Of a DNA stretch of 36,148 nucleotides, positions 1 to 36,148 are shown in pieces (position 1 is the first letter of the stretch; each line of letters begins with the position of its first letter). The stretch spans positions 7,273 through 43,420 of the forward strand of contig CAZPQF010000001.1 in the NCBI GenBank assembly GCA_964588735.1. Reading direction: 5' to 3'. A program made the translations under genes and the position numbers. Below the pieces are notes generated by a model. It was not told where the DNA came from. It saw nothing but the letters and a program-made list of their open reading frames with translations, and made no database searches. Source of the stretch: Candidatus Woesearchaeota archaeon. Lineage in GTDB: Archaea > Nanobdellota > Nanobdellia > Pacearchaeales > GW2011-AR1.

Positions 1-821
1 TTTATTGGTTTAAAAGTATCTCTTTTTGAAGTGTGCATTTTACGAACTTTAGTTCCCCGCATTGCATAACAAAAATCATCATTCATCGAAGCATGTCCAA
101 CGAGAATAACTTCAGCAATATCACTGACTGTAGCAACAGCAGAAGCGTCTAAATTTAGCGTAGCATCACTGCTCGCTCTATCTGAACTTCTTTGTGAATA
201 AGTTAAAACAACAGGTTTATTCAAGTCTCTCAAAAAGAAACTTAAGGCAGCAGAAGTATAATGTAAAAAATCTGTCCCGTGTGTTATTATAATTCCTTCA
301 ATATTTTTATCATTCAATAGTTTAACTGCAACACGTGCAATCTTTCTCCAGTCTTTATAACTCATATTTTCACTTGCTTTCATAAACGGTCTCTCAATTT
401 TAACAACATTAACTTTTTCAAAAATTTCTGGATAAAATTTAAATAAATCATCAGGAGAGGTCAACCATTTAACTCCTCCTGTTTTTGGGTCTAATCTTGA
501 ACTAATAGTTCCTCCAGTAATAATCATAGCAATCTTAACTTTTTTATCAAGATTATCAGATTCAACATTAAGTTCAGTTGTTTTTGCATTTTTTAATTTT
601 TTTTGTTTTTTTGCTGTTTTATTTTTTTTAAGAACTTTAATATTTATTATATCTTGTTTTTTAATACCAATATTATAACCTGAATCAAGTTTTAACAAAA
701 TAATCCCTTTTTCTGATTTAGGGGTTTCTAATAAAATTCCTTTATAATCTTTTTTAACTAAATTTACTTCAATTAAATCTCCAATTCCTGGTTTTGTTTT
801 ATTATTAATTTTTGGTGTCAT
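1..821 (-). CDS. gatD: Glu-tRNA(Gln) amidotransferase subunit D (GatD), N-terminal ~273 aa. The C-terminus runs off the window.
   Basis: Absent from the ORF track because it stays open to position 1. My reverse-strand translation from the ATG at 819-821 reads MTPKINNKTKPGIGDLIEVNLVKKDYKGILLE...KIAMIITGGTISSRLDPKTGGV...GIIITHGTDFLHYTSAALSF...SQRSSDRASSDA. This is a GatD-type N-terminal domain followed by asparaginase-fold TGGTI and HGTD motifs. It is divergently paired with the GatB/E-family gene at 893. Confidence 0.85.
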   Translation of the reverse strand, partial: MTPKINNKTKPGIGDLIEVNLVKKDYKGILLETPKSEKGIILLKLDSGYNIGIKKQDIINIKVLKKNKTAKKQKKLKNAKTTELNVESDNLDKKVKIAMIITGGTISSRLDPKTGGVKWLTSPDDLFKFYPEIFEKVNVVKIERPFMKASENMSYKDWRKIARVAVKLLNDKNIEGIIITHGTDFLHYTSAALSFFLRDLNKPVVLTYSQRSSDRASSDATLNLDASAVATVSDIAEVILVGHASMNDDFCYAMRGTKVRKMHTSKRDTFKPI

Positions 822-862
822 AATTAAATTAAATAAACTAAATATAAAAACATTATCATAAC

Positions 863-870
863 CTATAAAA
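863..870 (+). promoter_or_regulatory. TATA-like box (CTATAAAA) at -30..-23 of the 893 ATG
   Basis: The spacing matches an archaeal TATA box for a leaderless transcript. The same spacing recurs at 20771, 21937, 22804 and 23930. Confidence 0.4.
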
Positions 871-892
871 ATACATCTTTATTATAATATTC

Positions 893-2248
893 ATGACAAA
901 AATAGGTTTAGAAATACACGGTTACTTAGCAACTAAAGAGAAGTTATTTTGTGGTTGTAAAAATGTTGTAGGTATTAAAGATATCAAACCTAATACATTC
1001 ATATGCCCTATATGTTGTGGATATCCAGGCTCAAAACCTTTGTTTCCAAACTATCAGGCAATAAAAAATATGATTAAAATTGCTTTGATGTTAAATTGCA
1101 AAATCAATAAAAAAGCTGTATGGCAGAGAAAACACTATGATTGGCCAGATTTACCAAAAGGTTATCAAGACACTATTTCTGGAAGTTATTCTATTCCAAA
1201 TGCAACAAATGGAGAATTTTTAAATATAAAAATAAGAGAAATACATTTAGAAGAAGATCCAGCTGCATGGAATCCAAAAACAGGTGAAATAGATTATAAT
1301 CGAAGTGGCAGTCCTTTAATAGAAATAGTAACAGAACCTGATTTTAAATCAGCAAGACAAGTATCAGAATGGTTAAAACAATTGGTTTTAATCTTAGATT
1401 ATATTAAAGCCATAGACAAAAATGCAGGATTAAAAGCAGATGTTAATGTTTCTACATCTGGAGAAAGAGTAGAAATAAAAAATATTAACAGCAGAAAAAA
1501 TATAATTGCGGCAATAAATTATGAAATTAATAGACAGCAAAAATTAAAATCAAAAACAAAAAGAGAAACAAGACGTTGGGATGATAAAAAATTAAAAACA
1601 ATTTTAATGAGAACAAAGGAACAAGCAGCTGACTACAAATTTATTCCAGAACCGAATTTGCCAATAATAAACCTTGAACAAAAACAGATTAATGGAATAA
1701 AATTATCTCTTCCAGAATCCCCACAACAAAAACTACAGAAAATAATTAAAAAATATAAGATAAAAGAAAAATATGCAAAAATCCTTGCTTCAAATTTAGA
1801 AATAGTGGAATTATTTGAGAAAGTTTCTGAAAAAATATCGCCTGAATTTGCACTTGATTGGGTAATAATTGAATTATTAAGAGTATTAAATTATAATAAA
1901 ACTGCATTAGATCAAGTTGATATAAAACCAAAACATTTTATTGAGCTTCTACAACTTGCAAAAAATAAAAAAATTACAGAAACACAAGCAAAGCGAATTT
2001 TAAATAAATTTATACCAAAATCTTTTTCACCTTTAAGACAAATTAAAGGTAAAGAAAAAATAGACTCAAAATCAAAAATAACAGAATTCTGCAAAAAAAC
2101 AATAAAACAAAATCCAAAAGCAGTTAAAGATTATAAATCTGGGAATCTAAATGCAATTAATTTTTTAATTGGACAAGTTATGAAATTAAGTCAAGGCAGA
2201 GCTGATTATAAGACTGCGCGGGAGATTATGTTGAGATTGTTAGCTTAG
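893..2248 (+). CDS. gatE: GatB/GatE-family amidotransferase subunit, probably the GatE partner of GatD but only 451 aa
   Basis: Motifs seen: GLEIHGYL..KLFCGC, ICPICCGYPGSKP, RKHYDWPDLPKGYQ, IHLEEDPA, DYNRSGSPLIEIVTEPD, and a YqeY-like tail NFLIGQVMKLSQGRADYK. It is divergent from gatD. Confidence 0.8.
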   Translation: MTKIGLEIHGYLATKEKLFCGCKNVVGIKDIKPNTFICPICCGYPGSKPLFPNYQAIKNMIKIALMLNCKINKKAVWQRKHYDWPDLPKGYQDTISGSYSIPNATNGEFLNIKIREIHLEEDPAAWNPKTGEIDYNRSGSPLIEIVTEPDFKSARQVSEWLKQLVLILDYIKAIDKNAGLKADVNVSTSGERVEIKNINSRKNIIAAINYEINRQQKLKSKTKRETRRWDDKKLKTILMRTKEQAADYKFIPEPNLPIINLEQKQINGIKLSLPESPQQKLQKIIKKYKIKEKYAKILASNLEIVELFEKVSEKISPEFALDWVIIELLRVLNYNKTALDQVDIKPKHFIELLQLAKNKKITETQAKRILNKFIPKSFSPLRQIKGKEKIDSKSKITEFCKKTIKQNPKAVKDYKSGNLNAINFLIGQVMKLSQGRADYKTAREIMLRLLA

Positions 2249-2608
2249 ATAATGTTCTTTAGCTTTTATTTAGGCTTTATGCCTCTAAAGATTCATAGAA
2301 GAATAATTATTAATTCTATTTTGAACATTATAAAAAATGAAGATTATAAATCCAAAACAAAAATCAATAATAAACATATGAAATATATAATTATCAAAGA
2401 ATGATAGATTAAATAATCTATAAAGAGAATTTATCATTAATCCAGCAATGATAGTAGTTCCAATTCCTGCTCAAAAGATTAATCTTGATTCACGTTTCTG
2501 TTCATAAAATAAGTCCATATTATCAACCATAAAAATTATTTATTATACTGGTTTTTATTAATTATTATCCTCAAGAACACAATCGCGCGCAAGCGCGCCA
2601 TTTTAAAA

Positions 2609-2714
2609 TAGGCCTGAGAGGATTCGAACCCCCATCAGCCGGGTTTTTCCAAAATCCTTTCATAAAAAAGACTTTGCCCGAAACCGGATATTCTATCCAT
2701 TGAACTACAGGCCT
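2609..2714 (-). tRNA. tRNA-Arg(TCG) with a 34-nt intron at the canonical 37/38 position (about 2644-2677)
   Basis: The reverse strand folds as AGGCCTG-TA-GTTC-AATGGATA-GAAT-A-TCCGG-TTTCGG / insert / C-CCGGC-TGAT-GGGGG-TTCGAAT-CCTCT-CAGGCCT-A. It has a 7-bp acceptor stem plus D and T arms. There is one 27:43 mismatch and two G:U pairs in the T stem. Confidence 0.8.
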
Positions 2715-2736
2715 ATATAAATAAAGAGGGCAAAGG

Positions 2737-2746
2737 ATTTTTATAT
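2737..2746 (-). promoter_or_regulatory. TATA box (ATATAAAAAT on the minus strand) at -23..-32 of the tRNA-Arg(TCG) 5' end, flanked by CAAAG on both sides
   Basis: The spacing to the tRNA 5' end at 2714 fits. The adjacent CCTTTGCCCT block is repeated at 13587-13596. Confidence 0.45.
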
Positions 2747-3109
2747 CTTTGGAATTCAGCAAAAATAATTCCGAAGTATTAAAAATTCTTCAATAATTAA
2801 AAGGAAGAATTTTTATATGTTATTATTTTAATAATTTTATGAAAAAGAGCACTAAAAAAATACTCGACTCAATCCTATGAGTATTAGGGATAATAGCAAT
2901 AATCTTATTAATTTATGGAATTATTAGGCCTTTTATTTAATATAGATAAAGAATTATTAACCTAGATTAGCACATAAACTTTTTAATCTTACTTTACTTT
3001 GTTTTAATTACTATAAAAATAAGAGGATTAGATTTAACACAAACATTAATAACCTCTTTTGGATTAATGGTTTCACTATTAATTCATTTACATAACTTAA
3101 CAAACCAAA

Positions 3110-3955
3110 ATGCCTTTAAAAAAACATCACAAATATATTATTGGAAGTTTAAGTACTTTAGTAATTATTTATATGATTGTTAGTTCTATTCTTCTGTTTA
3201 TGTTATCAGTAAGAATAAATCAATTAGATATTTCTTTAGATAATAAAATAGAGGCAAATTATCAAGAATTAACAGGAAAAACAAATGAATTAACAAATGT
3301 TATTTTATCAATGCAAAAAAATCAAACATCATTAACACAAGAATTATCAGAATTAAAAGCAACAGCAAGTTCGGATTTTTCAGGAATTATTCAAGATTCA
3401 ATAAATTCAGTAGTTGTAATAGCCACAGATATAAGCCAAGGTTCTGGTTTTTTTATAACAAATCAAGGGCATATTGTAACAAATACACATGTTCTACTTG
3501 GTGCGCATTATGCAAATATAAGAACATATGATAATAGAATTTATGAATCTTTTTTAGTGGGATATAATGAAGAAATGGATATTGCAATTTTAAAAATCAA
3601 AACAAATTATTATAAACCATTAAAATTAGCGAATTCAGACAATGTTAATATAGGGCAAAAAGCAGTTGCATTAGGAAATCCTTATGGTTTATCTTTTACA
3701 GCCACAGAAGGAATAGTTTCTGCAAAAAATAGGAAAGGCCCAAATGAACTTCCATATTATCTGCAAGTAGATGTTCCTTTAAATCCAGGAAACAGCGGGG
3801 GTCCATTAATAGATAAAAGTGGGAAAGTCATAGGAATTAATAATTTTAAAATAGGAATAGGGGAAAGTTTGGGTTTTGCACTTGAATCTAATCATGCAAA
3901 AAGAGTAATTAATGAAATAGCATCGGTAAAAATTAACCAAACATTAGTTTCTTAA
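3110..3955 (+). CDS. Membrane-anchored trypsin-like (HtrA/S1C-type) serine protease with no PDZ domain
   Basis: It has an N-terminal TM helix and a coiled-coil segment. The catalytic triad motifs are VTNTHV (His), DIAILKI (Asp) and GNSGGPLID (Ser). Confidence 0.8.
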   Translation: MPLKKHHKYIIGSLSTLVIIYMIVSSILLFMLSVRINQLDISLDNKIEANYQELTGKTNELTNVILSMQKNQTSLTQELSELKATASSDFSGIIQDSINSVVVIATDISQGSGFFITNQGHIVTNTHVLLGAHYANIRTYDNRIYESFLVGYNEEMDIAILKIKTNYYKPLKLANSDNVNIGQKAVALGNPYGLSFTATEGIVSAKNRKGPNELPYYLQVDVPLNPGNSGGPLIDKSGKVIGINNFKIGIGESLGFALESNHAKRVINEIASVKINQTLVS

Positions 3956-4003
3956 TCTTCTTTAATTAAAAAATATTTTAAACCCTTGTTTCCTTATTTT
4001 TAT

Positions 4004-5449
4004 ATGTCAAAAAAGATAACTTTTAATATTGACAAAGAAAAAAATTTTTCGAAATGGTATTCTGAAATATTGAATAAAGCAGAAGTTACAGATTTAAGAT
4101 ATAATGTAAAAGGATTTGTTGTTATTCGCCCTTGGGGAGCAATGACAATGGAAAACATGTATTTTCTTTATGAAAAAGAATTGCAAAAAACAGGACATAA
4201 ACCAAGTTTTTTTCCTGTAGTAATTCCTAAAAAAAATTTCTATAAAGAAGCAGAACATGTAAAAGGATTTACACCAGAAGTCTTTTGGCTAGAAAAAATA
4301 AAAGGAGAAGATAAACTTGCACTGCGTCCAACTTCTGAAACAGCAATGTATCAAATGTATTCGTTATGGATCCGTTCATGGAGGGATTTACCATTAAAAA
4401 TATATCAAAGAGCAAATGTTTTTAGATATGAAACAAAAGCTACACGTCCTTTGATAAGGGCAAGAGAATTCTATTGGATTGAAACACATAATTGTTTTGC
4501 AACAAAAAAAGAAGCAGAAAACCAAGTACAAGAAGATATAGAAACAACAGAAAAAATAATGCACCAAAAATTTGGAATTCCATTTTTGCCAATGAAACGT
4601 CCTACCTGGGATAAATTCGCTGGGGCAGTATATACAATAGGAAGCGATGTTTTAATGCCAGACGGAAAATTAATACAACAACCATCAACACATTTATTAG
4701 GACAACATTTTTCAAGAGCATTTAATATTAAATTTAAAAATCAAGACAAAAAAGAAGATTATGTTTGGCAAACTTGTTATGGTCCTGCAATATCAAGAAT
4801 CTTGGCATCAGTAATTTCTACACATGGAGATGATTCAGGTTTAATAATGCCTTATTGTATTTCACCAATTCAAGTAATTGTCATACCTATATTTAATAAA
4901 GAAAATCAAGAAAGAATTCTTGAACAAACAGATAAAATAAAACAAATATTAGAAAAACAAAATATTAAGGTAGAAATAGATGATTCAAGTAAAAGACCTG
5001 GAGAAAAATATTTTTATTGGGAATTAAAGGGAGTTCCATTTAGATTAGAAATAGGAGAAAAAGAACTTAAATCACAAAAATTAACTCTCTTCACAAGAGA
5101 TAACAAGAAAAAAGAAAAAATTTCTATAAAAAATTTAAATAAAATAAATCAATTAGGAAAAGATTTTGATAAAAGATTAAAACAAAAGGCGAATAAATTT
5201 ATAGACAATAAAATAGTTTATTGTAAAAATAAACAAGAAATAAAAAAAACATTAAAAAATAAAAAAATTGCAAAAATAGATTTTTGTTCTACAGAAAAAC
5301 AGGGAATTAAATGTGCTGAATATATTGAAAAACAAGTTAATGCTGAAGTGCGTGGAACCCTTGCTAATAAAAATGAAAAACCTAAAGGAAATTGTGCTAT
5401 TTGTGGAAAAAAAGCTAATAAAGTAGTTTATATTGGTAAAGGCTATTAA
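4004..5449 (+). CDS. proS: Prolyl-tRNA synthetase, archaeal/eukaryal type
   Basis: Motifs seen: FSKWYSEIL, VIRPWG, LRPTSET, FRYE..TRPLIRAREF, and a C-terminal Cys cluster ending ...YIGKGY. The track ORF starts at a TTG (3986). The ATG at 4004 has a TATA-like AAATATTTTAA about 25-30 nt upstream, so I prefer it. Confidence 0.9.
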   Translation: MSKKITFNIDKEKNFSKWYSEILNKAEVTDLRYNVKGFVVIRPWGAMTMENMYFLYEKELQKTGHKPSFFPVVIPKKNFYKEAEHVKGFTPEVFWLEKIKGEDKLALRPTSETAMYQMYSLWIRSWRDLPLKIYQRANVFRYETKATRPLIRAREFYWIETHNCFATKKEAENQVQEDIETTEKIMHQKFGIPFLPMKRPTWDKFAGAVYTIGSDVLMPDGKLIQQPSTHLLGQHFSRAFNIKFKNQDKKEDYVWQTCYGPAISRILASVISTHGDDSGLIMPYCISPIQVIVIPIFNKENQERILEQTDKIKQILEKQNIKVEIDDSSKRPGEKYFYWELKGVPFRLEIGEKELKSQKLTLFTRDNKKKEKISIKNLNKINQLGKDFDKRLKQKANKFIDNKIVYCKNKQEIKKTLKNKKIAKIDFCSTEKQGIKCAEYIEKQVNAEVRGTLANKNEKPKGNCAICGKKANKVVYIGKGY

Positions 5450-6510
5450 TCAATTATTTTAGTAGCAAGTTTTCTGTAACCAAAAAAATCAGTAGTATAA
5501 TTATATGCCCCTGCATTTAAAAAAATAATTTTATTTCCAACTTTAACATTATCTGGATTTAATTTAACTTTATATCTAAAAATATCATCTCTAGTAGGAG
5601 AATTTCCTTTAATCAAAAAATAACTGCCTTCTTTATCTTCATCAAGCTCATTTTCCACCAACATTTTAGTTCCAGTGAACACACAATCCAAGGCGCAATT
5701 ATAAATCGTTGTGTTAATAACAATATTTTTTTCTTGAACTTGAATAATTTCAGTCTCAAGTTTAATACAAGGGGCAGCCAAAAATCTTCCAGGTTCAATA
5801 TAACTTTCAATTCCTTTCCCATTTAACCAGTCTTTTGCTTCTTTTATTTTAGAAAAAATATACCCTATTATTTTCATATTATAACTTCTATATTTAATTG
5901 GAAGACCTCCTCCAAAATTTAAAAAATTAATTCTATTCAAACTTTTTTCAGTTAAAGAATCTCGAAGTTCAGATTTAATATCCCATTCACTGGTATTTTG
6001 AGATTTTCTATGTATATGTACTCCTAATTTACCAATAAACCCATTATTTCTTATCTCACCGATTATTTTATTAATTTTATTAGAAGACATTCCATAAACA
6101 AAATATTTCCCGCTTCCAATTCTGTGTTCTTTAAACTTCATTCTCAAAGAGAGATTAATTTTAGTTTTTGTATCTTTAATAACATTTAAAATTCTTTGTA
6201 AATCAATTTTATTATCAATAACAAAATTAATAATTCCTTTATTTAAAATTTCTTTTAATTCTTCTTCTGATTCTGCTTGAGTAAAAAACCATATTTTTTT
6301 TCTGTGTTCAGGTTTAATCATTTCAATTTCTTCATTAGAATGAATAGAAAAATTAATATCTTTAAATTCGTCTATATTTAAATCCTGCAAAACATTTCCA
6401 ACTTCTTTATTTGTTTTATAAGAATAAGAAATTTTCAATCCCAAATTTTTTAATTTATTAACTTGTTCTTTCAAAATCTTCCTGAATAAAATAAATTTAG
6501 GTTCTGTCAT
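5446..6510 (-). CDS. PLP-dependent decarboxylase of the Orn/DAP/Arg decarboxylase family (fold type III), compact at 354 aa
   Basis: Motifs seen: SYSYKTN (PLP lysine context), FGGGLPIKY, EPGRFLAAP, NAGAYNY. It lies immediately upstream of deoxyhypusine synthase in the same orientation. Its 3' end overlaps proS by 4 nt. Confidence 0.7.
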   Translation of the reverse strand: MTEPKFILFRKILKEQVNKLKNLGLKISYSYKTNKEVGNVLQDLNIDEFKDINFSIHSNEEIEMIKPEHRKKIWFFTQAESEEELKEILNKGIINFVIDNKIDLQRILNVIKDTKTKINLSLRMKFKEHRIGSGKYFVYGMSSNKINKIIGEIRNNGFIGKLGVHIHRKSQNTSEWDIKSELRDSLTEKSLNRINFLNFGGGLPIKYRSYNMKIIGYIFSKIKEAKDWLNGKGIESYIEPGRFLAAPCIKLETEIIQVQEKNIVINTTIYNCALDCVFTGTKMLVENELDEDKEGSYFLIKGNSPTRDDIFRYKVKLNPDNVKVGNKIIFLNAGAYNYTTDFFGYRKLATKIID

Positions 6511-6512
6511 TT

Positions 6513-7472
6513 TTATTTTTTCCTATTTTCATTATCCAACAAACCTTCAATTTTCAATTGATCTAAAACCGAACACATTAACAAAGGAAAATTTATACAA
6601 ACATCTCCATTAACAGTAGCTGCTTGAGCATCATCTTTAATTTTACCCCAAGATTTAGCTTCCTGTGTTGTTGCTCCGCTTAAACTTCCAGAAGTTGCAT
6701 GCGAAGTAGTCATATAAACAGCATAATCAAATCCTCCAGACAATAATGCAGCAAAAACAGCATAATGTTTGCTTATACTGCCGCCTAAAGAAATTAATCC
6801 TTTTTTATCATCAAAACTTAAATCTCTAACACAAATATTTTTCATATCTTTAATAGTATCTACAATAAAATCATCATGTTTTTGTTGAAAAATAAATAAA
6901 TGAAATCCAAAACTGGAATCAGCAATTCCAGGACAATAAATAGAAACATTATTTTTAGCTGCTTGATATAATATAGAATTTTCATCATTTAACATCAATC
7001 CTATCTCTTTTAAAAGTTCAGAACTAGAGATTCTTTTTTTCTTTTTATAAATATTTTCTAAAAGTTCATTTATTTTATCTTCAAATTTCGTATAGCTTTC
7101 ATTTCTAATTAATAAATTACCTATGCGATTTTCTCCTCTTTCATGCATGGCAGTATCATCAGCATAAAAATTACTTAATTCAAATTCTTCACCCATTGCT
7201 TTCATTATATCTTCTTCAATACTCCCAGAAGTTGTAACAAGAATATTTGGTATTTCTAGCTTACAAAGTTGGGCAAAAAAACCTCTTAAACCAGAAGTAA
7301 CCATATTAGAAGTAAAAGTTAAGAATATTTTAGCTCCGTCTCTTTTCATTTTTAATATAACTTCAGAAGCTTCTTTTAATTCAATTGCCTGATAACCTAA
7401 ATCTCCAAAACTATTCAAAAGCTCTTTCACAGACATATTTTCATGCCATAAAAAATCTTTAACTTTTCTCAT
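6513..7472 (-). CDS. dys: Deoxyhypusine synthase
   Basis: Motifs seen: IFLTFTSNMVTSGLRG, GGSISKHY, and EAKSWGKIK (the catalytic lysine context EA.SWGK). Confidence 0.9.
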   Translation of the reverse strand: MRKVKDFLWHENMSVKELLNSFGDLGYQAIELKEASEVILKMKRDGAKIFLTFTSNMVTSGLRGFFAQLCKLEIPNILVTTSGSIEEDIMKAMGEEFELSNFYADDTAMHERGENRIGNLLIRNESYTKFEDKINELLENIYKKKKRISSSELLKEIGLMLNDENSILYQAAKNNVSIYCPGIADSSFGFHLFIFQQKHDDFIVDTIKDMKNICVRDLSFDDKKGLISLGGSISKHYAVFAALLSGGFDYAVYMTTSHATSGSLSGATTQEAKSWGKIKDDAQAATVNGDVCINFPLLMCSVLDQLKIEGLLDNENRKK

Positions 7473-7928
7473 TTTAAAGAAATATTATTTAATTAAAATA
7501 AAATCAGATTAATAAAAATATAATTAAGAAGTTCTATCAAAAAAATTTGCCTTATTATACAAAATTCTTCTTAATAACATACTTTCAATTCTTCTTCATA
7601 ATTTTTAAATCTTTCTCTTATTTTGAATAACAACCCTCAAATCTTCATTCCCTATCCAACCACAAGCAGTCTCTATGTTTCATACATTGTTTCTGTTTGC
7701 ATTTTTCCTCAGATATTTAATTTTCTCTTAAAACAAAAAACAATAGGCCCAAATAATAAAACCAAAAAAATAGTCTTATTAAACTAAAAACACTCACTCA
7801 GAATCTAAAGTTAAAATCCTGAATTAAATTAAGAGGATTAAATTTCTGACTAATCAAATTCTGCATTTAATTAAATTAAGCTTAGTCAAAATCATACTAA
7901 ATCTATAAAGCAATAATTTAATATTCTT

Positions 7929-8999
7929 TTATTTTAAAATCCTAATAATATTTTCCTTAAATCTTGATAATTCTTCTACAGGTATTTGTGCTCCAGTTGC
8001 ATGTCTGTGTCCTCCCCCTGTTGCACCCTCAATATTTTTAACTGCATTTATAGTTAATTTTCTAACATTTATCTTGCCTCTTAAAGAAGTATTTGCTTTA
8101 GCTCCTTTAATATAAACAACAACAATTATTTTTTCTGGGTAAAGAAAATATAATTCATTTGCTATATCTGCGCTTAAACTTAAATCTCCACCATATTGAA
8201 AAAATAAAACACTGCTAAAATGATTTTTAGATTCTATTTCTTTTGCTTTATCAATTAATTTTTTATATTTTGTATTAACATAATGATATCTTCTTAAAAT
8301 TCTATAATTCTTTTTATTTTCTTTTAAAATATCTGCAGGAGATTTAGATTCAATTAAAAATTTTAACATTCTTACAACATTGCTTGTTTTATCTTTTAAA
8401 GCAAAACTTAAAATTTGAACTAATCTTCCCATTTCAGTATTATAAATAGCTTCAAAAGCTGTAACTACATTTTCTACCCAATACCCGGGGTATTTTTCTT
8501 TAAACTCTTTAATAAATTCGGGCATAAAACCATCACCCAAACAACCAACAACAGCAATCCAAACATCTTGTTTTTTATTAGTAATTTTATATGCCCAATA
8601 AGTAACTGGTTCTGAAGTTTTTTCATGCTCTTTTTCAGGTTTAGTTGGATTATAATAATAAAATTCTTTAGGTATTTTTTGTTCTTCTTCAGTTAAATCA
8701 TGATGATCAATCCATACACAGGGAATATTTAATTGCTTAACAACTTCAATAAATCCTTCATCAACTTTTGGCTTATCTAAAATAAATATATAATCTGCAT
8801 TTAATTCAGTTATTTTCCTAGCATAACTTTCATTTAAATCAGGAAAAGATTTAATAGCTACCCCTTTTCCCCTCCCAATATATCTCCTTAATAACAAAAA
8901 ACTACACAACCCATCAGCATCATTATCAAAAAAGAATATTGGATTTTGTGCTCTTTCAAGATGTTCTCTAATTCCATTTAATTGTTTTTCAGATAACAT
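7929..8999 (-). CDS. DHH/DHHA1-family phosphoesterase (RecJ/NrnA-like)
   Basis: Motifs seen: FFFDNDADGLCS (motif I/II), WIDHHD (DHH), GGGHRHATGA (DHHA1 GGGH). Confidence 0.8.
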   Translation of the reverse strand: MLSEKQLNGIREHLERAQNPIFFFDNDADGLCSFLLLRRYIGRGKGVAIKSFPDLNESYARKITELNADYIFILDKPKVDEGFIEVVKQLNIPCVWIDHHDLTEEEQKIPKEFYYYNPTKPEKEHEKTSEPVTYWAYKITNKKQDVWIAVVGCLGDGFMPEFIKEFKEKYPGYWVENVVTAFEAIYNTEMGRLVQILSFALKDKTSNVVRMLKFLIESKSPADILKENKKNYRILRRYHYVNTKYKKLIDKAKEIESKNHFSSVLFFQYGGDLSLSADIANELYFLYPEKIIVVVYIKGAKANTSLRGKINVRKLTINAVKNIEGATGGGHRHATGAQIPVEELSRFKENIIRILK

Positions 9000-9208
9000 T
9001 AAAAAGAAAAAAGAAAGGGATATATAAAGTTTTTTAGAATAGCTTAAATCATTAAAAAAAGAAAAAATAAAATTAATAAGAACTTATAAATATTAATATC
9101 CCCATTAAATATAAAATCTTTTTCTATCAAATACATAGGGTTTTAATATATTATACTTATTTAAATTATATATTCAAGAATAATAACATTTAAAAATAAA
9201 ATATAATA

Positions 9209-9427
9209 TTGTTAAACATGAATAAATGGTTAGAAATATTGGTTGGTTTAATTTTAATAAATTTAGCAGCAATAGTTATACTAACATCAAGTAATTGGAC
9301 TTTTTTAGGATTATCATGGAGTTTTAAACATGCTGCATGGATTTTCTTAAAAGGAGCAGTAATATGGTTTGTAATCATGATAGGATTATTATTCATATTA
9401 TTAGGAATAAGTGATTTAAAAGAATAA
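9209..9427 (+). CDS. Small two-TM membrane protein, hypothetical
   Basis: 72-aa hydrophobic ORF. I preferred it over the overlapping antisense ORF 9190-9396. No recognisable family. Confidence 0.35.
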   Translation: MLNMNKWLEILVGLILINLAAIVILTSSNWTFLGLSWSFKHAAWIFLKGAVIWFVIMIGLLFILLGISDLKE

Positions 9428-9738
9428 AGAGAGTTCTAAATTTATTTATTGGTTTTATTTTTCTTAGTATTAAATAGTATATTTATTTACATAAAATCTT
9501 ATAAATTTGTTAATACTCATTAGATAAATTAACAATAAATAAAAATTATAAGAAATATCATCATTAATCTGTTATAAAAGAGAAATAATTATAATAAAAA
9601 CTAATCTTTAAATTAAAAATAGATTATATTAATAATAAAATAAGTGATTAATAAAAGAATAAATTGCCCTTAAATATCAAAGAGCATTCAAAATTATTAA
9701 TAAAATAAAATTACTACTATCTATTCATCTTTATAATC

Positions 9739-10980
9739 ATGCAAACATATAATTCTGAATTATGTGCAAGATGTAAAGGAAGAGGTTATTGCGGTAGAAA
9801 ATGTCCTATTTTAACAAATATTAAACAATTTCTTCCAAAATCTAAATTACATTTCTCAGGTTCATCTCCTCCAGAAATTTTTGTTGGACGTTATGGGTAT
9901 CCAAATATCAATACAGGTGTTTTATCCCCTCAACAATATGGTTCTAATGAAATTTTTTCATCACCGGAAGAATGGTTTAAGAAAAAAGCAACAATAGAAG
10001 AAATTTTATCATACAGAGGAAAATTAATTTATGGGAAATTTAAAACAAAAATTAAAGATGCTAAAAATCCAACAACAAATACTTCAAAAAGATTTATTTC
10101 AGTTTTACAAGAAGTTTCAATGGCTAAAAAATCTACTTCTACTGAGTTTTTTTTAAAAAAACCAATGCACTTTAATATTCATTTAAACAAACACATACCA
10201 ATTATAGGAAATCCTGCTCCAATAAAGAATATAAGATTAGAAGAAAACCCTAAAATAGAAAAAAAAGTTGATTATGTAGTTGGAGATGATGAATTAAAAT
10301 CAAAACAAGGAATTAAAGAACTTTACAAATCAAAAATAAATACAAGCAACATAATAAAAATTTTATCTGCGGGACTTCTAGGATTAAGAATAAATAGAAA
10401 ATTTGTTCCAACAAGATGGGCGATAACAGCAGTAGATGATACTCTTTCTAAAGAATTTTTAAAAAAAATAAAATTTTATCCGGAAATAAATAATATTTTA
10501 TTATTTAAATCAGATTATATAGGAAACCATTATGAATTTTTACTTTTACCAGATAAGTTTTCTTTTGAAGTTATTGAGGCAAAAATGCCAAAAAGTGTTT
10601 GGAATCCTGCTGGCTCACAAAGTTATGTAATGCAAGATTATGAATCATTTAATGGAAGAAAAAAATATGCAGAAAATGTTACAGGAGCATATTATACAAA
10701 TCGCTTAGCTGTTTGTGAATATTTAGAAAAAATAAAACATCAGGCATCTTGTTTAGTTTTAAGAGAATGCAGACCAGAATATTGGGCTCCACTGGGTGTG
10801 GGAATTTTAAGAGAAGCAAGCAGAGAAGCATTTAAACAAAAACCAGAAAAGTGCCAGTCAATTAAAGAAGCTTTAAAACAAATACAAACCCGTTTAAAAC
10901 TTCCAATTAAAGTTTTTAAAGAAAACTCTCAATTATTAAAAGAATACAAAAAACAAACACGTCTAACTAAGTTCTTTTAA
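9739..10980 (+). CDS. nreA: NreA-like archaeal DNA-repair protein (COG1602 / DUF650-DUF651 type) with a C-terminal PIP box
   Basis: The N-terminal motif CARCKGRGYCGRKCPIL is typical of the Nre family. The C-terminus QTRLTKFF fits the PCNA-interaction consensus Qxx[LIM]xx[FY][FY]. Confidence 0.6.
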   Translation: MQTYNSELCARCKGRGYCGRKCPILTNIKQFLPKSKLHFSGSSPPEIFVGRYGYPNINTGVLSPQQYGSNEIFSSPEEWFKKKATIEEILSYRGKLIYGKFKTKIKDAKNPTTNTSKRFISVLQEVSMAKKSTSTEFFLKKPMHFNIHLNKHIPIIGNPAPIKNIRLEENPKIEKKVDYVVGDDELKSKQGIKELYKSKINTSNIIKILSAGLLGLRINRKFVPTRWAITAVDDTLSKEFLKKIKFYPEINNILLFKSDYIGNHYEFLLLPDKFSFEVIEAKMPKSVWNPAGSQSYVMQDYESFNGRKKYAENVTGAYYTNRLAVCEYLEKIKHQASCLVLRECRPEYWAPLGVGILREASREAFKQKPEKCQSIKEALKQIQTRLKLPIKVFKENSQLLKEYKKQTRLTKFF

Positions 10981-11025
10981 GTTAAATAAAAAAATAAAAT
11001 AAAAATAACAAAAATATTTTTAGAA

Positions 11026-11217
11026 TTATTTGAATACCTTAACTAATGCATAAATACCGCATAGAGCAATCACATAATAAACTACAGATTCTACAGTTGC
11101 TCCAGCCCAGCTACCAACTAACAGACTAACTAAATTATAGTTAAGTTCAGCAAGTCCCCAATTAATAGCTCCAATAGCTGTCAATACTAATGCTGTTTTT
11201 TCAAGTCCTTTGTTCAT
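11026..11217 (-). CDS. DUF378-family small membrane protein
   Basis: The AIGAINWGL...NLV signature and two TM helices. Confidence 0.55.
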   Translation of the reverse strand: MNKGLEKTALVLTAIGAINWGLAELNYNLVSLLVGSWAGATVESVVYYVIALCGIYALVKVFK

Positions 11218-11299
11218 TTTTACCTCCTTTTACCTCTTTTATAATAATAATATTAAATTTTTATTATTTTTAAATATAACGATAATTAAATTTTTTTAT

Positions 11300-11926
11300 T
11301 TATGGTAAAATAAACATTAAAATTCCTTCAATAATAGCAGCAATAACTAAAAGAGGAATAATAATATATAAAAAAACCCTTAGACCCTCAATAAATCTTC
11401 TTTTTAATTCTTTTGTGCTATTTTTCCCACTAAAAATAAACATACCTAATTTTAGTCCTAATCCTAAACTCATTATTAAAGCAGGAATTTCAAAGATACC
11501 GTGGGGGAATAATCTTAATAAAATACTGACTCCTTGAATTTCCACTGTTTTTGACATTATATATCCAATAACATATCCATTAATTGCGGCATTAATAACT
11601 GAAAAAATCCCTAAAAAAATTCCGAAAACTAATCCAAAAAAAGCACTCCTTAAATTATTATTAAATAAAAAAGCAACCATATCATAAACCCCAAAATTTT
11701 CAGTTTTTAATAATAGTTCTTTTAAAAAATCTTGAATAAAATTAACTAAAATAGGAACATGAAAAGCAGCTCCTATAAATATAAAGAATAAAAAAATACC
11801 TGCAATTATATAAAAATAATTCAGACTTTCCCATAAATAAGAAAAACATTTAGGATAATTCCTAAGTATGGATGAATTATCAATATTTTTTCTAAAATTA
11901 CTTTTTCCTCTTTTTTTCTTTATCAT
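11300..11926 (-). CDS. SpoIIM/DUF95-like integral membrane protein
   Basis: Polytopic membrane protein with the FPHGIFEIPALIMS motif typical of the stage II sporulation protein M family. Confidence 0.6.
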   Translation of the reverse strand: MIKKKRGKSNFRKNIDNSSILRNYPKCFSYLWESLNYFYIIAGIFLFFIFIGAAFHVPILVNFIQDFLKELLLKTENFGVYDMVAFLFNNNLRSAFFGLVFGIFLGIFSVINAAINGYVIGYIMSKTVEIQGVSILLRLFPHGIFEIPALIMSLGLGLKLGMFIFSGKNSTKELKRRFIEGLRVFLYIIIPLLVIAAIIEGILMFILP

Positions 11927-11936
11927 TCTATAAAGT

Positions 11937-12608
11937 TTATCTAAAATATCTACTAATCATACGTGCTTTTCTTTTATATTTCTTTTTAATATATAATCCA
12001 AAAATTAATCCGCATAATAAACCCCCTAAATGAGCACTATTGCCTATGGGTAATCCTCCGACTGCAGAAAAAAAAGCTAAAACACCCATTAAAAAGACCA
12101 TTGCAGCCCACATAGGCATTGGAACAATAAAAAATACAAGAACTGGAAGTCTAGGAGTTAAAATTGCTAATAAGCCGCCTAATCCAAAAATAGCTCCGCT
12201 TGCACCTACAGCAAAAGTATTAGGACTGCCAAAAAGACTTATTCCTAATTCAGTATTGCCAAAAGCATAAGACATAGCAATAAATAATAATGAAGCAACT
12301 AATCCAGCTATTAAATAAAAAGATAAAAATCTCTTTCTCCCAATTAATTTTTCCACAAAATTCCCAATAAAAAGTAAAGAGATCATATTAACAAACAAAT
12401 GAGAAATACTTCCATGCATGAACATACTTGTAATAATTGTCCAAATATATTTTCCATTCATAACATTTGAAGGATTTAAAGCAATATAATTAATGAAACT
12501 TTCATTTGAAATAATTATTGGATAAAAAATAAAAAAGAAAATAACATTTATAATTATAATCCAATTAGTATAACTTAATCCCTTTGAACTAAAAAAACCC
12601 GGACTCAT
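11937..12608 (-). CDS. Rhomboid-family intramembrane serine protease
   Basis: Motifs seen: HGSISHLFVNM, GASGAIFG (GxSG), AHLGGLLCG. Its start overlaps the TGA stop of the TFE gene (ATGA overlap). Confidence 0.85.
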   Translation of the reverse strand: MSPGFFSSKGLSYTNWIIIINVIFFFIFYPIIISNESFINYIALNPSNVMNGKYIWTIITSMFMHGSISHLFVNMISLLFIGNFVEKLIGRKRFLSFYLIAGLVASLLFIAMSYAFGNTELGISLFGSPNTFAVGASGAIFGLGGLLAILTPRLPVLVFFIVPMPMWAAMVFLMGVLAFFSAVGGLPIGNSAHLGGLLCGLIFGLYIKKKYKRKARMISRYFR

Positions 12609-13525
12609 TTTTTCTTTTTCCTACTTGATTTTTTCTTAGTTTTCTTAGTCTTTTTCCTGGCAGGTTTTTTAGACTTTTTTTTCTTAGACTTACTTTTCTC
12701 AAATTTTAATTTTGGTTTCTTTTTTACAGACTTTTTCTTACTAGATTTCTTCTTAGATTTTAATTTGGGTTTCTTTTTTACAGACTTTTTCTTTTTCTTA
12801 CTAAATTTATCTTTATTTTTCTTAACAGTTTTTTTCTTTTTGACCAGTTTAATAATTTTTTTTATTTTCTTTTTCTCTTTTTTAGGAACTTTTTTCTTTT
12901 TCTCTTTTTCAGATTTTTTTGTTTTTTTCCTGGATTTTCTTCTCCTTTTTTTTCTTTTTTTAGCTTTCTTTTTTTCTCTTTCAAATTTCTTTCTAGATTT
13001 TTCTTCTATTTCTGAAATTTTTGAATTAACAAAGTCTAAATCTTTTTTTAAATTATTTAAATTTTTTTCTAAATCTCTTATAACTTTAGCATCATCATGC
13101 AATTCATAAACCTTTCCGCATTCAGGGCATGTAAAATTATGAAAAAGAGCATTCTCTTCTGTAATTTCTATTCCACAAGTTTTACAAACATAAAAAGTTT
13201 TTTGTTTTCTGCTAGTTAATTGATTCTTTAATTGCTCTATTTCTTTTTCTAATATTTTCCTAATAAAATATAAAGACTTATCTAATTCAATAGTCCAAAA
13301 ATAAGTATACCATCCCTTTCTTTTATCTTTTTTTCTAGTAAAAGAAACTAATCCGTGTTCAGAAAGTTTGTATAATATATTTCTTACTTGATTTATAGTC
13401 ATATCTAATTTTTTTGCAATTAAGAATTCATTTACATTTTTCTTTCCATATAATAAATCTACGATATCCATAGCAGGTTTTCCACCAATAGTGGATACAA
13501 CATCATTAAGAAGTTTTTTATGCAT
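12605..13525 (-). CDS. tfe: Transcription factor E (TFE alpha-like: winged helix plus zinc ribbon) with a ~130-aa lysine-rich C-terminal tail
   Basis: Winged-helix segment FLIAKKLDMTINQVRNILYKLSEHGLVSF..KGWYTYFWTI. Zinc ribbon CKTCG...CPECG. Residues ~176-306 are almost pure K/S/R/P. Confidence 0.75.
   Translation of the reverse strand: MHKKLLNDVVSTIGGKPAMDIVDLLYGKKNVNEFLIAKKLDMTINQVRNILYKLSEHGLVSFTRKKDKRKGWYTYFWTIELDKSLYFIRKILEKEIEQLKNQLTSRKQKTFYVCKTCGIEITEENALFHNFTCPECGKVYELHDDAKVIRDLEKNLNNLKKDLDFVNSKISEIEEKSRKKFEREKKKAKKRKKRRRKSRKKTKKSEKEKKKKVPKKEKKKIKKIIKLVKKKKTVKKNKDKFSKKKKKSVKKKPKLKSKKKSSKKKSVKKKPKLKFEKSKSKKKKSKKPARKKTKKTKKKSSRKKKK
12703..12792. repeat. Two ~36-nt near-identical direct repeats with a 54-nt period inside the TFE tail coding region
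   Basis: The sequence attttaattt(t/g)ggtttcttttttacagactttttct occurs at 12703-12738 and 12757-12792. It encodes KKKSVKKKPKLK twice. Confidence 0.8.
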
Positions 13526-13619
13526 TAAAAAATCTGTATATACATAAATAAATATCTTTCGCTTTTTCTGTTACTATTACGTAATTAGGGCAAAGGTATT
13601 TATATAATTTTAAGAATTT

Positions 13620-14270
13620 ATGATTATGGTCTGGCCGTTTAAAAGTAAAAAAGAAAAGAAAAAAGAGGTTAAAGAGGAAGAAAAAACAGAATTACCTGAA
13701 TTACCCCCCTTACCAGAAGTAAAACTTCCTGAATTACCAAACAAAAATCAACTATCTAAAGAAACTTCAGAACAGGAGCAACAACAACTCAAACAGAATC
13801 AAATACAATTACCGCAACAAACCACAACCCAATTATCGCAACAAAATCAAAATTCAAAAATTCCAGAACCTCCTTCTAAAATTCAAGAACCAATAGCAAG
13901 AATACCAAAAAATCAGCAAATTCAGCCACAACAAAATCAAACACATTTAACAAAAGAAATAGGAAATAATGAAACTCCTAATTTTCAAACATTACAAAAA
14001 AGAGGGTTTAAAACATCAGCATCACAAATGCCGTCTACAATTAAAGGAAAATTAGATGAACCAGTTTATGTTAGAATTGATAAATTTGAAACAGCAATAA
14101 GAGAATTTGATCAAATAAAAGATAGAGTAAGAGAAATTGACAGAATTTTATCAGAAATAAGAGATGTAAAAACAAGAGAAGAACATGAATTAAAAATATG
14201 GGAAGACGAAGTTAAAGAAATAAAAGAAAAAATATCATCTGTAGAAAAAAGTATATTTTCTAAAATATAA
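13620..14270 (+). CDS. Hypothetical protein with a Q/P-rich low-complexity N-terminal half and a coiled-coil C-terminal domain
   Basis: 216-aa ORF. The C-terminus reads DEPVYVRIDKFETAIREFDQIKDRVREIDRILSEIRDVKTREEHELKIWEDEVKEIKEKI. I cannot name a family. Confidence 0.5.
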   Translation: MIMVWPFKSKKEKKKEVKEEEKTELPELPPLPEVKLPELPNKNQLSKETSEQEQQQLKQNQIQLPQQTTTQLSQQNQNSKIPEPPSKIQEPIARIPKNQQIQPQQNQTHLTKEIGNNETPNFQTLQKRGFKTSASQMPSTIKGKLDEPVYVRIDKFETAIREFDQIKDRVREIDRILSEIRDVKTREEHELKIWEDEVKEIKEKISSVEKSIFSKI

Positions 14271-14291
14271 AAAACCTTGATTTAAAATAAA

Positions 14292-14774
14292 ATGACAAAT
14301 CCTGTTCATATAAAATTAGATTATAATAAATCTCTAAAATCAAAAAAATATCTGCTTTCTTTAGAAGCAAATTTATTAAATAGCATCAAAAGAATGAGAA
14401 TGTTTCATTTAGCAAGAAAAAGAGAATTAAGATTAAAAACATCTTTAAGATGGAGATTAAAAAAATTAATAAAAGACTTAAATCAATTGAAAAAAGCTCT
14501 TCCTACAGATGAATTCAAAAAAACAAAGTACGTTAAAGAAAATATATTGTTTGAAGAAACTGAACCAGAAACATTAGGAAAAAATGAAGAAAACAGAAAA
14601 AAAATAATTGACAGAATAAGAAAAAAACAGAAAAAAACCCCAAAAAGAAAATTAAGAACAAAGAAAAAATCCGGGAAAAAGAGACAATCTAAAAAAACTG
14701 TAAGAATTGATGAAGACCTTGAAAAAGAATTAAAAGAAATTACAGAAAAACTTAAAGCCTTGAATAAAAAATAG
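14292..14774 (+). CDS. Hypothetical basic coiled-coil protein
   Basis: 160-aa ORF starting 21 nt after the previous gene. It has an N-terminal helical region and a K/R-rich middle. No family recognised. Confidence 0.5.
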   Translation: MTNPVHIKLDYNKSLKSKKYLLSLEANLLNSIKRMRMFHLARKRELRLKTSLRWRLKKLIKDLNQLKKALPTDEFKKTKYVKENILFEETEPETLGKNEENRKKIIDRIRKKQKKTPKRKLRTKKKSGKKRQSKKTVRIDEDLEKELKEITEKLKALNKK

Positions 14775-14851
14775 AAATAATTCTAATAATTAATAATCTT
14801 TTTTTAAAATAATTAAATTTTAAAACTAACTAATATTATATACAATATAAG

Positions 14852-16600
14852 ATGATTAAATTAAACCGCAAACAATTAATTGAAAAATACATTAAATTTT
14901 TTCAGTCTAAAGACCATAAAAAACTTCCGAACTCATCTCTTATTCCAGAAAATGATCCCACAGTATTATTTACAACAGCTGGAATGCAGCCTTTAGTTCC
15001 TTATTTATTGGGGCAAAAACATCCTTTAGGAAAACGTCTCTGTTCTGTTCAAAGATGTATAAGAACAGGAGATATAAAAGAAGTAGGAGACTCTGTTCAT
15101 TTAACTTTTTTTGAGATGTTGGGAAATTGGAGTTTAGGAGATTATTTTAAAAAACAGGCAATAGAAATGAGTTTTGAATTTTTAACAAAACAATTAAAAA
15201 TTCCAAAAGAAAAAATCGCTGTCACTTGTTTTAAAGGGCTTAAAGAAAAAGGAGAAAAAATTCCAAAAGATGAAGAGGCTGCAAAAATTTGGCAATCATT
15301 AGGAATTAAAAAAAATAAAATTAAATTTTTAGGAAAAAAAGATAATTGGTGGGGGCCAGCAGGCAAAACAGGACCTTGCGGACCTGATACAGAAATGTTT
15401 TATATAACAAAAAAGGGGAAAGAAATAGAAATATGGAATGATGTTTTTATGCAATATAATAAAATAGCTTCAGGGGAGTATAAAGAATTAAAACAAAAAA
15501 ATGTAGACACAGGAATGGGAGTAGAAAGAACAATTGCAATTCTAAATAATATAGATGATATATATAAAACAGAGGTTTTTCTTCCAATAATTAAACAAAT
15601 AGAAAAACTTTCTGAAAAATCTTATGCAAAATCTGATAAAGAAACAAAAAGAGCAATGAGGATAATTGCAGACCATATTAAAGCTTCTGTTTTTATTTTA
15701 ACAGAAAAAATTCCTCCTTCAAACACAGAACAAGGATATGTTTTAAGAAGATTAATTAGAAGAAGTATAAGACATGGAAAATTCCTAGAAATAGAAAAGA
15801 ATTTCACAAAACAACTCGCACAAGAAGTTATCAAAATATACGACGATTACCTAGAATTAAAAAATAAAAAAAATAAAAAATTTATTTTAAATGAAATTGA
15901 AAAAGAAGAGAATAAATTTAGGAATACATTAGAAAAAGGGCTTAATAAACTTAAAAAATTAACATCAAAAACAAAAAAACTTTCAGGAAAAAATGCTTTT
16001 TTATTATATCAAAGTTTTGGATTTCCAAAAGAAATGATAATAGAAGAGACTAAAAAAAATAAAATCAAATTTGATGAAAAAGATTTTGACAAAGAACTTA
16101 AAAAACACCAAAAATTATCAAGAACGGCTACACAAGGCAAATTTAAATCAGGATTAGCAGATAAAACTAAACAAACAACAAAACTTCACACAGCAACTCA
16201 TTTATTATTAACAGCACTTCGTTCAGTTTTAAAAGATGATAAAATAGAACAAAAAGGTTCAAATATAACTGCAGAAAGATTAAGATTTGATTTTAATTTT
16301 CCAAGAAAATTAACAAAAGAGGAGATTAAAAAAATAGAGGATTTTGTCAATAAAATAATAAAAACAGGATGTAGTGTTGAAAAACAAGAAATGAAAAAAC
16401 AAAGAGCAATAAAACTTACAAAAGCAAGTTTTGAACACAAATATCCAGATATTGTAACTGTTTATAAAATAGGAAATTATAGTGAAGAAATTTGTGCAGG
16501 CCCACATGTTAAATCTTTATGTGAATTAGGACATTTTAAAATAATAAAAGAAGAATCTTCTTCTGCAGGTATTAGAAGAATTAAAGCAATTTTAGAATAA
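14852..16600 (+). CDS. alaS: Alanyl-tRNA synthetase, minimal 582-aa form (catalytic, tRNA-recognition and editing domains, no C-Ala domain)
   Basis: Motifs seen: DPTVLFTTAGMQP, QRCIRTGD..VGD..HLTFFEMLGNWSLGDYFK, GPCGPDTEMFY, VDTGMGVERT, editing-site HTATHLL and CAGPHV. The ORF stops right after SAGIRRIKAILE. Confidence 0.9.
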   Translation: MIKLNRKQLIEKYIKFFQSKDHKKLPNSSLIPENDPTVLFTTAGMQPLVPYLLGQKHPLGKRLCSVQRCIRTGDIKEVGDSVHLTFFEMLGNWSLGDYFKKQAIEMSFEFLTKQLKIPKEKIAVTCFKGLKEKGEKIPKDEEAAKIWQSLGIKKNKIKFLGKKDNWWGPAGKTGPCGPDTEMFYITKKGKEIEIWNDVFMQYNKIASGEYKELKQKNVDTGMGVERTIAILNNIDDIYKTEVFLPIIKQIEKLSEKSYAKSDKETKRAMRIIADHIKASVFILTEKIPPSNTEQGYVLRRLIRRSIRHGKFLEIEKNFTKQLAQEVIKIYDDYLELKNKKNKKFILNEIEKEENKFRNTLEKGLNKLKKLTSKTKKLSGKNAFLLYQSFGFPKEMIIEETKKNKIKFDEKDFDKELKKHQKLSRTATQGKFKSGLADKTKQTTKLHTATHLLLTALRSVLKDDKIEQKGSNITAERLRFDFNFPRKLTKEEIKKIEDFVNKIIKTGCSVEKQEMKKQRAIKLTKASFEHKYPDIVTVYKIGNYSEEICAGPHVKSLCELGHFKIIKEESSSAGIRRIKAILE

Positions 16601-16614
16601 AACCATCAGAACTA

Positions 16615-17043
16615 TCAAAGAGTCAAACTTTTTAAATTAAATTTTTTAGGATGTAAATGTTCTTCACAATTTCTTTTAATAAAACCTTCTGAAAATTCAA
16701 TCTGTTTAGAATTAAGATTTCTTTTTATAAAGGCTGGTTCAATATATTTTCCGCAATATTCATCATGATGTTGTATTTCTTGATTATTAACCCAATACAT
16801 AACCACTTTTGCAGGATCTCCATTATGGGTTAAATAAGCACAATCTCTCCACCAAACATATTGTATAAATTCATAATGTTCATAACTTGGCCAATCAACA
16901 TTTTCTTTTAAAAAATCAATTAAAGAATCAGAAGACATCCCTGGATTTAAAGATGAAGTATTAATACCGTGTTCTTCTAATTTATTCACTAATAAATTAT
17001 AAAAATAATCTCTCTTATTTTGTGTATGATTATTTTCAGTCAT
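16615..17043 (-). CDS. Hypothetical protein (142 aa, His/Cys/Trp-rich), directly downstream of leuS
   Basis: The ORF starts 10 nt after the leuS stop on the same strand. No family recognised. It ends TGA-TAG. Confidence 0.5.
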   Translation of the reverse strand: MTENNHTQNKRDYFYNLLVNKLEEHGINTSSLNPGMSSDSLIDFLKENVDWPSYEHYEFIQYVWWRDCAYLTHNGDPAKVVMYWVNNQEIQHHDEYCGKYIEPAFIKRNLNSKQIEFSEGFIKRNCEEHLHPKKFNLKSLTL

Positions 17044-17052
17044 TTTTATTTC

Positions 17053-20000
17053 CTATTCCATAAATATCGCCGGCTTATTAGGTTTTGCTTTTTTAGCCCA
17101 GTTATTTGAGTCATATTTTTTCTTGTCTGCAACAGAAAAAATTTCAATTTTCAAATTAGTCCTTTTTCTAATATCTTGGATACTATTTTTATATAACTCT
17201 AATTCCTTAGGCAGAACATAGATATAAGCTCTAGTGGCATATTTACCTTGTTTATCTTTCATTATTTTATTTATATTTTTAATATCCCCAACTAATTTTT
17301 CAACAGCCGCATCTTCTTTTTCAAATTTTTCATTAATCTTCTTCTCATCAACTACAGGCCATTTTTCTAAACTAATAAAATTTTTATTTCCTATTCTATG
17401 CCATAATTCTTCTGTAATATGCGGGCAAAAAACATGTAATAATTTTAAAAAACTTTCTGTATATTTTTTTGAAATTTCTTTATTTTTCAAAGAATCCATT
17501 GATTCAAATAATTCACGAATTTCAATAACAGCTAAATTATATTTAAAATCTTCAATATTTTCTGTTATCTTTTTTATTGTTTTATTAATTTTACTTTCAA
17601 ATCTCTCATTACTTTTTCCAATTTTTTTCTCGATATTTGCAAAATAATCAATAACTTTATTAATAAATTTTAAACTTCCATTAATTCCTTTATCACTCCA
17701 AACAACATCTTTATCAGGACTTGCAGTAGAGACTAAAAACAATCTTGCTGTATCAATACCATATTTTTTAGAGACTTTTTCAGGTAAAACTACATTTCCA
17801 CGAGATTTGCTCATAACAGCGCCGTCAGGACCATGCAACATGCCTTGATTAAATAATTTAATAAAAGGTTCATCACTTTTAATCAAGCCTAAATCTCTTA
17901 AAAATTTGTTATAAAATCTGGCATAAATTAAATGCATACAGGCATGCTCTGCACCGCCAATATATTGATCAACAGGCATCCAATAATTTGCTCTTTTTTT
18001 TTCAAATATTTTTTTTCTATTTTTAGGATCAGCATATCTTAAAAAATACCATGAAGAATTTACAAATGTATCCATTGTATCAGTTTCACGTCGAGCTTTT
18101 CCCTTACATTTAGGACATTTAACATTAACAAAATTTTTATTTGAAAGTAAAGGATTTCCTTTTCCAAATTTAACTTTTTCAGGAAGTTTTACAGGTAATT
18201 GTTTTTCAGGAATTGGAACTATACCGCATTTATCACAATAGACTATTGGAATAGGGGTTCCCCAATATCTTTGACGAGAAATTAACCAATCTTTTAATTT
18301 ATATTGTGTTGTTTCTTTAGCTAATTTTTTGTCTTTTAAATATTTTGTAATTTCTTTTTTAGCTTTTTCATTATTCAAACCATTAAACTTACCAGAATTT
18401 ATTAATTTTCCTTGTTCAATATAAGCTCTTTCATTAATGTTGCCCTTTTCTCCTTTAATTACTCCTTTTATAGGAAGTTTATATTTTTTTGCAAACTCAA
18501 AATCTCTTTGGTCATGTGCTGGAACAGCCATAACCATTCCACTTCCATAATCTGCAACAACAAAATTACCGACCCATATTGGAATTTTTTCATTTGTTAT
18601 AGGATTAATTGAATAACTTCCTGTAAAAACTCCTTGTTTTTCAAGTTCTTCTATATTTTTTTCACTGGTTGATTTTACTTTTGTCAAAAACTTTTCAACC
18701 TGTTTTTTTTGTTTGTCAGTAATTAGATTCATAAGTTGCGGATGTTGTGCGCTTATTACCATAAAAGTAACTCCAAAAAGTGTATCTGGACGTGTTGTAA
18801 ATATCGGCCATTTCTGAACAATTTCATTCAATAATTCTGGAAACTCTTCTGTGCCCATATATCCTTTACAAAAATGCCCATAACCTTTTCCCAAATGAAT
18901 TAATTTTCCACCAAGTTCTTTTTGATATTCATATGCATTAGGAATGTGATAAGATATATCATCATCTGCTGTAAAGATTATAAGTTTATCAAAATTATTT
19001 TTTATATTTAAATCAGCTTTTGAAGCATAAAAATTATTTAATAAATGATTGCTTTCATGACCTGCTTTTCCAGGAGATACTAAAATTAGTTTTTTAATTT
19101 TTTTTCCTGTCTCTGCTAACCATCTAACTAAAAAAGCCCCTCCAGCACTATGCCCAATCAAAATAGTATTTTCATTAACTATTAATTTATCCATAATAGA
19201 TTTCCATTCATCATATTTCGGGGCCCAGGCTGTAGGCATCTCTGGAGTGATAGTTTTAATTCCTCTTTTTTCAAGTTCTCTTTTTAACCATGGAAACCAA
19301 TGATTTAAGCTATGTGGAATATAACCCTTTTCTTTTGTTCTATCTTTAGATGGAGAACCATGAACAATTACAACATTTGAGATTATATTATCAGGAGTTT
19401 CAACCTCAAACATAATCTCTGTTCCATAACTTTTTCCAATCCAATTTTTCTGCATTATTTTAATTCTTTCAGGCCATTTTAATTTTTCAGCATCTTTTAA
19501 TAATTCGTCTGCATATTTTGTAATTTTAAAAAACCATTGTTCTAGATGTTTAATTTCAACTTCTGTATCTTCATGACGCCAGCATTTTCCATTATGAACC
19601 TGTTCATTAGCTAAAACTGTTTTACATTTTTTACACCAATTAACAGGTGCTTTTTTTCTATATGCAAGTCCTTTCTCAAACATTTTAAGAAAAATCCATT
19701 GATCCCATTTATAATAATTTGAATCATGTGTTTTTACAATTCTGCTCCAATCATAACCCAACCCCAATGATTTTTGTTGTTTAATAAAATTTTTAATAGC
19801 ATTTTCAGTAAATTTTTTTGGATGTTGTCCTGCTTTTATTGCAGCATTTTCTGCTGGCAATCCTAAACTATCATAACCCATTGGATATAATACATTAAAA
19901 TTATTCATTCTTTTAAAACGAGCATAAATATCACCTATTGTATAATTAAATGCATGCCCCATATGTAATCCACTTCCACTTGGATATGGAAACATTTCAA

Positions 20001-20130
20001 GAACATAAAATTTCTCTTTTCCTTTTATATTATCTTTAACTTGGAAAATTTTTTTCTTTGCCCATTCTTTCTGCCATTTTCTTTCTATCTTATTAAAATT
20101 GAATTTTGATTTTCCAGTTTTATTTTTCAT
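17053..20130 (-). CDS. leuS: Leucyl-tRNA synthetase (bacterial-type layout) with an embedded alpha/beta serine-hydrolase domain
   Basis: Motifs seen: HMGH (HIGH), the CKKCKT..CWRH zinc cluster, KNWIGKS, TTRPDT and AVPAHDQRDFEFA (CP1 editing), RQRYWGTPIP, the CDKCG..CPKCKG cluster, DTFVNSSWY, VMSKS. About 190 extra residues lie at aa ~250-440. Confidence 0.95.
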   Translation of the reverse strand: MKNKTGKSKFNFNKIERKWQKEWAKKKIFQVKDNIKGKEKFYVLEMFPYPSGSGLHMGHAFNYTIGDIYARFKRMNNFNVLYPMGYDSLGLPAENAAIKAGQHPKKFTENAIKNFIKQQKSLGLGYDWSRIVKTHDSNYYKWDQWIFLKMFEKGLAYRKKAPVNWCKKCKTVLANEQVHNGKCWRHEDTEVEIKHLEQWFFKITKYADELLKDAEKLKWPERIKIMQKNWIGKSYGTEIMFEVETPDNIISNVVIVHGSPSKDRTKEKGYIPHSLNHWFPWLKRELEKRGIKTITPEMPTAWAPKYDEWKSIMDKLIVNENTILIGHSAGGAFLVRWLAETGKKIKKLILVSPGKAGHESNHLLNNFYASKADLNIKNNFDKLIIFTADDDISYHIPNAYEYQKELGGKLIHLGKGYGHFCKGYMGTEEFPELLNEIVQKWPIFTTRPDTLFGVTFMVISAQHPQLMNLITDKQKKQVEKFLTKVKSTSEKNIEELEKQGVFTGSYSINPITNEKIPIWVGNFVVADYGSGMVMAVPAHDQRDFEFAKKYKLPIKGVIKGEKGNINERAYIEQGKLINSGKFNGLNNEKAKKEITKYLKDKKLAKETTQYKLKDWLISRQRYWGTPIPIVYCDKCGIVPIPEKQLPVKLPEKVKFGKGNPLLSNKNFVNVKCPKCKGKARRETDTMDTFVNSSWYFLRYADPKNRKKIFEKKRANYWMPVDQYIGGAEHACMHLIYARFYNKFLRDLGLIKSDEPFIKLFNQGMLHGPDGAVMSKSRGNVVLPEKVSKKYGIDTARLFLVSTASPDKDVVWSDKGINGSLKFINKVIDYFANIEKKIGKSNERFESKINKTIKKITENIEDFKYNLAVIEIRELFESMDSLKNKEISKKYTESFLKLLHVFCPHITEELWHRIGNKNFISLEKWPVVDEKKINEKFEKEDAAVEKLVGDIKNINKIMKDKQGKYATRAYIYVLPKELELYKNSIQDIRKRTNLKIEIFSVADKKKYDSNNWAKKAKPNKPAIFME
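18811..19383 (-). other. In-frame RBBP9/YdeN-type serine hydrolase (Ser_hydrolase alpha/beta fold) domain inside leuS
   Basis: Blocks seen: VVIVHGSP, HWFPWLKRELEKRGIKTITPEMP, TILIGHSAGGAFLVRWLAE (GxSxG; the codons of ILIGHSAG map to 19141-19170), LILVSP, IIFTADDD, GYGHF, EEFPELLNEIV. Confidence 0.8.
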
Positions 20131-20159
20131 TTTATCTTTTATTATAAATAAAATTTGAT

Positions 20160-20453
20160 TTAAATTGTTTGTGTTTTTTGTTCAAGTCTCTGTTTTCTTT
20201 TGAATCTCTCTGCTTTCTTTGCCCGCCCTATTTCAAATTCCTTAATATCTATTTGCGTAGCTTCATCTATAATAAAATCTCCATTATTGGAATGTATCAA
20301 ATTATAGATTCCTTTGATATTATATTGTCTTCCTTTTGAACAAAAATTTCCATCATTATATTTTCCTATCTTTAATGATTCATACCAATCATTCCCAATT
20401 AGATTGCTTATCTTTATTATTTTTCTTGTTTCTCTATTCATTTTTTTCTCCAT
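20160..20453 (-). CDS. Hypothetical protein (97 aa) directly upstream of leuS
   Basis: ORF with a basic C-terminal tail and no recognisable family. An alternative ATG lies 4 codons in. Confidence 0.4.
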   Translation of the reverse strand: MEKKMNRETRKIIKISNLIGNDWYESLKIGKYNDGNFCSKGRQYNIKGIYNLIHSNNGDFIIDEATQIDIKEFEIGRAKKAERFKRKQRLEQKTQTI

Positions 20454-20770
20454 CCATTTTATTTTCTTGTTCTAAGAGTCGCACAGCAATAGCAAAAAAA
20501 TAAAAAAACCATCAAAACATTCATTCCAAAAGATTAAGTGGAATGAAAATTTATAACACGACTAATAGAACCAAGACTAACATAACAACATTCAACATAA
20601 GCATCATCATATTAGCTTTCATAATTTTCCAAGAAACTTAATGTTTATAAAATTATCTTATAATTGCTTCAATACAATTTCTTCAATTCCAGAAACATTT
20701 GCTTTTCTTAGTGCTTTTTGAATATCTTTAATATTATAAGCACCAGAATTTTTTGTAACAATCAAAAACC

Positions 20771-20777
20771 TTAAATA
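20771..20777 (+). promoter_or_regulatory. TATA-like box (TTAAATA) at -29..-23 of the ATG at 20800
   Basis: Supported by spacing, and followed immediately by the palindrome at 20779-20800. Confidence 0.4.
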
Positions 20778-20778
20778 C

Positions 20779-20800
20779 TATGTAACAATTATGTTACATA
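20779..20800. promoter_or_regulatory. Perfect 9-bp inverted repeat TATGTAACA-ATTA-TGTTACATA between the TATA box and the start codon; candidate operator
   Basis: Read directly from the sequence. It overlaps the first ATG (20791) and abuts the second ATG (20800) of the wHTH-MNT gene. Confidence 0.5.
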
Positions 20801-21348
20801 TGGAACAGAAAGATTACAAACTTGAAATTGTGAATGAATTATTAAAAAACACCAAGCATGTAAGAGGAATAGCCAAAAATTTTAATATTAATCATATGCT
20901 AATATCAAGAAAAATAAAAGAACTTGAAAAAGAGAATATTGTTGACTTTAAAAAAGAAGGAAAAAACAAAAGATATTTTCTAAAAAAAACCATAGAAGCG
21001 AAGAATTATATATTTACAGCTGAAAATTATAAATTAAATCAAATATTAAAAAAATATTCAAACTTAAGAAGAATAATTGAAAAAATACAAAAAGACAACA
21101 GAATAAAACTTGCCGTATTATTCGGCTCATATGCTAAAGGTATTGCAAAAAAAGAGAGTGATATAGATATCTACATAAATACAGAAAATCTAAAGATAAA
21201 AAGAGAATTAAGCCAGTTTGACACGCGATTAAGCATAAAAACAGGGAAATATAATAAATCAAGTCTTCTTATAAAAGAGATAGAAAAAAATCACGTAATA
21301 ATAAAAGGAGTTGAATTATACTATAAAAAAAATAAATTTTTTGCATAA
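20791..21348 (+). CDS. wHTH-fused minimal nucleotidyltransferase (MNT component of a HEPN/MNT module)
   Basis: The N-terminal wHTH reads IAKNFNINHMLISRKIKELEKENIV. The nucleotidyltransferase core reads LAVLFGSYAKGIAKKESDIDIYI (GS...DxD). The real start is probably the ATG at 20800 (MEQKDYK). Confidence 0.8.
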   Translation: MLHMEQKDYKLEIVNELLKNTKHVRGIAKNFNINHMLISRKIKELEKENIVDFKKEGKNKRYFLKKTIEAKNYIFTAENYKLNQILKKYSNLRRIIEKIQKDNRIKLAVLFGSYAKGIAKKESDIDIYINTENLKIKRELSQFDTRLSIKTGKYNKSSLLIKEIEKNHVIIKGVELYYKKNKFFA

Positions 21349-21920
21349 GCTGACAAAGGAAAAAAAGTTGGAGATTGTTGAGCCATCTGAAGAAATTAAA
21401 GAATCTTACACCAGAAAATCAGAAAGTAACTTAATTTCCTCTAAAATTCTTCTTGAAAATCAAAAAATCCCTGTGTATTACCAACACTTAAAAGTGTTGG
21501 TTTGTTTTGGGATTTTAGGATGCTCAAGATTGCATTCAACCACATCTTGAAAGATGTGGTTTTCTGCATCAGCAATCTTGACATAACAAACTTGAAGAAG
21601 CAATTGCATTAACTTATTATAGCATGTATCGTATGCTAACCGCCCTATTATTTAAAATAGGGATAAAATGTGAAAATCACTCTGCTTCAATAATTTTATT
21701 AAAAGAGATATTTGACATAGATAATAAAAACATCTCCTTAGCAAAAGAAGAAAGAATAGACAAACAATATTATACTGGATTTCATATAACTAAACGCGAA
21801 GTTATAAGTGCTATAAAAAATGCAGAAATTTTCAATAGCAATCTTCTTGATTTTATCTCAAAATTAAACAATAACAATATAAAAGAGTATAGAGAAAAAT
21901 TCAAAAAAATAATAGAGTAA
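21311..21920 (+). pseudogene. HEPN-domain partner of the MNT gene, interrupted by a 118-nt structured insert (exon-like parts 21311-21463 and 21582-21920)
   Basis: Part 1 (frame 2) ends ...SNLISSKILLENQ. Part 2 (frame 0) is open from 21582 and reads HNKLEEAIALTYYSMYRMLTALLFKIGIKCENHSASIILL...AKEERIDKQYY. Together they form one HEPN-like protein of ~163 aa. The track start at 21311 is a TTG, so the start is uncertain. Confidence 0.7.
21464..21581 (+). other. 118-nt two-hairpin insert splitting the HEPN gene (intron-like or small mobile/structured element)
   Basis: Hairpin 1 (21464-21516) has an AAAATCCC/GGGATTTT outer stem and a CCAACAC/GTGTTGG inner stem. Hairpin 2 (21524-21581) has a TCAAGATTGC/GCAATCTTGA outer stem and an AACCACATCT/AGATGTGGTT inner stem. 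It is visibly more GC-rich than its flanks. Confidence 0.6.
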
Positions 21921-21936
21921 ATACCCGAACCACTAA

Positions 21937-21946
21937 TCTTAAAAAT
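21937..21946 (+). promoter_or_regulatory. TATA-like box (TCTTAAAAAT) at -30..-21 of the endA ATG
   Basis: Supported by spacing only. Confidence 0.4.
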
Positions 21947-21966
21947 CTCCTATTCTTCTTATATTC

Positions 21967-22482
21967 ATGACAATAAAAGCAATTTTTACAGGAGAAAATA
22001 TTTTTAGTAATGCAAAAGATGCATTTGCTCTTTATGAGAAAAGCAGATTTGGAGAACAAAAAGCAGGAAAAATAAAATATGCATTAGTTGAAGCATTATT
22101 TTTAACAAATAAAAATAAAGCAGAGATTTATAGTGGAAATAAAAAATTAACATTTGACCAGCTTTTAAGAAAATGTAAGAAAATAGATAAAAAAATAGAA
22201 ACAAAATTTGCTGTTTTCTCAGATTTAAGAGAAAGAGGATATATTGTTAAAACAGCTCTTAAATTTGGAGCAGACCTTAGAGTATATGATAAAGGAAAAA
22301 AACCAGGACAAGCTCACGCAAAATGGATAGTCTTTCCAGTAAATGAAAATCAGTCTCTTACTTGGCATGAATTTTCCTCAAAAAACAGAGTTGCTCATAG
22401 CACTAAGAAAAATCTTCTAATTGCCATCGTCGATGAAGAGGGAGATTGTACATATTACCAAGTCTCATGGATAAAGCCCTAA
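21967..22482 (+). CDS. endA: tRNA-splicing endonuclease, short single-unit (alpha-type) subunit of 171 aa
   Basis: Motifs seen: LVEALFL, LRERGYIVKTALKFGADLRVYDKG...AHAKWIVFPV, and RVAHSTKKNLLIAIVD. The Y/H/K catalytic contexts are typical of EndA. Confidence 0.85.
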   Translation: MTIKAIFTGENIFSNAKDAFALYEKSRFGEQKAGKIKYALVEALFLTNKNKAEIYSGNKKLTFDQLLRKCKKIDKKIETKFAVFSDLRERGYIVKTALKFGADLRVYDKGKKPGQAHAKWIVFPVNENQSLTWHEFSSKNRVAHSTKKNLLIAIVDEEGDCTYYQVSWIKP

Positions 22483-22803
22483 TCATTTAGCAAAAGTACT
22501 TTTTTCTTCTAAATTTAAATTTTGTTTAGACGAAGTAGCTCCCCATTTTCCAATTTTTTTTTAATTCACTCAATTCTAAAGGTTGTTGTAATTTAGTATC
22601 ACAAAGAATTCCTTTATCATTAAAATATAAAGAACCAACATCAGTCAGAACTTCAATACTTGAATTAATAACATCATTATTATATGCTCTAATTAATGAA
22701 TCATAACTTTACCATTAATAATATAAACCATAAATAGAATTAATTAAATTAATTTATAAAGATTATTATAATAAAGATATCTACTAGACTTCCCTACAAC
22801 AAA

Positions 22804-22811
22804 CTTTATAA
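22804..22811 (+). promoter_or_regulatory. TATA-like box (CTTTATAA) at -30..-23 of the 22834 ATG
   Basis: Supported by spacing only. Confidence 0.4.
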
Positions 22812-22833
22812 CTTTAAAGAATTCTAAATAAAT

Positions 22834-23934
22834 ATGGATATTGAAGCTAAAAAAAAGGTAGAAAATTTTTATGCTAATTTAATAAAAAATAGAAGCAATT
22901 CTCAAAATAAAGAAAATCAAGACTTTTCAAATATAAATCAAGAGAACTCTAATCAAAATAATCCTCCACAATCTAAAGCAAAAGAAGTTCAAGACCACAC
23001 AAAAACAAGAGAAAAAATTTTGCAGGTATTAAAAATAAAGGGCCCTAGTCTGCCTGTACATTTAGCAAGAGAAACAGGCATTAGTATGTTATTTGCTGGT
23101 GCTTTTCTTTCTGAATTAATAAGAGAAAGAGAAGTAAAAACAAGTAATATGAAAGTTGGAGGCTCTCCTATTTACTTAATACCTGGACAAGAATCTAAAC
23201 TTGAAGAATTTGGAGATAAATTTCTTAAAAGTAGAGAAAAAGAAGCATTTTTAAAATTAAAACAAAATAAAGTTTTAAAAGATTCAGAACAAGAACCAGC
23301 AATTAGAGTTGCTCTCCGTTCATTAAGTGACTTTGCATTTCCTTTACAAATTAACAATGAATTATATTGGAGATATTTTTTAACCAAAAATAATGAAACA
23401 ACAGATTTAATCAAAAAATATCAATCAAATAAACAAAATTCAGAAAAATATGGACAACAAGAAAAAATTAAAGAAAAACAAATAATTAAACCGCAAACAA
23501 AAATAAAACAGCCAACAGAAAAAAAATCTGAACAAAAAACAGAAAAAGAATCAGCAAAAGAAAAACCTTTGATTCAAATTAAAGAACAGCAAAAAAAAGG
23601 CAGAAAAAAACAAAAATCAAAATTTGTAAGCAGTGTAATTGAATTTTTACAAATAAATGATATTGAACTTCTAGAAGAAATTAATTTTAAAAAAAGAGAA
23701 TATGAAGCAAAAACAAGAATAAATTCTGATTTGGGAAAAATAAAGTACTATGTAATTGCAAAAAATAAAAAAAGAGTAACAGATAATGATTTAACAATTG
23801 CAAGTCAAAAAAGTCAAGAAGAAAAAATGCCTGTTTTATTTGTTTCAACAGGAAAATTAAACAAAAAAGCTAAAGAATATTTGAAAAATTGGGAAAATTT
23901 AATAGTGTTCAAACAATTAAACAGCAAAGTTTAA
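22834..23934 (+). CDS. Hypothetical winged-helix DNA-binding protein with a K/Q-rich linker and a possibly nuclease-fold C-terminal domain
   Basis: The wHTH-like segment reads REKILQVLKIKGPSLPVHLARETGISMLFAGAFLSELIREREVKTSNMKVGGSPIYLIPGQE. The C-terminal segment EYEAKTRI..KIKYYVIAKNKKRVTDNDL...PVLFVSTGKLNKKAKEYL is reminiscent of Mrr-type restriction-endonuclease-like domains, but this is a weak call. Confidence 0.5.
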   Translation: MDIEAKKKVENFYANLIKNRSNSQNKENQDFSNINQENSNQNNPPQSKAKEVQDHTKTREKILQVLKIKGPSLPVHLARETGISMLFAGAFLSELIREREVKTSNMKVGGSPIYLIPGQESKLEEFGDKFLKSREKEAFLKLKQNKVLKDSEQEPAIRVALRSLSDFAFPLQINNELYWRYFLTKNNETTDLIKKYQSNKQNSEKYGQQEKIKEKQIIKPQTKIKQPTEKKSEQKTEKESAKEKPLIQIKEQQKKGRKKQKSKFVSSVIEFLQINDIELLEEINFKKREYEAKTRINSDLGKIKYYVIAKNKKRVTDNDLTIASQKSQEEKMPVLFVSTGKLNKKAKEYLKNWENLIVFKQLNSKV

Positions 23935-23937
23935 ATA
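23930..23937 (+). promoter_or_regulatory. TATA-like box (TTTAAATA, preceded by AAAG) at -30..-23 of the rps17e ATG
   Basis: Supported by spacing. It overlaps the stop codon of the upstream gene. Confidence 0.4.
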
Positions 23938-23959
23938 TGCTTATAAATAGCAATATAAA

Positions 23960-24136
23960 ATGGGGAGAATAAAATCTACATTAATTAAAAGAACAGCAAG
24001 AAAATTATTAGAAGAAAGTAATAGTTTTAGTGACAATTTTAAAAAAAATAAACAATTGATTGGAAAAACAATGCCTAGTAAAAAACTGAGAAATAAGATT
24101 GCAGGTTATATCACAAGATTAAAAAAACAAAAGTAA
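23960..24136 (+). CDS. rps17e: Ribosomal protein S17e (eS17)
   Basis: Below the track's size cutoff. My translation is MGRIKSTLIKRTARKLLEESNSFSDNFKKNKQLIGKTMPSKKLRNKIAGYITRLKKQK. The MGR..IKR N-terminus and the RNKIAGY motif are typical of archaeal S17e. Confidence 0.8.
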   Translation: MGRIKSTLIKRTARKLLEESNSFSDNFKKNKQLIGKTMPSKKLRNKIAGYITRLKKQK

Positions 24137-24150
24137 TACTAAATAAATTT

Positions 24151-24157
24151 AGGAGGT
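24151..24157 (+). promoter_or_regulatory. Shine-Dalgarno-like AGGAGGT 10 nt upstream of the albA ATG
   Basis: Read directly. This is consistent with albA being an internal gene of an rps17e-albA transcript. Confidence 0.5.
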
Positions 24158-24167
24158 CAGTAATCAA

Positions 24168-24464
24168 ATGGCAGACGAAAAAACAGCAGATAATGTTGTT
24201 TTCATTGGAAACAAACCTTTTATGAACTATGTGACAGGTGTTGTAATGCAATTTGCAACAAAAGGAAGTAAAGACGTGGTGATAAAAGCAAGAGGTAAAT
24301 TTATTGCAAGAGCAGTAGATGTTGCAGAAGTTGCAAGAAAAAGATTTCTAAAAGACCACAAAATAGATGTAAATGACATCAAAATAGACAGTGAAGAATT
24401 TGAAAACAAAGAAGGCAAAAAGGTAAATGTTTCAACAATAGAAATCGCACTTGTTAAGAAATAA
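24168..24464 (+). CDS. albA: DNA/RNA-binding protein Alba
   Basis: NVVFIGNKPFMNYVTGVVMQF...VVIKARGKFIARAVDVAEVARKRF is a typical Alba fold sequence. Confidence 0.9.
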   Translation: MADEKTADNVVFIGNKPFMNYVTGVVMQFATKGSKDVVIKARGKFIARAVDVAEVARKRFLKDHKIDVNDIKIDSEEFENKEGKKVNVSTIEIALVKK

Positions 24465-24493
24465 AAACAATTTATCAATATAAAGATTTTTTC

Positions 24494-24745
24494 TTATTTT
24501 TTATTTTTTATATTTAATTTATTCTTAATTTTTTCAATATCATCATGTATTTCTCTAATTTTTTTATATCTTTTTCTGGATTGAATAAAATTATATATTA
24601 TCCAAATTAAATATAAAGTTAAAACTCCTCCAATCGCTTTAATCATAGTCAATAAAAAATTTAGTTTATCAGCAATATCTCCAGGCAGATTTCCAACAGT
24701 ATTTGTAATTGTTTCCTCCCCTACCATAAAATTCAATGAAAACAA
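24494..24745 (-). CDS. Small membrane protein, hypothetical
   Basis: 83-aa ORF with one central TM helix and a basic C-terminus. Confidence 0.4.
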   Translation of the reverse strand: MFSLNFMVGEETITNTVGNLPGDIADKLNFLLTMIKAIGGVLTLYLIWIIYNFIQSRKRYKKIREIHDDIEKIKNKLNIKNKK

Positions 24746-24782
24746 ACTTTTTAAATGTCTGCTTGCTTCTAAAATCAGTCAT

Positions 24783-24875
24783 GGCTCTGTAGCTCAGCGT
24801 TAGAGCGCCTGTCTCATGAACAGAGGTGATAATTGAGAGAGCAGGAGGTCGGGAGTTAAACTCTCCTCAGAGCCA
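24783..24875 (+). tRNA. tRNA with CAT anticodon (elongator Met or Ile2) carrying a ~21-nt non-canonical intron (about 24824-24844) at the anticodon-stem/variable-loop junction
   Basis: It reads GGCTCTG-TA-GCTC-AGCGTTA-GAGC-G-CCTGT-CTCATGA-ACAG / AGGTGATAATTGAGAGAGCAG / G-AGGTC-GGGAG-TTAAACT-CTCCT-CAGAGCC-A. Removing the insert gives a perfect CCTGT/ACAGG anticodon stem. The D loop lacks the usual GG and the T loop has A where C56 is expected. Confidence 0.7.
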
Positions 24876-24961
24876 TTTTATTTCCTAAAACATATACCCG
24901 AACATAATTAACTATTTAAGCAATTATTTTTATTTATTATTATAAAAACAGGTATATACAA

Positions 24962-25357
24962 ATGATCTGGGGTTTTGAAAAACACAGAATTGTTTCTTTT
25001 ATTATAACAATCTTAATTGCAATACAGATATATTATCTTTCTTCAATACCAGGACAAGTTGGTGGTATAGGAAATATTTGGATATCAAGAGCCTATCATT
25101 TAGCTATATTTTTTCTATTAACATTTTTTTTATTAACAACAATAAAAGGAATTAAAAATATAAAATTAAGACATATTTTAATTGTGTTAACAATAACTAT
25201 TTTTTATGCTATATTTGATGAAATACATCAAACATTTGTTCCTTACAGACATTGCAGTATAATTGATGTTTTAACAGACAGTGCAGGAATTTTAACAGCA
25301 ATATTATTATATAAATTTTTAGAAATAAAACAGCACGAACATGTTATATCAGCCTAA
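24962..25357 (+). CDS. VanZ-like family membrane protein
   Basis: Four TM segments and the FDEIHQTFVPYRHCSIIDVLTDSAG motif. Confidence 0.7.
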   Translation: MIWGFEKHRIVSFIITILIAIQIYYLSSIPGQVGGIGNIWISRAYHLAIFFLLTFFLLTTIKGIKNIKLRHILIVLTITIFYAIFDEIHQTFVPYRHCSIIDVLTDSAGILTAILLYKFLEIKQHEHVISA

Positions 25358-25702
25358 AATTTTTATATTGTCACCTTTTTTTCTAGGTACAATATGTAAA
25401 TGAATATGATTAATTATCTGTCCTGCAGATTTTCCATTATTAATTATTAAATTAAACCCTTCTGCGTCTTTTTTCAATTTTTTTTCAGCAACTTTTTTTG
25501 CAAGAGAAATCATCTCATCACTTAATGAACTTGGCATATGCATTATATTTTCAAAATGTTTTTTTGAAATAATTAAACTATGCCCATCAATAATTGGATT
25601 TTTATCAGGAATTGCAATAAAATTATCATTCTCTTCAATTATATCTGCTGAAATTTCTTTATTCACAATCCTACAAAATATACAATCATTATCAACAGTC
25701 AT
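25349..25702 (-). CDS. HIT-family (histidine triad) nucleotide hydrolase/transferase
   Basis: CIFCRIV at the N-terminus and the histidine triad HIHLHIVPR. Confidence 0.9.
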   Translation of the reverse strand: MTVDNDCIFCRIVNKEISADIIEENDNFIAIPDKNPIIDGHSLIISKKHFENIMHMPSSLSDEMISLAKKVAEKKLKKDAEGFNLIINNGKSAGQIINHIHLHIVPRKKGDNIKILG

Positions 25703-25941
25703 TTTTTCCTCCTATTAGGGTGATGCTTATTGTTAGTATATACTGCAAAATAATAAATAATTGCACCAATTAAATGAAGAAAAATTAATATAAGAATCCA
25801 AACAACTCTCTGATTTTTATCTTTAAAATCTCTTTTTGCACAATCAATTATCATCCAAATCCTAAATATAAAAATCAAAATAAATAAAGTTAATAATACA
25901 ATAATAAGTGCAAAAATATTGAGAGTTAATGTTTGAATCAT
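25699..25941 (-). CDS. Small membrane protein with a PLD-nuclease N-terminal (PLDc_N)-like domain
   Basis: IIDCAKRDFKDKNQRVVWILILIFLHLIGAIIYYF. Its TGA stop overlaps the HIT gene ATG. Confidence 0.55.
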   Translation of the reverse strand: MIQTLTLNIFALIIVLLTLFILIFIFRIWMIIDCAKRDFKDKNQRVVWILILIFLHLIGAIIYYFAVYTNNKHHPNRRKK

Positions 25942-26086
25942 TAAAAAATAAAGACAAAATTAATTTAAAAACCTTATTATATCAATAAATTATTTTTAAT
26001 CTTGAAAGAATAACACCAATTATTCAAATAACATCCATAGAAATATAATTAAAAATAAGAAAAAAATATAAAAATAAATTACCCAC

Positions 26087-26272
26087 TTATCTTCTCTTTT
26101 TCTTTTTTCTTCTTGAAGATTTCTTTTTCCTAGATTTTTTCCTAGCAGGTTTTTTCTTAACTTTCTTTTTCTTTGCTGCTGCTTTTTTATCTTTCTCTAA
26201 TTTTTTTACTTCTTTTTTAAGCTTTTTAATTGCAGCAGAAAACTGCTTAGGTGTTTTAGGTTTTTTTGCCAT
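26087..26272 (-). CDS. 61-aa extremely lysine/arginine-rich basic protein, hypothetical (possible nucleic-acid binder)
   Basis: MAKKPKTPKQFSAAIKKLKKEVKKLEKDKKAAAKKKKVKKKPARKKSRKKKSSRRKKKKRR. Low complexity, so the coding call is tentative. Confidence 0.4.
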   Translation of the reverse strand: MAKKPKTPKQFSAAIKKLKKEVKKLEKDKKAAAKKKKVKKKPARKKSRKKKSSRRKKKKRR

Positions 26273-26363
26273 TTAATCACCCCTTTATTTAGTTAATAAA
26301 ATAAAGAAAAAATACTTTAAAAACTTTTCTTAAAAAAAATTTTTTAAATTTTTAGAAAAAAAT

Positions 26364-27425
26364 TTATTTTTCTAAAAAAATTGTTTGAGTAGGAAATGCA
26401 AAATCTATTCCCTCTTTTTCTATTAATTCTTTTATTTTTAAATTAATATCTTCCTGAACATCCATATAAACATTATAATCATTTGTATCGACGTAATAAA
26501 CTACTTCGAAAATTAGACTAGAGTCTCCAAATTTTTTAAAATGAACCCTATCCAATTTTGTATGTTTTTCATCATCAATAATTTTTTTAACAATCTTTTT
26601 GATTTTCTTTAATTGCTTAACAGAAGTTTTATATTCAACTCCAAATTCAAAAACAACTCTTCTAGAATTCATTTTTTTATAATTATTAATTCTTGTTGAA
26701 GTTAATTCACTATTAGACATAATTAATTCTTGCCCCCCTAATGCCTGTATTCTTGTAGTTTTAATTCCAATATGTTTAACAACCCCCATATCATTTCCTA
26801 TAATAATAAAATCTCCTTCTTTAAATGGCTTATCAAAATAAATTGCAAATGCAGAAAATAAGTCTCCTAAAATATTTTGTAATGCCAAACCTATTGCAAT
26901 TCCTCCAACACCTAAACCAGCAATTAAAGGAGTAATATTAATTCCAAAATTACTCAACACCATTAATAAAGCAACTGACCAAACAATAAGCTTAATTAAA
27001 AATTTCATAACACCAATCATAGATTCACTTGCATGTTCATCTTTCTTCTTTTTTATTTTTTTATATTCTTCAAAACCTTGATTAGAAATATTAATTAATC
27101 CTTGAGCAGCATAATATGCAATAAAAATCACTAATAAATATTTAAGCACATTAGAAAAAGTTTCTGGAAGAATTAAATACAAACTTGCGATGTAAAATGC
27201 TAAATAAATATAAAATGGCCAATGAATTCTTTCAATAAAATCAATCAATACATCATCCCAAGTAGTTTTAGTTTTTTTACTTGCTTTTTTTAAAAAATAT
27301 ACTAAATAAAAATCAAATAAAGTAAAAATAAGAAATAATCCTAAAAACATCCATAAAGCTGTTAAATAATCTCCAATAGTGTTGGATTCCAAAAAAAATG
27401 CTAATAAGTTATTTAAAAAACTCAT
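26364..27425 (-). CDS. Small-conductance mechanosensitive channel (MscS family)
   Basis: N-terminal TM helices, a pore helix GLGVGGIAIGLALQNILGDLFS, and a beta domain FKEGDFIIIGNDMGVVKHIGIKTTRIQALGGQELIMSNSEL. Confidence 0.85.
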   Translation of the reverse strand: MSFLNNLLAFFLESNTIGDYLTALWMFLGLFLIFTLFDFYLVYFLKKASKKTKTTWDDVLIDFIERIHWPFYIYLAFYIASLYLILPETFSNVLKYLLVIFIAYYAAQGLINISNQGFEEYKKIKKKKDEHASESMIGVMKFLIKLIVWSVALLMVLSNFGINITPLIAGLGVGGIAIGLALQNILGDLFSAFAIYFDKPFKEGDFIIIGNDMGVVKHIGIKTTRIQALGGQELIMSNSELTSTRINNYKKMNSRRVVFEFGVEYKTSVKQLKKIKKIVKKIIDDEKHTKLDRVHFKKFGDSSLIFEVVYYVDTNDYNVYMDVQEDINLKIKELIEKEGIDFAFPTQTIFLEK

Positions 27426-27468
27426 GATTATAAAACTTCTTATTTATTTTTATATGTTTGGGTTAATT

Positions 27469-29283
27469 TTATTTTTTTCTTGTTTTTATTTTTTTTCCAG
27501 CTTTATTAAAATTAATTTCATAATTAATTAATTTACTCATAATTTTTTTTAAATCTTTTATCTTAACTCTTATTTGTTGAGTATTATCACGATTTCTAAT
27601 TGTAACATCTTTATTTTTTATGCTATCACCGTCAATAGTTATGCAATATGGTGTTCCTATTTCATCTTGTCTTGCATATCTTCTTCCAATACTAGAAGAT
27701 TCATCATAATAAACATGAAAATCTTTTTTTAGAGAATTATGAATTTCTCTTGCTAGTTTAACAAATTGTTTTTTATTTTTTACAATAGGCAATACTGCTG
27801 CTTTATAAGGAGCAAGTTTATTTGGAAATTTTAAAACAACATTCTCTCTATTTTCATCATATTCATAAGCTTTAACTAAAGCAGCAAGAAAAACTCTTTC
27901 CATTCCAAAAGTTGGTTCAATAACTCTTGGAATAATATTTCTTCCTGTTTTCTCGTCAAATATTTTTAATTTTTTTCCAGATTCTTTAATATGCTGATTT
28001 AAATCATACTGGCCTCTATTAGCATTTCCAGCAACTTCTTGGCTTCCAAAAGGATATCCATAATCAATATCAAAAGTTGCACTTGAATAATGTGATAATT
28101 CATCTTTTGTATGTTCTCTTATTTTTATTTCTTTTAATCCTAAACTATCAAACCACATAATTTGTTCAGCTAACCAATAAGCATGCCATTCTCCTAATTT
28201 TTTTTGCTTTAACATTTGTTTAATAGTTGTTTCTTTTAATTTTCCTTGATTTCCCGCCCTCTCTTTTAATTGCATCTCTTCATTCAATAAATTTAATTTT
28301 AAATTTAAATGTTTATTAGTTAATAATTCACATTTTTTTTCTTCTGGATGAATAAAATATTCAAACTCTCCAATATGAAACTCTCGACTTCGAAATAAAA
28401 AATCTCTTGGAGAAATTTCATTTCTAAAACATCTTCCAATTTGAGCAATACCAAAAGGCAGTCTCATTCTTGAAGTTTCTGCAATTAATTTAAAATCCAT
28501 AAACATAGCTTGTGCAGTTTCTCCTCTTAAATAAGCTATTAAAGGGTTTAATGCTCCTATACTTGTTTTAAATAATAAATTAAATTCTCCCTGACTTTCA
28601 TAATCTCCTCCGCAATCACATTTTACTTTTCCTAATTCACTTTTATCTATTTTAGTAGATTTTTTACATTTCTTACATTTAACTGCAATATCAGAAAAAC
28701 TTTCAACATGCCCAGAAGCTTTCCATGTTTTTGGATGAGAAATTATTGATGCTTCTATACCAACTAAATCTTCTCTTTGATTTACAAAATAATTCCACCA
28801 TTCTTTTTTAATATTATTAAATAATTCAATACCTAAAGGACCAAAATCCCAAAAACCAGCTAATCCTCCATAAATATCTGATGAACGAAAAACAAATCCC
28901 TTTCGTTTACAAAAATTAGTAAGTTCATCAATATTTAATTTTTGTTTTTTAATAATCTCTGATTCTGGTCTTTCTTCAACTTCCTTATTTTTTTCTTTTT
29001 CTTTTTTATTATCTTCCATATGTTTTTTATTTTTTTCTTTATTTTGTTTTTGTGGTTTTTCTTGTTGAATATTTTCTTTTTTATTATCTTCCATATGTTT
29101 TTTATTTTTCTGTGTTTTTAAATTTTTCATATTTTCCATTATCTCTTTTGCTTTTTTCTCAGCTTTTTTCTGATTTTTACCTAAATAAGCAATTGTCTTT
29201 GCCTTAACTTTTCCATCTTTTCTTACAGAACTTCTTAAATAAAAATAATCTTTATCATGAATTTTTTTCTTAACTATGAACAT
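27469..29283 (-). CDS. glyS: Glycyl-tRNA synthetase (archaeal/eukaryal alpha2 type) with a ~115-aa N-terminal extension
   Basis: The core starts near LNIDELTNFCKRKGFVFRSSDIYGGLAGFWDFGPLG. Further motifs: FRNEISPR, the anticodon-binding end AVLPIV..., RYARQDEIGTPYCITID. The upstream 115 aa are in frame with no stop. Confidence 0.9.
   Translation of the reverse strand: MFIVKKKIHDKDYFYLRSSVRKDGKVKAKTIAYLGKNQKKAEKKAKEIMENMKNLKTQKNKKHMEDNKKENIQQEKPQKQNKEKNKKHMEDNKKEKEKNKEVEERPESEIIKKQKLNIDELTNFCKRKGFVFRSSDIYGGLAGFWDFGPLGIELFNNIKKEWWNYFVNQREDLVGIEASIISHPKTWKASGHVESFSDIAVKCKKCKKSTKIDKSELGKVKCDCGGDYESQGEFNLLFKTSIGALNPLIAYLRGETAQAMFMDFKLIAETSRMRLPFGIAQIGRCFRNEISPRDFLFRSREFHIGEFEYFIHPEEKKCELLTNKHLNLKLNLLNEEMQLKERAGNQGKLKETTIKQMLKQKKLGEWHAYWLAEQIMWFDSLGLKEIKIREHTKDELSHYSSATFDIDYGYPFGSQEVAGNANRGQYDLNQHIKESGKKLKIFDEKTGRNIIPRVIEPTFGMERVFLAALVKAYEYDENRENVVLKFPNKLAPYKAAVLPIVKNKKQFVKLAREIHNSLKKDFHVYYDESSSIGRRYARQDEIGTPYCITIDGDSIKNKDVTIRNRDNTQQIRVKIKDLKKIMSKLINYEINFNKAGKKIKTRKK
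29001..29109. repeat. Perfect 34-nt direct repeat (29001-29034 and 29076-29109, period 75 nt) inside the GlyRS N-terminal extension
   Basis: The sequence cttttttattatcttccatatgttttttattttt occurs twice. It encodes KNKKHMEDNKKE twice. Confidence 0.85.
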
Positions 29284-29452
29284 TTTTTTCTAATTCTCCT
29301 AATTTAATTAATAATCCTATCTCAGATTCTTTTTGACAATTTTTACAATAAGGATGTTCTTTAATATCTGGATCAATACAAGGCAAAAAAACTTCTGCTT
29401 GTTTTCCACATACACAACATTTGTAATCTTTTGCATAAATCTCTTTTAACAT
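29270..29452 (-). CDS. Small CxxC...CxxC zinc-ribbon-like protein, hypothetical
   Basis: 60-aa ORF with CCVCG and CKNC pairs. It overlaps the annotated glyS start by 14 nt. Confidence 0.4.
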   Translation of the reverse strand: MLKEIYAKDYKCCVCGKQAEVFLPCIDPDIKEHPYCKNCQKESEIGLLIKLGELEKNVHS

Positions 29453-29556
29453 AAATAAGTAGGCACTACATATTATTTAAATCTTTTTATTACCCACTAC
29501 CAACATAATTTAACCACTACACAAATAAAAGTAGAAAGAGATTTAGGTACTACCAA

Positions 29557-29970
29557 TTATTCGCCGATAACTTTAACTAAAACTCTTTTTTGTCTTTGCC
29601 CGTCAAATTCTCCATAAAATATCTGCTCCCAAGGACCAAAATCTAAATCATTGTTTGTAATTGCAACAACTGTCTCTCTTCCCATTATAGTTCTCCATAA
29701 ATGAGCATAACCATTATCTTCTCCTGTTTTATGATGTTTATAATCATAGTTTTGAGGAGCTAATTTTTCTAACCATTCTAAAAAATCTTCCTGTAAACCT
29801 AATTCAGCATCATTAATAAAAACACTTGCAGTAATATGCATTGCATTAACAACAACAAATCCTTCTTTAATTTCTGATTTTTTAACAATTTCTCTAACTT
29901 GAGAAGTAATATTAATAAATTCATGCCTTTTCTCTGTTTTAAATTTTAAATATTCTGTATATGTTTTCAT
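29557..29970 (-). CDS. YjbQ/UPF0047-family protein (secondary thiamine-phosphate synthase-like)
   Basis: Motifs seen: [63 protein letters not shown]. Confidence 0.85.
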
Positions 29971-29993
29971 TTTTCTTTTTGTTTATAAGATAT

Positions 29994-30263
29994 TTATAAA
30001 TTTTTAAATAAAAACCAAATTCCAAATATAACAACCATAATAATTAACCAAGTCCAAAACATTTTTTTACTTGAGAAAAATCCAATTGGAATAGGCCCAA
30101 TAAACCCTCCAATAGCATATTCTGCTTTGCCTTTTATTCTATCACTACTATTTCCAGCAATAACTGAACCTATGATTAACAATAACATACCAATTAAAAC
30201 AAAAAATAAACCTATAATAATTATTGAATTCTGCATTTTATTTCTGAATTTTATTTTCTTCAT
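29994..30263 (-). CDS. Small membrane protein (DUF131-like), hypothetical
   Basis: Two TM helices flanking GGFIGPIPIGF. An internal ATG at 30236 (MQNSIII) would remove the 26-nt overlap with the MazG-like gene. Confidence 0.45.
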   Translation of the reverse strand: MKKIKFRNKMQNSIIIIGLFFVLIGMLLLIIGSVIAGNSSDRIKGKAEYAIGGFIGPIPIGFFSSKKMFWTWLIIMVVIFGIWFLFKNL

Positions 30264-30615
30264 TCCAGTCTATTTTAGTGTTGTTTCTTTTTGCATTATT
30301 AATTGTAAAACCATTGGGAAATCTTTTTTTTAATTTATCTAAATTTTCATTTAAAATATCTTGTAGATTCCAATTATAAAAATTACATATCATAGCAGCA
30401 TACCATAATGTATCTCCAATATTTTCCCTAATTCCATGTTTTTGATCATTATTATGTGCATATGTTTTTTTAATACATGCTGCAACATCTCCTGCTTCAC
30501 TAGCAATACCCAGCCCCCAAGTTAAAATTTCTTTTTCATCTGTTTCAAATTTCTTAGCAGTCTTTCTGCATAATTCTTGATACTCTTTTAAATTATTTGG
30601 TTTTTCTTCTTCCAT
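30238..30615 (-). CDS. MazG-like nucleoside-triphosphate pyrophosphohydrolase
   Basis: GLGIASEAGDVAACIKK...RENIGDTLWYAAMICNFYNWNL shows the EAG(D/E) and (E/D)xxGDxLWY helices of the all-alpha NTP-PPase fold. Confidence 0.8.
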   Translation of the reverse strand: MEEEKPNNLKEYQELCRKTAKKFETDEKEILTWGLGIASEAGDVAACIKKTYAHNNDQKHGIRENIGDTLWYAAMICNFYNWNLQDILNENLDKLKKRFPNGFTINNAKRNNTKIDWNEENKIQK

Positions 30616-30691
30616 CTTATCAAATTGTGTTATTTATTAATTTTAATTTTAATTTTGTCAATCTTAAGCCTAATTCAAAGGAAGTTGAACA

Positions 30692-30835
30692 AGCGCAGGG
30701 TGGGACTCGAACCCACGAAAAGTTGGTATTTGCTCAACTCACCCATGAGGTAATCTCTAGGGAGGTTGACGGTTAAGGAACCGTTAGGTGCCTTACCTCT
30801 GCAACCAACCGCAGTAGCCGCTGTGCCACCTGCGC
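30692..30835 (-). tRNA. tRNA-Cys(GCA) with a ~71-nt intron at the canonical 37/38 position (about 30728-30798)
   Basis: The reverse strand reads GCGCAGG-TG-GCAC-AGCGGCTA-CTGC-G-GTTGG-TTGCAG / insert / A-CCAAC-TTTTC-GTGGG-TTCGAGT-CCCAC-CCTGCGC-T. The discriminator is U73, as expected for Cys. A TTTTAAATA box lies at -32..-24. Confidence 0.8.
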
Positions 30836-30882
30836 ATAAATATTCAAAAAACAAATGTTATTTAAAATGTTTGGTGAGGCAT

Positions 30883-30958
30883 AGTAGCCGCCGAGCATTT
30901 GCACGAGACAAAATTAAATTAATAACGAGTGTAAGTGGGAGATGTGCCACCTGCGCAT
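30883..30958 (-). other. Partial paralog of the tRNA-Cys 5' end (acceptor 5' strand plus D arm) split by a 51-nt insertion
   Basis: The 16-nt exact repeat tgtgccacctgcgcat occurs at 30822-30837 and 30943-30958. The D-loop block agtagccgc occurs at 30813-30821 and 30883-30891. No anticodon or T arm follows. Confidence 0.55.
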
Positions 30959-30974
30959 TTTTGTTTTTTAAACA

Positions 30975-31085
30975 TGGACCCGACAGGATTTGAACCTGCG
31001 ACTTCTAGCTTTCCTCATCTTCTCCATTATTAAAGAGGAGAGGTTGTAGAAGGCTAGCGCTCTATCCAAGCTGAGCTACGGATCC
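30975..31085 (-). tRNA. tRNA-Arg(TCT) with a ~36-nt intron at the canonical 37/38 position (about 31011-31046)
   Basis: The reverse strand reads GGATCCG-TA-GCTC-AGCTTGGATA-GAGC-G-CTAGC-CTTCTA / insert / A-GCTAG-AAGTC-GCAGG-TTCAAAT-CCTGT-CGGGTCC-A. Confidence 0.85.
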
Positions 31086-31136
31086 ATAACTATTTCCTTC
31101 TTAAAACTACATAGAAGAATTATTTAAAAAGCTTTT

Positions 31137-33701
31137 CTACTTCTTTTTTCTTCTTTTTCTTTTCTTTTTCTTAAGTTTATTAATTCTTTTTACAGAAAAA
31201 AAAGCAAATACAAAAAAGAGGATAATTAAACTAATATTCACAAAAATATCAGAATTACTATCTCCTAATATGGCTAAACCACCAACAGGAGAACTTTTAC
31301 CTAACAAAACGTCTTCTCTTATAAAAGTAGATGCAACATTTGAATTAGCATTAATCAATAAATTATGTTCTCCACTTAAATAAATAGGAATATCTAAAAT
31401 ATCAGAAAATTGCTTCTCTTCTCCAGCACCAAGATTTTTTATATCAGAATATTCAACAACCCTTTCATTATTCTCATCTATTAAAAATAATTGAATTTCA
31501 ACTTCTTGTTCTTGATTAGAGAGTTCTTTTAATGAATAAACAACTTCTAAATTTTCGTCTACTTTTTTAATTTCAATTAAATTAATTTTTAATTTATCTT
31601 CAACAATATTAACTGAAAATTTAGTGGATTTGTCAGTTTCTTCACAAGATAATTTTACTTCAACAGAAGCAGAACTTTTTTCAACATCTTCCGGAACATT
31701 TACATTAATAATAAAATCATGAGATTCATCAATTGCTAAATCTTTACTATCACTTCCATCAACCCAAGAACCATATTTGCCTATACCACTTAGTTCACAT
31801 GAATTTAAAAAACTCTGTCCAGTATTTTTCACATTAACACTTATTTTTTTACTATCTCCTGGTTTTAAAGAAATATCAGAAATTGCCTGCATAGTAAATT
31901 GGGTTGTAACTTGAACAGTAGTAGTACTTGAACCTCCTCCGCCTCCACCACTGCTTCCTGTTGAACCGCTATCTTCAGACGTATCGACTGAAAAACTTGA
32001 ATTATCATTAGAACTTGAACCTAAAGAATTATTAATATATAAATTAGCAACATAATCCCCATCACTAGAAACATCAAAACTTGAATTAGAACAATTAGCC
32101 AAAGTAGTATTTTCTATAACACTTCCTCCAATAGAAGTCTTAACATTATGCCAACAAGTTAAATTTTCTCCAGTAGTTGTATATTGAAGAGATATTCCTG
32201 TTCTTGAAGATTTTGTTCCTATAGGTTCAATAATAGAAACAGCAACTCCAGTAGCATCAACATTAAAACTTGCACTATCACTAACTTCTTCTCCATTTGT
32301 ATCATTTGCATAAATTATAAGAGTATAAGAATTCCCATCAGCAACATCAAATGTGGAATTTCCACAATCAACAAGAGTTGTATTTGTCTCGCCATAATTT
32401 AGAGTATACCAGCAAGAATTCAAATTTCCGTCTGAATCTGAAACAGAATAATTTAAAGGAATTGAGACATTTGAAATATAAAGGGTGTTTTGCGGATTAA
32501 CAAGATTAAGAGTTGGGGCGGTGTTTAAAACAATATTAAATGTTACTGAACTGCTATTTTCATTTCCTGAAGAATCATTAGCATATGCAATAATTGTGTT
32601 GCTTCCCTCTGAAAAATTATAATAAACCTCGCTTGAATAAGTTATATTCTCTGAACCATTATACCACCAAATAGAATCTAAATTCACATCACTCGCTGAA
32701 ATATTAATTAAAATACTCTCTGTATTATATGTTTGGTTTAGAGGAGAAACTATTGAAATATTTGGAGATTGTTCATCAATCAAATCATAATCAATTGAAA
32801 CAGAATTTAATTGTGGTGTCTCATCTGAAGAAGGACTTTCCAATTCTACTTTATATTGAAAATATCTTCCTGTTAAATTCAAATTATTTAAATCAGCTGA
32901 CTGCCATGTTCCATCACTGCAATCAGAAGAAGAACAATTTTTAATTTGATATGATAAATTTGTTGAAGAAGAAAAATTTATATCAACAAAAACCCAATCA
33001 GTTGAATAATAATCCTTTGAATCTGCAGTTGGTTGTGTGCATCTCATCCATAAATTATTTATTTCTCCAGGAGTATCTACTTCAGAATTTGTTTTTAAAT
33101 CACAATTAAATAAAGTATTTTCAACTGCATCTTGAACACAAACCTCTGAATCCCATGTTGTTCCATTATCACGAGAGGTTTGAAATCCTATTTGCGCTCC
33201 ATTATCAATCCAAAGAACATCACAATAACCAATCACAAAATCAATAGTATAATCTAGAGATAAACTATTGTTCCAGCTCTGGACCTCAACTCTTTCCCAA
33301 GTTCCACTTCCATCATCAGCTTCAACATAAGAAGTTATGTCTCCCCCCCACTCGTCTTCTGCATAAGTTGGATTTAAGATTATAGAAGAAACAATAGAGG
33401 GCTCATTACTAATCTTACTAAGATTATTCCACATCGCATCTTCCCCTGCATCAAAAACCTTTGAAGTATAATTTCCAGTGATATTTGATTCAGACAAAAC
33501 AACAGCACTTCCATTATATTCAGTATTTTCATATGTTCCTAAATCAAATTCACTCTGATTTCCCTGTTCATAAATAGCATAACCCACAAAACCTGCTAAA
33601 CTTGGTTTCATTAAATACACAACACCAAATAATAAAACAACAATTACAGATAATATTAAATAAAATTTAATATTTTTACTAATTCCTCTTTTTATCTTCA
33701 T
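31137..33701 (-). CDS. Large cell-surface (S-layer/adhesin-like) protein with an N-terminal signal anchor, repeated Ig-like modules, a Gly/Ser/Thr linker, and a C-terminal TM helix with a poly-K/R tail
   Basis: 854 aa. The N-terminal hydrophobic segment is FYLILSVIVVLLFGVVYL. Many N-x-S/T sequons are present. Recurring modules such as SPNISIVSPLNQTYNT and APTLNLVNPQNTLY occur, followed by the SGSTGSSGGGGGGSSTTT linker. The C-terminus reads ISLIILFFVFAFFSVKRINKLKKKKRKRRKKK. Confidence 0.7.
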   Translation of the reverse strand: MKIKRGISKNIKFYLILSVIVVLLFGVVYLMKPSLAGFVGYAIYEQGNQSEFDLGTYENTEYNGSAVVLSESNITGNYTSKVFDAGEDAMWNNLSKISNEPSIVSSIILNPTYAEDEWGGDITSYVEADDGSGTWERVEVQSWNNSLSLDYTIDFVIGYCDVLWIDNGAQIGFQTSRDNGTTWDSEVCVQDAVENTLFNCDLKTNSEVDTPGEINNLWMRCTQPTADSKDYYSTDWVFVDINFSSSTNLSYQIKNCSSSDCSDGTWQSADLNNLNLTGRYFQYKVELESPSSDETPQLNSVSIDYDLIDEQSPNISIVSPLNQTYNTESILINISASDVNLDSIWWYNGSENITYSSEVYYNFSEGSNTIIAYANDSSGNENSSSVTFNIVLNTAPTLNLVNPQNTLYISNVSIPLNYSVSDSDGNLNSCWYTLNYGETNTTLVDCGNSTFDVADGNSYTLIIYANDTNGEEVSDSASFNVDATGVAVSIIEPIGTKSSRTGISLQYTTTGENLTCWHNVKTSIGGSVIENTTLANCSNSSFDVSSDGDYVANLYINNSLGSSSNDNSSFSVDTSEDSGSTGSSGGGGGGSSTTTVQVTTQFTMQAISDISLKPGDSKKISVNVKNTGQSFLNSCELSGIGKYGSWVDGSDSKDLAIDESHDFIINVNVPEDVEKSSASVEVKLSCEETDKSTKFSVNIVEDKLKINLIEIKKVDENLEVVYSLKELSNQEQEVEIQLFLIDENNERVVEYSDIKNLGAGEEKQFSDILDIPIYLSGEHNLLINANSNVASTFIREDVLLGKSSPVGGLAILGDSNSDIFVNISLIILFFVFAFFSVKRINKLKKKKRKRRKKK

Positions 33702-33932
33702 AATAAAAATAAGTTACCTTAATTTTTAAATATTGTTATAAATAAGAAAATTAATAATAAGTAATACCTACTATGTTCTTAAGTTATGCTCTAACCATCC
33801 CATATATTGAGCTTAGTAAATTATACTTATTGGACTAATCATAAGAAATCTGTAATGAATTATTTATATTATCAAATATTTTCCCTGCTTTAATTATAAT
33901 TAACATATCAACCATTACATTCCTTACCACCC

Positions 33933-33998
33933 ATAATCTCTATAATTATAATTCTATACCTAACTTAAAAACCTTAGAGAGACTTATTAATTATCAAT
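33933..33998. repeat. Copy A of a ~65-nt intergenic module (paralog of 35090-35156)
   Basis: The module is TAATCTCTATAATT ... ACCTAACTTAAAAACC-TTAGAGAGACTTATTAAT. On the minus strand it contains AAGGTTTTTAAG, which is TATA-like. Confidence 0.65.
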
Positions 33999-34073
33999 AG
34001 GGGTGGGTTAGGCGAATAATTTTACTATAGAAATTAAAATAAATAATAAGATAACAAAGTTGAAAGTTAGAGT

Positions 34074-34973
34074 TTAAACTTCAACTTTCATTAAATCCTT
34101 TCCTAAAATCGTGTTCTTAAAAAGTTTTTTAGCTTCTTTTAAAATTCTTTGTTTATCTTTACTTGTTTTCTGACTAATATGTAAAAGCAATAATTTTTTC
34201 GCACCAGCTTTTTTAGCAATTTTTCCTGCTTGTTCTGCAGTTAAATGCTTATGTTTTTTTGCTTTTTCTTTATCTTCATTAGAATAAGTAGACTCACAAA
34301 CTAATAAATCAGAATTTTCAGAAATTTTAATTGCATTTTCACAATATTTAGTATCAAACACAAAACTAATTTTCTTTCCTTTTTTACCATAAGTCAAATC
34401 TTTTGCTGTAATCAATTTTCCATTAATCTTAATATTTTTTCCTTTTTTTATTTCAGAGAGATGTTTTCCAGGTTTAATTTTAAATTTTTCTAATTTTTTC
34501 TTATCAATTTTTAATTTATTTTTTTCAACAAAAGCATAAGCATTTGTTTTTGTTCCATGAATTAATGGGATAGTTTCTAAATAAAAATCATTATTTTCAA
34601 ATATTTTTCCATTTTCAACTTCTTTAACTTTTATTTTTATTTTATCTTCAAATACAAAAAATTTCAAAAGCATATTAAAATATTTTTTAGTTCCTTTAGG
34701 AATATAAAATTCTAAAATTCTATTATAATTGCTAAAAGCTAAGGTCTGTAATAAACCAGGCAATCCTAAGATATGATCTCCATGCCAATGAGTAATTAAT
34801 ATTTTTGTTAATTTACAAGGATTAAGCCGCGCTTTTCTAAACTGTCTTTGAGTTCCTTCTCCACAATCTATCAAAATATTCTCCCGGCCATATTGTAATA
34901 GCACAGCTACATGATTTCTTTCTGCAGTTGGAATTGCTTGTCCTGTCCCAAGCAAAATAACTGGTATTTTCAT
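34074..34973 (-). CDS. rnz: Ribonuclease Z (tRNA 3' endonuclease, metallo-beta-lactamase fold)
   Basis: Motifs seen: LLGTGQAIPT, ILIDCGEGTQRQ, ILITHWHGDHILGLPGLL (HxHxDH), and a C-terminal LLLLHIS. Confidence 0.85.
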   Translation of the reverse strand: MKIPVILLGTGQAIPTAERNHVAVLLQYGRENILIDCGEGTQRQFRKARLNPCKLTKILITHWHGDHILGLPGLLQTLAFSNYNRILEFYIPKGTKKYFNMLLKFFVFEDKIKIKVKEVENGKIFENNDFYLETIPLIHGTKTNAYAFVEKNKLKIDKKKLEKFKIKPGKHLSEIKKGKNIKINGKLITAKDLTYGKKGKKISFVFDTKYCENAIKISENSDLLVCESTYSNEDKEKAKKHKHLTAEQAGKIAKKAGAKKLLLLHISQKTSKDKQRILKEAKKLFKNTILGKDLMKVEV

Positions 34974-35089
34974 TTAATAAAAAGGGAAATTTAGTTTAAA
35001 TAATTGACTAATAACTGATAATATAATTCATCTAATTTTAAAATTTTAAAAATAATTAATATATTAATTAATACATCACTTATTAATAC

Positions 35090-35156
35090 TAATCTCTACA
35101 ATTGCCCCCTAAACCTACTTAAAAACCCTTAAAGAGATTTATTAATAATTACAAAT
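35090..35156. repeat. Copy B of the ~65-nt intergenic module (paralog of 33933-33998)
   Basis: The module is TAATCTCTACAATT ... ACCTA-CTTAAAAACCCTTAAAGAGATTTATTAAT, in the same orientation as copy A. Confidence 0.65.
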
Positions 35157-35242
35157 CTATAAACTCAACTTAACAATCTTAAAAAAGTTTATCAAATAAA
35201 AATAATAACAAATTTTAAATATCTCTTATAATTAGTTTAATC

Positions 35243-36040
35243 ATGAGAAAAAACATTTTTACTACAATCACAATAATCTGTATATTTTATATATTTCTTT
35301 TATCCCTAGTTTTAGCACAAGTAAGCAATATACAAATATCAACAACTCAAGAAACTTTTAAACCAGGAGAAAATTTAACATTAAAAGTTTCTTTATATGA
35401 CAATAATAACAATTTAATAAAAGATAGTATAGATATCCAACTAACAGATGCAGAAAAAAACTTTTTAATTGAAAAAACAATTCCTTCAAACATATTAACA
35501 GATATTCAATTGCCAAAAGATGCGACTAAAGGATATTGGACAGCAACTGTAAATTATGAGCAAAAAAAAGCAGACGCTATTTTTTATGTTGAAACAAATG
35601 AAGAAATAGAATTTAGAATAGAAGAAGATAAACTATATATTAAAAATATAGGTAATATTCTCTATCACAAAACAATACAAATTTTAATCGGAAATACTCC
35701 AACTATAAAAGAAGCAAAATTAAGTCCAGGACAAGAAATATCTTATAGATTAATTGCACCAGATGGAATTTATGATGTTAAGGTAACAGATGGAGAAACA
35801 GATTTTTCTAAAGAAAAAGTATCTTTAACAGGGAAGGCAATTGGAATTGTAAGTGAAGAAATGCAAGATAGAAGCCCTATAACTGGATTGCGTCCAGAAG
35901 AAGAGGAAGCAGATTATTATGAGCAAAACCCATTTTCATATCTAAAACAAAGTAAATTCACTTATGTTTTTGTAATTGTTTTAACAGGCATGCTAATTCT
36001 AATAGTTATAGAAAGAATTTATAGTAAAAGAACTAGATAA
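35243..36040 (+). CDS. Hypothetical secreted/surface protein with an N-terminal signal sequence and a C-terminal TM anchor
   Basis: 265 aa. The hydrophobic N-terminus is IFTTITIICIFYIFLLSLVLA. The body looks beta-rich. The C-terminus is FTYVFVIVLTGMLILIVIERIY. Confidence 0.5.
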   Translation: MRKNIFTTITIICIFYIFLLSLVLAQVSNIQISTTQETFKPGENLTLKVSLYDNNNNLIKDSIDIQLTDAEKNFLIEKTIPSNILTDIQLPKDATKGYWTATVNYEQKKADAIFYVETNEEIEFRIEEDKLYIKNIGNILYHKTIQILIGNTPTIKEAKLSPGQEISYRLIAPDGIYDVKVTDGETDFSKEKVSLTGKAIGIVSEEMQDRSPITGLRPEEEEADYYEQNPFSYLKQSKFTYVFVIVLTGMLILIVIERIYSKRTR

Positions 36041-36043
36041 AAT

Positions 36044-36148
36044 TTATTTTTCTAAATTTGTTGAAGATGGAGAAATAAAAATTATGGTATCTCCTCTTAA
36101 AAAAGTCAAACCAATATTTCTTTTAACTTCGCCTTCTGACATCTCTTT
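36044..36148 (-). CDS. Sm-like (LSm/SmAP) protein, C-terminal 34 aa; the N-terminus is outside the window
   Basis: The reverse translation KEMSEGEVKRNIGLTFLRGDTIIFISPSSTNLEK* contains the Sm2 motif (LRGDTIIFISP). Confidence 0.55.
   Translation of the reverse strand, partial: KEMSEGEVKRNIGLTFLRGDTIIFISPSSTNLEK

What the first reader, a model, noticed from the sequence alone, without database searches (positions are those of the whole stretch)
18811..19383. LeuRS carries an in-frame RBBP9/YdeN-type serine hydrolase domain grafted next to an intact CP1 editing domain
The 1025-aa LeuRS ORF (17053-20130, minus strand) keeps every landmark I can check: HMGH, both Cys clusters, TTRPDT and AVPAHDQRD of the CP1 editing domain, and VMSKS. 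Between the strands ...KNWIGKSYGTEIMFEV and WPIFTTRPDT..., E. coli LeuRS has only a short turn (from memory: [25 protein letters not shown]). Here there are about 190 extra residues (aa ~250-440). They align by eye, block for block, with the ~190-aa RBBP9/YdeN Ser_hydrolase alpha/beta-hydrolase family. The blocks are VVIVHGSP, HWFPWLKRELEKRGIKTITPEMP, TILIGHSAGGAFLVRWLAE (nucleophile elbow, S328), LILVSP, IIFTADDD (acid, D389-391), GYGHF (H419) and EEFPELLNEIV. The insert has no stop codon, frameshift or intein junction residues, so it should be translated as part of the synthetase. Its putative catalytic triad is intact. It is an esterase-type hydrolase placed at the hinge of the editing domain, in an enzyme whose own proofreading chemistry is ester hydrolysis. 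As far as I know this is not a described aaRS architecture. It could be a second (pre- or post-transfer) deacylase, a hydrolase with an unrelated substrate that is tethered to the synthetase, or a moonlighting fusion in a reduced genome.
Basis: partly seen in the sequence, partly recalled or inferred. Interest (0 to 1): 0.85.

Follow-up and report, generated by a model that had tools for sequence, protein, structure and literature searches.

The report
Swappable serine hydrolase nested inside LeuRS
A complete, apparently active small esterase/peptidase-type enzyme is built into a surface loop of the proofreading domain of leucyl-tRNA synthetase in this tiny archaeon; over a hundred relatives share this undescribed design and swap the inserted enzyme like a cassette, so it looks like a passenger enzyme rather than a second proofreading site.

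Summary
The 1025-aa bacterial-type LeuRS (17053-20130, minus strand) carries about 197 extra residues (aa 244-440) where other LeuRS have a 4-residue beta-hairpin turn at the start of CP1. The insert is an RBBP9/YdeN serine hydrolase (Pfam PF06821 above cutoff; TM 0.77-0.86 to RBBP9 and YdeN). All LeuRS synthetic and editing motifs are intact.

It is not unique. 99 of the 120 closest LeuRS clusters, from DPANN archaea, have it at the same site, and a Parcubacteria LeuRS has it too. Ser and His are kept in 99/99 and the acid in 98/99.

The insert behaves as an autonomous cassette:
- It is the whole stand-alone enzyme, with no LeuRS-specific signature.
- Backbone and insert histories are uncoupled. 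Syntenic loci 90-97% identical in DNA differ by a cassette only 49-73% identical.
- Relatives carry NUDIX, a HAD-like module or an unknown domain in the same two CP1 loops.
- The same hydrolase is nested in UvrB, EngA and a glycosyltransferase.

Best reading: an active passenger enzyme carried by LeuRS. A second tRNA deacylase is less likely but not excluded. I found no published description. Substrate and inter-domain geometry remain untested.

The parts
17053..20130 (-). Complete LeuRS ORF (1025 aa), bacterial type, with the nested hydrolase
   Evidence: ORF list. TIGR00396 940.9 bits against cutoff 548.4. The AlphaFold model (pLDDT 88.7, pTM 0.77) superposes on T. thermophilus, N. gonorrhoeae and E. 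coli LeuRS at TMt 0.75-0.82.
19402..20130 (-). LeuRS N-terminal catalytic half (aa 1-243): HMGH at aa 56-59 (19954-19965), Zn cluster C166/C169/C183, ending in the first CP1 strand ...GTEIMFEV
   Evidence: Pfam tRNA-synt_1 aa 18-231. H56, G58, H59, C166, C169 and C183 are invariant in 91 homologues. Aligns to T. thermophilus LeuRS residues 190-238.
18811..19401 (-). Inserted segment aa 244-440: a 7-residue N-linker, the complete RBBP9/YdeN serine-hydrolase domain and a 2-residue C-linker. It replaces a 4-residue hairpin turn.
   Evidence: Insert-free relatives have 4 residues here. T. thermophilus has turn 239-242. Secondary structure of the model: strand 233-244, hydrolase 252-437, strand 440-445.
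18868..19326 (-). Pfam PF06821 Ser_hydrolase match (aa 269-421)
   Evidence: E 1.2e-11, 45.3 bits, cutoff 22. 1UXO E 1.9e-11. Foldseek hits to RBBP9 and YdeN at TM 0.77-0.86.
19357..19362 (-). HG motif (H257-G258), predicted oxyanion-hole element
   Evidence: H257 is conserved in 98/99 embedded copies. The oxyanion role is inferred from alpha/beta-hydrolase knowledge.
19147..19149 (-). Codon of the nucleophile Ser328 (GHSAG elbow)
   Evidence: Ser in 99/99 embedded copies. Aligns to RBBP9 S75.
18958..18960 (-). Codon of the catalytic acid Asp391
   Evidence: Asp 68, Glu 30, Ser 1 of 99. Aligns to RBBP9 D138.
18874..18876 (-). Codon of the catalytic His419 (GHF)
   Evidence: His in 99/99. Aligns to RBBP9 H165.
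18301..18810 (-). Remainder of the CP1 editing domain (aa 441-610), with T-rich TTRPDT (aa 445-450, 18781-18798) and HDQRD (aa 539-543, 18502-18516)
   Evidence: Pfam PF13603 aa 439-598, E 3.8e-63. T445, T446, R447, D449, T450, H539, D540, R542 and D543 are invariant in 91 homologues with and without the insert.
18427..18456 (-). 'Site 2' loop of CP1 (aa 559-568, KGEKGNINER). It is empty in this window, but in relatives it holds NUDIX, a second-position Ser_hydrolase or an unknown ~110-aa domain.
   Evidence: Insertion mapping in 120 homologues. Pfam on the inserts.
17053..18300 (-). LeuRS C-terminal catalytic half, VMSKS (aa 772-776, 17803-17817), anticodon-binding and C-terminal domains
   Evidence: Pfam Anticodon_1 aa 844-961. 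M773, S774, K775 and S776 are invariant.

Best explanation
The segment encodes a whole, catalytically competent RBBP9/YdeN-family serine hydrolase. It has been spliced in frame, from about its start codon to its last residue, into the 4-residue turn of the first beta-hairpin of the CP1 editing domain of a bacterial-type LeuRS in a DPANN archaeon.

The product is one polypeptide with a domain inside a domain. LeuRS keeps its synthetic site, Zn clusters and CP1 editing pocket, and should charge and proofread tRNA-Leu as usual. The hydrolase folds on its own and uses Ser328-His419-Asp391 with the HG oxyanion element to hydrolyse a small ester or amide substrate. This is the same chemistry as the abundant stand-alone ~190-aa paralogues of DPANN and CPR organisms. 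By analogy with RBBP9, the substrate may be an acyl group with a free alpha-amine.

LeuRS acts mainly as a permissive, conserved, constitutively expressed carrier. The hydrolase is one of several small hydrolase modules (NUDIX, HAD-like, an unknown domain) that occupy two CP1 surface loops in these lineages. These modules are gained, lost and replaced by recombination, independently of the synthetase backbone.

Shown: the architecture, fold, motif conservation, wide distribution, cassette replacement and host promiscuity. Inferred: catalytic activity, autonomy from LeuRS function, and the substrate class.
For: Identity and fold:
- PF06821 above cutoff.
- YdeN and RBBP9 are the best sequence and structure matches.
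- Confident models.

Active site under selection: Ser 99/99, His 99/99, Asp/Glu 98/99 and HG 98/99 across embedded copies that are only 41% identical on average.

LeuRS intact:
- TIGR00396 equivalog score.
- HIGH, KMSKS, T-rich and HDQRD residues are invariant with or without the insert.
- No backbone position or CP1-specific relaxation correlates with insert presence.

Autonomy:
- Embedded and stand-alone copies differ only at the termini. Core JSD is at most 0.31, against a permutation-null maximum of 0.34.
- The stand-alone P0001 is 64% identical and sits in an unrelated gene context.
- 27 of 97 embedded copies have a stand-alone nearest neighbour.
- About 26 embedded/stand-alone switches on the domain tree.

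Cassette behaviour:
- Backbone-insert identity correlation is r = -0.02.
- Backbones 94-95% identical carry inserts 51-52% identical, with sharp junctions.
- Syntenic loci L003/L004 are 90-97% identical in DNA except the cassette, which is 49-73%.
- L085/L086 differ by a swapped cassette and a NUDIX indel.

Module and host promiscuity:
- NUDIX, a second-site hydrolase, an unknown domain, tandem hydrolases and a HAD-like module occupy the same two loops.
- The same hydrolase is nested in UvrB, EngA/Der and GT2, and fused to NUDIX, YdjC and His_Phos_1.

Amelioration: insert GC3 is 0.147 against 0.148 for the rest of the gene.
Against: - LeuRS is by far the commonest host (at least 10 of about 20 multi-domain representatives). 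The hydrolase has entered CP1 at two different loops, and the architecture occurs in both DPANN archaea and a CPR bacterium. That recurrence hints at some LeuRS-specific advantage which a pure carrier model does not explain.
- The only family member with a defined activity, RBBP9, forms acyl-enzymes with single Leu/Ile/Phe/Tyr/Trp residues and needs a free alpha-amine (PMC8866121). It is also cited as activating valacyclovir, which from my own knowledge is an amino-acid ester of a nucleoside analogue. That chemistry resembles aminoacyl-tRNA or aminoacyl-adenylate hydrolysis.
- The strong divergence of cassettes between near-identical backbones could reflect selection rather than neutral recombination.
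- Model coordinates and PAE were not available, so the active-site orientation relative to the editing pocket and the tRNA path is unknown.
- No activity data exist.
Confidence: 0.58

Rival explanations
1. Functionally coupled hydrolase. The nested domain is a second, swappable hydrolytic site working on LeuRS ligands. It might deacylate mis- or N-blocked aminoacyl-tRNA-Leu, hydrolyse non-cognate aminoacyl-adenylates, or destroy aminoacyl-nucleotide mimics that inhibit LeuRS. NUDIX and HAD-like modules would serve related nucleotide-side chemistry, and cassette turnover would reflect an arms race.
For: - It lies in CP1, a few residues upstream of the T-rich strand that lines the editing pocket.
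- RBBP9 chemistry acts on free-alpha-amine acyl groups including Leu/Ile, and RBBP9 is cited as valacyclovir-activating.
- LeuRS is the predominant host, at two loops and in two domains of life.
- NUDIX co-occurs in LeuRS and in stand-alone fusions.
- Cassette replacement between near-identical backbones is compatible with diversifying pressure.
- The most variable parts are the pocket-forming loops at aa 264-273 and 354-373.
Against: - CP1's own editing residues are invariant, so nothing needs replacing.
- Embedded copies carry no signature distinguishing them from stand-alone enzymes.
- LeuRS backbones show no adaptation to the insert.
- Close relatives manage without it.
- The same hydrolase is nested in UvrB, EngA and GT2, and fused to YdjC.
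- The RBBP9 alpha-amine contacts are not demonstrably conserved: S76 corresponds to a variable A/C/L position, and the E108 region is hypervariable.
Confidence: 0.2
2. Selfish or neutral hitch-hiker. The module gives the cell little benefit in this position. It persists because only a precise in-frame deletion would restore an essential gene, and it spreads by homologous recombination through the highly conserved flanks of housekeeping genes. This would be intein-like population biology without splicing.
For: - The hosts are conserved housekeeping genes: LeuRS, UvrB, EngA, GT2.
- Cassette replacement is junction-precise.
- Presence and absence are scattered on the backbone tree: 12 changes for site 1, and site-2 modules are as scattered as random.
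- L001 carries a frameshift inside the cassette.
Against: - Catalytic residues are conserved in 98-99 of 99 embedded copies despite 41% mean identity, which indicates selection on enzyme activity.
- No endonuclease or other mobility function is associated with it.
- Stand-alone copies far outnumber nested ones.
Confidence: 0.12
3. Amino-acid salvage. The domain is an aminopeptidase or aminoacyl-esterase that releases hydrophobic residues such as Leu from host-derived peptides next to the enzyme that consumes them. This would help an auxotrophic episymbiont.
For: RBBP9 is an aminopeptidase that traps Leu/Ile and aromatic residues. DPANN and CPR organisms lack most amino-acid biosynthesis (established knowledge; abstracts listed).
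Against: Free leucine diffuses, so tethering gives no obvious kinetic gain. This does not explain NUDIX, HAD-like or unknown modules in the same loops, or nesting in UvrB, EngA and GT2. Substrate-binding residues are not conserved with RBBP9.
Confidence: 0.06
4. Artefact or dead insert: a chimeric assembly, a pseudogene, or an element removed before or after translation (intein or RNA splicing), so that no fusion protein exists.
For: Read support for this contig could not be inspected. One relative (L001) has a frameshift in a poly-A run within the cassette. A tRNA-splicing endonuclease gene lies nearby.
Against: - The same in-frame architecture occurs in more than 100 independent clusters from four data sources.
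- An identical protein is on record at NCBI (P0121).
- The triad is conserved.
- There is no Hint/intein domain or junction residues (and the sequence itself).
- Embedded copies have lost the stand-alone start Met, so they can only be translated through the LeuRS frame.
- Codon composition is identical to the host gene.
Confidence: 0.02

Closest known systems
RBBP9 / YdeN serine hydrolases (Pfam PF06821; structures 2QS9, 7OEX, 1UXO)
   Same: The same ~190-aa lid-less alpha/beta-hydrolase fold (TM 0.77-0.86), GHSxG nucleophile elbow, Asp and His in equivalent positions, and a Pfam score above cutoff. Stand-alone DPANN and CPR members are up to 64-76% identical to embedded copies.
   Different: Here the enzyme is nested inside another enzyme's domain, whereas the known members are free proteins. 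It is only 22-27% identical to the solved structures. RBBP9's alpha-amine-binding residues are not demonstrably conserved, so the aminopeptidase specificity cannot be transferred.
Bacterial-type LeuRS with CP1 editing domain (T. thermophilus 1H3N, E. coli 4AQ7/4ARC), including bacterial-type LeuRS found in archaea (PMC4005665)
   Same: All catalytic, Zn-binding and editing motifs, the domain order and the overall fold.
   Different: Canonical enzymes have a 4-6 residue turn where this one has a 197-residue enzyme. Relatives additionally fill a second CP1 loop with NUDIX or other modules. [quoted passage not shown]
aaRS carrying an extra catalytic domain, e.g. NCBIfam NF040702 'isoleucine--tRNA ligase, N-acetyltransferase domain-containing'
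   Same: A class Ia synthetase polypeptide that includes an unrelated small-molecule enzyme domain (the family is listed).
   Different: A different enzyme class (GNAT versus alpha/beta-hydrolase). I did not examine its position, distribution or turnover, and the window protein scores far below that model's cutoff (101.7 against 1999 bits).
Inteins (in-frame insertions in conserved housekeeping genes)
   Same: An in-frame, domain-sized insertion at a conserved site of essential genes. Presence and absence are patchy among close relatives. Lateral replacement occurs through conserved flanks.
   Different: No Hint fold, no Cys/Ser/Thr at position 1, no His-Asn plus nucleophile at the C-junction, and no homing endonuclease. 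The insert is a conventional hydrolase expected to stay in the mature protein (and the sequence).
Segmentally variable genes (PMC387263)
   Same: A highly conserved gene containing a sharply delimited, fast-changing segment.
   Different: Here the variable segment is an entire exchangeable enzyme domain, not a variable region of the host fold. I saw only the title and abstract of that paper.

Membership tests
RBBP9/YdeN Ser_hydrolase (PF06821) | Pfam HMM score above the gathering cutoff | tested here: met
   45.3 bits in the full protein and 49.9 bits on the insert alone, against a cutoff of 22.
RBBP9/YdeN Ser_hydrolase (PF06821) | Compact ~190-aa alpha/beta-hydrolase fold, closest to the RBBP9 and YdeN structures | tested here: met
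   Model pLDDT 92.2. Foldseek top 7 hits are RBBP9 or YdeN at TM 0.76-0.86 and E about 1e-12 to 6e-10; the next fold is at E 4.5e-7.
RBBP9/YdeN Ser_hydrolase (PF06821) | Ser-Asp-His triad at the positions of RBBP9 S75, D138 and H165 | tested here: met
   S328, D391 and H419 align to them. Conserved 99/99, 98/99 (Asp or Glu) and 99/99 in embedded homologues.
RBBP9/YdeN Ser_hydrolase (PF06821) | RBBP9-type recognition of a free alpha-amine (Glu108, Tyr99, Ser76; PMC8866121) | tested here: inconclusive
   The S76 equivalent is A329, which varies as A/C/L/R. The segment aligned to Y99-E108 is the most variable and least confident part of the domain.
RBBP9/YdeN Ser_hydrolase (PF06821) | Hydrolytic activity on an ester or amide substrate | not testable with these tools
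   Requires enzymology on the wild type and S328A.
Bacterial-type leucyl-tRNA synthetase (TIGR00396) | Equivalog HMM score above the curated cutoff | tested here: met
   940.9 bits against 548.4; archaeal-type TIGR00395 scores only 231 against 648.5.
Bacterial-type leucyl-tRNA synthetase (TIGR00396) | HIGH and KMSKS signature motifs | tested here: met
   HMGH at aa 56-59 and VMSKS at aa 772-776. The core residues are invariant in 91 homologues.
Bacterial-type leucyl-tRNA synthetase (TIGR00396) | CP1 editing domain with the T-rich region and conserved Asp | tested here: met
   PF13603 E 3.8e-63. TTRPDT and HDQRD are invariant.
Bacterial-type leucyl-tRNA synthetase (TIGR00396) | It is the cell's working (sole) LeuRS and aminoacylates tRNA-Leu | not testable with these tools
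   Only a 36-kb window was available, whole genomes could not be fetched, and no biochemistry was possible.
Intein / self-splicing protein insertion | Hint fold with an N-terminal Cys/Ser/Thr and a C-terminal His-Asn followed by Cys/Ser/Thr | tested here: not met
   No Hint or intein Pfam hit. The insert starts E244 and ends Q439-K440, followed by W441.
Dedicated aa-tRNA editing/deacylase module of an aaRS | Homology to a known editing fold (CP1, INS/YbaK, AlaX, N2, DTD) | tested here: not met
   The insert hits only alpha/beta-hydrolase families.
Dedicated aa-tRNA editing/deacylase module of an aaRS | Specific, co-adapted association with its synthetase | tested here: not met
   No embedded-specific residues and no backbone adaptation. 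Histories are uncoupled. The same domain is nested in UvrB, EngA and GT2.
Dedicated aa-tRNA editing/deacylase module of an aaRS | Active site positioned on the path of the tRNA 3' end | not testable with these tools
   The model was built, but coordinates and PAE are not exposed.

The most novel reading that the evidence does not exclude
The CP1 editing domain of LeuRS in ultrasmall episymbionts (DPANN archaea and CPR bacteria) is a docking platform for a rapidly exchanged toolkit of small hydrolases: RBBP9/YdeN serine hydrolase, NUDIX and a HAD-like module. These would act on LeuRS-associated ligands. They might clear aminoacyl esters the CP1 pocket cannot handle (such as N-blocked or unusual aminoacyl-tRNA-Leu), or destroy aminoacyl-nucleotide mimics that poison the synthetase. 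Cassette swapping would then be the footprint of an arms race fought on the target enzyme itself.
Probability: 0.13. Interest if true: 0.9.

Novelty: new variant of a known kind. Interest (0 to 1): 0.62.

Why it matters
As far as I could find, synthetases are not known to carry a complete, catalytically intact hydrolase nested inside the editing domain. Here this is the majority state among the nearest 120 LeuRS clusters, and it recurs in a CPR bacterium.

Three things make it useful:
1. It is a natural, replicated experiment in domain insertion. Two CP1 loops tolerate about 110-370 extra residues of several folds. That is relevant to aaRS engineering and to how CP1 moves.
2. It shows cassette-like exchange of a whole enzyme domain inside an essential gene between near-identical genomes. 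This is an unusual mode of genome flux in organisms with minimal genomes.
3. It gives a handle on the prokaryotic RBBP9/YdeN family, whose function is unknown. Its partners are LeuRS, NUDIX, YdjC, His-phosphatase, GT2, UvrB and EngA.

If the hydrolase does touch aminoacyl-tRNA, aminoacyl-adenylates or LeuRS inhibitors, it would be a new layer of translational quality control or of resistance.

Tried and rejected
- **Assembly chimera or pseudogene.** Rejected. More than 100 independent in-frame homologues exist, the triad is conserved and codon composition is identical to the host gene.
- **Intein.** Rejected. There is no Hint hit and the junction residues are wrong.
- **Recent foreign acquisition.** No compositional signal: GC3 is 0.147 against 0.148.
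- **Separate translation of the insert.** Rejected. The stand-alone start Met is replaced in embedded copies, and the first Met in the insert is M298.
- **RNA-level (bulge-helix-bulge) splicing.** Considered because a tRNA-splicing endonuclease gene is nearby. Not tested by folding. Judged unlikely because frame and triad are maintained in 99 homologues.
- **Replacement of a decayed editing site.** Rejected. CP1 residues are invariant.
- **Inter-domain geometry.** I tried to measure it, but model coordinates and PAE are not exposed.
- **Assembly of origin.** The window's protein is not on record in the contig index.
- **Second hydrolase copy in the window.** None found.
- **Direct repeats or target-site duplications at the NUDIX indel.** None obvious. 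Only P0229 shows a repeated 'VAGES' around its extra domain.
- **'CP1 hairpin' of PMC4138327.** It is a different structural element, the Zn-containing neck.
- **Literature.** Nine searches found no description of LeuRS with hydrolase or NUDIX inserts.
- **Trees.** The NJ trees have no support values. I use them only qualitatively and rely on the high-identity pairs instead.
- **Census.** The GTDB scan used query-derived peptide patterns, so it is not an unbiased census of how many DPANN LeuRS carry the insert.


Full report
**1.

The window encodes a 1025-aa ORF on the minus strand (17053-20130). NCBIfam scores it as bacterial-type LeuRS (TIGR00396, 940.9 bits against a cutoff of 548.4). The archaeal-type model scores far below its own cutoff. 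Pfam finds tRNA-synt_1 (aa 18-231), the LeuRS editing domain PF13603 (aa 439-598), Anticodon_1 (aa 844-961), and between the first two PF06821 Ser_hydrolase (aa 269-421; E 1.2e-11, 45.3 bits, cutoff 22). On the excised segment alone the hit is E 4.4e-13.

Insert-free relatives have a 4-residue turn here. In T. thermophilus LeuRS, residues 190-238 align to the N-flank and 243-439 to the C-flank. On that basis the inserted segment is aa 244-440 (18811-19401).

By sequence, the nearest solved structures are B. subtilis YdeN (1UXO, E 1.9e-11) and human RBBP9 (E 1e-8). S328, D391 and H419 align to RBBP9 S75, D138 and H165. A domain-only AlphaFold model (pLDDT 92.2, pTM 0.90) hits RBBP9 and YdeN at TM 0.76-0.86 and E about 1e-12, with a gap of five orders of magnitude to the next fold. 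The full-length model is confident (pLDDT 88.7, pTM 0.77, 76-95 across the insert). It superposes on bacterial LeuRS structures.

**2. Organism and context**

Neighbouring genes include TFE-alpha and a tRNA-splicing endonuclease. The homologues are named Pace-, Woese- and Nanoarchaeota. The window is therefore from an AT-rich (26% GC) DPANN archaeon that uses a bacterial-type LeuRS. Bacterial-type LeuRS in archaea has been described for haloarchaea (PMC4005665). Within the 36 kb there is no second copy of the hydrolase.

**3. The architecture is widespread, not a one-off**

A full-length search returned the identical protein (P0121, NCBI). 99 of the best 120 LeuRS clusters carry a 170-205-aa PF06821 insert at exactly this junction. 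They come from NCBI, JGI, ENA and Logan assemblies and are annotated only as 'leucine--tRNA ligase' or 'class I tRNA ligase family protein'. Of the remaining 21 clusters, 19 have no hydrolase at all (about 810-845 aa, a 4-9-residue turn) yet are 69-73% identical to the window protein over the aligned regions. The other two, P0156 and P0163, carry the hydrolase at a second site described in section 6.

A scan of GTDB representative genomes found the architecture in Woesearchaeota, in a complete Pacearchaeota genome and in Nanoarchaeia. It also found it in a CPR bacterium, Parcubacteria GW2011_GWA2_51_10. That 1125-aa LeuRS has a PF06821 domain at the same site plus a NUDIX domain further along CP1. 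Nine literature searches found no description of this.

**4. Both enzymes look functional**

Across the 99 embedded copies, the nucleophile Ser is kept in 99/99, the His in 99/99, the acid as Asp or Glu in 98/99 and the HG motif in 98/99. Mean pairwise identity of these copies is only 41%.

In LeuRS, the HIGH and KMSKS cores, the Zn cysteines, T445/T446/R447/D449/T450 and H539/D540/R542/D543 are invariant across 91 sequences with or without the insert. No backbone position discriminates insert-bearing from insert-free enzymes beyond a permutation null (max JSD 0.41, null mean max 0.59). CP1 is not selectively relaxed. So the hydrolase does not replace a decayed editing site.

**5. The embedded domain is the stand-alone enzyme, and it moves**

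A search with the insert recovered 980 hits. Among the 120 best listed, nearly all are free ~190-aa proteins of DPANN and CPR organisms. The best, P0001, is 64% identical and sits in an unrelated gene neighbourhood. An exhaustive profile search of 1.84 billion representatives found 3080 family members, again mostly stand-alone.

Embedded and stand-alone copies differ only at the extreme termini, where the start Met and the C-terminal end become linkers. The core shows no embedded-specific residue (JSD at most 0.31, null maximum 0.34).

Backbone and insert similarities are uncorrelated (r = -0.02; Mantel test not significant). 27 of 97 embedded copies have a stand-alone nearest neighbour, and about 26 state switches are needed on the domain tree.

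The clearest evidence comes from close pairs:
- P0135/P0164 backbones are 94.6% identical, but their inserts are 52% identical.
- P0223/P0226 backbones are 94.3% identical, but their inserts are 51% identical. Identity collapses exactly at the junctions.
- At DNA level the syntenic loci L003 and L004 are 90-97% identical over about 7 kb, except for the ~630-bp cassette at 49-73%.
- A second syntenic pair, L085/L086, differs both by a swapped cassette and by a ~490-bp NUDIX block present in only one.

In the window itself the insert is compositionally indistinguishable from its host gene (GC3 0.147 against 0.148).

**6. CP1 is an insertion hub, and LeuRS is not the only host**

Mapping all large insertions in the 120 homologues shows two hot-spots, both CP1 surface loops. 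Site 1 is this hairpin. Site 2 is the loop after AHDQRD...K.VIK, which is aa 559-568 in the window and is empty there.

What relatives carry at these sites:
- Site 2 holds NUDIX with an intact Nudix box in 11 proteins.
- Site 2 holds the Ser_hydrolase itself in P0156 and P0163.
- Site 2 holds an unrecognised ~105-130-aa domain in 11 proteins.
- P0190 has two tandem hydrolases at site 1 plus NUDIX at site 2.
- P0229 has the unknown domain at site 1, ahead of the hydrolase.
- L020 has a HAD-like module at site 1, just below the Pfam cutoff at 21.7 against 23.8 bits.

On the backbone tree, site-2 modules are as scattered as random labels (24 changes, null 23.3). Site-1 absence needs about 12 changes. 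That tree is NJ without support values, so this is qualitative only.

Outside LeuRS, the same hydrolase subfamily is nested mid-protein in UvrB, in the EngA/Der GTPase and in a GT2 glycosyltransferase. It is also fused to NUDIX, YdjC, a His-phosphatase or a second hydrolase. The copies nested in UvrB, EngA and GT2 keep Ser and His. Even so, LeuRS accounts for at least half of the multi-domain representatives.

**7. Interpretation**

The best-supported account is a whole, active RBBP9/YdeN-type enzyme nested in the first beta-hairpin of CP1. It works as its free paralogues do, with LeuRS serving as a permissive carrier, and the module is exchanged by recombination.

What is shown: the architecture, fold, motif conservation, distribution, cassette replacement and host promiscuity. 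What is inferred: catalytic activity, autonomy from LeuRS function and the substrate class.

The substrate is unknown. Human RBBP9 is an aminopeptidase that needs a free alpha-amine and forms acyl-enzymes with Leu/Ile, Phe, Tyr and Trp (PMC8866121). It is also cited as a valacyclovir-activating enzyme. However, its alpha-amine contacts cannot be traced here. The module's other partners (NUDIX, YdjC, GT2, His-phosphatase) point equally towards nucleotide or sugar housekeeping.

It is weakened by the lack of any co-adaptation and by the other hosts. I give it about 0.2. A hitch-hiker reading (about 0.12) is limited by the strong conservation of the triad.

I could not measure where the hydrolase pocket points, because model coordinates and PAE are not exposed. 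That measurement and S328A biochemistry are the decisive missing tests.

**8. Verdict**

This is a real, widespread and apparently undescribed variant of aaRS domain architecture with unusual cassette dynamics. It is less likely than first thought to be a new proofreading mechanism. Interest 0.62.

Noticed in passing
Relatives P0130, P0137, P0146, P0160, P0161, P0176, P0190, P0200, P0213, P0214, P0238; equivalent to window aa 559-568 (18427-18456), which is empty here: A second CP1 loop ('site 2', after AHDQRD...K.VIK) carries a ~145-aa NUDIX domain with an intact Nudix box in 11 close LeuRS relatives. In P0156 and P0163 the Ser_hydrolase sits at this site instead of site 1.
   Followed up: partly
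P0132, P0159, P0166, P0237, P0232, P0239, P0189, P0236, P0209, P0211, P0225 (site 2); P0229 (site 1): An unrecognised ~105-130-aa domain (motifs ...EKS...DKDWGKFFRV...FLEKNLL...GGAWYADS...EQLD) has no Pfam hit. It is inserted in CP1 at either site. In P0229 it is flanked by a repeated 'VAGES' peptide, suggesting a duplication at insertion.
   Followed up: partly
L017 2383-5760 (Parcubacteria group bacterium GW2011_GWA2_51_10, LCQS01000001.1): A CPR bacterial LeuRS (1125 aa) has the same design: PF06821 hydrolase at site 1 and NUDIX at site 2. The architecture therefore spans bacteria and archaea with ultrasmall genomes.
   Followed up: partly
L020 2386-5400 (Nanoarchaeia isolate STA_79): This LeuRS has a different ~135-aa module at site 1. 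It is HAD-like but just below the Pfam cutoff (HAD_2, 21.7 against 23.8 bits).
   Followed up: partly
P0264 (UvrB, hydrolase at aa 407-593), P0293 (EngA/Der, aa 177-366), P0246 (GT2 glycosyltransferase, aa 209-366), P0308 (YdjC fusion), P0253/P0256/P0107 (NUDIX fusions), P0099 (His_Phos_1 fusion): The same hydrolase subfamily is nested mid-protein in other housekeeping enzymes and fused to several small-molecule hydrolases. The UvrB, EngA and GT2 copies I aligned keep the nucleophile Ser and the catalytic His.
   Followed up: partly
L003 4681-5310 versus L004 (same coordinates); L085 versus L086 (L086 ~2161-2790 and ~3129-3616): Syntenic loci of closely related genomes differ by replacement of the hydrolase cassette (49-73% DNA identity inside 90-97% flanks). 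In the second pair they also differ by presence or absence of the NUDIX block. No flanking repeats were evident.
   Followed up: yes
L001 5685-7791 (GCA_030630265.1, DAOVNK010000018.1): This LeuRS is called as two overlapping genes because of a frameshift in a poly-A run inside the hydrolase cassette. It is either a sequencing error or a decaying cassette. A tRNA-splicing endonuclease gene lies directly upstream, and one also lies near the LeuRS in the window (21967-22482).
   Followed up: partly
window 14852-16600 (+), 12605-13525 (-), 17053-20130 (-): LeuRS lies tail-to-tail with a compact 582-aa AlaRS, and TFE-alpha lies beyond it. L003 shares this LeuRS/AlaRS/TFE-alpha arrangement, and L085 and L086 share the LeuRS/AlaRS part. 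The small ORFs flanking LeuRS (16615-17043 and 20160-20453) have no Pfam hit.
   Followed up: partly
window 24782-24876 (+): The tRNA-Met (CAT) gene is 95 nt long, which suggests an intron. That would be consistent with the archaeal context and the nearby splicing endonuclease.
   Followed up: no
The word-indexed homologue search with the 242-aa insert-plus-junction query did not return the full-length LeuRS proteins, not even the identical P0121. It listed only short proteins and fragments. That tool seems to under-sample long proteins for short queries, so the absence of other hosts in that list is not informative.
   Followed up: no

Follow-up and report, generated by a model that had tools for sequence, protein, structure and literature searches.

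Does a short, strongly structured insert in an archaeal HEPN toxin gene represent an intron, a mobile element or a regulatory device? The question is raised by a locus of Candidatus Woesearchaeota archaeon lying in the 36,148 nt of DNA analysed here as a whole (the window), for which a preliminary description had proposed a 118-nt insert and three explanations: an archaeal-type intron in an mRNA, a small structured non-autonomous mobile element, or a regulatory or inactivating insertion keeping a toxin silent. We find the insert to be one copy of an abundant, small, hairpin-built mobile repeat family of groundwater DPANN archaea, and assign a probability of roughly 85% to the reading that positions 21461-21584 are a copy of a multi-copy non-autonomous mobile element inserted in the HEPN toxin gene of an MNT-HEPN toxin-antitoxin pair. 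The mRNA-intron reading in a DPANN archaeon thereby gives way to a transposable-element knockout of a toxin gene. Hundreds of related copies in differing contexts speak strongly for the second explanation; of the third, inactivation of the toxin fits as a consequence of the second, and there is no evidence for regulated silencing.

The antitoxin partner, a wHTH-MNT nucleotidyltransferase, is matched in Pfam by Polbeta (3.1e-11), NTP_transf_2 (1.8e-9) and N-terminal HTH families, and the pair of wHTH-MNT and HEPN genes recurs in relatives. Uninterrupted orthologs of the HEPN gene do exist: the protein alignment comprises 19 intact homologs (66-80% identity, about 156 aa, taken from at least 120 matches of 143-176 aa among those listed), all 19 of which lack a gap or insert at the junction, and in L001, which holds the closest intact gene among the matches listed, the gene is uninterrupted in DNA. 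Relative to these, the protein and DNA alignments delimit a clean insertion of 124 nt. The insertion itself had thus been recognised correctly, but its span had not: the 19 homologs read KILLEN--NKLEEA where the junction proposed earlier would give KILLENQHNKLEEA, and deletion of 118 nt retains two codons too many. That deletion does yield, as had been stated, a continuous HEPN-like ORF (Pfam HEPN PF05168, E 1.5e-7).

In the DNA alignment, the empty site of L001 reads ...CTTGAAA[AT]AATAAG..., with one AT only, and the filled site carries AT on both sides (Table 1). The AT at the junction is either a duplicated target or a sliding ambiguity of 2 nt: because AT stands on both sides, the junction can be slid by 2 nt, and the filled site fits a 122-nt element with an AT duplication as well as a 124-nt element without one. 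The earlier statement that there is no target-site duplication can therefore not be asserted. The flanking CTTCTT and AAGAAG can indeed pair, as had been noted, but this is no specific feature of the insert, as the same pairing is found in the uninterrupted L001 gene, and it is due to conserved Leu-Leu and Glu-Glu codons.

From its 5' part, the interrupted HEPN frame reads into the insert as far as a TGA at 21548-21550; the insertion shifts the frame and cuts the toxin off after residue 50. The 3' part shows no further lesion, the window sequence matching 47/47 invariant columns of the protein alignment. Most likely, inactivation of the toxin is a consequence of the element's insertion and the toxin gene is dispensable. 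With four perfect stems and a host gene that is otherwise undamaged, the copy appears to have been inserted recently, and it presumably persists because loss of the toxin would be harmless so long as the antitoxin stays. A search of the assemblies index for presence/absence polymorphism returned no record of the window's exact EndA, MNT or C-terminal HEPN fragment.

Table 1. Features of the interrupted HEPN locus and of the inserted element (positions in the window)
Feature	Position	Strand	Remarks
wHTH-MNT nucleotidyltransferase gene, antitoxin partner	20791..21348	+	intact, 185 aa
HEPN gene, 5' part	21311..21460	+	ends at Asn codon AAT (...KILLEN); from ORF list, protein and DNA alignments
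AT dinucleotide, 5' junction	21459..21460	+	second AT at 21583-21584; single AT in empty site
Inserted element, 124 nt	21461..21584	+	CAAAAAATCCC...AATCTTGACAT; two-module (A+B) repeat copy
Hairpin module A	21464..21516	+	outer stem AAAATCCC/GGGATTTT, inner stem ACCAACACT/AGTGTTGGT, loop TAAA
Module A stems	outer 21464-21471/21509-21516; inner 21480-21488/21493-21501	+	
Linker GGATGC	21518..21523	+	joins modules A and B
Hairpin module B	21524..21581	+	outer stem TCAAGATTGC/GCAATCTTGA, inner stem AACCACATCT/AGATGTGGTT, loop TGAA
Module B stems	outer 21524-21533/21572-21581; inner 21538-21547/21552-21561	+	
HEPN gene, 3' part	21585..21920	+	NKLEEAIALTYY... up to stop codon
A-type left end of the family			ATCAAAAAG + hairpin
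B-type right end of the family			TCAAGAT...ATCTTGACAT

The two hairpins lie exactly where the preliminary description had placed them, and it was also right in that the insert is richer in GC than its surroundings (36% vs 25-26%) and has no terminal inverted repeats. For the 118-nt stretch of the hairpins, an RNA MFE of -45.5 kcal/mol was obtained (z = -6.6, with 0/200 shuffles as stable), the minus strand giving z = -7.8. In the family consensus fold and in the MFE structure of the 124-mer, the linker can pair with both ends of the element, GAT (21519-21521) with ATC of the 5' junction (21459-21461) and ATG (21520-21522) with the 3' terminal CAT (21582-21584). The covariance model of the family (R1) finds the window copy with 114.6 bits (E 4.5e-21) and is strand-asymmetric on it, the opposite strand scoring 35.3 bits; this is the sole significant copy in the window, where neither repeat finding nor the covariance model with filters off revealed a second one.

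Further copies are abundant in metagenome matches and were also found on three contigs of a single Woesearchaeota MAG; groundwater DPANN archaea with Woesearchaeota/Nanoarchaeota-like genomes commonly carry the family. At least 120 metagenome stretches match its pattern, with at least 130 pattern copies, 124 of them distinct, among the matches listed, and the covariance model gave 142 matches in 615 kb, a few being reverse-strand echoes and about 25 being copies missed by the pattern. Copies occur at a density of about one per 25 kb of flanking DNA, near-identical ones standing several times on one contig (for example in L047, L121 and L112), and those of L094 and L105 are 87-90% identical to the window copy. 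Two family patterns had 0 matches in a viral contig collection. A description of this repeat family was not found in the literature and it is apparently undescribed so far.

Members of the family are 72-180 nt long, too short to encode a transposase. Each has two obligatory hairpins with GGATGY between them, to which nested hairpin modules may be added. They start with CAAAAA straight after AT and end in CTTGACAT followed by AA, the terminal ATCTTGACAT standing straight before this AA; 5' boundaries were set by anchored half-model matches. Terminal inverted repeats are lacking, the 5' CAAAAAG and 3' CTTGACAT ends not being complementary. As both the GGATG linker and ATCTTGACAT were fixed by the metagenome search pattern, their invariance is partly circular; the linker is also present in the L008 copy and in one L018 copy, both found by a different pattern, and in L015, as in the first of the L018 copies, TGTGC stands in its place before module B. 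Conserved stretches that are unpaired measure only 3-5 nt (TTTG, TTTTC, YTAAAR).

The consensus fold of the family consists of five helices, in which 22/33 pairs show compensatory changes. Paired cells amount to 96.7%; shuffling lowers the figure to 77.7% and sliding of the partners to 46% or less. In all, 316 cells with double changes were counted against 97 expected, a value which 0/500 shuffles reach. Covariation extends over the stems of module A (helices 2 and 3, 13/14 pairs with compensatory changes) and, in module B (helices 4 and 5), over the inner stem and, within the outer one, over its two innermost pairs. Helix 1 (ATC/GAT), which in the consensus fold joins the AT of the 5' junction to that of the GGATG linker, is present in 51/51 copies. 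G-U and A-C cells occur at about the same frequency, so that the wobble signature of an RNA acting from one strand is absent. Great abundance in groundwater DPANN genomes, precise ends, a defined target, clear covariation and nested modular hairpins make this family notable.

Its insertion target is ANAT^AA(nnA), with A in 74/75 copies at position -2, 89/117 at +1, 111/117 at +2 and 91/117 at +5; the insertion site in the window, GAAAAT^AACAAA, agrees with this logo. Both sides of the insertion point carry information, the upstream ANAT resembling the terminal ACAT of the element and, on the opposite strand, TTAT resembling the terminal TGAT. About 94% of the copies are intergenic, and about 6/124 distinct copies among the matches listed are genic. 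As 66-70% of the candidate target sites fall inside ORFs, genic copies are about 14-fold depleted relative to target availability and rarer than expected (p ~1e-47). Genic insertions are purged, which argues against their harmless removal at the RNA level. Orientation relative to the neighbouring genes is random (48/44 and 55/45); a hand tally of copies sharing a contig, a proxy for lagging-strand bias, gave about 23 pairs of the same and 15 of opposite orientation. The three frame-breaking genic copies (window, L030 and L050) are all in sense orientation, which by chance happens in 1 of 8 cases (p = 0.125), and the antisense genic copies of L040 and L073 as well as the sense copy of L064 are in-frame and free of stop codons. 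A further family copy interrupts a PBECR2 toxin-type nuclease gene, so that genes of toxin-type nucleases hold two of the five or six genic copies. Searching a collection of 5.8 billion proteins for more genic insertions, with concatenated sense and antisense translations of eight subfamily representatives as query, gave 4607 word-sharing candidates and 0 matches at E up to 1, the element-derived tails being too short to score.

Among known classes of elements, the closest are the PATEs, non-autonomous derivatives of IS200/IS605. In Haloquadratum walsbyi, PATEs lack inverted terminal repeats and target duplications, carry near-terminal palindromes and are too short to code (PMC3119063); they have also been noted in Geobacillus, and IS200/IS605 elements recognise their TAM and TEM by DNA guides, do not duplicate the target and are excised without a scar (PMC10055086). 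The family resembles them in being non-coding and free of terminal inverted repeats, in the palindromes or hairpins at both ends with a conserved terminal oligonucleotide, in the short sequence-specific target without clear duplication (apart from the 2-nt AT ambiguity), and in the many dispersed copies, which form homogeneous and heterogeneous subfamilies with other small repeats nested in the palindromes. Moreover, a motif beside the hairpin foot can pair with the cleavage sites, as DNA guides do with TAM and TEM. On the other hand, neither the window nor about 830 kb of loci yielded an IS200/IS605 transposon with matching ends, tnpA or tnpB. Hairpins lie at most 3 nt from the ends instead of 10-19 nt as in the IS608 type, a single shared linker would have to guide both ends, sequence is conserved on both sides of the insertion point (ANAT^AA), and optional inner hairpins together with extra hairpin pairs give an unusual modular build.

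By analogy, the element would move as single-stranded DNA through a hairpin-recognising HUH-type (IS200/IS605-like) transposase supplied in trans, the GGATG linker serving as the DNA guide that would pair at AT^C and CAT^, the two sites of cleavage, and excision would leave no scar; we regard this as a plausible route, with somewhat less than an even chance of being the right one. If it holds true, the shortest members, of about 72 nt, would represent a minimal natural substrate for hairpin-guided single-strand transposition. The conserved downstream AA poses a difficulty for such a model, as it differs from classical IS200/IS605 targeting, unless the bottom strand were the active one (TAM TTAT, TEM TGAT). 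That this modular hairpin family without terminal inverted repeats is moved by an enzyme or mechanism new for archaeal repeats is less likely than not, but far more likely than the excision at the RNA level considered below.

A transposase of any kind was found neither in the window nor in about 830 kb of copy-bearing loci, and the link to IS200/IS605 is for this reason one of resemblance only. The same DNA contains no ORF matching a loose HUH/Y1 pattern and, according to half-model pairing, no separated A...B end pairs around an ORF, and IS-sized bounded repeats of high identity are absent from the same loci. In Pfam, no transposase or recombinase domain was detected among 23 ORFs examined from the window, six of which have no Pfam match at all. 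A 1.4-kb stretch in L048, considered as the autonomous parent, turned out to be two unrelated copies flanking a small two-gene cassette and a tRNA, and two ORFs with a C-terminal zinc-ribbon pattern were judged to be unlike TnpB, one being a Peptidase_M28 by Pfam and the other assessed by its sequence. The family offers a tractable case of repeats proliferating in small-genome symbionts with few or no visible transposases.

Other classes of repeats share part of these characters. Classical MITEs (Correia, Stowaway/Tc1-IS630-derived) are likewise small, non-coding, multi-copy, mostly intergenic and foldable, occasionally disrupt genes, and have a 2-bp duplication, which is possible in our family too; this assignment was ruled out, as the family lacks terminal inverted repeats and has at best a 2-bp AT repeat, its model is strand-asymmetric, and the flanking dinucleotide is AT and not TA. 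With the pneumococcal BOX and with REP/BIME, which are associated with RAYT transposases (PMC8266576), it has in common the variable number of hairpin modules, high copy number and intergenic position, and for REP, too, mobilisation by a domesticated HUH (IS200-like) enzyme has been assumed. It differs from these in being archaeal, in its precise ends, defined insertion site and available empty-site comparison, and in modules that are co-oriented and not alternating; no RAYT-like gene was seen in the loci examined. For an IS110-type bridge RNA, the shared AT and the absence of terminal inverted repeats would be compatible, no recombinase gene was seen in the window and loci examined, and by inspection the unpaired stretches of 3-5 nt are too short to specify both target and donor. 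An H/ACA-like two-hairpin guide RNA was rejected on inspection, as there is neither an ACA/ANA box at the right distance nor a K-turn, the upper stems are perfect, and Rfam gives no match; Rfam returned only tRNAs and chance-level matches (gathering thresholds for the whole window, E up to 5 for 20000-32000).

Could the element have been domesticated, either as a reversible switch that is thrown by scarless excision or as a structured regulatory RNA holding the toxin off? Mobilisation of the IS200/IS605 type would indeed excise it without a scar (PMC10055086) and bring back the exact ORF, which has no other damage, and the share of toxin-type nuclease genes among the genic copies would fit as well. 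We nevertheless consider this very unlikely, as the site shows no sign of conservation, relatives lack the insert, no excision-capable transposase was detected in the window and about 830 kb of loci, and a simpler reason for the enrichment in toxin genes is that the loss of toxins is tolerated.

Highly improbable, in our view, is an excision at the RNA level independent of a BHB motif, by which sense copies would be removed from transcripts through some unnamed activity, or through self-cleavage followed by ligation, with the conserved ends and the GGATG linker as guides, so that sense insertions in genes would be tolerated. Its only positive hint is the strand pattern of the genic copies, all frame-breaking ones being sense and both antisense ones in-frame; the linker could furthermore draw the two ends together by pairing, and the host HEPN gene shows no other decay. 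Were it true, archaeal protein-coding genes would harbour a mobile element resembling an intron, and HEPN would still be expressed despite its interruption. Against it stand the small number of six genic copies, with p = 0.125 for three of three in sense orientation, the sense copy of L064, which is in-frame and stop-free as though it needed to be translated, the depletion of genic copies, unexpected if sense copies were harmless, and the absence of an orientation bias relative to flanking genes, of a G-U excess on one strand and of any match to an Rfam ribozyme or other RNA family.

An archaeal BHB intron, cut out by EndA with ligation of the exons to a functional toxin mRNA, had obvious appeal and is now scarcely credible. 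The EndA gene (Pfam tRNA_int_endo, 1.5e-29) begins 47 nt downstream of the HEPN gene, the genome is rich in introns (4/4 tRNA genes of the window contain one), and the ORF becomes continuous once the insert is taken out. Archaeal pre-mRNAs with BHB introns are known, for example that of cbf5 in Crenarchaeota (PMC2738675), and some alpha4 EndAs of DPANN archaea have an extra loop that was linked to more disrupted tRNA genes (PMC5829648). Adjacency of the EndA gene is coincidental, however, since the MNT-HEPN cassette has other neighbours in relatives. The BHB motif was defined as two 3-nt bulges around a 4-bp helix, flanked by helices, and three junction pairs allowed by homology were tested: no motif exists at 21458-21460 / 21582-21584, even with bulges of 2-4 nt and 3/4 central pairs, and a broader strict scan yields nothing usable, while for 4/4 tRNA introns of the window the scorer recovers H 4/4 together with exon helices of 4-6 bp. 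This bears out the earlier failure to build a canonical BHB at the junctions. The insert is moreover absent from the aligned orthologs (19 homologs and L001), the copies are overwhelmingly intergenic with genic ones purged, and the flanks of the element differ at every locus, so that an exon-intron helix is not a feature of the family. Like the cbf5 intron, the insert is short and structured and interrupts an archaeal ORF that returns to frame when it is removed, and the genome has EndA and many tRNA introns; it differs in lacking a BHB motif, in not being conserved in orthologs and in being a dispersed intergenic repeat. Split genes of this type in DPANN MAGs should be checked against the repeat family before they are called introns, frameshifts or assembly errors.

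Programmed translational bypassing, with take-off at the Asn codon AAU (21458-21460) and landing at AAC (21585-21587), has a negligible probability: a structured insert richer in GC than the AT-rich gene around it would suit it, as would the flanking codons read by the same tRNA, but the known cases (phage T4 gene 60, mitochondrial 'byp' elements) have gaps of about 50 nt or less compared with 124 nt here, the take-off codon is followed by CAA and not by a stop codon, the product would be one Asn short relative to the homologs, and the family is mostly intergenic.

The interrupted toxin gene lies in an AT-rich stretch of ordinary archaeal chromosome (26% GC), whose genes include those for GatB/E, ProRS, deoxyhypusine synthase, Nre, TFE-alpha, AlaRS, LeuRS, EndA, RNase Z and MscS, and whose protein homologs carry Woesearchaeota or Nanoarchaeota source labels. 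Downstream of the intact wHTH-MNT gene the HEPN frame is broken, as the preliminary description stated. The joined ORF matches Pfam HEPN (PF05168, E 1.5e-7), and the best of its 1816 homologs in the protein collection, which measure about 156 aa and share 70-80% of their residues with it, are uninterrupted, as is, at DNA level, the closest intact relative (locus L001). All residues invariant among 19 aligned intact homologs are retained in the split gene, which shows no other lesion. The interruption is thus real, but its limits are 21461-21584 (124 nt) instead of 21464-21581 (118 nt): the junction first proposed adds two residues (KILLENQHNKLEEA versus KILLEN--NKLEEA in the alignment to the 19 homologs), and in the DNA alignment with L001, whose empty site reads ...CTTGAAA[AT]AATAAG..., the window has exactly 124 extra bases. 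Because AT stands at both sides of the insert, the junction slides by 2 nt, and the insertion therefore comprises either 124 nt without duplication or 122 nt with the AT duplicated. The two hairpins are present where they had been described, and the insert is indeed richer in GC than its surroundings (36% versus 25-26% nearby). The 118-nt stretch has an RNA minimum free energy of -45.5 kcal/mol (z = -6.6, matched by 0/200 shuffles), and its opposite strand folds equally well (z = -7.8); Rfam finds nothing in the window besides four tRNAs.

The proposal that the insert is a mobile element is strongly supported by a multi-copy family with defined ends and a defined target. The window itself contains no second copy by repeat finding or covariance model. 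Elsewhere, the core of the 3' hairpin (B) is present on three contigs of one Woesearchaeota MAG, and the surroundings of these matches are clearly of the same element type: the shared 5' start is CAAAAAG placed after an AT, module B closely resembles that of the window copy, and the shared 3' end is ATCTTGACAT. The MAG copies occur in two-module (A+B, A being the 5' hairpin) and four-module (A+C+D+B) forms, adjoin gene starts and ends, and are once in tandem. A family-level pattern spanning the A/B joint and the 3' end matches at least 120 stretches of metagenome contigs from groundwater projects (Rifle, Hainich and others) and has no match in viral contigs; the matches listed hold 130 copies, 124 of them distinct. 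Scored with a covariance model derived from 51 complete copies of the two-hairpin form, the window copy reaches 114.6 bits (E 4.5e-21) and its reverse strand only 35 bits, so that the family is strand-asymmetric. Among the matches listed, the model gives 142 hits in 615 kb of loci, a few being reverse-strand echoes of the same copies, and about 25 are copies missed by the pattern, roughly one extra per 25 kb of the loci listed. Several contigs each carry two or three nearly identical copies. Copies at L094 and L105 are 87-90% identical to the window copy, with compensatory differences in the stems. On two Anaerolineae/Chloroflexota MAG contigs (L014 3433-3650, L023 876-1107) the 20-nt palindromic hairpin B core CCACATCTTGAAAGATGTGG occurs three times at ~99-109 nt spacing, and may there belong to an unrelated repeat of the tandem or CRISPR-like type.

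The element reads AT, hairpin A, linker GGATGY, hairpin B and a CAT end, usually followed by AA. Hairpin A has an outer stem such as AAAAGTCC/GGACTTTT or AAACACGATGYGCC/GGCRCTCGTGTTT and an optional inner hairpin (ACC-stem-TTAAAA-stem-GGTTTG); in hairpin B, the outer stem is TCAAGATnn/nnATCTTGA, and the inner hairpin (CC-stem-CTAAAG-stem-GGTTTTC) is again optional. Copies as short as 72-80 nt, devoid of inner hairpins, occur at many separate loci, and extra hairpin pairs can be placed within apical loops or in the stretch joining stem A to the linker. In the consensus fold, the 5' ATC (flanking AT included) pairs with the linker GAT, and the 3' CAT can pair with the linker ATG. Compensatory double changes affect 22 of the 33 consensus pairs in the 51-copy alignment: the paired share of cells is 96.7%, whereas column shuffles give 77.7% and sliding the partners by 1-3 columns gives no more than 46%, and 316 double-change cells stand against about 97 expected, a value reached in 0/500 shuffles. 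G-U cells (about 28) are not commoner than A-C cells (about 28), hence there is no sign of selection on one transcribed strand. It should also be noted that GGATG, TCAAGAT and ATCTTGACAT were preset in the search pattern, so that their invariance among the metagenome copies does not count as independent evidence; the pattern left the 5' start, the flanks and all covarying stems unconstrained. The same motifs are found among the MAG copies, which were retrieved with a different pattern. Composite copies (L048 4819-4985, L049 597-761, L026 2784-2933, L044 3841-4016, L018 3729-3970) nest their added hairpin pairs either within hairpin A's apical loop or in the stretch that separates stem A from GGATG, and one composite locus has two tandem elements with one AT in common. 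The extra modules often read ATCAAR...YTTGRATG; this resemblance to hairpin A in miniature suggests the single hairpin as a possible basic unit of construction or movement. A different multi-hairpin element (L048 3577-3745), starting with ATCACAAAACCC and containing at least four stem-loops, lies upstream of a small two-gene cassette and may represent a separate, though related, family of repeats in these organisms.

Matches reaching the element ends give the flank logo A-n-A-T ^ A-A-n-a-A (among the copies listed, A at -2 in 74/75, at +1 in 89/117, at +2 in 111/117 and at +5 in 91/117), with which the window site GAAAAT^AACAAA agrees. For each of the 124 distinct copies listed, the copy was deleted in silico and each side was required to have an open frame (40 codons or more); eight were positive, two of them artefacts. 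Candidate sites in the same loci fall inside ORFs in 66% (ANAT^AANNA) or 70% (AT^AA) of cases, so that harmless insertion would predict about 82-87 genic copies, against about six observed (binomial p about 1e-47). Copies are oriented at random with respect to the genes beside them (48/44 upstream, 55/45 downstream). Judged from their reading frames, the three in-frame copies (L064, L040, L073) appear to be translated through, adding 24-54 residues; the host region of L073 was named by eye from a LAGLIDADG-like motif.

Coordinates of the antitoxin gene, the intron-bearing tRNA genes and the genic copies of the repeat family
Feature	Locus	Position	Strand or orientation	Remarks
wHTH-MNT gene	window	20791-21348	+	intact; Pfam Polbeta 3.1e-11
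tRNA gene	window	2609-2714	-	canonical bulge-helix-bulge (BHB) intron at 37/38, 34 nt
tRNA gene	window	24783-24875	+	canonical BHB intron at 37/38, 21 nt
tRNA gene	window	30692-30835	-	canonical BHB intron at 37/38, 71 nt
tRNA gene	window	30975-31085	-	canonical BHB intron at 37/38, 36 nt
Genic copy	window	21461-21584	sense	124 nt, frame-breaking; HEPN gene
Genic copy	L030	3901-3991	sense to gene	91 nt, frame-breaking; PBECR2 toxin-type nuclease gene (Pfam)
Genic copy	L050	2710-2787, minus strand	sense to gene	74 nt, frame-breaking; histidine phosphatase gene (Pfam)
Genic copy	L064	529-604	sense to gene	72 nt, in-frame, stop-free; ORF without Pfam match
Genic copy	L040	1256-1379, minus strand	antisense to gene	120 nt, in-frame, stop-free; chorismate mutase gene (Pfam)
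Genic copy	L073	5091-5256	antisense to gene	162 nt, in-frame, stop-free; LAGLIDADG/intein-like region of 1385-codon ORF

The members of this family have the properties of selfish non-autonomous DNA elements, harmful inside genes, and not those of introns or strand-specific functional RNAs. The HEPN insertion is one of the few surviving genic copies, and the simplest reason for its survival is that the toxin can be lost at no cost as long as the antitoxin gene is still there. A second copy survives in another toxin-like nuclease gene. The HEPN insertion looks recent, since its four stems are all perfect and the host gene is otherwise undamaged. Removal of the element from transcripts at the RNA level is kept alive by one observation, the sense orientation of all three frame-breaking genic copies (p = 0.125, three cases only).

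As to class, the elements match in their anatomy the PATEs of the literature, which lack inverted terminal repeats and target duplication, possess near-terminal palindromes and a conserved terminal oligonucleotide, are of non-coding size (down to 52 bp) and carry other small repeats nested in their palindromes (PMC3119063). Our literature searches found no description of this family, and it is filed here as an apparently undescribed variant of the PATE-like class. The anatomy also fits the 'peel-out-paste-in' mechanism of IS200/IS605, in which hairpins on single-stranded DNA are bound by a Y1 HUH transposase, hairpin-adjacent DNA guides pair with a transposon-adjacent and a transposon-encoded motif, excision is scarless and no duplication arises (PMC10055086). 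The GGATG linker could act as the DNA guide for both element ends; the upstream ANAT is similar to the element's own terminal ACAT, as TTAT is to TGAT when the other strand is read. Three points speak against a simple IS200/IS605 assignment: the hairpins abut the element ends, both flanks of the insertion point are informative, and neither the window nor the roughly 830 kb of loci with copies yielded a transposase of any type. We regard IS200/IS605-like movement as a tentative reading with somewhat less than an even chance; a recombinase duplicating 2 bp or using a 2-nt core, and something not yet described, share the rest.

An archaeal-type mRNA intron, as the preliminary description also considered, is not supported, since the junctions show no BHB motif, strict or relaxed. 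Our scorer demanded an exon helix, a 4-bp central helix, 3-nt bulges with the cut after the second base and an intron helix, and the window's own four tRNA genes served as positive controls. It recovered all four introns (4/4 central pairs, exon helices of 4-6 bp), so that the endonuclease substrates of this organism are canonical and detectable in this way. Nothing comparable exists at the three HEPN junction pairs allowed by homology, even with 2-4 nt bulges, shifted cuts and one central-helix mismatch, and a wider strict scan gave nothing usable. Proximity to EndA is a weak argument for an intron, because in relatives the MNT-HEPN pair lies between TrmB and a cation ATPase. Alpha4 EndA enzymes are classically strict for the canonical BHB motif, and the window's EndA is a 171-aa single-unit protein of this kind. 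Some DPANN alpha4 enzymes with an extra loop are associated with more disrupted tRNA genes (PMC5829648), and the case against the intron does not rest on enzyme type. The CTTCTT/AAGAAG pairing of the flanks exists, but it is formed by conserved Leu-Leu and Glu-Glu codons and recurs in the uninterrupted relative, and is therefore uninformative on the insert. ARAGORN picks up just one of the four tRNA genes, and in the GCA-anticodon tRNA the scorer proposes a further BHB-like candidate of 30 nt, with its 5' cut 1 nt upstream from that of the 71-nt intron.

The MNT-HEPN cassette is ~80% identical as DNA between genomes (window 20791-21920 versus L002-L006, loci of relatives, around 4469-5471 in L002), and its occurrence in unrelated neighbourhoods (LeuRS and EndA in the window, TrmB and the ATPase in L002-L006) implies that the cassette itself moves between sites. 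The usual ATG start position of HEPN reads ATA in the window (21311-21325) and L001 (519-533), where the sole in-frame upstream start is a TTG abutting GGAG and overlapping the MNT gene end; the toxin start in this lineage may be attenuated or non-canonical. The neighbouring LeuRS (1025 aa, window 17053-20130, minus strand) carries, between its first catalytic half and the editing domain, a serine hydrolase/alpha-beta hydrolase domain (residues 269-421; Pfam Ser_hydrolase PF06821, E 1.2e-11) whose nucleophile motif is GHSAGG, a fusion unusual for an aminoacyl-tRNA synthetase.
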